64,000 nt of DNA from the NCBI GenBank assembly GCA_040285825.1, contig JAUPSS010000007.1, forward strand, positions 1,528,624 to 1,592,623, given 5' to 3'. The notes beneath the pieces are model-generated. The model searched no databases. It was not told the origin of the DNA and saw only the letters and a list, made by a program, of their open reading frames with translations. A program made the position numbers and the translations under genes. Shown here one piece after another: positions 1 through 64,000 of this stretch (position 1 is its first letter; each line of letters opens with the position of its first letter). The stretch is from Eukaryota sp. TZLM1-RC (taxonomy: Eukaryota > Protista > Metamonada: BaSk clade).

Positions 1-2
1 AA

Positions 3-131
3 TGCTGTGAATTAGGTAGAGGTACAACTAAAGACCTTCACCAAGCTATGAAGTGGTATCAGGAGGCCATGGATTATGGCCATCCAGTAGCTAGTGAAAT
101 TTTAGAACGTTGCAGAGGAAGGTTGATCTAG
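3..131 (+). CDS. 3' end of a Sel1-repeat protein (5' partial)
   Basis: Manual translation CCELGRGTTKDLHQAMKWYQEAMDYGHPVASEILERC...* fits the Sel1 pattern (GxGxxxDxxxAxxWYxxAxxxG); stop TAG at 129-131. Confidence 0.75.
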   Translation, partial: CCELGRGTTKDLHQAMKWYQEAMDYGHPVASEILERCRGRLI

Positions 132-579
132 TAGTTTTGTCCTTGAATTGTTCAATTCACTCAATCTTCAAGTTTTGAATTATGTGCAAGTTACGTTTTT
201 CCAACTTCATTTCTGAAAATCATTTTGATTTAAAGTCAGATTTGAACATCACAAAGGGAAATAAATAATGAAATTTTCATTCCAGTAGGAATAAAAATCA
301 TGTTCAGTAGTTTAAATTGCAACATTCACAATACAATTATTTTGGTTAAATATATAATCTTGAAAATACCTTGCATTAAGTTCCATTTAGAATTTAGTGG
401 ATCTGCTTCATTTGTTTCAGTGCATTACACTGAGGCTGTCAATTGGAGCAAATCGCATTCGTGACCATATCAAAAAGATATCATCTTCATTTTGTTGTTG
501 AACCACTTTTTTTTCTGTTAATTTTATTTATTGAACCAACTCACTTGACAAAATAAACTCATAACAAATGGGACAAAAT

Positions 580-1095
580 TCATTAAACCAAAATTTCCTC
601 TACAGAATCTTGATCTACTTGCAGTCTCGCTAAGTCTTCTCTTATTCGATTAAAAAACCGAGGTAATCTATTAATAATGGCAAATTGAATCCGTGAACGC
701 CATAAAAAATATCAAATCTTTTCATTGTTTTTTCTTGAACCATTTTTTGGAAGCCATTCAAAAAAGTTTCTGCTTCATCTGATAATCATCCATTTATCGA
801 AAATGGGAAAGCAATAAAAACCAGCTGTGTATTTCTATAAGCCTCTTCACTTTTTTGGAAATCATTCAACAAATTTTTATATTTCTGCTGATGAACCTCC
901 GTTTATACAGATTTTAAAAGCAGTAAAATAAGTGGTGTGTTACCATCAGCATCACTTACTTCGATCCTTTGTTATATTTTCTATGTTTTGCATTAGCTTT
1001 ATATACAAAACCCTTTACATAATCATGTGTCCAGTTTAAGTGTCAATCCAATCACAGTAAATATTTGCTCAATCCTCAGAACCGAATTATTCAAT
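580..1095 (-). mobile_element. Two adjacent decayed 3' fragments of RLE retrotransposon lineage E
   Basis: Reverse complement of ~585-840 and ~850-1095 aligns by eye to 54400-54864 (e.g. atggcgttcacggattcaatttgccattattaatagatta; tactgtgattggattga). Confidence 0.75.
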
Positions 1096-1313
1096 GACAG
1101 CGTTCTGTAATCAAAGATAAAAAACTTCATATTTTTCCATTTCATGCCACATTAAAACAGTGTCACTGACAACAGCATGTTATGAAGAACCAGAACCGAG
1201 CTGACAGGAAGGAATGTAATTGGAAAAGGGACTCGATGAGTGACATTCACATTACTGTGTCTACAAATAGCAAATGTGTGTTCAGGAAGAAGTGACATTG
1301 TAGTGATTCAGGA

Positions 1314-2533
1314 ATGTTGAAAAATCACTTATTTTCTTCAGCAAATTTGGGTGGTATTGTATTTACCAAATCTTCAATTTTGTGTCAATCAGCATTTTTG
1401 GGTGTATGCAAGAATTTTATTTATGAATTTTCTCATATATTTCCTGAAGATTCTCATTTGTTTGTTCCCAGTGACAGTCCATATTTGAATGAGTTATCGT
1501 GTGAACTTGATAGATTGCCACCACAAATTTGGACCAAATGTTTTCCCCAATCAATTCAAGAAATTCCAAACCGATCTCTTTTTAATTAACAGTTTTGTTG
1601 TAAAAAGCTTCAACAAAAATTGTCAAAGATTTTTGAAAGCTTGGATTTTGATGTTAGACTTGGCTTGGCCAAGAAAAAGAATCCCGCTTTTGCAAATCTT
1701 TTACAAGATATGTGTGACAGTACTTCTTCTGCCTTAGTAACAACAATTCCTCAAGTTTATGGTACTCTCTTAACTGATTCTGTTTGGACTCTGAATATGA
1801 GATTTCGTTCCTTTATCTGGCCTGATAATTTACCTCATAATTCAAATTGTAAATGTTCTCGAAAAATGAAAATCACTCATTTGTTAAATTGTAAACATTT
1901 TATTACTTTTAGAAGCAAGGTTCATGATGCTGTGAGAGACCAATTATATTGTATGTGTAAGTCTCATAGAATTGAATCCTTTTTGGAACCTCTGTTGTCA
2001 AATCTGTTTGATGATGAGGATGATTTTCATAAGAATAATAGAGGTGATGCCATATTACCAGGATTGGATGGAACCTTGAATTTAGTGGATGTAATGTCTG
2101 TTGCTCCATGTTATGTCTCAAATGAAAGGCTTGCAAATTTTGAAATTCATAATCCTCTTTCAAACGCTGAAAATTTCAAAAATCAAAAAAAAATAAACCT
2201 TTGTCCAAATTGTCCAGCCAACAGCATGCAAAATACAATTTGTACCCATTTATATTTTCTCTATTTGATTCACTTGCACCAACGGCTTAACGTTTTTGGA
2301 AGATTTTGAAATGATTGTAAAGAGAAGAACTGGCAGAAATTTCAACAGATTGATTTGGCAAAATAGAATTGTGTTTTCTATTTTTAAAGGGATGTTGAAG
2401 ATGGTTTCTGATGCTTTGCTTTCTCTTGGATATCACTATGAGAGAGTTGCATCTAGTTTTTTTGTTTTGGGAGAGATGGATTATTTAGGTGTTGATTTAT
2501 AAATTTTTTATAAAATGAATAATACAAAAAAAT
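1314..2533 (+). mobile_element. 5'-truncated, decayed CRE-like retrotransposon, lineage D
   Basis: Frameshifted ORFs with GG-G post-RT motif, CKC..HLLNC knuckle, VHDAVRD and RGD..DV endonuclease motifs; highly similar to 61210-62093; A-rich end. Confidence 0.88.
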
Positions 2534-2686
2534 ATCAACAAATTGGAAATTCGCAAGTCCATGGTTTGTTTTTAGATAATACTCCTTTTTCGATTCAATT
2601 TCGTCCTATATTTTTATTGCTCTGCAATTTCTCCATGATTGTCAATTTTGTAATTGAGGCAAATTGAATGGTTTGGTGGTTTACAA

Positions 2687-3068
2687 CTACCTTCTCTTAA
2701 TACCAAGGCCATACTTTACCTCTTCAGCGAGTTTTCCAACACTGGATTGAAATTTGTTGAATGCCCCAAACACAGCTGATTCTGCCTCTTGTGCTCCTTC
2801 TCTGATGACACTTCCTGTTTGGATCCCAACATCCCTTCTGTGAGCGCAGTATTGAGGTGTTTGGTGATGTAGGGGAATCACAGGTGATGGTCTTCTGTTA
2901 ATACCTGTTTGCGTACCAGTATCTTCATAGGTGATAGTTTGTGGTGGACAATATATAGGAGGTCCTTCGTCAAGTGATTGACAATGTGAGTCATACATTG
3001 AGGAAAGATGATATTGCTGATCATCTACTCTGAAATCCTGAAAAGAAACCGACCATCTGGAATTCCAT
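2687..3068 (-). CDS. Hypothetical ~125-aa protein with two TQT/IQT motifs; 5' end uncertain
   Basis: GC-richer than flanks; 103-aa ORF is open upstream. ATG at 3068 joins it if one T of a T4 run is removed (or via a 16-nt GT-AG intron). Confidence 0.5.
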
Positions 3069-3139
3069 AAATTTTATTACTATTTTACTATTTGATTTTT
3101 TATTTTATTTTATTTTAAATTTTTATTTATTAAACCATT

Positions 3140-3350
3140 TATATAAAGAATCAAATAAAAACAAAACAAACTAAAACACATAAGAAACTAAATTCTCCAC
3201 GCCAACTCTTGATGAATCCTTATAAAGTTTAGACATCATTAAACTCAAGTACTTGGGAACACTTCTGTACAAAGCGAAAATGATACGATTTTTCCATAAA
3301 TTCTCTGCAAAATTCTTACCACTTGAACGACATAAATTACCAAAATCATA
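3140..3350 (-). mobile_element. Short 3' terminal fragment of lineage B
   Basis: Encodes DFGNLCRSSGKNFAENLW...VSYVF*, identical to lineage B C-terminus, plus its 3' UTR. Confidence 0.88.
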
Positions 3351-3394
3351 AATAATTTTAAATTTTATTTTTAAATTAATTATCATTATGATTT

Positions 3395-5192
3395 TCTACG
3401 AGGAATCAAATACAAACAAAAACAAAACAAACTAAAACACATAAGAAACTAAATTCTCCACACCAACTCTTGATGAATCCTTATAAAGTTTGGACATCAT
3501 TAAACTCAAGTACTTGGGAACACTTCTGTACAAAGCGAAAATGATACGATTTTTCCATAAATTCTCTGCAAAATTCTTACCACTTGAACGACATAAATTA
3601 CCAAAATCATTGATGAAATTCAAGGCGGATTGTCCAATGTTGCCAAAAATCGAAAAGGCAAAAGGAACAAACGAAAACTTCGAATAAAGGTTCTTATTTA
3701 AATCATTTAATATCTCAGTATATTTATCTCTCTTACGATCTTTAGCCTTGTTTAAATGACCATTAGTACTAAGTAAAACATCATCGCGATAAACAAAAGC
3801 AAAGGGATCAACTGTAGTGAAATCAACAACAACTTGAGAGGAATCCACAAAAGGAGCAATTAAATCACCTCGACGTGAATTAAACAGATTATCATCACTA
3901 TAATGCTTCAACAAAGGTTCTACTTTGCAACTAAAATTGTAACACTTGAACATCTCATATGCCACATCACGAACGGCATTATGAAGAACTGACCTATATT
4001 GGAGAAATTTCTTACAGCTTCTTGTTTTTGTTACAAATACAATAAGAATTGTCCATAAGACCACTTGGATACATCCCTAATCTCAACCGCATGTTTTGTT
4101 TGCAAGCTTCATTTGTTAAGTGAAGACCAAATGGACTTGGTTGCTGTGATATTAAACTAGTACAGTTCTGAATGTCTGATAAAAAGGCAGCAAAGACGGG
4201 ATTATTAATCTTAGTCACACAAAGTCGTTTAGAAAAATCCAGGTCTTCAAAACCAATAAGAACAGACTTCTGTAATTTCACAACAGCAAGATGAAGATTG
4301 GTGAAAGATCTCGATGGTACAGCAGGCAAACTTGAAGGAAAACTCCTATTCCAAACATCAACAGGTAGTTCTTGCACCATTTTTTCAAGAGAAATTAATA
4401 AAGGATGTGATTCATTCACAGGAATATGATCAAAACGAAGTTTCCATTCAAAAACAAAATTTTTCATACCACCGATAAAAGCGCTTTTGCATAAATACTC
4501 TGCTTTTGAAAAACCAACTCCACCAAATTTATGAATAAAAAATGCATGATAAGGAATTTTAGATGGACAAACTTCTACTAAATTTCCTAAGAAATTTGTT
4601 CTCAAAGTATTGAATTGACGTGCAAAATCATGAGAAATTGTGGGAGATAAAGAACGAAGAAGATGATTAATTTTTGATCCAACACACATTTGGGACCGAA
4701 AACGCGAAATGTTTGTCAATTTCGAGATCTTGAATAGCCAAAAGTTGTTCTTCGATTTGTTCCAGAATACCTGACAAAATCGATTTAACTTTTTCACAAT
4801 TTCCTAAATAAGAGCCAAGAAACCGAATAACAACTTCATCGTAATCAACGTATTTGATAAAAGTTTCATTAAATGCCACCTCCGCTTTCTGATTACCAAT
4901 AATGAAACACTTGGGCAATTTAATATCTAACCCTATTTGTTTGGCCAGAAAAACAAAATGTTGTAAACCGTGTTGTAAAAGAGACAAAGGGCCGATAAGT
5001 GATAAATCATCTGCATAAGCACATATATGAATATCAGGAAATGAAAATCCAACTTAAATTTTACCAAAACTGATTGCAGTGCTAAGCAAAAGAAAAATGG
5101 ACCCAATGGATCCCCTTGTTTGACGCCTCTTGACGAAAGAATATTCTCAGAATGAAAAATTAAGTTAAAGGGTGATCCATACATCAATTTAA
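3395..5192 (-). mobile_element. 5'-truncated frameshifted lineage B retrotransposon (partial RT + RLE)
   Basis: GVKQGDPLGP, YADD region, HNAVRD, RGD..VDFT; near-identical to 58835-60967. Confidence 0.92.
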
Positions 5193-5371
5193 AATTATTT
5201 TTAAATTTTATTTTTATTTATTTTATTAAAATAAATTTTATTATTGGAATTTTTTTATGGAATTCAAATTTCGTAAATTTCTATTTTGAAAATTTCAGAC
5301 CACTCTTTTTTGCATTAAAAGATCATTTTTTAACAAATGTCACGGTTGCTTGTCCTGTGAAACCTCTTGCT

Positions 5372-5560
5372 TAGACATCCAAAGAAAAACCTAGAAAATA
5401 TGACAAAGATATTGAAGAAGATAATACTGATAGAAATAGACAACTTGATTTTATTGCTTATCCATTTTCTCTAAATGATAGACCATCAGTAGAAGCGGGA
5501 AATTTATTGAACAATATTCAAAAATTGGTTCATGAAAAACGAAAAAGAGATTTGATTTCT
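5372..5560 (+). mobile_element. Old remnant of lineage E
   Basis: Translates to KEKPRKYDKDIEEDNTDRNRQLDFIAYPFSLNDRPSVEA, resembling KEKHRKYDKEIEEANVDRNTQLVFIAFPFSINGRLSVEA in the 54400 ORF. Confidence 0.7.
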
Positions 5561-5771
5561 CTCTTGTTTGAGAAAAATCTTTGGCGAACAACATTTTGGC
5601 CTTTCAGCAACAACACCTTTTTTTTGGAATTCCGACTGATGTCATTTTACATGCAGAAAGGGTGAAATAATACAAATAAATAAAATGGAAGAACTGATAG
5701 AAATTTGACCTATCTCCGACATAATTGGGTTAGTCAAACTGATTCAATAGAAGTGTTCTTTCAGTTCTGTG

Positions 5772-6374
5772 ATGCTGCTTCCATTCACAGCTGAAACAAT
5801 CACATCTGTTTCACCACAACAGCTTGAACAGTCTTTGCCATCTGAAGCCGTTTCCTTGCAACATGCAAAGACGATATTCGATCAGCTTGCAGCTCTCTAT
5901 TCAACAGCTGCTAACAAGTCTCATGTGTCTCCAATTCCGACCTATACCATATCTTCTCTCACTGAGGAAAACTACCATCAAGTAGAAAAAACCTTACGTT
6001 CATTTTTCTTTCCGACATCTCAAGCTAGAGAACTCATCAATATCCCAAATTCCAGTGCCCTAATGTACACCCCAGATCATACCCTCATTGCAGGTATTCT
6101 GGTCAGTCCAAAGGGGTATATTGAGTACATTTGGGTGGATTCTCTCTATCAAGGAAAGGGTTTGGCGACTTTATTACTTGAGCAAATGTCACGACTGCAT
6201 CCTGTACTTTCTCTCCATGTTGATCCAGCTAATCCAGCACTGCGATTGTATCATAAGTTTGGATTTAAGCCTTCCAAAGAAAATGGATTCCAGCCGTGGT
6301 TTTATGTCAAGTATCTTCCTTTGGATACCAGTAAATGCAGGCATGCTTTTTATTTGGAATATTTTTCCAGTTGA
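5772..6374 (+). CDS. GNAT acetyltransferase, KAT14/CSRP2BP(ATAC2)-like acetyltransferase domain only
   Basis: Acetyl-CoA motif YQGKGLA; C-terminus LHVDPANPALRLYHKFGF...FYVKYLPLDTSKCRHAFYL recalls KAT14. Confidence 0.75.
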   Translation: MLLPFTAETITSVSPQQLEQSLPSEAVSLQHAKTIFDQLAALYSTAANKSHVSPIPTYTISSLTEENYHQVEKTLRSFFFPTSQARELINIPNSSALMYTPDHTLIAGILVSPKGYIEYIWVDSLYQGKGLATLLLEQMSRLHPVLSLHVDPANPALRLYHKFGFKPSKENGFQPWFYVKYLPLDTSKCRHAFYLEYFSS

Positions 6375-6511
6375 AATTAGTTTATCTTAGTTGATTTCTA
6401 TTTTTGCTATTTTTTGTAATTTATTGTGTAATGCCATTATTACCACTAATTGTGGTTTCAACTATTGCCAATTCAATTTACAAATAATTTATATCCAATA
6501 TTTGAACCATA

Positions 6512-7522
6512 TTAAATGTCCAATAATTCAACTAATAAAGATGTATCTATACCTATATTAATTCTCTCTTCTTTTGTCATTAGCAGTACAGCTCCTACAG
6601 CTGCTGTGATTTTAGGTTTGAATATAGATAAACCCACGTTAAATTGAGCATTGACGTACTTTAGAAACTCACTTTCGATCAAGTCAAAACTTTTCCACAT
6701 AGACCCAACTGCCAACACATCAACAGCTGGCACTTTATGACCAGCATTGTCAAGTTGAGAAAGTACAGCTACAAGCATTTTACCAAGTTCCTTTCCAGCA
6801 TCTTGGAAGAGTGAAATTGATAAAGGATCCCCTTTTCTCGCCAAATTGGAGATATCCTTGGCTAGTTCCGCAATCTTTCCCTTGTTAAATGATCTGTAAA
6901 ACATTGAGAGGATATCTGGTAGGTCTGATAATGAAAAATGATGTAACAGTAATTCTTGGAGAAGAGTACACGAATGTTTACTTGCATCAGGATGGTAATC
7001 ACGTTGGCGAAGGCATTCAGCAACAGCAGAAGCAACGATGTCGTAACCACAGCCATGTTCTGAAAGCAAATGACCCCATCCTCCTGATCTGTACTCCTCT
7101 CCAGAGGGAAGAACAGCACGACAATGAGAACCAGTTCCAGCTATAAGAACAATTGGGAAGGATGAATTAGGCAGAAGACCAGCAGATCCAACACTGTCGT
7201 TACAAAGAAAGAGTGTCTCAGTCAGCCTTGTATCTAGAGCAGAAAACTCTGTTCTCAACTGCTGTTGTATCTCTTTGTTGTCTACTCCAGAGAGAGACAA
7301 AGCAATCCCCGATATCGGTAGGGAAAACTCGTATTTGGTAGATGCGTTTGATATAAATTGATTTACAATTTGGGCAACTGTTGAAGGACCCACAAGTAGT
7401 GGATTGGTGCTTGTTTCAATTGTTTCAATGTTGATGATTTCTCCAGAAGAAGTGACGATAGCGAAGGTAGTAGAGGTGCCACCGCCTTCAACACCTAGAT
7501 AATAATGTTTGTTGTTGTGCAT
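6512..7522 (-). CDS. NAGK: N-acetyl-D-glucosamine kinase (BadF/BadG/BcrA/BcrD ATPase family)
   Basis: GVEGGGT, ND, IVLIAGTGS, GGWGHLLS, VGSMWKS motifs; 336 aa. Confidence 0.9.
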   Translation of the reverse strand: MHNNKHYYLGVEGGGTSTTFAIVTSSGEIINIETIETSTNPLLVGPSTVAQIVNQFISNASTKYEFSLPISGIALSLSGVDNKEIQQQLRTEFSALDTRLTETLFLCNDSVGSAGLLPNSSFPIVLIAGTGSHCRAVLPSGEEYRSGGWGHLLSEHGCGYDIVASAVAECLRQRDYHPDASKHSCTLLQELLLHHFSLSDLPDILSMFYRSFNKGKIAELAKDISNLARKGDPLSISLFQDAGKELGKMLVAVLSQLDNAGHKVPAVDVLAVGSMWKSFDLIESEFLKYVNAQFNVGLSIFKPKITAAVGAVLLMTKEERINIGIDTSLLVELLDI

Positions 7523-7661
7523 GTTGTGAAGTATGGGTGGAATTTGAATTTTAAATCATCTTGATTGAGACTTGCATGATGTAAGTCACATGATGTGACT
7601 TACATCTATCATATGGTGCTTCATGTTAGTGTACCTTCACCAAAGTACTGCTTCTTTTATT

Positions 7662-8961
7662 TTAAATGGGTTGGTCAATCATAAAGACAAACTTTCCATC
7701 AATAACATCACGAAGAATTTGTTGTCCAATCCTATGTACATCTACTCTTCCTCCCTTCCCAAGGAAGCCTCTTTTCTCGGCCAACTCCTCTAATACAGAA
7801 TATGGAGTGTGACCTTCCAAAGATGAAAGTCCTAGTTGTTCTTTGAAACCATGGCAATGTTCCCACAAGAATCTCAATGAGCTGAAGAACTCTCGAACTC
7901 GCCCGATTGGAACAACACCACAAACAATTTGAACACTTCTGTATGTCGTTTTCACTGGGAAGACGATACCAGGGGCATCGCAAAGCACAACATTTGGCAG
8001 TGCACCACTATCTTTCCTTAGATAATATGTTTGAAAATACTTTGTAGTACCAGGGGTTCTTTTCGTTCCCGTCACTTTCTTTCCCACCAACCTATTCATT
8101 AGACTACTCTTACCTACAGAAGGTTGACCTGCAATGAGTTGGTTGACATCAGATGACCATACCAATGAAAGTCACTGTTACTTCATCCGAGGCGATTGCT
8201 AGTTCATCAATGAATGACAGAAACTGTTGCGCTTCTGTCCCGGATTCAATGTGATCTTTTATACCAAATACAAATATGCCGGCACATTCGCTGTATGTCT
8301 CCATTAGATATTGTTTCCAATTGTTGATGTGTTGTTGTGTTGCTAAATCTCCCTTATTCATCGCAAAAATAAAAGGTTTTTTCAAAACAAATCGAATATA
8401 TCGTATGACCGACACTGGACAATGTGCAAGTGGTATTCTCGCATCCAAACAAATGCATATAACTTGACCTCTTTCTGTGGCTCTCCATAACTGTCTATAT
8501 GCGTCCAGATTCGTTTCAAAATATGATAGATTCTTGAATGTCAATTTTTCATCTTCAACTTTAGTAGCCAACGAGCAAAGCCACTCAGAAAAGTGATGCT
8601 CTTCTGATCTGTGAAGCTCTTCCGCAGTGGTTTCGTAAGTCCAAGATGGTCTAGGAGGGAGATCCGGACAATATTCTGGGTCTAAAAAGAGTGAAAGTTG
8701 GGGAAAGGGTCTAACATGAGAAGCCAGCGGCAGTTGTGCCTCTGCTTTCGCCTTATCTACATCATCCTGTGATTCAGGAAGGAAGATTCGAACAAAACCT
8801 GCTGATCTAGATTGCTCAGTGGCTCTGCAAGCTACTTCTTCAGAAGTTAATTCATCATTGAGCTGGTGCTGCCTTGGTTGTGATTGATCCCGCCTTCTTT
8901 TTTCCAGAAGTTGTTGTTTCTTTTGTTTGTGGGAGAAAGGCTTTCGTCTGTTAGAAGACAT
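7662..8961 (-). CDS. GNL1: Circularly permuted GTPase, GNL1-like (exons 8961-8163 and 8128-7662)
   Basis: N-terminus RKPFSHKQKKQQL; FETNLDAYRQLWR; DAR; NKGD (G4); splicing restores G1 GQPSVGKSS; TPGTTKYFQT; DAPG. Confidence 0.85.
8129..8162 (-). other. 34-nt spliceosomal intron
   Basis: gtatggtcatctgatgtcaaccaactcattgcag; removal fuses the two ORFs and rebuilds the P-loop. Confidence 0.9.
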
Positions 8962-9480
8962 CGGCTAATAGCACTGCAATGTCAAATAACAACAGAGAAA
9001 TTTATTTCAGGAATAGACACATTTAAAAACCTGACCAAAAACCACACCAATGCTTTTACCTGCTCAAACTCCATCAATTAAATGACGGGAGTTTTTTTGC
9101 TGTTCACGTGTATGACAACTCGATTGTCATTAAACTCCGTAATGTTATTCAAAATGGAGTTAAATTAACGAGCAAGAGCTTTCAATAACGAAAATACAAT
9201 TCTCCAAATCAAAAAACGGATTGTACAAACACCTTCTTTGGGAAGTTTTGTTCAATCATCCAAAAAATCCAGACCTTCAATTTCAATGGTACCAACAACT
9301 GAAACAGCAATTGGGTCAAATTTTATGTTTCTGCCGCTTGCTCCAATTAGACGTTGTAGAAGGACTTTGTATTTTGATTTCTGGGAAAGCTCTGCAACTT
9401 TGACCAAATGTTGAATATCAGAATTGGACCTAACAATTATCATTTGCTTTTGTTCCCCAATCCAATTTACATTAATTTTC

Positions 9481-10335
9481 ATGACTCTTCCCCGTTCCTT
9501 ACTCTACTTTATTCTGTTGGTGTCTCTGTGTAGTGCATTTGGCACTAGAAAAGTACTACTAACTGAGGTTGAAACACTCTATTTTCACGCTGGTAAGACC
9601 ACTACCTATCGCAATGCCGAACCCATTCCTCAAATGAGATGTGTTGGTGGAAGCGCACGTAGACTTAAGCACCAACCTGCTTCTGCCATGTGCCGAAATG
9701 TTGGAATTGATGGTAATGATGTAGTATGGGAATGCTCAGCGGATGTACCTTCAAATACCCGTTTGGGAAGAGTTGAGGTTAGCTGTGAAGGTTGGGACTA
9801 CCCCGAGGATCCCTATGTAGTTACTGGTTCATGTGGACTAGAATATGAGTTACATTACATTACCAAGCCTCCAGTGTTTGCTCATTCCCATAGTCCTGGA
9901 GCACCATCTCCAAACAAAATTCTAGGGTTTGCATTGGTAGTTTCACTGATTTTTGTTGTTTTTTGCGTATTTTGTGCAAAGCAGCCTTCTGTTCCCCGGG
10001 AGCATCATTACCCTTCCCCCAACGCACCCGACAATGTTCCTATCTACCCAGATGTCAATGATCATTTCGGCGACCATTCTACAAGATATAGACCACCAAG
10101 GCCCCGGCATGGAGGTCACCACAACGATTACCCTTCTTCAGCGCCTCCCTTAATTAGACCTGGTTTTTGGTCTGGTACGTTCATGGGGTATCTGTTGGGG
10201 AGAAGATCCGGTGTCCGTCATTCCACTGGTAGTAGGCTGTTTTCAGGGACGACTTCAAGTAGACCTTCTTTTAGTCATAGACGATCTTCTTCCACACGAA
10301 GGTCTACTGCCTTTGGAGGTACTTCGAGAAGGTAG
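9481..10335 (+). CDS. SARAF: SARAF/TMEM66 homologue (store-operated calcium entry regulatory factor)
   Basis: Signal peptide; Cys-rich luminal domain (PIPQMRCVGG, WEC, VSCEGWDYPEDPYVVTGSCGLEY); one TM; PGFWSG; ends FGGTSRR. Confidence 0.92.
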   Translation: MTLPRSLLYFILLVSLCSAFGTRKVLLTEVETLYFHAGKTTTYRNAEPIPQMRCVGGSARRLKHQPASAMCRNVGIDGNDVVWECSADVPSNTRLGRVEVSCEGWDYPEDPYVVTGSCGLEYELHYITKPPVFAHSHSPGAPSPNKILGFALVVSLIFVVFCVFCAKQPSVPREHHYPSPNAPDNVPIYPDVNDHFGDHSTRYRPPRPRHGGHHNDYPSSAPPLIRPGFWSGTFMGYLLGRRSGVRHSTGSRLFSGTTSSRPSFSHRRSSSTRRSTAFGGTSRR

Positions 10336-11348
10336 CTTTTGTTACGGATCTTTTGTTTTGTAAATGATAATAAAATTGTTTAACACTTTGTTTTTTTCAT
10401 TAGTGCTGAATTAGATAATTGCATACCAAATTAGAGGGTCAATTCTTGTCAATAATTTTCAAAAAGATAATTTATTACAAAATAAGTGATTAACAATCAT
10501 GAAAAGTTTCTAAATCAGCACAGTGTTGGTTTTCATTAAAAAAGCAAATATTGATAGAACTATCATGTTAATCTTTATCGAATCATTTTTTCTTGCAATT
10601 AATCGCAAATATGATGTTGTATTCACTTGTTCAGTACTGTACAATCCTTCTTTTGGTGATGCAATTTTGTTTGGTTAAACCTTCAGCACTAAACGATGAC
10701 TTCAATGTCGATTCAATTGGTAATCCAACCTGTTAAGTATAATGCCTACGTCACAACATTTGGAAATGCGGAATTTCAAATAGGACAGAATGTCCAAGGC
10801 GATTATTCGGTGTGTTCATTCCCAATTTTGGGCATGTTTAATAAAGGAATAAGGGAGTATTTCCAATTTATATATTTAATACAAATTTCATTATCTGGTC
10901 AACCATCTCTGAAAGTAAATTCATCAAACATTGTTTTTGTAACTGCATTACCATCTCCTAAAAACGAACGCATATGACAAAAAGCATCAGTTAAACGTAA
11001 CTTGGCCTGAATTTTAATTCCATCAACAGTAGTTGAAACTGCAGAATTTGAAGGCAAATTTCAGTAAGGAGAGTGGAAGGTCAATTTTGTGAAATAATTC
11101 TTTCACAAATACAATTGCTTCTCCGACAATCTTCAGGTCACCTATAAGAACGACATTATTCATCTACGCAATCATATTCAAGGAAGGAAACATTGCTTCA
11201 ATTTGTAATCAAATAGAATAAATGGCCAGACAAAACAAAAGAGGTCCCAACAAACCTTCCTGCTCAACATCACTGAATGATTTCAAGAATGGGATCACCA
11301 AAAAGCGAATAGAATTTTGCACAATAATTTGTTGAAAAATATTACTTT

Positions 11349-13330
11349 TGCTTAGAATAAATATTCCAGAAATACTATACTTGTTATTGAGAGGTTTATT
11401 ATTAAGTTTTTAATTTCATGGTTTTCTACTTTTGCCTGATCTTAATGACATCTATCATGTTTTGAAGTATAGCAAAAAACCCATATTTTTAACATATTTT
11501 CATCAACAGTTCGTATCAACAGACAATGCTGTGATAGAATGTAAGCGATACGACGAGACTGATAAGCTATTACATCAAGCTAAACAACAAAATCGAGAAA
11601 ACAACATAGAAATATTCATATTTTATTTCTATTTGTATTAACAGTTCGTTATCTGCATGAAAAATCAGATTGCGTTCATCTTGCAAGACCAAATTTAGAT
11701 TTTGAAAAAACAAACCATTGAAAAAAAGAGTCTAGTGAAGAGTTTTATGGATCAACATGTTGTGCTTCAGTAATTGATGTGAGCAATTGATTATTCATAC
11801 TTAATTTATCAAATAGATATGGACAGAAGTAAATCCATTCATTGCAACGTAGTCATTTCGACGTAATGTGCACGTTTTCAATGTCCATTGTGTAGGGAAA
11901 ACCATTGTGAAAACGATTGTGTTAACTGGTGGACAATGAATCCACCCATGATTGTTTTTGATCATCATTGTCTTTGACAAAGATCTTTTCACTACCTGAA
12001 GACATATCCCTATTTCAATCAACTTATTATTGTGCATACGAACGTTTGGAATTCAAAAACTACTGTCCCATGTTATTAACATCAATGTATACATGATTCT
12101 AAGGTATTGAATCGATACCTTTCGTTCTGTTGAATCTTTGTTGGTGATCAAAGTGTATGTTAACTTTGACTGTTGTAGTGCTCAATCCACCCTTTACTTT
12201 ACTCTACGTTACATACTTCCCATTACTCAAAACATTGCTTTTCTTTCCTTTTCTCATGATGATGTTGCTCTCTCCCTTGTCTTACTGACCACTTATCTCA
12301 CCTGTTTCCACCTAGATTTCCTTCTAGTGGATAAAATTCTATGTTTCACCACTTGAGTCACATACCCATCACTTTGACTTGTTTGTTTGTTTGAACAGCT
12401 TCTCTTCTCTTGCACGCCATTCGCGCTCCTCTCGCACTCACTTTCTATATTTCCTTGATTATCAACTCACTTTTCTCCTTCACTAAGAATCCAACGCTCG
12501 ACTGTTTTTTTAACTCGCACCTGGGAATCTTATTCAAACAATGCACTATTTATTTGATTTTTTTTGATTTGCTTTATTATTTACAATTAGTCTTTTCAAG
12601 TATTCCATCAATACCCTAAATGAACTTTGACTGTCGTTTATTCTTTATTCTCTTTTATTCAATTACAAAAGTACTTAGTCAAGTAGTTGTTGTATTCTCT
12701 CCCTGTAGATTGTTTTTCTTTTGTTTACTTATTTGTTAATAAGTTAATATGAATGAGGTCTATTTGTCAGTTTTCTTTTCAGAATTTGTGATTATTCACT
12801 AAATTGATTGTGTTTGTTTTGATTTATTGCACAATTTACTCTGTTAAATGTTAAATGTTTTTGCTGTTTCTAATTTTCAAATCAATTGTGACTTTTCTTT
12901 AGCCAGCAGTTTTTGTTACTAACCCAGGTCTATTAGTTTGTTCCTAGTCATGGTATAGCATATGAGTTTACTTAATTTTATCTCAATTTCTATCAATTTT
13001 TTTGGTTTTTTGTTCTATATTTCCAAAAGTTTTTTCTGGGTTTCCACCAATTATTGAGAGTAATTCTCTTTATTTAGAGTCTTTAACCAGCAATAAATAA
13101 ACGACTGAGTAATCATCAATCATTCAGTTTGTAACTGTTTGAAGTTGATTACGGTCAAGAAAGATCTGATTATGTGTGTCTGTAGAGTCCACATGTTTTT
13201 GGATCTTATGTTGTTTTAATATTTGCAACCATTTCATTTCAGGGTTTCTTTTTGACGTCAGCAAATTTGATTCAACTGTTTAAAATTTATTTTTATCAGT
13301 TCCTCCTAAATTTTACGCTGTTTTGTTTGT
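11349..13330 (+). repeat. ~2-kb diverged direct repeat, copy 1
   Basis: Colinear shared blocks with 17268-19316 (attccagaaata, caagaccaaatttagattttgaaa, gattattcactaaattgattgtg, gttgattacggtcaagaaa). Confidence 0.85.
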
Positions 13331-13659
13331 ATGGAAAATGAAATTGTTTCCCAAAAACAACTCAGATATCAAAGCAACAACTGTCACTCCATCAATCGTT
13401 TAAAAACCATATTGTTATGGCGAAAAAAATTTGAAGCATATCAGCGAGAGGGAGATTCCTCTACTGCCAGGGTACGAATTCTTCAAGTTGTAGTTAACTT
13501 CGAGGTTTTACTGTAGCAATGAGACTTGTAGCAGTTAGCTAGGGCGACGTTTAAAAAGACCAATTGTTGAATCTAAAACATACATGTTGATCACAACATA
13601 ATGTGATCACTCTGGTAGTGTTAAATCTGTCAACTTGGTGAACAATTTATTAATGGTAT

Positions 13660-15640
13660 TTATTTATTAATGATTGCACTGACAATAATACAGAACTAGA
13701 CTTAGGACCGTCTTCCAAAGAATTTTCAACTTCTTTGATGTTTGGCCAACTAAAATCAGTTTTTTTTTCTAGAATATTTTCACACAGAAAGGCAACTCCA
13801 GCGTGACCTGTCATTCATAGCTTACTTTAACCTTGGTTTTATCGATTTTATCGGTTGAACGAAAATCCAAGAGAAATCACGGACAAAGCTATTGTGCCAT
13901 GAATCATTTTTTCCTCATCTTCTATAGAAATAGAATCTGGTAACAGAACATTATTTTTATTGAAATTGAAAATCATGACGAAAATCTTGGACATACTTTG
14001 AGCAAAACAACACATGAACTTATTTCAGGGTTCTAATTAATATAACAATTGATACGATTTACTTCAGGGTCTTCACAACTGAAAATCCATTTGGTCAGCA
14101 ATATCTGTCTCAGAAATGGCAAATAAAATGGCACTCGTAGGAGGGGGATGTGGTTTTACATCATTGCTATGGAACAAAAGTCGAAACAATGGATGATTTT
14201 CCGGTTAAGCTAAATTCCTCAATGAACCCAGAACTCTCAATACAGAAGGCTTTTCGAAAAGTTGAACAGAATAATTGAATCGCTCATTTAACAGATCAAC
14301 AAAGGGTTGTTCTATACGTTTACCCTTATCATCATTGGATAATGAGTTGTTAATCAATAGCGTGTACAACTGACCAACAGTGGTTGACGTATCTGAAAAC
14401 GTATCTTGTACTTGGCAACAAAACATGATTAAAGTTGGTCAGTTTATAACTAACACCTTTCATTCTTGTTTCACTAGACTTTGGAGGCGAGACACACTAA
14501 GGTGCCAGCGTAAGATTACATTCAGATTCAAGGTCATCCAGCTTGGTGTCATCAACGACATCCGCAAGTTGAAGGGGCAATGCACAATCAGAAAGCTTGC
14601 AAAGGATGCCCCCCGGATCCCGTTCTAAAAGTTCACAATAACATGAGGAACTCCTGAGAGTAAGAAACGGTATTGCATCAACGCAACCTGCAGCTGCTTG
14701 CAAAACCTGCACCATTACCCTAACATTGCCGACAGATCCGCGAAGAAGAGACAAAATGTGGTCAATAAAAAAGTCTTTTTTTACCAAAATTCATATCCAT
14801 ACCTTTTCCTTTGTTAGGATCCTTGAATTTTATGTGTTTTCGTTGTTCCCAGTCTCCGATCCCAATAACTACTTGGCTTACTTGGACCACTTGGAATCAC
14901 CAATTACAGAATTGAATCACTGCATTTTTGGGTTGTGTACACACCAACTACAATTAATCGTTCAGTCAAATTAAACTCCAAAATGATACTCATAAAGGCA
15001 CTTGTAGGAGGGTGTGTGGTTTTACATCATTGCTATGCTGTTACAGATACTATCTGCACAGGAGAATGTAACAGTAGTTTTCGTGTATGAGAACGGTGTT
15101 GAAGTTGTCAAAGTATCTCAACAACACGCAAGATTTGTCTCTTCAAAACTGCGGTTTCTAACGGTGAACGTTGCTTTGACGTATTCCCTGTATTGTTCTG
15201 GACTTTTGGAACTTGAAGATTTTCCACATCTGAAATAGAATAATTGATCACAATGAGGTACAACGGAAGCACCTATGATTTCTATACACTCTACCGAGCA
15301 CGTATAGTCAGATGTTCCACATACATAATGGAAATAACACTGGATGTCAATCATTTCGACCATTTGTTGATACTTGGATTCAGGGTGTTGTTTTTCACTT
15401 TGAGTGGAGATTTTCTGCTTTAGTTCACCCGTATTTGGTCAACAAGAATTATCGGGTCCGTGGTAACTATTATCCCTGACATTCAGGAAAAGATAAGATG
15501 CGCTCTTGACCTCTTCAGAGAAGGATCTAAAGGGTTCAGGTGTGTTATGAAGTCCAAGGATATATTGGACCAAGCGAAGAACTCCCTTCAAACATTCATC
15601 CTTTCCAACTACATCTACTTCAAAGTCCAAAGCAGATGAT
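13660..15640 (-). pseudogene. Decayed coding-like region with internal duplication; product unknown
   Basis: Fragmented ORFs; block gcact..gtaggaggg..tgtggttttacatcattgctatg occurs at ~14130 and ~15000. Confidence 0.3.
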
Positions 15641-17267
15641 TTCAGTTAGTTATCATGGAGGCATGAATTTATGAATCCCATATCAAAGAATGATATGGTG
15701 TAGATTCGTTTTTACTGATTATTCTCCGCTCTGAGATCTGTCTAAATGGCTCTAAAACATCCACTTTTCCTACTAATTGAGAGAGTTTACATTGTAATTA
15801 TGTTGATGAAACAATAAATAAATGTTTATCATTGTATGAGTTTATACAACATTGTGTGAATACACACCAAATGTAATTCAAGACCAGTGGCAATAGTGTA
15901 ATGAATTTCTAGGTTGAGAAAAGGAGAACACTGGAATAACAAATTGATCACAAAGTTTTGAAGAAAAGAAAAGAAACTGCTTCTAACATCAATTGTGAAA
16001 TACATAAACCCATAATAAATATATATAAATTTTTTTAAAACATTTGGACATCAAATTGTTTGAATAGTAGAATGTGCTTTTGGCGACATGAATTTTCGTT
16101 TGTGATTTCAGTACATTTCGTGCAAACATTTTGCAATAATGTTCTGCTGCTATTGTGACTCGAGATTTCAATAGTTCTTCTGCTGTCAAGACCCACATTT
16201 CACATTGAACAATTCAAAAAGCAAAACGCATCCTCAACATTTTAATTTTCAATACAATGCAATACTGAACCAAAAACAGAAGTCTACCTCGGATAATGGT
16301 CTACTCAACTATTTGAACAACATTTTGACCGTCTGCAGAGCGATAAAAGGTACAAATTTGTGATGAGGAATGATATTAGGTGTAAATGATGCCTTAAGTC
16401 GGCGAATTACTATAAAGATGATTTGTTTTATTTTCAAAGGTGGCAAGAATGGTGTTTTGATTGCTAGCTGAACAAATTACACATCGAATCAAGCCAAGTC
16501 AATTGGATGTAGATTCTGTAAAATCCGAAAGTTCAAAATTGGAAAATATGAACTTTGGAACCACACCAAAAATTTTGTTTTCCAGCTTGAGCGACATTCT
16601 TTGGTCTTTCTTCTTTCGTTACTCAACTTTAAGATGAGTAAGTAACATGAAACACTACATATCCTTAGTGTCATGATTCTTGGGGGCACAAAGGTAGATT
16701 TCACGATTTCTTCCACAGCAGACTTGCTTAGCGGATTTTACATTTGTATACCGCAAACCTTTGTACCTATAGGGTATTTCAAGGGTTTCGTTTGACTCAA
16801 TCAATCTTTTGATGTCAATTTTTCATTGATTGAGTTGATGTCTACACCGCTGTACGCTTATCTTGATGTAGATTCTTTCGTTATACAGTTTCCCTGAATA
16901 GTTCTTTTCACTAAATACATCATCTTTACTGCTACGACCATTGTTTTGAAGACTGTCATTGCAATAGAAAATATAAATCATTCTTTTGTGTTCAATATCT
17001 GCCCTGGATCCCATAAACCTATACTTATTTTAGAACACCCTTTTTGATACTAAACTATAATATAATATGACTGTGTGTCAGGAAACTTAAATGTATATTT
17101 CAATTTAAAGTTTAGTGTTAAGTGTTCAGTGATTTCCTCATAAATTGATTTTTTTCCAAATACAGATTGAGCCAAACAATTTTAACACTACTTTTGTTCA
17201 TAGTTTTTTGCCTCAAAGAACCTATCTTATTGTAACTGTTTTGCAAAGAGGTATGATAAATCGCCTT

Positions 17268-19316
17268 TGTTTAGAATCCAAAATTCCAGAAATATTATAC
17301 TTTTAATTGAGAAGGTCATTTCAGTTTTTAATTCCATGGTTTTGCACTTTTACATAATCTTAATGACATCTATTATGCTTTAAAAGTTCAACAAAAATCC
17401 CATATTTCTTTAACTTATTTTATTTAGGAATTTTCTGAATAATCCGATATCCGTTAGAAAAATCAAATTGACTACATACAGAGAAATCTTACAAGACCAA
17501 ATTTAGATTTTGAAATAACAAAATGTTGAAACAAAGAGTCTAATGAGAGTTGTATGGATCAAAATGTTGTGTTTCAGTAATTGATGCGAGTAATTTATTA
17601 CTCCTATTTAATTAATCGAAATAATATTGAAAGAAGTGAATCAATTCGACGCAGCAAAGTCATTTCAATGATAAGTGCACGTTTTCAATGTTCATTGCGG
17701 AATGAGAACCATTGTGTCAACCGGTGGGCAATGATAGAACATTATCTGCCTAACTTTGAACTGATAAGAAATACTTTTCCCTCAAAACACAAACTAAGTT
17801 AGGTACAATTAACCAATCCATGTATCCATGGTATTCTTATTCTTCCTCGACCATCATTGACTTTGCCAAGGATCTTTTCATATCTTTACTTAAAACTACT
17901 AACTTTTGTGTCTACTGCCTACTGTCACACTGTTGTTAACATCAGTGTAGGCATAGACTATAAGATACTCTGTTAACTTTGACTGCTGTAGTGCTCAAAC
18001 CACCCTTCATCAGTTATACATTCTTTTACTTACTCTACGTTTCACACTTCACATTACTCAATTCATTGCTCAGTCTTGCCTTCTCTCACTAGTTTCCACC
18101 TAGATTTCCTTTTATTAAATCGATTCAATGTTTTACCACCTGAGTCACATACCTATCACTTTGACTTGTTTCTTTGTCTAACAGCTTCTCTCCTCTCGCA
18201 CTCCTCTCGCACTCATTTTCTATATTTCCTTGATTATCAACTCATTATTCGCCTTCACCAGCAATCGAACGCTCGACTATTGGTTTTTAGCTCGCAGGAT
18301 TCGACCCTCTACAAGACACAATTTGTTTGGTTCATTTGCCTTATTATCACATTATCATTATTTACAATTAGTCTTAGGCAAGAATTCCATTAATACCGAA
18401 TGAAATGAACTTTGACTTTCCTTTTTTCTTTATTCAAAACATTTGCTGAAAATTTGTATTTCATATTTGTTGTTGAATAAAAATAAAACAAATTGTCAAA
18501 AAAAATTTGCTGAAAAAAAAAATTAATTTTTTTGAATTTGTTTTGAATTGTTCTGCAGTTCAAGGCTTACAAACAATTCTGATTTATGTTTTTTATTCAT
18601 TTATAAAACTTTTTCATCAAGTTTTTGTTATATAATCTGCTCATTAAAGATTGTATTTCTGGTTCTTTTATTTACTTGTTGCTTGTTTAAGTTTGTCTGT
18701 AGTTAATTAAAGTTTGAGGTTTGACCCTATTTGTTAGTTGGTATTGCCAGTTTGGTATTCAGAATTTTTGATTATTCACTAAATTGATTGTGGTTTATTA
18801 CTACCCATTTTACTTTGTTAACTTTCAGTTATTTTGATGTGTCTGTTTCTTAAATCAATTGTGAATTTCCTTTAGCCAGCAGTTTTTGTCACCAATTCAT
18901 GTTCTTTAATTTGTTCTCAGTCATAATTTTTTACTTGATTTTATTGTCATTTTTTTTATTTTATTGCTATCTATTGATTTTGTTATTGTTACTGATTTAC
19001 AAACGTTTGATCAGAGTCTCCACCAAATATTGAGAGTAATTCTCTTCATTTAGGGTCTCTATTCTTAAGTACATCAACGACTGAATAATCATTAATCATT
19101 CAGTTTTTAACTGTTTGAGGTTGATTACGGTCAAGAAAAATCTGATTACATGTGTCTGTATAGTCTACATGTTTTTGGATCTTTGTAAGTTTAATACATG
19201 CAACAATTTTATTTATGAATTAAATTGAGGGTTTCTTATTTTACGTCAGAAAATTTGATTGGACTGTATTTTATTTTTATCAGTTTCTTCCTAAGGTCTA
19301 CGTTGTTTTGTTTGCC
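17268..19316 (+). repeat. ~2-kb diverged direct repeat, copy 2
   Basis: See copy 1; also carries a small lineage C tail insertion. Confidence 0.85.
18453..18504 (+). mobile_element. ~50-bp 3' tail insertion of lineage C with 12-bp TSD
   Basis: tgtatttcatatttgttgttgaataaaaataaa matches the lineage C 3' UTR (~32073-32105); flanked by atttgctgaaaa at 18441-18452 and 18505-18516. Confidence 0.75.
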
Positions 19317-19971
19317 AGGAATTATTTAGAAATATTCAATTTAATATATTCTCACAATTTTCATTTATTGTGTCAGTCTGCTTAGCATATTTATTTTTAT
19401 TTTTTTATTTTTTTAGCATATTTAGTCTTTGTTTCTGAAATGATGTATTAATCAACATTTTTGTTATTTACTCAAGCAAGCGTATACCAAAAAACTTTAT
19501 CGATCTTGATATGTGGACATTCTCTCAATCTTGACTTTGTCAAATACCAACAAGCTGAAGATTAGTTTTGCTCTACGTTTGTAATCTGGGATATGTTACA
19601 CCATATAAAAAACTTGGCCTGGGCATTTTTGATTTCAAGAATACGAGGATTAGTGAGATATTCACATTTTTTCCTCACAAACAGCACTTCTACCAAGAGT
19701 TTGAACTTAATTGGTCAATTTTTTTTGAACTTTGACTTTCAATGCAAACTATACAACTGTTACTCAGTTGATATATAATTGTATCAGTAGTGAAGTTTGA
19801 TGTGGAAATCTGATCAGTGCTTTGAAGTTGATCCACGATGTACGATGTTATTACCGCTTAACTCGTGTCTCGATGACTTGAGAGGATGAATGAACCTGAG
19901 AAAGAAGGAAACCAATTTCATTTCTCCTGTCTCGCAACACCAAAGCGACACTGTAGAATATCTGAATCAGG

Positions 19972-20740
19972 TTAAGCCACAAGAGGACCCTGCTGATACC
20001 CAAACACAAGTCCATAACGTTGGCTTGGGTTAATGGGTTGATGATACATTTGAATGGGAGAGTCTTCAGAGGGAAGTGGTGAACTCTCTGAATTATCTAG
20101 TGGATCGCTGATGGGAATAGAACAGCCTTTTTTGATTGTATGCATCCCAATGCCTTCAACGGAAATGATGTCTGTGCAACTGCATCTCATGTATCCATTG
20201 TCTTTTAAGACATCAATACTGACATCAGGAATCTTTTTTCATCAAATGCCTTGTCAACCCAGACCGCTTAGAGAACGGTTCAGTTCTGGGGCAGAGCGAG
20301 ATAAAGCAACAGAACTTTCTCTCTCTACGATTTTACAAATAGAATTTTGGACTAAATTTTCGACATCAGTAGAGACGGGATCATCCAAATTTTGGACTAA
20401 ATTTTCGACATCAGTAGAGAGGGGATCATCCAAATTTTGGTCTAAAATTTCGACATCAGCAGAGAGGGGATCATCAGAATTTTGGACTAAATTTTCGACA
20501 TCAGCAGAGAGGGGATCACCATAAATTTGATTAGAATTTTGGTGACTGACACAAAGGGACACAGGGCAAAAACCCCAGGATATCGATGCTTACATCAGGA
20601 TGCATTTTCTTCAAGTGTCTTGTCAACCCAGACCACTTAGAGAAGGGTTCAGTTTTGGGACAGAGCGACACAAAGCACTTGTTTACACCACTTTTTTCAC
20701 TTAAATTTTGAGAATAAGGGCAAAACCCTCTTCCCACCAC
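19972..20740 (-). pseudogene. Frameshifted zinc-finger coding region with duplicated C2H2-like module
   Basis: CFVSLCPKTEPFSKWSGLTRHLKKMH and a second copy CFISLCPRTEPFSKRSGLTRHL...MRCSC...GIGMH. Confidence 0.5.
20341..20520. repeat. Four 45-bp tandem repeats (15-aa DPLSADVENLVQNLD-like on minus strand)
   Basis: aattttggactaaattttcgacatcag(t/c)agaga(c/g)gggatcatcca x4. Confidence 0.92.
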
Positions 20741-21002
20741 AGTGGTTATTTGTAGCGTCCCGGAGTTCGCCAGATCTTAGTTGTCTTTGAAGTGTCTCTC
20801 CTGGCATTACGAATTGCCAGTGTAATTTCAGTATATTCATAATGCCAACTAAGGAAGGTTGTTCATTTTCAAATGTTGACCTTGTTTGAATATTACCCAT
20901 ATTCTAGATAGGCTGCATTAATTAGGACGCATTAATTCCCTTCCTTGCTTCAGTTTAGGATAATCGAGTTGGCGTTGTGTGAATCGCCCCTCTTCAATTG
21001 CA

Positions 21003-21332
21003 TCAAAAAAACGAGCATCCACTACACTTTTCAATATTCCTTCTACCAAAGTCTTGTGTTTTTTGTACATTTTTGGTCGATTCCACATTCACAACCATTT
21101 GAAAAAATGAATCGAAAGTAGGTTCAGAGGAAGGAATGGGGCAAAGTGACGGGGATTCATCAATGGCAGATTCTACATCAGAAGGGGGAAGTATGGACCT
21201 CGGTTGCTTGTTGTGAGGTTCTGAGGAAGGAACAAAATAACTTGTGCGGCGTACTGGCATTTGGGTAAACAAGATTGAACGCGCAGGGAAAATGGTGGTT
21301 TGGTAAATTGGTGCAGGGTAAATACGGTACAC
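21003..21332 (-). pseudogene. Pro/Ser-rich ORF, possibly the 5' part of the zinc-finger locus
   Basis: 109-codon ORF, higher GC, same strand as and upstream of 19972-20740. Confidence 0.3.
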
Positions 21333-21641
21333 GTGTTAACACTTGTACAATATACCGTTATTTTTATTTGATTAAACGGTAGGTAAATTTATTTTAATGG
21401 GAATCGACCTTCAAAATTCGCCATCTATAATAATTACAATTACAATTTGTTTTTTAAAACAAAAAATACAAAATGAATTTAGGAAAAATGTTGCAAATAA
21501 TGATTTGTTATTTTTGTGTTATTACCAGATTTTATAGGAAATTCATGAAATAAGGAAAAATAATATTACGAAAAACATCGATTTATAAGTCAAAACAATT
21601 ACAATACAATTCAAATGCAATTCATCTGGACAAACAACCAA

Positions 21642-22293
21642 CTAAATCTCTTGACTGACATAACCATCATTTTTTTCTGTTTCTTGACAAAAATCTTTCA
21701 TGGAGGTAAATAAACCGTTTTCTCCTCTTCTTCTATACACATCAGGATTAACAATCCATTTGTCAGAGGCAAGAAAATGGTCCATTTCAAATTCATCATG
21801 CATTGTGATGAAGTACTGTCGGTTCTTTCCTTCACCAGTGCATGTTACGAGCATTTTTGGTTGTTCTTGCTCCGAATGTGAACTTGCCATAAGACGTTCA
21901 CATGTTCTGCGTAAATGGTTTGATGAAAAGCCAGTTGATGTGAACGTCTTTTGGCGTGCCCGTTTTCGTGGCCGTTTTTCTGAATAAGGCACCTTTGTAG
22001 GAGGAAAAGTAGGTACAGTTGGTAATTTAGTAGGAAGAGAAGGTAGAGGTTGACATTGAGTTTTTTCACAGATGAAGGATTGGTTGCTTTTGCATGAAGA
22101 ACGACCATATGAAATGAATAAATTGATCCATAATTACAACTCTTGTAATGGCCATCATACTATCATCCACTCCAAAGAGACTGATGCGTCACCTTTTACA
22201 CTATGTCCTCAGACACGAAGAGATGTGGACTTTGCATGTACCGATATGTTTAACAAGCGCAGCTGATTTCTTTAACCCTGCCTGGCAACCCTG
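21642..22293 (-). pseudogene. Gene remnant truncated at its 5' side by the tandem array
   Basis: 116-aa ORF with open Pro-rich upstream frame; CKQGC...ALVKHI zinc-finger-like piece abuts the array start. Confidence 0.4.
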
Positions 22294-25200
22294 CTTACAG
22301 CAATGGTTTTATTAGTTTTCAACATTCAATTGTATACTTCATGGTTTTTTTATATTTTTACAATTTAATGTTTGAAAATTAATAAACTCAATTAATTCAA
22401 ATATATACAAAATCAATTGAAAATGTAATCATGAGTTTGTACTGATCAAGTAACACATAGCCAACATTACTCACACACAATTTCACACAAAGTTTGATCA
22501 CAAGTTGATCACATCTAGTACATAAGGACTACATGCAACTCATCTAATCATACCAATGACCATTCAACCAATCAAACCAATGACTACTCAAATGACCATA
22601 GCAAGGACTTTAACACCACAATTGTAATAATAATTGTCCCAAAATGGACTTTAAAGATTTGACCAACGATTGTAATAAACAACCATTGGCCAATATACGA
22701 AACTAGGAACTTCATATGAGCCTCAGTAAATCGTATCAAAAACGATACTCTTACACTTACAGCAATTGTTTTATTAGTTTACAACATTCAATTGTATACT
22801 TTTTGATTTTTTTTACTTTTTTTTACAAATTAATGTTTAAAAGTTAATAAACTCAATTAATTCAAATATATACAAAATCAATTGAAAATGTAATCATGAG
22901 TTTGTACTGATCAAGTAACACATAGCCAACATTACTCACACACAATTTCACACAAAGTTTGATCACAAGTTGATCACATCTAGTACATAAGGACTACATG
23001 CAACTCATCTAATCATACCAATGACCATTCAACCAATCAAACCAATGACTACTCAAATGACCATAGCAAGGACTTTAACACCACAATTGTAATAATAATT
23101 GTCCCAAAATGGACTTTAAAGATTTGACCAACGATTGTAATAAACAACCATTGGTCAATATACGAAACTAGGAACTTCATATGAGCCTCAGTAAATCGTA
23201 TCAAAAACGATACTCTTACACTTACAGCAATTGTTTTATTAGTTTACAACATTCAATTGTATACTTTTGATTTTTTTTACTTTTTTTTACAAATTAATGT
23301 TTAAAAGTTAATACACTCAATTAATTCAAATATATACAAAATCAATTGAAAATGTAATCATGAGTTTGTACTGATCAAGTAACACATAGCCAACATTACT
23401 CACACACAATTTCACACAAAGTTTGATCACAAGTTGATCACATCTAGTACATAAGGACTACATGCAACTCATCTAATCATACCAATGACCATTCAACCAA
23501 TCAAACCAATGACTACTCAAATGACCATGGCAAGGACTTTAACACCACAATTGTTATATTGATTGTCCCAAAATGGCCTTTAAAGATTTGACCAATGATT
23601 GTAATAAACAACCATTGGTCAATATACGAAACTAGGAACTTCATATGAGCCTCAGTAAATCGTATCAAAACGATACTCTTACACTTACAGCAATTGTTTT
23701 ATTAGTTTACAACATTCAATTGTATACTTTTTGATTTTTTTACTTTTTTTACAGTTTAATGTTTAAAAATTAATACACTCAATTATTTCAAATATATACA
23801 AAATCATTTGAAAATGTAATCATGAGTTTGTACTGATCAAGTAACACATAGCCAACATTACTCACACACAATTTCACACAAAGTTTGATCACAAGTTGAT
23901 CACATCTAGTACATAAGGACTACATGCAACTCATCTAATCATACCAATGACCATTCAACCAATCAAACCAATGACTACTCAAATGACCATAGCAAGGACT
24001 TTAACACCACAATTGTTATATTAATTGTCCCAAAATGGACTTTAAAGATTTGACCAATGATTGTAATAAACAACCATTGGTCAATATACGAAACTAGGAA
24101 CTTCATATGAGCCTCAGTAAATCGTATCAAAAACGATACTCTTACACTTACAGCAATTGTTTTATTAGTTTACAACATTCAATTGTATACTTTTTGATTT
24201 TTTTACTTTTTTTACAAATTAATGTTTAAAAATTAATACACTCAATTAATTCAAATATATACAAAATCATTTGAAAATGTAATCATGAGTTTGTACTGAT
24301 CAAGTAACACATAGCCAACATTACTCACACACAATTTCACACAAAGTTTGATCACAAGTTGATCACATCTAGTACATAAGGACTACATGCAACTCATCTA
24401 ATCATACCAATGACCATTCAACCAATCAAACCAATGACTACTCAAATGACCATGGCAAGGACTTTAACACCACAATTGTTATATTGATTGTCCCAAAATG
24501 GCCTTTAAAGATTTGACCAATGATTGTAATAAACAACCATTGGTCAATATACGAAACTAGGAACTTCATATGAGCCTCAGTAAATCGTATCAAAAACGAT
24601 ACTCTTACACTTACAGCAATTGTTTTATTAGTTTACAACATTCAATTGTATACTTTTTGATTTTTTTACTTTTTTTACAGTTTAATGTTTAAAAATTAAT
24701 ACACTCAATTATTTCAAATATATACAAAATCATTTGAAAATGTAATCATGAGTTTGTACTGATCAAGTAACACATAGCCAACATTACTCACACACAATTT
24801 CACACAAAGTTTGATCACAAGTTGATCACATCTAGTACATAAGGACTACATGCAACTCATCTAATCATACCAATGACCATTCAACCAATCAAACCAATGA
24901 CTACTCAAATGACCATAGCAAGGACTTTAACACCACAATTGTTATATTAATTGTCCCAAAATGGACTTTAAAGATTTGACCAATGATTGTAATAAACAAC
25001 CATTGGTCAATATACGAAACTAGGAACTTCATATGAGCCTCAGTAAATCGTATCAAAAACGATACTCTTACACTTACAGCAATTGTTTTATTAGTTTACA
25101 ACATTCAATTGTATACTTTTGATTTTTACTTTTTTACAAATTAATGTTTAAAAATTAATACACTCAATTAATTCAAATATATACAAAATCATTTGAAAAT

Positions 25201-28200
25201 GTAATCATGAGTTTGTACTGATCAAGTAACACATAGCCAACATTACTCACACACAATTTCACATAAAGTTTGATCACAAGTTGATCACATCTAGTACATA
25301 AGGACTACATGCAACTCATCTAATCATACCAATGACCATTCAACCAATCAAACCAATGACTACTCAAATGACCATAGCAAGGACTTTAACACCACAATTG
25401 TTATATTAATTGTCCCAAAATGGACTTTAAAGATTTGACCAATGATTGTAATAAACAACCATTGGTCAATATACGAAACTAGGAACTTCATATGAGCCTC
25501 AGTAAATCGTATCAAAAACGATACTCTTACACTTACAGCAATTGTTTTATTAGTTTACAACATTCAATTGTATACTTTTTGATTTTTTTTACTTTTTTTT
25601 ACAAATTAATGTTTAAAAATTAATACACTCAATTAATTCAAATATATACAAAATCAATTGAAAATGTAATCATGAGTTTGTACTGATCAAGTAACACATA
25701 GCCAACATTACTCACACACAATTTCACACAAAGTTTGATCACAAGTTGATCACATCTAGTACATAAGGACTACATGCAACTCATCTAATCATACCAATGA
25801 CCATTCAACCAATCAAACCAATGACTACTCAAATGACCATGGCAAGGACTTTAACACCACAATTGTTATATTGATTGTCCCAAAATGGCTTTAAAGATTT
25901 GACCAATGATTGTAATAAACAACCATTGGTCAATATACGAAACTAGGAACTTCATATGAGCCTCAGTAAATCGTATCAAAACGATACTCTTACACTTACA
26001 GCAATTGTTTTATTAGTTTACAACATTCAATTGTATACTTTTGATTTTTTACTTTTTTACAGTTTAATGTTTAAAAATTAATACACTCAATTATTTCAAA
26101 TATATACAAAATCATTTGAAAATGTAATCATGAGTTTGTACTGATCAAGTAACACATAGCCAACATTACTCACACACAATTTCACACAAAGTTTGATCAC
26201 AAGTTGATCACATCTAGTACATAAGGACTACATGCAACTCATCTAATCATACTAATGACCATTCAACCAATCAAACCAATGACTACTCAAATGACCATAG
26301 CAAGGACTTTAACACCACAATTGTTATATTAATTGTCCCAAAATGGACTTTAAAGATTTGACCAATGATTGTAATAAACAACCATTGGTCAATATACGAA
26401 ACTAGGAACTTCATATGAGCCTCAGTAAATCGTATCAAAAACGATACTCTTACACTTACAGCAATTGTTTTATTAGTTTACAACATTCAATTGTATACTT
26501 TTTGATTTTTTTACTTTTTTTACAAATTAATGTTTAAAAATTAATACACTCAATTAATTCAAATATATACAAAATCATTTGAAAATGTAATCATGAGTTT
26601 GTACTGATCAAGTAACACATAGCCAACATTACTCACACACAATTTCACATAAAGTTTGATCACAAGTTGATCACATCTAGTACATATGGACTACATGCAA
26701 CTCATCTAATCATACCAATGACCATTCAACCAATCAAACCAATGACTACTCAAATGACCATAGCAAGGACTTTAACACCACAATTGTTATATTAATTGTC
26801 CCAAAATGGACTTTAAAGATTTGACCAATGATTGTAATAAACAACCATTGGTCAATATACGAAACTAGGAACTTCATATGAGCCTCAGTAAATCGTATCA
26901 AAACGATACTCTTACACTTACAGCAATTGTTTTATTAGTTTACAACATTCAATTGTATACTTTTTGATTTTTTACTTTTTTACAAATTAATGTTTAAAAA
27001 TTAATACACTCAATTAATTCAAATATATACAAAATCAATTGAAAATGTAATCATGAGTTTGTACTGATCAAGTAACACATAGCCAACATTACTCACACAC
27101 AATTTCACACAAAGTTTGATCACAAGTTGATCACATCTAGTACATAAGGACTACATGCAACTCATCTAATCATACCAATGACCATTCAACCAATCAAACC
27201 AATGACTACTCAAATGACCATGGCAAGGACTTTAACACCACAATTGTTATATTGATTGTCCCAAAATGGCTTTAAAGATTTGACCAATGATTGTAATAAA
27301 CAACCATTGGTCAATATACGAAAACTAGGAACTTCATATGAGCCTCAGTAAATCGTATCAAAACGATACTCTTACACTTACAGCAATTGTTTTATTAGTT
27401 TACAACATTCAATTGTATACTTTTTGATTTTTTTACTTTTTTTACAGTTTAATGTTTAAAAATTAATACACTCAATTATTTCAAATATATACAAAATCAT
27501 TTGAAAATGTAATCATGAGTTTGTACTGATCAAGTAACACATAGCCAACATTACTCACACACAATTTCACACAAAGTTTGATCACAAGTTGATCACATCT
27601 AGTACATAAGGACTACATGCAACTCATCTAATCATACTAATGACCATTCAACCAATCAAACCAATGACTACTCAAATGACCATAGCAAGGACTTTAACAC
27701 CACAATTGTTATATTAATTGTCCCAAAATGGACTTTAAAGATTTGACCAATGATTGTAATAAACAACCATTGGTCAATATACGAAACTAGGAACTTCATA
27801 TGAGCCTCAGTAAATCGTATCAAAACGATACTCTTACACTTACAGCAATTGTTTTATTAGTTTACAACATTCAATTGTATACTTTTTGATTTTTTACTGT
27901 TTTTACAAATTAATGTTTAAAAATTAATACACTCAATTAATTCAAATATATACAAAATCATTTGAAAATGTAATCATGAGTTTGTACTGATCAAGTAACA
28001 CATAGCCAACATTACTCACACACAATTTCACACAAAGTTTGATCACAAGTTGATCACATCTAGTACATAAGGACTACATGCAACTCATCTAATCATACCA
28101 ATGACCATTCAACCAATCAAACCAATGACTACTCAAATGACCATAGCAAGGACTTTAACACCACAATTGTTATATTAATTGTCCCAAAATGGACTTTAAA

Positions 28201-30219
28201 GATTTGACCAATGATTGTAATAAACAACCATTGGTCAATATACGAAACTAGGAACTTCATATGAGCCTCAGTAAATCGTATCAAAAACGATACTCTTACA
28301 CTTACAGCAATTGTTTTATTAGTTTACAACATTCAATTGTATACTTTTGATTTTTTACTTTTTACAATTTAATGTTTAAAAATTAATACACTCAATTAAT
28401 TCAAATATATACAAAATCATTTGAAAATGTAATCATGAGTTTGTACTGATCAAGTAACACATAGCCAACATTACTCACACACAATTTCACACAAAGTTTG
28501 ATCACAAGTTGATCACATCTAGTACATAAGGACTACATGCAACTCATCTAATCATACTAATGACCATTCAACCAATCAAACCAATGACTACTCAAATGAC
28601 CATAGCAAGGACTTTAACACCACAATTGTTATATTAATTGTCCCAAAATGGACTTTAAAGATTTGACCAATGATTGTAATAAACAACCATTGGTCAATAT
28701 ACGAAACTAGAACTTCATATGAGCCTCAGTAAATCGTATCAAAAACGATACTCTTACACTTACAGCAATTGTTTTATTAGTTTACAACATTCAATTGTAT
28801 ACTTTTTGATTTTTTTACTTTTTTTACCAATTAATGTTTAAAAATTTATACACTCAATTAATTCAAATATATACAAAATCATTTGAAAATGTAATCATGA
28901 GTTTGTACTGATCAAGTAACACATAGCCAACATTACTCACACACAATTTCACACAAAGTTTGATCACAAGTTGATCACATCTAGTACATAAGGACTACAT
29001 GCAACTCATCTAATCATACCAATGACCATTCAACCAATCAAACCAATGACTACTCAAATGACCATAGCAAGGACTTTAACACCACAATTGTTATATTAAT
29101 TGTCCCAAAATGGACTTTAAAGATTTGACCAATGATTGTAATAAACAACCATTGGTCAATATACGAAACTAGGAACTTCATATGAGCCTCAGTAAATCGT
29201 ATCAAAAACGATACTCTTACACTTACAGCAATTGTTTTATTAGTTTACAACATTCAATTGTATACTTTTTGATTTTTTTACTTTTTTTACAATTTAATGT
29301 TTAAAAATTAATACACTCAATTAATTCAAATATATACAAAATCAATTGAAAATGTAATCATGAGTTTGTACTGATCAAGTAAAACATAGCCAACATTACT
29401 CACACACAATTTCACACAAAGTTTGATCACAAGTTGATCACATCTAGTGCATAAGGACTACATGCAACTCACCTAATCATACCAATGACCATTCAACCAA
29501 TCATACCAATGACTACTCAAATGACCATAGCACGGACTTTAACACCACAATTGTTATAATAATTGTCCCAAAATGCACTTTAAAGATTTGACCAATGATT
29601 GTAATAAACAACCATTGGTCAATATACGAAACTAGGAACTTCATATGAGCCTCAGTAAATCGTATCAAAAACGATACTCTTACACTTACAGCAATGGTTT
29701 TATTAGTTTGCAACATTCAATTGTATACTTTTTGATTTTTTACTATTTTTACAATTTAATGTTCAAAAATTAATAACTCAATTAATTCAAATATATACAA
29801 AATCAATTGAAAATGTAATCATGAGTTTGTACTGATCAAGTAAAACATAGCCAACATTACTCACACACAATTTCACACAAAGTTTGATCACAAGTTGATC
29901 ACATCTAGTACATAAAGACTACATGCAACTCACCTCATCACCAATGACCATTCAACCAATCAAACCAATGACTACTCAAATGACCATAGCAAGGACTTTA
30001 ACACCACAATTGTTATATTAATTGTCCCAAAATGGACTTTAAAGATTTGACCAACGATTGTAATAAACAACCATTGGTCAATATACGAAACTAGGAACTT
30101 CATATGAGCCTCAGTAAATCGTATCAAAAACGATACTCTTACACTTACAGCAATGGTTTGATTAGTTTGCAGCATTCAATTGTATACTTTTTGATTTTTT
30201 ACTATTTTTACAATTTAAT

Positions 30220-32116
30220 ATTTTTATTTATTTTATGGAAAAAAATCAGACTTTATTTTTGACTCCTTTACCCTTGAATCTTCTTCTGGTGTGAAACAAG
30301 GTGATCCTCTTGGCCCTTGGCTGTTTTGTTTGGCTATTCATAATATTATTAAAATGACACAGCAAGATTTCCCTGATTTGCGTATTGTTGCCTATATGGA
30401 TGACATTTCTATTATTGGTTCTTTTGAAAGCATTTCTAGGGTTTCTGAAGACATTGCGGCGAAATACAAAGAAATTGGTTTAGCTTTGAACCCATCTAAA
30501 TTTCTCTTGATTGGTAGAGAAAAACAATATTTGATGATTGGTGGAGCTCAGATTCCTTTTATCAATTATGACCAACAAGCTTTTAAGTTTCTTGGATGTT
30601 GGCTTGGCAATTTGGATGAAATTTATTCCCAGTTAAACAATTTATTGGAGAAGTTTGACAAGGATCTTAGTTTTATTGCTGAATGTGACATTGAGAAACA
30701 CATCAAATTTTTTTATTTTAAAAATTTGTTATTCTGGAAAATTCACTCATATTTTAAGGTCAACTCCCCTTCGGTATCTCTCAATTTTTGCAGATCTTTT
30801 AACAAACTTCGAGTCAAATTTTTTTTTCTTTATTAGAAGTAAATGAATCTTTAATTCGAAGTCATGTATTTTGTTCAGCAGATTTGGGTGGAATTGGATT
30901 CACCAAATCTTCGATTCTGTGTAAAGCAGCATTTTTGGGAGGTGGTAAAAATTTTGTTTTTGAATTATTCCAAAGGTTCCCTTTTGATGTTCATCTCATC
31001 AATGGTGAATCAAATTTTACTTGAATCAACTGCAATTTGAATTAGAAAATTTGCCTAGTGATATCTGGATTCAGTGTTTTCCTCAAAATGTTCAAGAAAT
31101 TCCCACTCGATCACTTCCAAATTTACGTTTTTGCTTGAAAAAGCTTCAGCACCATCTGGTTAAATTATATGAAGGCTTGGATTATGAAGTAAGACTTGGC
31201 TTGGCCAAAACTAAAAATCCCGCTTTCGGTAATTTTTTTAAAGGATATTCGTGATAGTTCAGCTGCTGCTTTAGTAACTCAAGTGCCCTCTGTTTATGGA
31301 CTTTTGTTAAAAGACAATGAATGGCTTCTAAACATGCGTTTTCGTTGTTTTCTGTGGCCAAACAATTTGCCCAATCATTTAACTTGTAAATGTGGTAAAC
31401 CTCTTTTGTTTACTCATCTTTTTGAACTGTAAACATTTCATTACGTTTAGAAGCAAAGTGCATAATAACGTCAGGGACCAAATTTATGTAATGTGCAAAT
31501 CATATCGTGTAGATTCCTTTTTAGAACCGCTGTTATCAAAATTAATTCTTGATGATCCCAATATTGATAGTACGCGTTACAACAGAGCTTCTATGGGTCT
31601 GACTAGAGGTGATCTAGTTGTTCCTGGTTTAAATGGTAGTTTTACTATTTTGGACGCCATGTCTATTGACCCTTGTAATTCCTCTAACGAACATTTCAAT
31701 AACTCGGATGTAAATAATCCTCTTCTTGCAGGCGAAAAATATAAAATTGCTAAATATGCGAAACCCATTTCCTCGGTTAATGAAAATTCTCATGCCCAAT
31801 ATAATTTATGTCCATTTGTTTTTTCTTTGCTTGGATCTCTAGGTAAGGCTGCTATGGCTTTCCTTGAGGATTTTGTTGTAGTTGTAAAGGAAAGAACTGG
31901 AAGAATTTTCAATCGTGTTTACTGGCAAAACAGGATTGTATTTTCTATTTTTAAGGGAATGGTAACACTAATTTCTGATTCACTATCTTCTTTTGGGAAA
32001 TTTTCTGAATCTTTAGCGATTAATTGTTTTGATGTAGGGGAGGCAGGTTTTGAGGATGTGGAGTTTTAATTGTGTATTTCATATTTGTTGTTGAATAAAA
32101 ATAAATACTGAAAAAA
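30220..32116 (+). mobile_element. 5'-truncated CRE-like retrotransposon lineage C in array (copy 1)
   Basis: KQGDPLGP, YMDD, CKC..HLLNC, VHNNVRD, RGD..DAM; A8 tail; array resumes at aatgtttaaaa. Confidence 0.95.
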
Positions 32117-32579
32117 AATGTTTAAAAATTAATAACTCAATTAATTCAAATATATACAAAATCAATTGAAAATGTAATCATGAGTTTGTACTGATCAAGT
32201 AAAACATAGCCAACATTACTCACACACAATTTCACACAAAGTTTGATCACAAGTTGATCACATCTAGTACATAAAGACTACATGCAACTCACCTCATCAC
32301 CAATGACCATTCAACCAATCAAACCAATGACTACTCAAATGACCATAGCAAGGACTTTAACACCACAATTGTTATATTAATTGTCCCAAAATGGACTTTA
32401 AAGATTTGACCAACGATTGTAATAAACAACCATTGGTCAATATACGAAACTAGGAACTTCATATGAGCCTCAGTAAATCGTATCAAAAACGATACTCTTA
32501 CACTTACAGCAATGGTTTGATTAGTTTGCAGCATTCAATTGTATACTTTTTGATTTTTTTACTATTTTTACAATTTAAT

Positions 32580-34477
32580 ATTTTTATTTATTTTATGGAA
32601 AAAAATCAGACTTTATTTTTGACTCCTTTACCCTTGAATCTTCTTCTGGTGTGAAACAAGGTGATCCTCTTGGCCCTTGGCTGTTTTGTTTGGCTATTCA
32701 TAATATTATTAAAATGACACAGCAAGATTTCCCTGATTTGCGTATTGTTGCCTATATGGATGACATTTCTATTATTGGTTCTTTTGAAAGCATTTCTAGG
32801 GTTTCTGAAGACATTGCGGCGAAATACAAAGAAATTGGTTTAGCTTTGAACCCATCTAAATGTCTCTTGATTGGTAGAGAAAAACAATATTTGATGATTG
32901 GTGGAGCTCAGATTCCTTTTATCAATTATGACCAACAAGCTTTTAAGTTTCTTGGATGTTGGCTTGGCAATTTGGATGAAATTTATTCCCAGTTAAACAA
33001 TTTATTGGAGAAGTTTGACAAGGATCTTAGTTTTATTGCTGAATGTGACATTGAGAAACACATCAAATTTTTTTATTTTAAAAATTTGTTATTCTGGAAA
33101 ATTCACTCATATTTTAAGGTCAACTCCCCCTTCGGTATCTCTCAATTTTTGCAGATCTTTTAACAAACTTCGAGTCAAATTTTTTTTTCTTTATTAGAAG
33201 TAAATGAATCTTTAATTCGAAGTCATGTATTTTGTTCAGCAGATTTGGGTGGAATTGGATTCACCAAATCTTCGATTCTGTGTAAAGCAGCATTTTTGGG
33301 AGGTGGTAAAAATTTTGTTTTTGAATTATTCCAAAGGTTCCCTTTTGATGTTCATCTCATCAATGGTGAATCAAATTTTTACTTGAATCAACTGCAATTT
33401 GAATTAGAAAATTTGCCTAGTGATATCTGGATTCAGTGTTTTCCTCAAAATGTTCAAGAAATTCCCACTCGATCACTTCCAAATTTACGTTTTTGCTTGA
33501 AAAAGCTTCAGCACCATCTGGTTAAATTATATGAAGGCTTGGATTATGAAGTAAGACTTGGCTTGGCCAAAACTAAAAATCCCGCTTTCGGTAATTTTTT
33601 AAAGGATATTCGTGATAGTTCAGCTGCTGCTTTAGTAACTCAAGTGCCCTCTGTTTATGGACTTTTGTTAAAAGACAATGAATGGCTTCTAAACATGCGT
33701 TTTCGTTGTTTTCTGTGGCCAAACAATTTGCCCAATCATTTAACTTGTAAATGTGGTAAACCTCTTTTGTTTACTCATCTTTTGAACTGTAAACATTTCA
33801 TTACGTTTAGAAGCAAAGTGCATAATAACGTCAGGGACCAAATTTATGTAATGTGCAAATCATATCGTGTAGATTCCTTTTTAGAACCGCTGTTATCAAA
33901 ATTAATTCTTGATGATCCCAATATTGATAGTACGCGTTACAACAGAGCTTCTATGGGTCTGACTAGAGGTGATCTAGTTGTTCCTGGTTTAAATGGTAGT
34001 TTTACTATTTTGGACGCCATGTCTATTGACCCTTGTAATTCCTCTAACGAACATTTCAATAACTCGGATGTAAATAATCCTCTTCTTGCAGGCGAAAAAT
34101 ATAAAATTGCTAAATATGCGAAACCCATTTCCTCGGTTAATGAAAATTCTCATGCCCAATATAATTTATGTCCATTTGTTTTTTCTTTGCTTGGATCTCT
34201 AGGTAAGGCTGCTATGGCTTTCCTTGAGGATTTTGTTGTAGTTGTAAAGGAAAGAACTGGAAGAATTTTCAATCGTGTTTACTGGCAAAACAGGATTGTA
34301 TTTTTCTATTTTTAAGGGAATGGTAACACTAATTTCTGATTCACTATCTTCTTTTGGGAAATTTTCTGAATCTTTAGCGATTAATTGTTTTGATGTAGGG
34401 GAGGCAGGTTTTGAGGATGTGGAGTTTTAATTGTGTATTTCATATTTGTTGTTGAATAAAAATAAATACTGAAAAAA
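32580..34477 (+). mobile_element. Lineage C in array (copy 2, tandem duplicate of copy 1)
   Basis: Same 5' truncation point and junctions as copy 1; period ~2360 bp. Confidence 0.95.
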
Positions 34478-35406
34478 AATGTTTAAAAATTAATAAATTC
34501 AATTAATTCAAATATATACAAAATCAATTGAAAATGTAATCATGAGTTTGTATTATCAAGTAACACATAGCCAACATTACTCACACACAATTTCACACAA
34601 AGTTTGATCACAAGTTGATCACATCTAGTACATAAAGACTACATGCAACTCACCTCATCACCAATGACCATTCAACCAATCAAACCAATGACTACTCAAA
34701 TGACCATAGCAAGGACTTTAACACCACAATTGTTATATTAATTGTCCCAAAATGGACTTTAAAGATTTGACCAACGATTGTAATAAACAACCATTGGTCA
34801 ATATACGAAACTAGGAACTTCATATGAACCTCAGTAAATCGTATCAAAAACGATACTCTTACACTTACAGCAATGGTTTTATTAGTTTGCAACATTCAAT
34901 TGTATACTTTTTGATTTTTTTACTATTTTTACAATTTAATGTTCAAAAATTAATAACTCAATTAATTCAAATATATACAAAATCAATTGAAAATGTAATC
35001 ATGAGCTTGTACTGATCAAGTAAAACATAGCCAACATTACTCACACACAATTTCACACAAAGTTTGATCACAAGTTGATCACATCTAGTACATAAAGACT
35101 ACATGCAACTCACCTCATCACCAATGACCATTCAACCAATCAAACCAATGACTACTCAAATGACCATAGCAAGGACTTTAACACCACAATTGTTATATTA
35201 ATTGTCCCAAAATGGACTTTAAAGATTTCACCAACGATTGTAATAAACAACCATTGGTCAATATACGAAACTAGGAACTTCATATGAGCCTCAGTAAATC
35301 GTATCAAAAACGATACTCTTACACTTACAGCAATTGTTTCATTAGTTTACAACATTCAATTGTATACTTTTTGATTTTTTATTTTTTTTACAATTTAATG
35401 TTTAAA

Positions 35407-37381
35407 TATTTATTTATTTATTCTACGAAGAATCAAATAGAACAAACTAAAACACATAAGAAACTAAATTCTCCACGCCAACTCTTGATGAATCCTTATA
35501 AAGTTTAGACATCATTAAACTCAAGTACTTGGGAACACTTCTGTACAAAGCGAAAATGATACGATTTTCCATAAATTCTCTGCAAAATTCTTACCACTTG
35601 AACGACATAAATTACCAAAATCATTGATGAAATTCATGGCGGATTGTCCAATGTTGCCAAAAATCGAAAAGGCAAAAGGAACAAACGAAAACTTCGAATA
35701 AAGGTTCTTATTTAAATCATTTAATATCTCAGTATATTTATCTCTCTTACGATCTTCAGCCTTGTTTAAATGGCCATTAGTACTAAGTAAAACATCATCG
35801 CGATAAACCAAAGCAAAGGGATCAACTGTAGTGAAATCAACAACAACTTGAGAGGAATCCACAAATGGAGCAATTAAATCACCTCGACGGGAATTAAAAA
35901 GATTATCATCACTATAATGCTTCAACAAAGGTTCTACTTTGCAACTAAAATTGTAACACTTGAACATCTCATATGTCACATCACGAACGGCATTATGAAG
36001 AACTGACCTATATTGGAGAAATTTCTTACAGCTCACAATATGACGAAAATTGGCAGTAGGTTTTTTGTTACAAATACAATAAGAATTGTCCAAAAGACCA
36101 CTTGGATACATCCCTAATCTCAACCGCATGTTTTGTTTCCAAGCTTCATTTGTTAAGTGAAGACCAAATGGCCTTGGTTGCTGAGATATTAAACTAGTAC
36201 AGTTCTGAATGTCTGCTAAAAAGGCAGCAAAGACGGGATTATTAATCTTAATCACACTAAGTCGTTTAGAAAAATCCAGGTCTTCAAAACCAATAAGAAC
36301 AGACTTCTGTAATTTCACAACAGCAAGATGAAGGTTGGTGAAAGATCTCGAAGGCACAGCAGGTAAACTTGAAGGAAAACTCCTATTCCAAATATCAACA
36401 GGTAGTTCTTGCACCATTTTTTTCAAGAGAAATTAATAAAGGATGTGATTCATTTAAAGGAATATGATCAAAAACGAAGTTTCCATTCAAAAAGAAAATT
36501 TTTCATACCACCAATAAAAGCACTTTTGCATAAATACTCTGCTTTTGAAAAACCAACTCCACCAAATTTAGGACTAAAAAAATGCATGATAAGGAATTTT
36601 TGATGGACAAACTTCTACTAAATTTCCCAAGAAATTTGTTCTCAAAGTATTGAATTGACGTGCAAAATCATGAGAAATTGTGGGAGATAAAGAACGAAGA
36701 AGGTGATTAATTTTTGATCCAAAACACACATTTAGGACCGAAAACGCTAAATGTTTGTCAATTTCTAGATCTTCAATAGCCAAAAGTTGCTCTTCGATTT
36801 TTTTCCAAAATACCTGACAAAATCGATTTAACTTTTTCACTATTTCCAAAATAAGATCCAAGAAACCGAATAGCATCTTCCTCGTACTCAACGTATTTGA
36901 TAAAAGTTTCATTAAATGCCACCTCCGCATGCTGATTACCAATAATGAAACACTTGGGCAATTTAATGTCTAACCCTATTTGTTTGGCCAGAAAAACAAA
37001 ATGTTGTAAACCGTGTTGTAAAAAGAGACAAAGGGCCAATAAGTGATAAATCATCTGCATAAGCACATATATGAATGTCAGGAAAATCCGACTTAAATTT
37101 TACCAAAACTAATTGCAGTGCTAAGCAAAAGAAAAATGGACCCAATGGATCCCCTTGTTTGACCCCTCTTGACGAAACAATATTCTCAGAATGAAAAATT
37201 AAGTTAGAGGGTGATCCATACATCAATTTAAAATACGGCAAAAGTGGAGGATAGTGTAGTTCAAGTTCTTGCAAAATACTGGAGCGAAAAACGGAGTTGA
37301 AAGCATTTTTAAAATCAATGTTTAATAAATAATTTTCGCCTTTTTGATTGAAAAGTAAATCTGTACACAACGCAGCACATG
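35407..37381 (-). mobile_element. 5'-truncated lineage B in array, 13-bp TSD
   Basis: RT and RLE fragments; tttaatgtttaaa at 35394-35406 and 37382-37394; (taaa)n-like tail. Confidence 0.95.
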
Positions 37382-40300
37382 TTTAATGTTTAAAAATTAA
37401 TAAACTCAATTAATTCAAATATATACAAAATCAATTGAAAATGTAATCATGAGTTTGTATTATCAAGTAACACATGGCCAACATTACTCACACACAATTT
37501 CACACAAAGTTTGATCACAAGTTGATCACATCTAACATAAAGACTACATGCAACTCACCTCATCACCAATGACCATTCAACCAATCAAACCAATGACTAC
37601 TCAAATGACCATAGCAAGGACTTTAACACCACAATTGTTATATTAATTGTCCCAAAATGGACTTTAAAGATTTGACCAATGATTGTAATAAACAACCATT
37701 GGTCAATATACGAAACTAGAAACTTCATATGAGCCTCAGTAAATCGTATCAAAAACGATACTCTTACACTTACAGCAATGGTTTGATTAGTTTGCAACAT
37801 TCAATTGTATACTTTTTGATTTTTTACTATTTTTACAATTTAATGTTTAAAAATTAATAAATTCAATTAATTCAAATATATACAAAATCAATTGAAAATG
37901 TAATCATGAGTTTGTATTATCAAGTAACACATAGCCAACATTACTCACACACAATTTCACACAAAGTTTGATCACAAGTTGATCACATCTAGTACATAAG
38001 GACTACATGCAACTCACCTCATCACCAATGACCATTCAACCAATCAAACCAATGACTACTCAAATGACCATAGCAAGGACTTTAACACCACAATTGTTAT
38101 ATTAATTGTCCCAAAATGGACTTTAAAGATTTGACCAACGATTGTAATAAACAACCATTGGTCAATATACGAAACTAGGAACTTCATATGAGCCTCAGTA
38201 AATCGTATCAAAAACGATACTGTTACACTTACAGCAATGGTTTTATTAGTTTGCAACATTCAATTGTATACTTTTTGATTTTTTTACTATTTTTACAATT
38301 TAATGTTCAAAAATTAATAACTCAATTAATTCAAATATATACAAAATCAATTGAAAATGTAATCATGAGTTTGTACTGATCAAGTAAAACATAGCCAACA
38401 TTACTCACACACAATTTCACACAAAGTTTGATCACAAGTTAATCACATCAAGTACATAAGGACTACATGCAACTGACCTCATCACCAATAACCATTCAAC
38501 CAATCAAACCAATGACTACTCAAATGACCATAGCAAGGACTTTAACACCACAATTGTTATATTAATTGTCCCAAAATGGACTTTAAAGATTTGACCAACG
38601 ATTGTAATAAACAACCATTGGTCAATATACGAAACTAGGAACTTCATATGAGCCTCAGTAAATCGTATCAAAACGATACTGTTACACTTACAGCAATGGT
38701 TTTATTAGTTTGCAACATTCAATTGTATACTTTTGATTTTTACTATTTTTACAATTTAATGTTCAAAATTAATAACTCAATTAATTCAAATATATACAAA
38801 ATCAATTGAAAATGTAATCATGAGTTTGTACTGATCAAGTAAACATAGCCAACATTACTCACACAATTTCACACAAAGTTTGATCACAAGTTGATCACAT
38901 CAAGTACATAAGGACTACATGCAACTCACCTCATCACCAATGACCATTCAACCAATCAAACCAATGACTACTCAAATGACCATAGCAAGGACTTTAACAC
39001 CACAATTGTTATATTAATTGTCCCAAAATGGACTTTAAAGATTTGACCAACGATTGTAATAAACAACCATTGGTCAATATACGAAACTAGGAACTTCATA
39101 TGAGCCTCAGTAAATCGTATCAAAAACGATACTGTTACACTTACAGCAATGGTTTTATTAGTTTGCAACATTCAATTGTATACTTTTTGATTTTTTTACT
39201 ATTTTTACAATTTAATGTTCAAAAATTAATAACTCAATTAATTCAAATATATACAAAATCAATTGAAAATGTAATCATGAGTTTGTACTGATCAAGTAAA
39301 ACATAGCCAACATTACTCACACACAATTTCACACAAAGTTTGATCACAAGTTGATCACATCAAGTACATAAGGACTACATGCAACTCACCTCATCACCAA
39401 TGACCATTCAACCAATCAAACCAATGACTACTCAAATGACCATAGCAAGGACTTTAACACCACAATTGTTATATTAATTGTCCCAAAATGGACTTTAAAG
39501 ATTTGACCAACGATTGTAATAAACAACCATTGGTCAATATACGAAACTAGGAACTTCATATGAGCCTCAGTAAATCGTATCAAAAACGATACTGTTACAC
39601 TTACAGCAATGATTTTATTAGTTTGCAACATTCAATTGTATACTTTTTGATTTTTTTTACTATTTTTACAATTTAATGTTCAAAAATTAATAACTCAATT
39701 AATTCAAATATATACAAAATCAATTGAAAATGTAATCATGAGTTTGTACTGATCAAGTAAAACATAGCCAACATTACTCACACACAACTTCACACAAAGT
39801 TTGATCACAAGTTGATCACATTAAGTACATAAGGACTACATGCAACTCACCAAATCACACCAATGACCATTCAACCAATCAAACCAATGACTACTCAAAT
39901 GACCATAGCACGGACTTTAACACCACAATTGTTGTATTAATTGTCCCAAAATGGACTTTAAAGATTTGACCAACGATTGTAATAAACAACCATTGGTCAA
40001 TATACGAAACTAGGAACTTCATATGAGCCTCAGTAAATCGTATCAAAAACGATACTCTTACATATACAGCAATGGTGTTATTAGTTTGCAACATTCAATT
40101 GTATACTTTTTGATTTTTTACTATTTTTACAATTTAATGTTTAAAAATTAATAACTCAATTAATTCAAATATATACAAAATCAATTGAAAATGTAATCAT
40201 GAGTTTGTACTGATCAAGTAACACATAGCCAACATTACTCACACACAATTTCACACAAAGTTTGATCACAAGTTGATCACATCTAGTACATAAAGACTAC

Positions 40301-43300
40301 ATGCAACTCACCTCATCACCAATGACCATTCAACCAATCAAACCAATGACTACTCAAATGACCATAGCAAGGACTTTAACACCACAATTGTTATATTAAT
40401 TGTCCCACAATGGACTTTAAAGATTTGACCAACGATTGTAATAAACAACCATTGGTCAATATACGAAACTAGGAACTTCATATGAGCCTCAGTAAATCGT
40501 ATCAAAAACGATACTGTTACACTTACAGCAATGGTTTTATTAGTTTGCAACATTCAATTGTATACTTTTTGATTTTTTTTACTATTTTTACAATTTAATG
40601 TTCAAAAATTAATAACTCAATTAATTCAAATATATACAAAATCAATTGAAAATGTAATCATGAGTTTGTACTGATCAAGTAACACATAGCCAACATTACT
40701 CACACACATTTTCACACAAAGTTTGATCACAAGTTGATCACATTAAGTACATAAGGACTACATGCAACTCACCAAATCACACCAATGACCATTCAACCAA
40801 TCAAACCAATGACTACTCAAATGACCATAGCACGGACTTTAACACCACAATTGTTGTATTAATTGTCCCAAAATGGACTTTAAAGATTTGACCAACGATT
40901 GTAATAAACAACCATTGGTCAATATACGAAACTAGGAACTTCATATGAGCCTCAGTAAATCGTATCAAAAACGATACTCTTACACTTACAGCAATGGTGT
41001 TATTAGTTTGCAACATTCAATTGTATACTTTTTGATTTTTTACTATTTTTACAATTTAATGTTTAAAAATTAATAACTCAATTAATTCAAATATATACAA
41101 AATCAATTGAAAATGTAATCATGAGTTTGTACTGATCAAGTAACACATAGCCAACATTACTCACACACAATTTCACACAAAGTTTGATCACAAGTTGATC
41201 ACATCTAGTACATAAGGACTACATGCAACTCACCTCATCACCAATGACCATTCAACCAATCAAACCAATGACTACTCAAATGACCATAGCAAGGACTTCA
41301 ACACCACAATTGTTGTATTAATTGTCCCAAAATGGACTTTAAAGATTTGACCAACGATTGTAATAAACAACCATTGGTCAATATACGAAACTAGGAACTT
41401 CATATGAGCCTCAGTAAATCGTATCAAAAACGATACTGTTACACTTACAGCAATGGTTTTATTAGTTTGCAACATTCAATTGTATACTTTTTGATTTTTT
41501 TTACTATTTTTACAATTTAATGTTCAAAAATTAATAACTCAATTAATTCAAATATATACAAAATCAATTGAAAATGTAATCATGAGTTTGTACTGATCAA
41601 GTAACACATAGCCAACATTACTCACACACAATTTCACACAAAGTTTGATCACAAGTTGATCACATCTAGTACATAAAGACTACATGCAACTCACCTCATC
41701 ACCAATGACCATTCAACCAATCAAACCAATGACTACTCAAATGACCATAGCAAGGACTTTAACACCACAATTGTTATAATAATTGTCCCAAAATGGACTT
41801 TAAAGATTTGACCAATGATTGTAATAAACAACCATTGGTCAATATACGAAACTAGGAACTTCATATGAGCCTCAGTAAATCGTATCAAAAACGATACTGT
41901 TACACTTACAGCAATGGTTTTATTAGTTTGCAACATTCAATTGTATACTTTTGATTTTTACTATTTTTACAATTTAATGTTCAAAAATTAATAACTCAAT
42001 TAATTCAAATATATACAAAATCAATTGAAAATGTAATCATGAGTTTGTACTGATCAAGTAAAACATAGCCAACATTACTCACACACAATTTCACACAAAG
42101 TTTGATCACAAGTTGATCACATTAAGTACATAAGGACTACATGCAACTCACCAAATCACACCAATGACCATTCAACCAATCAAACCAATGACTACTCAAA
42201 TGACCATAGCACGGACTTTAACACCACAATTGTTGTATTAATTGTCCCAAAATGGACTTTAAAGATTTGACCAACGATTGTAATAAACAACCATTGGTCA
42301 ATATACGAAACTAGGAACTTCATATGAGCCTCAGTAAATCGTATCAAAAACGATACTCTTACACTTACAGCAATGGTGTTATTAGTTTGCAACATTCAAT
42401 TGTATACTTTTTGATTTTTTACTATTTTTACAATTTAATGTTTAAAAATTAATAACTCAATTAATTCAAATATATACAAAATCAATTGAAAATGTAATCA
42501 TGAGTTTGTACTGATCAAGTAACACATAGCCAACATTACTCACACAATTTCACACAAAGTTTGATCACAAGTTGATCACATCTAGTACATAAAGACTACA
42601 TGCAACTCACCTCATCACCAATGACCATTCAACCAATCAAACCAATGACTACTCAAATGACCATAGCAAGGACTTTAACACCACAATTGTTATATTAATT
42701 GTCCCAAAATGGACTATAAAGATTTGACCAATGATTGTAATAAACAACCATTGGTCAATATACGAAACTAGGAACTTCATATGAGCCTCAGTAAATCGTA
42801 TCAAAAACGATACTCTTACACTTACAGCAATGGTTTGATTAGTTTGCAACATTCAATTGTATACTTTTTGATTTTTTACTATTTTTGAATCTATAACAAT
42901 TTTATTGTTAATATCTGCAACAACTGAACCAATGTCTTTAAAATTTTGCAAAAATTGCCTGAGTGTTCTTCCCATGTGTTTAATCTGCAATGGAAGAACG
43001 GCAATTGTTTATTTTGAATTAAAAAATTTGATTTGGAAACCGATAATGTCTCAAATGAGTATTTTGGCTGGACCAGACCATTCCTTTAGTGCTGGGCACA
43101 TCTTCTTTTACTTATCCCGAATTTTCGAGCCTCAATAATTAAACCTCAAAAAAGTCAATTTCATTTTGTTATAGTGGGAGAGGGAGAGGTAATCGTTCCA
43201 GAAATAGATTGTAGGGCAGAGGTTGTGCTTTTTGTGGACGTGAACGAAGTGTATTTTTTGAAGAGTTAATCCCACAAATCCCCACTTGATGTCTCTCTCA

Positions 43301-43608
43301 ACGCTGTTTCTCTCATCTGCAACACTGCTTCTGAGACTGAAACACCCTCGATCTCGGTTTACATCTTCAACATCCTTTATTTATGATCCTCTAGTTCCTC
43401 CTCACACTTATGAACTATCTAATCATCCCAATATTCCAGAACTTGTTTCATACGATAAAACACTGCCAAATGGCTTCTATTCAGTTTATTTCTACCGAAA
43501 TGAACATTTAGTCATAAAACCTTCATGTCCTGTACATCATGCATTCAACTACAATTTCTTCACTGTCGAAAAATCGGAACTTTTAAACGAAGTAAAGCTT
43601 CGTAGGTG

Positions 43609-44030
43609 TACCAATGACCATTCAACCAATCATACCAATGACTACTCAAATGACCATAGCACAGACTTTAACACCACAATTGTTATAATAATTGTCCCAA
43701 AATGGACTTTAAAGATTTGACCAACGATTGTAATAAACAACCATTGGTCAGTATACGAAACTAGGAACTTCATATGAGCCTCAGTAATTCGTATCAAAAA
43801 CGATACTCTTACACTTACAGCAATTGTTTTATTAGTTTACAACATTCAATTGTATACATTTTGATTTTTTATTTTTTTACAATTTAATGTTTAAAAATTA
43901 ATAAACTCAATTAATTCAAATATATACAAAATCATTTGAAAATGTAATCATGAGTATGTACTGATCAAGTAACACATAGCCAACACTACTCACACACAAT
44001 TTCACACAAAGTTTGATCACAAGTTGATCA
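43609..44030 (+). repeat. Isolated partial 460-bp unit
   Basis: Runs from taccaatgacc to aagttgatca. Confidence 0.95.
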
Positions 44031-44732
44031 TTATTAACATTAAGCATCAATCCAAAATCAGTCTACTCGACAAAACAACAATAGTAGGACGGTTTGCCTT
44101 AATTAATTTCACTCACATTATTTTGGAGTTGCTATACAAGTAAAATGCGAGAGTTACCCGTCATTTAGTTGATGGGGTTTGTAGTAGAAAAAGTATTAGT
44201 CAAGGGTTGTTGTTGAGTTGTAAAATGTGACTGTTCCAGGAATACAAATTCTATTTTGGAAAACAAAATTTCCAACGATCAAGCCTTAATTAATGTCACC
44301 ATCTTTATAAACTAATTTATTGCTGAACTAATATCCAAATAACTAATTCTCTTTACTATAACAGTATGAAAGCGAAAAATAAGTAAAAAAAGTTCAATTT
44401 ACCTGTCCCAATTATTGTCGATTCATCCTCAAATTCAACCACGCATAGATTAATATTTTAAATTAATTAAAGTGACATTAATTTTCCACTGACATTAATT
44501 TGGCACTAATTTCACACGTTACTTTCGATGATTACTCTCGCTATTCTGGGTTAAGATAAGCAGATATATTAACCTGTTGGCCAGAGAATTGAACCAAAGT
44601 ATAAAGACAAAAGGAACTCATCCGACAGGTTTAGTGTCTGTCTGCAGCTAAATGTGTGCCCGCATCTCTAACCAGATTTTCATCAGAAAAATAATACTAT
44701 AGTTGGAAGAGAAGGGCTTTGGCTGCTGTTGG

Positions 44733-44927
44733 ATGATTAGATGAGTTGCATGTAGTCCTTATGTACTAGATGTGATCAACTTGTGATCAAACTTTGTGTG
44801 AAATTGTGTGTGAGTAGTGTTGGCTATGTGTTACTTGATCAGTACAAACTCATGATTACATTTTCAATTGATTTTGTATATATTTGAATTAATTGAGTTT
44901 ATTAATTTTTAAACATTAAATTGTAAA
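44733..44927 (-). repeat. Inverted partial unit (left flank of element X)
   Basis: Reverse complement of the unit; continues at 50331. Confidence 0.95.
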
Positions 44928-47900
44928 TTTTTTTTTCTCACTAACTTTCAACGTCCTCCTTTTTCTTAACTTGACGTCCTATTGTCGGTTCGATTGAATT
45001 CCTCCAGTCTTAATGTCAGACACTCTCAGTGATACTGACTGGACTGCAAAAAGTACCGAACGTGATCTTGACAAACCAACCTCCTCAACCACCAATCGTT
45101 CTCATTCTCCCCACCTGTCACTCCATGCTGGAAAATCATTGGAAAAAAATTTAAATGAAAATTTTTCTAAACCCCGCCGCAAATGTAGTAAATGTCGAAA
45201 ATCCGGACATAACATTGCAACTTGTCCGCTTATTCAAAAGGAAAAACTGAATGCTCGTGCTGCAACTGCTGATTTAAATTTTTCGTTAACACACAATCCT
45301 GAAAATGAATTTTTAAGTGAGATTCCCGATAACACTCCTATCAAAGAAGATCAAAAGGATGAAAAAAATGTGTTTTTTGTCGAAAGCTTGTTGCTGTCAA
45401 TGATTCTGGTCGACCTTTACTTTTTTGTGATTCTTGTGTTGCTGCTGATCAGCTACGTTGTCCCATTCGTGTTCCTGCTCAGCTTAGTCCGTTGGTTTCG
45501 ATACCTTTTGCTGTTGTTCTTCGTGCCTTTACTGAAAATCTCCGTAAAGGATTATGGGATGTTACGCCTATTTGGAAATTTTTTCTGAAAAAAGATAAAA
45601 AACTTTTATCGAAAAAATCAAATTTTAAAAAAAATGTTTTTTCGAAAGAAAAATTAGTGAGAAAATTAGCTTTAAAAGGACGTTTTGGATCTGCAAAACA
45701 ATGTTTATTTTCTTCTGATTTAGCTGAATGTAATGAAAGCACATTGTTCCAATTGAATCATCTTCATCCAGTTGCTTTAAATAAGCCTGGAGGTGGTGTC
45801 AGACCTATTGCTGTTGGTGAGTCCATAACGAGATTATTAGCAATTATTTCCTTTAAAAGAGTCAAGTCATCCGCAATTAATTTTTTTCGTCCTTATCAGT
45901 TTGCTATCGGAATTCCTGATGGCACAACATGTGCTGCGTTGTGTACAGATTTACTTTTCAATCAAAAAGGCGAAAATTATTTATTAAACATTGATTTTAA
46001 AAATGCTTTCAACTCCGTTTTTCGCTCCAGTATTTTGCAAGAACTTGAACTACACTATCCTCCACTTTTACCGTATTTTAAATTGATGTATGGATCACCC
46101 TCTAACTTAATTTTTCATTCTGAGAATATTGTTTCGTCAAGAGGGGTCAAACAAGGGGATCCATTGGGTCCATTTTTCTTTTGCTTAGCACTGCAATCAG
46201 TTTTGGTAAAATTTAAGTCGGATTTTCCTGACATTCATATATGTGCTTATGCAGATGATTTATCACTTATTGGCCCTTTGTCTCTTTTACAACACGGTTT
46301 ACAACATTTTGTTTTTCTGGCCAAACAAATAGGGTTAGACATTAAATTGCCCAAGTGTTTCATTATTGGTAATCAGCATGCGGAGGTGGCATTCAATGAA
46401 ACTTTTATCAAATATGTTGATTACGAGGAAGATGCTATTCGGTTTCTTGGATCTTATTTTGGAAATAGTGAAAAAGTTAAATCGATTTTGTCAGGTATTT
46501 TGGAAAAAATCGAAGAGCAACTTTTGGCTATTGAAGATCTAGAAATTGACAAACATTTAGCGTTTTCGGTCCTAAATGTGTGTTTTGGATCAAAAATTAA
46601 TCACCTTCTTCGTTCTTTATCTCCCACAATTTCTCATGATTTTGCACGTCAATTCAATACTTTGAGAACAAATTTCTTAGGAAATTTAGTAGAAGTTTGT
46701 CCATCAAAAATTCCTTATCATGCATTTTTTAGTCCTAAATTTGGTGGAGTTGGTTTTTCAAAAGCAGAGTATTTATGCAAAAGTGCTTTTATTGGTGGTA
46801 TGAAAAATTTTCTTTTTGAATGGAAACTTCGTTTTGATCATATTCCTTTAAATGAATCACATCCTTTATTAATTTCTCTTGAAAAAATGGTGCAAGAACT
46901 ACCTGTTGATATTTGGAATAGGAGTTTTCCTTCAAGTTTACCTGCGGTGCCTTCGAGATCTTTCACCAACCTTCATCTTGCTGTTGTGAAATTACAGAAG
47001 TCTGTTCTTATTGGTTTTGAAGACCTGGATTTTTCCAAACGACTTAGTGTGACTAAGATTAATAATCCCGTCTTTGCTGCCTTTTTAGCAGACATTCAGA
47101 ACTGTACTAGTTTAATATCTCAGCAACCAAGGCCATTTGGTCTTCACTTAACAAATGAAGCTTGGAAACAAAACATGCGGTTGAGATTAGGGATGTATCC
47201 AAGTGGTCTTTTGGACAATTCTTATTGTATTTGTAACAAAAAACCTACTGCCAATTTTCGTCATATTGTGAGCTGTAAGAAATTTCTCCAATATAGGTCA
47301 GTTCTTCATAATGCCGTTCGTGATGTGACATATGAGATGTTCAAGTGTTACAATTTTAGTTGCAAAGTAGAACCTTTGTTGAAGCATTATAGTGATGATA
47401 ATCTTTTTAATTCACGTCGAGGTGATTTAATTGCTCCATTTGTGGATTCCTCTCAAGTTGTTGTTGATTTCACTACAGTTGATCCCTTTGCTTTGGTTTA
47501 TCGCGATGATGTTTTACTTAGTAGTAATGGCCATTTAAACAAGGCTGAAGATCGTAAGAGAGATAAATATACTGAGATATTAAATGATTTAAATAAGAAC
47601 CTTTATTCGAAGTTTTCGTTTGTTCCTTTTGCCTTTTCGATTTTTGGCAACATTGGACAATCCGCCATGAATTTCATCAATGATTTTGGTAATTTATGTC
47701 GTTCAAGTGGTAAGAATTTTGCAGAGAATTTATGGAAAAATCGTATCATTTTCGCTTTGTACAGAAGTGTTCCCAAGTACTTGAGTTTAATGATGTCTAA
47801 ACTTTATAAGGATTCATCAAGAGTTGGCGTGGAGAATTTAGTTTCTTATGTGTTTTAGTTTGTTTTGTTTTTATTTGATTCTTTATATAAATAAAATCTT

Positions 47901-50330
47901 CATCCAGAAGAAAATTTTCATTGTACTAAACCAGATTCACTTGATTATTGGCTACAAAATCCTGTCAATGCTTCTGAGGTATTGAAACTGATTCAGCAAA
48001 TGCCTACTGGAAAAGCTTCTGGGCCATCTTTGTTGAATTTTGACATGATCAAATCAGCTGTCGGACAGTGTCCTGAAATTGCTGATGATCTTGTTCTTTT
48101 TTTCAACAATCTTCTTACGTTAAAAATTAAAGTCCCTTTTGAGATGACCAGTGCTCGCTTAATTGCCCTTAAAAAAAGTCAATCCAAAATCCGTCCAATT
48201 GCAATTGGAGAATCGTTTTCAAGAATTCTTGCGTCTCTTGTTTTCAATAGAATTGGAAAAAAAGCCAAGGAATTTTTCAGTCCGTTTCAATTTGGAATCA
48301 AGACAATTGATGGTGCTTCTTCTGCTGCTCTTTCGTCTGATGTGTTTTTTAATTCTAGTGATTCTAATTACATCTTCAATTTAGATTTTAAGAATGCTTT
48401 CAATTCTGTATCTCGTTCTTCCATTTTACCTTTGCTGCAAAAGCATTTTCCTGAAGTTGAGCCTTTTTTCTATTCATTTTATGGAAAATCATCCACATTG
48501 GTCTATGAAAATTTTGACCTGCTTTCGTCTTCAGGTGTTAAACAAGGTGATCCACTTGGTCCTTTTTTCTTTTGTCTGGCAATTCATCCATTAATGTGCG
48601 AATTGAAAGAAAAATTCCCAGAAATAGATATTGTAGCATATATGGATGACATTTCTGTAATTGCTCCTATTACAATTCTGAAACAAATAGCAACTTTTAT
48701 TCAACAGCGTTATGAAGATATTGGTCTCTCATTGAATATCTCCAAATGTTTGATTATTGGCCATGAACCAATTGATTTCTTCATTAATGATGTCAATGTC
48801 CCCTTTATAAATTATGATCAGTCTGGTTTTCGTTTTTTGGGTTGTTATCTCGGAAATATTGATGAAGTCAAAAGCCAACTTTCGACTCTGTTGACTCAAT
48901 TTGGAAATGAATTAGAATCAATAGAAAATTTAAATATTGAGAAACATTTGAAATTCTTTTTCCTCAAAATCTGTTATTCTGGAAAATTTACTCATATTTT
49001 GAGATCAACATCACCATCAATTTCCTTGGAGTTCTGTCGCATTTTTAATGAACAAAGAACTAATTTTTTAGCAAAATTATTGGAAATTGATGCATCTCAG
49101 TTACGAAGCCACCTTTTTTGTGGTACAAATTTTGGTGGTGTTGATTTTCATAAGTCAAGCTACCTTTGTAAAGCTGCCTTTATTGGAGGTGGAAAGAATT
49201 TTGTTTATGAATTTGTGAATCGTTTTCCTGAAAAAATTCATCTCATTGAAAATTGTGGCAGCTCCTATCTTATTTCTTTGCAACAGGAAATTGAAACTCT
49301 TTCACCCAATATTTGGGCTAAATGTTTCCCCTCTGATATTGTGGAACTTCCTTCAAGAAGCTTGCTCTCCTTACCATTGACTTTTGCAAAATTGCAGAAA
49401 AAAATTTTGAAAGTTTTAGAAAACTTGGATTATATTGTACGTCTTAGCTTGGCTAAGGAAAAAAATCCCGTTTTTGCAAACTTTTTGATTGATCTTGAAG
49501 ACAGTTGCTCAAGTTGCTTAATCTCCCAAATTCCCAACATTTACGGCCTTCTACTTAATGATCACCAATGGACCACTGCAATGAGATTGAGATGTTTTCT
49601 ATGGCCTTGTTCATTGCCAAATGATTTAATTTGTCGCTGCAAGAGTGTTGTTACGCTTTCCCATATCTTAAACTGTAAGTATTTTATAACTTATCGCTCA
49701 CTTGTTCATGACTCAGTTCGTGATCAATTATATGCCATGTGCAAAAGTTTCAATATAGAGGCATTTATCGAGCCACTAGTACGTAAGCTGTCTTCAGATC
49801 AAACTGATGATTCCTTTGGTAAAAGAAGGGCAGATTTAGTAGCTCCAGGGATCGATGGTGTTCTCAATGTTGTAGACGTTGTCTCAGTGGATGTTTGCAA
49901 AAATTCTGCTGCTCGTTTAGTGTATTCCGCTGACTCGCCGTTATCTAACGCCGAAAAAAAGAAGATAAAAAAATATGAAGAACCTTTGGCACAGTTAGGT
50001 AGAGTGGAACATGTGAAATATCAGTTTGTGCCGTTTGCAATTTCTCTTTTTGGCAATATTGGACCTTCAGGCTTGCACTTTTTGGAAAATTTTAAAAAAA
50101 GTATTACTGAATAGGTCTGGTAAAACAATGAACTCCACTTTCTGGTTAAATAGAATTGTTTTTGCATTTTCAAGTCTATTCCAACAATGATTTCAAAGGC
50201 ACTTTTAGCTATTGGTGTAGAATATGAACGTAATGCTGTGAGTAGGTTCAGTAATAGTGACGCTTGTTTGGAGGATATTGAATTCTAGATGGTTATTTTT
50301 ATCTCAATAAATATTCCAGTTTTTTAAAAA
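44928..50330 (+). mobile_element. Full-length CRE-like element X (44928-45771 + 47908-50330) interrupted by nested lineage B; 10-bp TSD
   Basis: ATG 45013; CSKCRKSGHNIATC knuckle; CxxC..CxxC after an A7 frameshift; LHP|EE junction; GKASGPS, RPIAIGE, YMDD, VHDSVRD, RAD..DV; TSD aaattgtaaa at 44918-44927 and 50331-50340. Confidence 0.92.
45772..47895 (+). mobile_element. 5'-truncated lineage B nested in element X, 12-bp TSD
   Basis: atcttcatccag at 45760-45771 and 47896-47907; intact VALNKPGGG...YADD...VSYVF frame. Confidence 0.93.
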
Positions 50331-50431
50331 AAATTGTAAAAAAATAAAAAATCAAAAAGTATACAATTGAATGTTGTAAACTAATAAAACAATTGCTGTA
50401 AGTGTAAGAGTATCGTTTTGATACGATTTAC
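50331..50431 (-). repeat. Continuation of inverted unit (right flank of X)
   Basis: aaattgtaaa...gtatacaattgaatgttg...gatacgatttac. Confidence 0.92.
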
Positions 50432-53400
50432 TTTTATTGAAAATTAAGAAGAAACTACTTGAATACTAAAAACAACTACCTACCAACATTGACGATCTTC
50501 TCTTTTCTTTTGAAGTATATAATTAAAAGCACTGTGGCATTTAAAGCTATTCTTCAAAATGACACAACTAATTTCATTTGCTACCTCATTCCATCCAAAT
50601 TGGTCAAACAGTACTTTTGTTTTAGTGTAAAAACCCCCATGAACACTAAAAACGAGAGGAACAATTTGGTTAATTAAATTTAATTCTTTTAAAATTGTAT
50701 ACTTTGCAATTTTATCAGAATAAGCTTTCGAAAAAGCATCACTCCAATTATTACCATAACCTCCAACTATGGTAACATCAAAAGCAATTTTGGTTGACGT
50801 TTGAAAGCCATCAACACGTAACTGCTTATTTAAACCAAATTTAAATTCCTTTTCAGATTCAAAATTATTTAATTCGTTAATAAAATTATTTACTTCGTCA
50901 TGTCTTTGTGTAACCATTCTCGAGACTTTTCTACATTGAAAAGAGTGATCTAAGCCTAGGTCTCCATAACCACACAAAGGACATATCACAAATTGTTCTC
51001 CTTGAAGCAATCTCAGATTTATTAGGTATTTGAAGCAATCATCTGAGAACGTGAAATTTTGAGAAATAGGCAAGACTTTCAAAAACAAGAAGATTGACTG
51101 TCACAATTTGAAATAAATTGTAGTCGTTCACATTCTGATAGTTTTTCCTTCAAAGACTCAATTTCTCCTTATAAAATAAATGAGTGATTTGACGTTGGCA
51201 AATTTTAATTCGTTTGTCCCAGATTGAGTCAAAACCAGCAAAAGAAGGTGATAAAGCTGATAGTAAAACCCTATACTGATCACTTGGAATTAAATTCGTT
51301 AAATCAAGATCACGTACAGCCAAGTATACAGAAACTGAATAGCAAATATGTGCAACTTGGCCCAGATGGAGAAATCCCAATCCACCCAAAGAATGAGGCA
51401 AATAAATTAAATCAAAATTATTTGATTCTTCCAATCCTATTAAGTTGAAATAAGCAACAAATTCTGAAACCCAAAGATGAAAACCCATTCTGGTGGATTC
51501 ATAGGGAACTGTTCGGGCCCAGTACATCAAAATTGAATTAATACAATGTCTAAATATTAAAAATTGATTTTGTAGTGGTAATGATTTTAATAAAAATAAA
51601 CTGGGAATCAATTCATTTTGAACTTTTTGAATTATAAAAGAGGATTCAAACTCAGTAGAACCTATTGGAGATCCCAAACACATGAAATCATCTTCAACTG
51701 AAAACACTTCGGTTTTTGTCAATTTTAATTTCAAACCAATTTGCTTGAAAATTAATTCTAATTCATTTAATAACAACTCAATATTAACTTCTTTTTGACA
51801 AAGAATATAAGTATCATCTAAATAACTTTTAACTTCGACACCTGGATAATTATTTAAAAATGATAATACGTGAATAGTTCCAAGTGCATATAAAAAAGGT
51901 GAAATTGGATCACCTTGCTTGACACCAGTGTTTGATGGAATAACCTGATCATAAAAAATTAAATTTGATTGCTTCCCATATGACCATTTAAAAAAATTAA
52001 CTAAATTGGGAGACTGATCACACAACAACTTATATAAATGATTTCGACTTAAAGTGTTGAAAGCATTTGAAATATCTAAGCAAATTACTTTGTGAAAACA
52101 TTTTGCAACTCTCTTTAGTCTTAGTTCATGAATAATTTTTTCACTGCCTCTTTCAACTTTGACACCATATTGACCTTCATTTGTCAAAAATGAAGAATCA
52201 ACAAAATTAAGTAAATATTTAGATGCTATTCTGTAAAAAATTTCGGAAATAGCGATTGGTCTAACGCCATTATTTGGTTTTCTTAAACCAATCAATTTGG
52301 ATGATAGCAAAACAATTGATAGAGATTCATCCAAAGTTCCATTGATCATATGATCTACCAAATACATTAGAATATCTGCTAATTCATCGTTAATAATTGA
52401 AGGAAAATGAACTAAGCGGAAACCAGTTAAACCTGCTGCTGTACCTTTTTTGTAATTTTTAACAATTTTAATTAACATATTTTTTCTTACTTCAATTTTT
52501 AAATCATTTTCTTGAAAATCACTTAATTCTTCAAAAGGGTGCAATTTTTTCAATTTTTCTATCACATCTTCATTTTTGAACACAACCTTATTTTCAACTT
52601 GAGTTAAAGCATTGAAAGATTTGCTTAAAGATCCTTCTTTTAAAAAATTATTTGATAGCTCTATCAAATACTCAGCAGGTAATGAATTAGTTTTTGATCT
52701 GTTATCATTATGAACAAATTCAACATCATTTAAAATAAAATTCATCAGATCATCGAGAAAACTATCGTAATTTTGAGCATAATTTTTAAATTTCTTTTTG
52801 TACGTGCTGAAAAAGACCTCAAACAACGCTTTTCGCAAATCATTTTCATATAAAATACGCACAATTTTTTTAAAATTAACAACACAACTGCCTTTTTCAA
52901 ATAAACACAAGCTGGGTGATAAGAGTAACCATTTTGATTTTTCTCTTAAATCTAAAGTACAACCACTAATAAATTTTTGTACTTGAAAATAAGTTTTTTT
53001 CACTGGTTGTAAATAAATGTTAAACACAGAGAACGCTTTAAACAATTGAAGAAAAAAATGATCTGATATTGCATAGAGGTCAGTAAAATTTGAACAATCA
53101 AATGTTGAATTATATTCAATATGGAGATAATTATCAACCTCCTCACGTGGTATATCTTTGTGTGATTTACCAAAATGTTCTCTGATACCATTTGCTGAGC
53201 ATAATTTATTGCATTCTTCGATAGGGCATCTAATTATGTTATTTTGTTCCAAGAACAAATCAGAAAAATCAGAAGAGATATGTTGATCATTCATATGTCT
53301 CAATAAGCCTTTCATATCTTTTAGGGTAGCACCGCACTCACATTTAAAAATAAAATCATTAGCAACATTAAAAATAACTTCATTCGAATGGTCAGGTAAA

Positions 53401-54368
53401 CCCAGGCATTCATCTAAAGTGTTCATAATGTTTAAATAATTTTCACTATTAGAATTTAGACCAGTCTTTGCCCACTGATCAGCAATATCATTCCTGTTAT
53501 TATTGTTGTGAGCTTTTACCCAATTGAAAATAAATTTTGAATTAAATTTTTGAAGTAATTTCTTAATGAAATTAACTTTTTTCTTAATGTAAGAATCTGA
53601 TGCATTAAATTCACCAGATAGCCATTTTAGCACATTTTGACTATCAATAAAAAATTCAACCTTCTTTACTTTGTAATTTAGCTTTAATAAAGATAAAAGA
53701 GCTAATATTACAGCTGACAATTCGGCAGAATTAATTGTACATTTATCAAGTACTTGGCCAAATTGGTTACAAATTAAACTCTCGTCACAATATAATTGAC
53801 AAGAACAACCTGCCAATCGTTGAATTTTTTCATTATCTTTAATAGTGGTTGAAGAACCATCCGTGTAGATTTGAACACGAGTAACTTCATTTGAGACATG
53901 AAGTAAATTGTTAGAATTATTTTGATCAGAAGGAGAACGAGAAGGTTGAGGAACAGAAGAATTTTTCGGTAATGATATTTTTGAAGATGTTGATGAACGT
54001 GAATTGAAGAAAGTGGAGGCATTGGTACAACTACTAGAAGAGTTTGACTGTGAAATTGGAGGTTGGGGAGAAAGGGAAGAGAAGGAAGTAGATGAGGATT
54101 GATTGTGATTAGGGGTGGTGACAAGTGACACATCAGATATCTTCTCCAAAGGGGGGTCAAATATACGTGTGTCAACTGTAGAAGAGAGTGGAAGTGACAT
54201 TCTTCTTCGCCGACCCCTCATTGGAACAGGAGGAAGATTTAAGGCAGGCTTCGAGCTCGAACAAGACATGCTACGGGTTCTTCTTGTCGTGTTCATAAGA
54301 AGAAATTACAAAGCTCTGGGAAAGCCTCAGAAACAGAAGGTAGTATAACAATGGGAAGGAGAAAAAAA
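50432..54368 (-). mobile_element. Full-length RLE non-LTR retrotransposon F: Ser-rich - RNase H - 2x C2H2 - RT - Zn knuckle - RLE
   Basis: ORF 54296-51150 (YTDGS, NSAEL, IDSQ, WVKAH..NDIADQWAK; RPIAISE, QGDPISP, YLDD) then 51088-50480 (CPLC..HSFQC, RHD, RVDG..FDVTI, KY) after frameshifts. Confidence 0.93.
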
Positions 54369-54399
54369 TTAAATTTTTTTTTCTCAGTAAATTTTTTTA

Positions 54400-54930
54400 G
54401 TGAATAATTTTGGTTCTGATGATAGAGGTGATGTATACTGTGATTGGATTGATAATTCTGAAGCTATTGTTGACTTTGTCTCATGTAATGTTGCAAATGA
54501 TACTTTGGTTCACAGAAGAAAACTTAATCCTGTGGCTGCTCTGGATTTTAAAGCAAAAGAAAAACATAGAAAATATGATAAAGAAATTGAAGAGGCAAAT
54601 GTCGATAGAAATACACAGCTGGTTTTTATTGCTTTCCCATTTTCGATAAATGGAAGATTATCAGTTGAAGCAGAAACTTTTTTGAATGACTTCCAAAAAA
54701 TTGTGCAAGAAAAAACAATGAAAAGATTTGATATTTTTTTATGGCGTTCACGGAATCAATTTGCCATTATTAATAGATTACCGCGGTTTTTCAATCGAAT
54801 AAGAGAAGCTTTAGCTAGACAGCAAGCAGATCAAGATTTTGTAGAGGAAATCTTGATTCAATGATAGTCGTCCCATTAGTATTGAGTTAATTTAATTAAG
54901 TGTGCAAATTCAATAAATATATATTTATAA
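54400..54930 (+). mobile_element. 3' fragment (RLE domain) of lineage E
   Basis: RGD..VDFV..KEKHRKY..FPFSINGRL pattern; aataaa and A-rich end. Confidence 0.82.
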
Positions 54931-57247
54931 TACAAAAAAACTATCAACAAATTGGAAATTCGCAAGTCCATGGTTTGTTTTCAGATAATACTCCTTTTTC
55001 GATTCAATTTCGTCCTATATTTTTTTGCTCTGTAATTTCTCCATGATTGTCAATTTTCACCACTGAGGTTGCTTTTGAACTTTCCTGATGAAGAGGAATA
55101 CTCTCATCGGCAAAGGTTTACTCTCCTTTTCGGGAGGACTGTTTACATCATGGCAGTTCAAGACATTAGTTAATAATGCCGTTGACATGATATACAGAAG
55201 AAGAATAAGAATATTTATAAAAATTCATTGGCCCTAATTAAGGCCATCACTAGTGAAGTCTATACCAGACTAATTGCCCACAGTACAACAAAGAGTTGTC
55301 TGATATTGTTTTCATCTCTGCGCTGAATGACTCAGTTTTTGGTGTAGATATTGTCGCTGTTTATTATTATCGTTATTAATTAACCAGGATAGACGTGAAC
55401 TACATAACTCCGAAATCACCTCATAAAAACTCTGCAATGTAAGTGGATACATGCGAGAGGAATCCATTCTGTCAGTTATTGACATTAATGGGAAAGTTGG
55501 GCAGTTTTTGACGGACAATCGAATGTTGATTTTTTTGAGAACCCCATCATGAACGAAATGTAATTGAATAATTTTTTTATCAACAAGTTTGTAGTTTTCG
55601 ATAGTTGATGTGGAATTCATGCTGCCATTCACTATTCTAGAAAAGTTTTTGTGGGGTCACCTTGGGAAAGAAGAAAATGTTGACGGTAGCGATAACCCTA
55701 GTCAAATGAAGATTTCTCTGATGAAGTCAGTATTTCTGTAGGTGATGAGTTTCCTTTTGCCTACAACAGAAACAACATTTTGGCCTGAGAAAAGTACGAC
55801 CAAGGTCAATTGGTTATAAGTGATTTGATTGATCGTCCACTACCTATCACAGTGTCACAGGTCTGAAGTACTTAGCAAGTCTCCATATTCAGAACAACCT
55901 GCGGATAGTTTGTCTATTAGTTTTATCCTCATCATTTACCTTGAGTATTTTCAATTTTTGATATTTTTTTCTGAAAACTTGTATAAATGCCTGATTGTGT
56001 ACAAAATGCCGATTTAGCAAAAAAGAAGCAATATTTGCCAAAGAAGTCATGGCCTGTTTTGAATGTTTAAAGATTATCAGTATACAATTATCCACTTAAT
56101 ATAATGGTGCCAGTGTAGTTAGTACTAAAATTAAAACATAATGTTTGATGCGATAAAAATGAATTTGATTCACAGTTTTTATTCTTTTTCCTAATTTTGT
56201 TGTTGTAAGGTTCTGTGTCCACCGATTCTGTTGGTATTACGGCAGTAATTCTTTAGATTAATTTCATTTACAAAGCTCAAAGTTTTAAAACTTGGCTGTC
56301 GTCTGAAAGAATTCCAATTTCCTACTTCACTGGTGAGGTTATCACTCAATTTTCGTCCTTCAGGTATTAATAATTTAAGATATCTAATATTTTCAGAGAA
56401 ATTAGAGGTACTATCCTATGGTTGGTACCTGTGTTTGTTAAATGCCCAACTTGATTTATCTCAATCAATTCTGAAATTAAAAGCGCCATCCAATATTGTT
56501 GATGGTGATTTGCACTTTCCAAACTTAACAGAATTGATCAATAGTTGCGAAATCGTTATCAATGTCTGTGAAACTACACTTTATTTTGTTGAAATACATT
56601 GAATTGTACGAAGTCAATGACAGTATAATGTCAGATTCACCCCTTTCAATGACCAGGCTCAAAAATTGTGCTGTAATCAATTCTGCTGTACGACTACATC
56701 ATCAAAATTTGTTTCATCTATTGTGTTTTCCTCCATGGATTCAATTTTCGGACGATCAGCAATTCATTGATACATGTGGTGACTAATTCCTTGAAAACAG
56801 ACGTACTAACAAGCTTTTCTATTGACTGACATGGATAAAATCACTAACCAGAATCGTTGATAGCGGACATGTTGAGGGAAATTCTGTGTCGGGGTTTTTA
56901 TTCTTTTTGTTAAGTTCTATCACTTCATGAAACAATACTAATTGTTGACTAATTGTTAACTATCAAAAGAAGACATGCTCGCCGTCCCATTTCCTTTAGG
57001 CTGTTTTTGGTAAATTTGCACAGATCAACAAGACATCTATGAACCATTGAGATCGAAACCTTTTTGTCCAGTTCTCTTTCAATTATTCATTCAATTTACC
57101 ATACAAACAAAAAAGGTTTTTTCTTCAATAACATTATGATGAAATGAATGTCATTTCAATGATATAGGTGGGTTTGTCTTGGAATGTATGGGCTTTCAGT
57201 TGTTCTTTTCATTGTTTTTCTTTTCAAATTGGTCAGTAAACCATCTG

Positions 57248-58304
57248 CATTGAATGCATCTCTCCTCACATATGGTCCAAATGCTTTCCTGCTGATATTC
57301 AAGAAATTCCACCCAGGAGTTTGATTTCCTTGAAATTTGCATATGCTAAATTGCAGAAAAAGATATTAAAAGTTTTTGAAAACTTGGATTTCACTGTTCG
57401 TCTTAGCTTGGCTAAAGAAAAGAATCCCGTTTTTGCAAATTTTTTAATTGACCTCAAGGATAGTAGCTCAAGTTGTCTTATTTCCCAGATTCCAAATGTA
57501 TATGGTCTATTATTAAATGATCATCAATAGACAACTGCCTTCAGGATGAGGTGTTTCCTGTGGCCATGTAGTGTGCCAAATGATTTGATTTGTCGTTGTG
57601 GTCAGCTCATTAATCTGAATCATTTATTTAATTGCAAATTTAATATTACATATCGCTCAGTTGTTCACGATGCTGTTAGAGACCAACTATACGCTATGTG
57701 CAAAAGCCATCACATTGAAGCTTTTGTTGAACCACTTGTGCGAAGGTTGTCATCTGAAAATGAAAATGAAAATACTTTTGGGAAACGCCGTGCTGATTTA
57801 ATTACCCCTGCGTCTGATGGTGTTATTAAAGTTGTTGATGTTGTCACTGTTGATGTTTGTAAAGACTCAGCAATTGACTTTGCTAAAAGAGATGAAACTC
57901 CACTTTGCTTTGCTGAAAAGAGCAAAATCAAAAAGTACAATGAACCCTTATCTCAGCTAGGACGTGTTGAGCATGTTAAGTATCAGTTGGTTCCATTTGC
58001 TGTTTCTCTTTTTGGTAACATTGGAATATCTGGCATTAAATTTCTTGAAGGTTTCAGAAGTTTAATAAAAGAAAGAGCAGGAAAAAAATTGAACTTCAAT
58101 TTCTGGCACAATAGAATTGTTTTCAGTATTCTTAAAGCAATTCCAAAAATGTTGACCAAAGCACTGTTACAATTAGGAATAGAGTATGAAAATCGCGCGC
58201 TTAAAAGATTTGATGATGTTGATGCGTGTATTGAGGATATTGAGTTCTAGTTTTTTGTTTAATGTTTTGTTAGCGTTGAAAATAAATTTATCCTATAACA
58301 AAAA
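57248..58304 (+). mobile_element. 5'-truncated lineage X2 (sister of X), 10-bp TSD
   Basis: Homologous to 49300-50290; premature TAG at 57530; aaaccatctg at 57238-57247 and 58305-58314. Confidence 0.9.
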
Positions 58305-58627
58305 AAACCATCTGTAAATGTATTTTGATTGACCAAAAAACTGACTAATCTCAGCTTGGGATTTGTTCAAGTAGAATTAATTATTATTAGAATTATGTGT
58401 AAAGCGCACTGACAAGAGTATAGAAGCTTGAAGCATGAAGTTGTGAAGCTTGTAAATGAGATTGTTCATCAGAACCGATATCGTTGAGATGATCCTGAGT
58501 TGATATCATCATTTTCCATCCAAAAGTCCTAATTGTGAGGCATTCGTGTGGTTGAAAAGTTGTAGGGGAGGGGAACAATTTGGTGGTTGGGGAATTTGAG
58601 AAAAGAAAAATGCACTCCATAACCCAG

Positions 58628-58750
58628 TTCTATTGCTATAGAATATGAACGAAATGCTGTCAGTAGGTTTGTAATAGTAACACTTGTTTGGAGGATATTC
58701 AATTATAGATGGAATGGTTTTCCAATAAAATCCAGTTCCTTAAAAAAAAG
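58628..58750 (+). mobile_element. Decayed 3' tail fragment of lineage X
   Basis: tagaatatgaacg..tgctgt..tgtttggaggatatt matches 50210-50330. Confidence 0.8.
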
Positions 58751-58814
58751 TTAAAAAAAGAAAAGTTTAAAAAGAAAAATAAATTAAAATAAATAAATGA
58801 ATTAAATTTTATTA

Positions 58815-61027
58815 AATTTTTTAATAGTGTCATCATGGGACGTTTCAAGTTACCACAGGCGTTAATGGCATCTCGTTTAGTTGCTTTAAATAAACCTGGA
58901 GGTGGTGTCAGACCTATTGCTGTTGGTGAGTCCATAACGAGATTATTAGCAATTATTTCTTTTAAAAGAGTTAAGTCATCCGCAATTAATTTTTTTCGTC
59001 CTTATCAGTTTGCTATCGGAATTCCTGATGGCACAACATGTGCTGCGTTGTGTACAGATTTACTTTTCAATCAAAAAGGCGAAAATTATTTATTGAACAT
59101 TGATTTTAAAAATGCTTTCAACTCCGTTTTTCGCTCCAGTATTTTGCAGGAACTTGAACTACACTATCCTCCACTTTTGCCGTATTTTAAATTGATGTAT
59201 GGATCACCCTCTAACTTAATTTTTCATTCTGAGAATATTGTTTCGTCAAGAGGGGTCAAACAAGGGGATCCATTGGGTCCATTTTTCTTTTGCTTAGCAC
59301 TGCAATCAGTTTTGGTAAAATTTAAGTCGGATTTTCCTGACATTCATATATGTGCTTATGCAGATGATTTATCACTTATCGGCTCTTTGTCTCTTTTACA
59401 ACACGGTTTACAACATTTTGTTTTTCTGGCCAAACAAATAGGGTTAGACATTAAATTGCCCAAGTGTTTCATTATTGGTAATCAGCATGCGGAGGTGGCA
59501 TTTAATGAAACTTTTATCAAATACGTTGATTACGAGGAAGATGCTATTCGGTTTCTTGGATCTTATTTTGGAAATAGTGAAAAAGTTAAATCGATTTTGT
59601 CAGGTATTTTGGAAAAAATCGAAGAGCAACTTTTGGCTATTCAAGATCTACAAATTGACAAACATTTAGCGTTTTCGGTCCTCAATGTGTGTTTTGGATC
59701 AAAAATTAATCATCTTCTTCGTTCTTTATCTCCCACAATTTCTCATGATTATGCACGTCAATTCAATACTTTGAGAACAAATTTCTTAGGAAATTTAGTA
59801 GAAGTTTGTCCATCTAAAATTCCTTATCATGCATTTTTTAGTCCTAAATTTGGTGGAGTTGGTTTTTCAAAAGCAGAGTATTTATGCAAAAGTGCTTCTA
59901 TTGGTGGTATGAAAAATTTTCTTTTTGAATGGAAACTTCGTTTTGATCATATTCCTTTGAATGAATCACATCCTTTATTAATTTCTCTTGACAAAATGGT
60001 GCAAGAACTACCTGTTGATGTTTGGAATAGGAGTTTTCCTTCAAGTTTGCCTACCGTGCCTTCGAGATCTTTCACCAATCTTCATCTTGCTGTTGTGAAA
60101 TTACAGAAGTCTGTTCTTATTGGTTTTGAAGACCTGGATTTTTCTAAACGACTTAGTGTGACTAAGATTAATAATCCCGTCTTTGCTGCCTTTTTATCAG
60201 ACATTCAGAACTGTACTAGTTTAATATCTCAGCAACCAAGGCCATTTGGTCTTCACTTAACAAATGAAGCTTGGAAACAAAACATGCGGTTGAGATTAGG
60301 GATGTATCCAAGTGGTCTTTTGGACAATTCTTATTGTATTTGTAACAAAAAACCTACTGCCAATTTTCGTCATATTGTGAGCTGTAAGAAATTTCTCCAA
60401 TATAGGTCAGTTCTTCATAATGCCGTTCGTGATGTGACATATGAGATGTTCAAGTGTTACAATTTTAGTTGCAAAGTAGAACCTTTGTTGAAGCATTATA
60501 GTGATGATAATCTTTTTAATTCACGTCGAGGTGATTTAATTGCTCCTTTTGTGGATTCCTCTCAAGTTGTTGTTGATTTCACTACAGTTGATCCCTTTGC
60601 TTTGGTTTATCGCGATGATGTTTTACTTAGTACTAATGGTCATTTAAACAAGGCTGAAGATCGTAAGAGAGATAAATATACTGAGATATTAAATGATTTA
60701 AATAAGAACCTTTATTCGAAGTTTTCGTTTGTTCCTTTTGCCTTTTCGATTTTTGGCAACATTGGACAATCCGCCTTGAATTTCATCAATGATTTTGGTA
60801 ATTTATGTCGTTCAAGTGGTAAGAATTTTGCAGAGAATTTATGGAAAAATCGTATCATTTTCGCTTTGTACAGAAGTGTTCCCAAATACTTGAGTTTAAT
60901 GATGTCTAAACTTTATAAGGATTCATCAAGAGTTGGCGTGGAGAATTTAGTTTCTTATGTGTTTTAGTTTGTTTTATTTGATTATTAGTAGAAAATGATT
61001 TGATTTTAAATCAGTGGAATTATTTTT
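58815..61027 (+). mobile_element. 5'-truncated lineage B with intact 710-codon RT-RLE frame
   Basis: ORF 58835-60967; possible TSD aatgaattaaa at 58796-58806 and 61028-61038 (AT-rich, uncertain). Confidence 0.93.
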
Positions 61028-61209
61028 AATGAATTAAAGAAAAAGTTGAAAAGTTATTCATCATACATTTTGCCTTCACAGAAGAAAATACAAAAAAATT
61101 CCTTATCAAAGTAAAATTTTCTGCAAAACTGTTTTCTACATCAAAAATATTCCAATTTCTCGACATTTTGATTTCTTTGTTTCAAATCATTTACTAATGC
61201 CAAAAACGA

Positions 61210-62093
61210 TGTTAAACTTGGCTTGGCCAAGAAAAAGAATCCCGCTTTTGCAAATCTTTTACAAGATATGTGTGACAGTACTTCTTCTGCCTTAGTAACA
61301 ACAATTCCACAAGTTTATGGTACTCTCTTAACTGATTCTGCTTGGACTCTGAATATTAGATTTCGTTCCTTTATCTGGCCTGATAATTTACCTCATAATT
61401 TAACTTGTAAATGTTCTCGAGAAATTACAACTACTCATTTGTCAAATTGTAAACATTTTATTACTTTTAGAAGCAAGGTTCATGATGCTGTAAGAGACCA
61501 GTTATATTGTATGTGTAAATCTCATAGAATTGAATCCTTCTTGGAACCTCTGTTGTCAAATCTGTTTGATGCTGAAAATGATTTTCATAAGAATAATAGA
61601 GGTGATGTTATATTACCTGGATTAGATGGAAGTTTCATTTTATTGGATGTAATGTCTGTTGATCCTTGTAATGCCTCAAATGAAAGGCTTGTTAATTCTG
61701 AAATTCATAATCCTCTTTCAAATGCTGAAAATTTCAAACTCAAAAAATACAATGAACCTTTGTCCAAATTTGCCAGTCTACAGCATACAAAATACAATTT
61801 GTATCCATTTGTATTTTCCCTTTTTGGTTCACTTGCACCAACTGCTTTACGTTTTGTGGATAATTTTGAATTGATTGTAAAGAGAAGAACTGGGAGAAAT
61901 TTCAACAGATTGTTTTGGCAAAATAGAATTGTGTTTTCTATTTTTAAGGGGATGTTGAAGATGGTTTCTGATGCTTTGCTGTCTCTTGGTTCTCACTATG
62001 TGAGAGTTGCATCTAGTGTTTTTGTTTTGGGAGAGATGGATTTTTTAGATGTTGATTTATAGGTTTTGAATAAAATTAAAATAAAATAAAAAA
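61210..62093 (+). mobile_element. 5'-truncated lineage D, 14-bp TSD
   Basis: Knuckle and RLE ORF; aatgccaaaaacga at 61196-61209 and 62094-62107. Confidence 0.93.
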
Positions 62094-62187
62094 AATGCCA
62101 AAAACGAGAAAAAATCTTTATTAAAAAACATGAGTAAAGAAATTTGATGTCTGGGGTCTGACACAGCAGTAACAGAAGACAAAACAT

Positions 62188-64000
62188 TTATTGAGGGCAA
62201 ACATTTGTTTTCAACTCCATGGCTGCAGAATATAATGGATTTTCAGGAAGACGTCGTTCGATTATCGGATCACGAAATACTTTTTTGAAAAACTTCTTAT
62301 TTTTATGATATATTATTTCACATAAACTTAGGAAAAAGGAAACAGCACCAGAAAGTCCCGCCATTGCTCCTAGAATTGCTGAGATAAAAGTAACAAATGT
62401 CTCCTTTTCCCGCCTTTCAATAATAAGTCCCATTTGTGACTTTCCAAACTCAACAATGACCTCTATTCCAGTATTGAACAAAAAATCATAATGATAAACT
62501 GAGCTACCAGAAGTAACTCCATCAGAACGAATATGATAACCATAAAAAGACTGATTATTTGGAATATCATAATAGAAGCTCTTTGTAAGTTCAACAGAAA
62601 AAACAGATGGATTTCTTCCGCGAAATACCTTTCCAATAGGTGCTTCCAATCTTCTAGAAAAAAAAGAACTTCCCCATGGCAAAGAAGAAACTGAGGAAAT
62701 ATTCAAAACAAGAGAGGGTGCAAAGGAATCACTGCTCATTGTGGAAAAAAGCACCCTTGCATTATCAGTAACCAAACAATGGTTCAAAAATAAACTAATA
62801 TATTCTGGATATTCAAGAAATTGAATATTTGCACATTCCAACCCATCAATATTGGGCGAAATTTTGCTCAGAGTATTAGAAAAGCTGGAATCAACTGAAA
62901 GCGTAATGTTGCCAGAAAACAAAACCTCCTCAGAAAGAAGAAATGCAGGTTCCATCAACCTCAAAAAACTGATATTGTCCATTGAAAATTCCACGAAAAG
63001 CACGGCAACAAAAGCTGTTGAAAGAAACAAAAACCAATAAGTAAACAATGAACCCATTTGGGTCTTTCTTTTGACCATGTAGTCATCATTTTCAGTGTAA
63101 TGTTGACGCGAAAAAATGTCGATCTTGAGAATGAGTGATGACTTGCGACCAAGTAAAACCATCCAAATCAAGAAAACAGTAATGAAAATAAACACAATTA
63201 TAAAAATACGACGAGAAATAGAACTAACAGCAGCAGAATTAGATTCTGGAAGTTGCGGTTGTAAAGTTGTCAAGGAAAGTGTTTGAAACGTGTCTGTTTC
63301 AATAGGATTAATAGAGCCAACCGGACAAACCATACCAAGTGGACAAGGTAAACAAGTAGTTGAACCTTCAACTGGCTGAAATGTGTCGAAAGGGCATGGT
63401 ATGCATGAATCTTCTCCTACAAGTGCAGCAGAGGTAGAATAAAAACCTGCCGGACATGGTTTGCAGCCAACGATTCCTTCAAAATAGGTACCAACAGAAC
63501 CTGGCAAACAGGGTTGACACACAGATCTATTTGAAAGAGAATCAAATTCAAGTACATATCCAATAAAACAAGGTTGATTACAAGAAGAGTTGAACAAAAA
63601 GTCACAATCAAATTGCTGAACGTAAAGCGACGACAATCCAAAATTTGGAATTTCCATTCCTTTTCTTGTCAATGTTCCACCAAACATAATCACCGAGTTT
63701 CCGTGCCCGGCAGTGGCAAATGCAAGGGTCGGTATAACAAAAGAATCTAATTGACCAATTAGTTGCAGAAACACAGGAGATTTGTCATAAAATTCAGGCA
63801 AAATGAAAAACGACATGTAGCCGACAAAATGATTCCAATTTTCCCCACCTAAAAGCAACAAGATGTTGTCAAAAATTAAATACTGAAAAGAATCAGCATC
63901 CCACATGTTGCCATCCAAAATCAAAGGTTGATCAATCCACGTGGCAGAGCAGTTAACAATCACTTCTTGAAGGTCAACCTTCCATAAATGTGATTGATAT
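62188..64000 (-). CDS. Membrane protein with Cys-rich GCC2/GCC3 (ephrin-receptor-like) repeats and ~3 TM segments; 5' partial
   Basis: CQPCLPG, CKPCPAGFYS, CIPCPFDTFQP, CLPCPLGMVCPVGS; hydrophobic segments; frame open to the window edge. Confidence 0.8.
   Translation of the reverse strand, partial: YQSHLWKVDLQEVIVNCSATWIDQPLILDGNMWDADSFQYLIFDNILLLLGGENWNHFVGYMSFFILPEFYDKSPVFLQLIGQLDSFVIPTLAFATAGHGNSVIMFGGTLTRKGMEIPNFGLSSLYVQQFDCDFLFNSSCNQPCFIGYVLEFDSLSNRSVCQPCLPGSVGTYFEGIVGCKPCPAGFYSTSAALVGEDSCIPCPFDTFQPVEGSTTCLPCPLGMVCPVGSINPIETDTFQTLSLTTLQPQLPESNSAAVSSISRRIFIIVFIFITVFLIWMVLLGRKSSLILKIDIFSRQHYTENDDYMVKRKTQMGSLFTYWFLFLSTAFVAVLFVEFSMDNISFLRLMEPAFLLSEEVLFSGNITLSVDSSFSNTLSKISPNIDGLECANIQFLEYPEYISLFLNHCLVTDNARVLFSTMSSDSFAPSLVLNISSVSSLPWGSSFFSRRLEAPIGKVFRGRNPSVFSVELTKSFYYDIPNNQSFYGYHIRSDGVTSGSSVYHYDFLFNTGIEVIVEFGKSQMGLIIERREKETFVTFISAILGAMAGLSGAVSFFLSLCEIIYHKNKKFFKKVFRDPIIERRLPENPLYSAAMELKTNVCPQ

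Follow-up and report, generated by a model that had tools for sequence, protein, structure and literature searches.

Three families of R2-like retrotransposons within one 21-bp stretch of a 28S-derived tandem repeat in a metamonad: a possible relaxed insertion hot zone

R2 retrotransposons home to one nucleotide of the 28S gene, in one orientation, by means of N-terminal zinc fingers and a Myb domain, and the CRE/SLACS/CZAR and NeSL-1 elements are strictly site-specific and reside in spliced-leader gene arrays. The locus described here raises the question of whether elements with the same type of endonuclease share a target in a tandem array of another kind and, if they do, what brings them there. 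It lies in a stretch of 64,000 nucleotides (the window) of contig JAUPSS010000007.1, assembly GCA_040285825.1, from Eukaryota sp. TZLM1-RC (locus tags P9112_), where retrotransposons of several lineages interrupt a 461-bp repeat unit. A sequence-only reading of the window had proposed that an undescribed host array acts there as a shared landing pad for three lineages, called C, B and X, with insertions sparing the structured core of the unit.

We located the array with Tandem Repeats Finder (TRF) and by BLAST of one reference unit, the 461 bp at window 29684-30144, which also supplies the unit numbering used throughout; the resulting features are collected in Table 1. An Rfam search of the unit returned no family at its gathering score. 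Under relaxed thresholds, the best weak match was the 3' end of LSU_rRNA_eukarya on the minus strand (model positions 3327-3401, with high posterior probability), with E values of 4e-4 and 9e-3 in two adjoining units. A public Logan contig from the same sample tracks the unit as far as window 29696 (unit position 13) and then runs into 255 nt of different sequence, which we take to be the genuine 28S gene from the conserved 28S end and from the Rfam consensus. By these comparisons, the minus strand of the unit combines the final ~73 nt of 28S (13-1 and 461-402 in plus-strand numbering) with the ~388 nt of spacer that come after them. The array is an amplified 28S rRNA 3' end with its downstream spacer, and the window minus strand is its rRNA-sense strand. 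With the Rfam match to LSU rRNA and a contig that passes from the unit into presumed 28S, the array is therefore not one of undescribed small-RNA genes. A spliced-leader or other small-RNA gene was likewise rejected as the identity of the unit on the outcome of the Rfam search.

Table 1. Array segments, elements and target-site duplications (TSDs) in the window.
Feature	Window positions	Strand	Description
Left array block	22294-30222	-	~17 units; TRF period 463, 17.2 copies; BLAST
C1	30218-32116	+	1.9-kb RLE element of family C with the 3' half of the RT ahead of CCHC/RLE; RVT_1
Lone unit between C1 and C2	32117-32582	-	BLAST of reference unit
C2	32580-34477	+	C1 duplicate
Further unit copies	34478-35413		BLAST of reference unit
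B TSD, left copy	35394-35406		13 bp, unit 72-84
B	35407-37381	-	5'-truncated B-family RLE element; RVT_1
B TSD, right copy	37382-37394		13 bp, unit 72-84
Right array block	37382-42886	-	12 units; TRF and BLAST; stops after unit position 67 against unique DNA
Unit fragment	43610-44030		BLAST
Inverted unit fragment	44729-44927	+	Unit 261 down to 65; last 10 bp = left X2 TSD copy
X	44928-50330	+	Full-length 3.27-kb X2-family element interrupted by B; in inverted unit, so rRNA sense
X2 5' part	44928-45771	+	Opens with oligo-T then CTC; one zinc knuckle (protein P0001)
B-family copy nested in X2	45772-47895	+	Own 12-bp duplication of X2 sequence (45760-45771, 47896-47907)
X2 3' part	47896-50330	+	RT, CCHC, RLE; RVT_1; tail T6 then A8
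Inverted unit	50331-50432	+	Descends from unit 74 to 1 and from 461 to 430; first 10 bp = right X2 TSD copy
F	50433-54368 (5' limit provisional)	-	RNase H and RT

The proteins of the inserted elements were compared with Pfam and with solved structures. RVT_1 was detected in X2 (E 6e-24), in C (E 2e-11) and in an ORF that extends over the 5' part of X2 and the nested B copy (E 9e-21). C-terminal to the reverse transcriptase (RT) lies a CCHC motif and then E, D and K columns (E..D..K), all invariant across 30 relatives. We generated an AlphaFold model of the C-terminal 300 residues (pLDDT 76) and compared it to the PDB with Foldseek, where all seven matches to the C-terminal fold with E < 0.001 were R2 retrotransposon proteins (E 2e-5 to 7e-4). 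A PDB search by sequence alone gave no match for the C-terminal endonuclease domain; the sequence of the RT region did match R2 structures. In the full-length X2 protein (1046 aa, RT from residue 342), RVT_1 is the sole Pfam domain besides a single CX2CX4HX4C zinc knuckle (zf-CCHC_2, E 0.1), which is also the sole N-terminal candidate for DNA binding; Pfam found no Myb domain and no finger array in this protein, nor an apurinic-like endonuclease N-terminal to the RT. With 35-50% amino-acid identity among families, these motifs and the predicted fold identify B, C and X2 as three families of one group of non-LTR retrotransposons with a restriction-like endonuclease (RLE), which is the type first assigned to them from the letters of the window. 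Among the matches listed, the nearest outside proteins are metagenome ORFs without names at 24-29% identity, and a Protein Atlas look-up of X2 returned only RT clusters without names.

The coordinates, orientations and TSDs first given for lineages C, B and X proved correct by direct reading of the junctions, and C, B and X2 each interrupt the unit within one 21-bp stretch, positions 64-85 (hereafter the zone). The B element lies in rRNA sense, ends in a 3' tail of TAAA repeats, and has its nicks on the plus strand after unit 84 (first strand) and on the minus strand at 71/72. The X2 element is flanked by a 10-bp TSD corresponding to unit 65-74 (window 44918-44927 and 50331-50340), and its nicks fall on the plus strand after unit 71-74 (first strand) and on the minus strand at 64/65. 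C is antisense to the rRNA, with a 5' junction at 30217-30219 (unit 75-77), a 3' junction at 32116/32117, where the unit resumes at position 75, and a TSD of at most 3 bp; its nicks lie on the plus strand after unit 77 (second strand) and on the minus strand at 74-77. The staggered cuts are thus centred at ~69, 76 and 78, i.e., within ~10 bp, and both orientations are used. All three lie in the part of the unit that derives from the spacer, 317-337 nt beyond the copy of the 28S end. Three phased T-tracts occupy unit 46-67, and the zone follows directly after them, where the unit is richest in A+T.

The number of independent hits on the zone is three. C1 and C2 are 99.7% identical over 1894 bp, of equal length and with identical junctions, and since they agree so closely they represent one insertion event, the C element and one unit having been duplicated together as a 2.36-kb block (a higher-order repeat). 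The 5' end of C is common to a dispersed copy in another locus (L009), which makes the 1.9-kb form a subfamily that propagates rather than a chance truncation. An uninterrupted X2 copy is present in locus L010 (9917-13185) at 98.6-99.1% identity to the window X2 (98.6% for the 5' part, against L010 9917-10760, and 99.1% for the 3' part), and the tail form of the window X2 recurs in the L002, L010 and L011 copies. The B copy inside X2 is flanked by a 12-bp duplication of X2 and does not count as a hit on the unit. This duplication, seen against the uninterrupted L010 copy, led us to reject a tail-to-head junction of two elements as the origin of X, whether by sequential insertions or by an RT template jump. 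The break in the array at 42886 lies two bases from the position of the X2 5' junction in the inverted unit; from this we infer that it is probably tied to the X2 event through the same rearrangement history, and we excluded it from the independent events. The unique stretches at 42887-43609 (723 bp) and 44031-44728 had no match among the elements and loci compared. What had been described as three lineages at one ~20-bp site therefore holds in that three different families share one stretch, with C, although present twice, representing one event and X resolving into X2 and a nested B. Similarly, the break had been placed correctly beside the zone, at unit 67, and is probably linked to X2 instead of being an event of its own.

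We then asked how often three events would fall within 9-20 bp of one another by chance. Under a uniform null over the 461-bp unit, P is 0.002-0.006. Restricting insertion to the ~120 positions whose 15-bp A+T content is at least 80% raises P to 0.02-0.06. Dispersed targets of B have a mean A+T of 0.87, those of C one of 0.75 and those of X2 one of 0.71, where the background stands at 0.66; a strong A+T bias is present only in B, and X2 and C show little. Because X2 and C are barely biased elsewhere, the fairer null is a family-informed one in which B is restricted to A+T-rich positions, C is mildly weighted and X2 is uniform, and this null gives a P of 0.002-0.009. All of these values are post hoc, computed for n = 3 independent events that were chosen after the fact, and they are therefore suggestive and do not settle the matter. 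The clustering at unit 64-85 is real, and the values suggest that it goes beyond chance. Within the window, 31 of the 36 zone copies are intact. Every unit insertion in the zone belongs to the right-hand sequence subtype of the array, so that all hits come from one subtype in one array.

To see where else these families insert, we examined the window together with 11 other loci (241 kb) of the assembly, retrieved via proteins of these families, which yielded 10 distinct 3' flanks for B, 14 for C and 7 for X2 with the unit hits included. The dispersed 3' flanks of all three families are unrelated to the unit and to one another, and so are the readable dispersed TSDs (12 bp for B, 13 bp for C and 7-9 bp for X2), just as the sequence-only reading had cautioned in calling specificity relaxed. 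None of the three families is site-specific. The 11 loci contain no array, only a solo unit fragment at 92% identity (L011), in which the zone is uninterrupted, and, in L007, a sequence that resembles the unit at 68%. Within the window, the density of RLE fragments is about equal outside and inside the array, and as a result no enrichment of these elements in the array is evident. The idea of a dedicated landing pad thus fails: all three families have dispersed copies at unrelated targets, including in loci where the array is missing. Logan contigs on one unit have junctions at ~13, 28, ~260, ~403, ~433 and ~457 and none at 64-85. The three junctions of the window itself are likewise missing from these contigs, so the approach cannot see into the variable T-tract region, and its result is no evidence of absence. 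A metagenome scan with a 28-nt anchor from the unit gave no match.

Taken with the dispersed copies, the insertions at unit 64-85 are in our view best read as the sign of a regional hot zone of relaxed specificity next to the phased T-tracts, and not as homing, and we give this reading a probability of about one half. Three R2-like (RLE) families would each have integrated once into unit 64-85 by target-primed reverse transcription. The cause may be DNA accessibility or shape, e.g., a nucleosome-free linker fixed by the T-tracts, as opposed to sequence recognition, and a stretch that is accessible or easily deformed would account for a zone that is independent of family and present in dozens of neutral copies. 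We favor this reading because the clustering beats both the uniform and the family-informed nulls, because proteins without evident sequence-reading domains use both orientations of the unit, and because X2 and C show little A+T bias elsewhere while dispersed flanks and TSDs are unrelated.

The main competing explanation is coincidence, in which generally A+T-preferring elements hit a 16-kb neutral array three times and landed close together by chance, with no hot zone at all. We consider this a serious possibility, if a lesser one. It draws on the P of 0.02-0.06 that results when only A+T-rich positions are eligible, on the strong bias of B, on the post hoc way in which the pattern was spotted, as one of more than 11,000 notes on this genome, and on the lack of independence of the array break at position 67; moreover, nine or more RLE fragments lie outside the array in a window that, taken as a whole, is a transposon island. 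Coincidence fits less well with the near-absence of A+T bias in X2 and C elsewhere, and with the fact that other A+T-rich stretches of the unit, at 95-115 and 330-335, have zero insertions in 36 of 36 copies. We would like to note that unit 95-115 is as A+T-rich as the zone, and that its freedom from insertions is explained by neither model.

A bolder form of the hot-zone reading would place a family-independent hot spot in each spacer unit, created by T-tract chromatin phasing or by a bound terminator or fork-barrier factor, which funnels RLE elements that are unrelated and otherwise non-specific into ~20 bp of harmless DNA. We regard this as doubtful; if it were true, host architecture would provide a route to safe-harbour insertion that needs no specificity encoded by the elements. 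True targeting is less likely still. It would make the zone a homing site like those of R2, CRE and Utopia, reached through weak inherited sequence recognition or through tethering by an adjacent host factor (a polymerase I terminator or replication-fork barrier protein), and although most RLE clades are target-specific, some weakly so (PMC4640811), the array derives from rDNA, a classic RLE target, the three cuts are centred so closely, and a CAA-A/T-T-like nick context was seen by eye in three or four of six X2 targets, it is at odds with the many dispersed copies of all three families at unrelated sequences, the orientation of C opposite to B and X2, nick positions up to 13 bp apart, the lack of any multi-finger or Myb domain among the domains found, and the 11 array-free loci found via these same proteins.

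Comparison with known systems helps to place the hot-zone reading. Similar to R2, the elements here have a single ORF in which the RT precedes a CCHC motif and a restriction-like endonuclease, they match R2 in C-terminal fold and RT sequence, and they made staggered nicks in rDNA-derived sequence. Unlike R2, they have no Myb domain or finger array, and they use both orientations, variable nicks (64-85) and a spacer-derived target, with most copies elsewhere in the genome. Residence in tandem arrays of a small unit is a feature in common with CRE/SLACS/CZAR and NeSL-1, but the unit here is not a spliced-leader gene, its best weak Rfam match being the LSU 3' end. More generally, the site-specific RLE elements (CRE, NeSL, Utopia) differ from B, C and X2 in that copies of the latter mostly have no common target flank, and in that the target here is not a functional small-RNA gene unit.

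RLE clades are for the most part specific to multicopy genes as targets, and the strength of this specificity differs between families (Kojima and Jurka 2015, PMC4640811). The YURE elements, weakly target-specific relatives of NeSL and Utopia, occasionally insert into a satellite derived from the U2 gene, and the HERO clade consists of mostly non-specific RLE elements (PMC4640811). Of these, the YURE/NeSL/Utopia relatives provide the closest analogue, being relaxed RLE elements that are occasionally found in a satellite from a multicopy RNA gene; the present case differs in its metamonad host, in a satellite made of a 28S end plus spacer, and in a zone common to three families. With HERO, the elements here share the lack of strict target specificity. 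A further parallel is with GilM, GilT and Genie 1 of Giardia, in a related host. These are RLE elements of another metamonad that reportedly stack head to tail and are associated with repeats or rDNA-proximal regions, which would resemble the arrangement in the window. Of the 120 matches listed for our elements, none is named as a Giardia protein.

The present finding is a three-event pattern in one array. A real hot zone would show how elements that lack sequence-specific DNA-binding domains can nevertheless reach a near-constant place in multicopy, dispensable DNA derived from rDNA, and it might represent a stage on the way to the strict homing of R2, CRE or Utopia. The host belongs to a deep-branching protist lineage whose mobile elements are undescribed, retrotransposons going unmentioned in the genome paper of this organism.

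One further insertion in the unit, that of element F, lies elsewhere, as had been recognized from the outset. The 3' end of F adjoins unit 430-433, a position inside the 28S-derived hairpin and among the final ~30 nt of the 28S portion. The suggestion that insertions spare the structured core of the unit is contradicted by this position, and the junction is not peculiar to the window, as two public contigs have the same junction type.

The array falls into two sequence subtypes, which differ in the region of the T-tracts and the hot zone (unit 64-85), and it is the right-hand subtype that holds all three insertions, those of the RLE retrotransposon families B, C and X2. A short tandem repeat sits a little to the left of the array, and two stretches outside the array each contain several RLE copies of different families, nested or head to tail. 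The entire window is a transposon island.

Coordinates of the array subtypes, elements, repeats and isolated unit pieces
Feature	Location	Strand	Description
RLE copies outside array	window 1305-5195
45-bp tandem repeat	window 20343-20518		3.9 copies, 93% matches
Left-hand array subtype	window 22294-29700
Right-hand array subtype	window 29700-42886
C + unit higher-order repeat	window 30218-34477		2.36 kb, two copies, 99.7% identity
X2 5' part running into nested B	window 45013-47858
F	window 50433-54368	minus	RNase H, RT, then 202-aa C-terminal ORF
RLE copies outside array	window 57249-62096
Dispersed C copy	L009 18326-20206
Tandem X2-family copies	L011 4543-14740		period ~4.1 kb
Isolated unit piece	L011 16683-16901		unit 43-260, 92% identity
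Isolated unit piece	L007 5310-5580		unit 36-301, 68% identity

The RNase H/RT element F ends exactly at unit 430-433, within the final ~30 nt of the portion of the unit that derives from 28S. As the same junction between F and the unit is found in two public contigs (Logan contigs from public sequencing runs), F looks like a truly site-specific family.

The C retrotransposon has been amplified together with the array, and the higher-order repeat consists of C plus one unit. The 5' end of the dispersed C copy at L009, another locus of the same assembly, matches that of the duplicate copies C1 and C2; it would thus seem that C propagates in its 1.9-kb form, from which the N-terminal half of the RT is missing, presumably with the help of proteins from other copies.

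In X2, the reading frame of the 5' part continues into the nested B copy, which is why the public annotation contains a chimeric 939-aa gene, P9112_011080 (P0001). The tandem of X2-family copies in L011 is the product of local duplication rather than of repeated insertion, since two of these copies have an identical 3' flank.

Unit pieces also occur outside any array, in L011 and L007, and are possibly ancient remnants of spacer DNA. A second organism (organism B, public run X4, a different sample from the same study) has pieces of the unit as well, with a few differences and at a lower word share, 0.37. Unit positions 257-261 form a second recurrent breakpoint: both ends of a 1.1-kb inverted block (window 43610 and 44728/44729) fall there, as does the edge of the solo unit fragment in L011 (16683), and at least three public contigs have loose ends at this point (window 29480).
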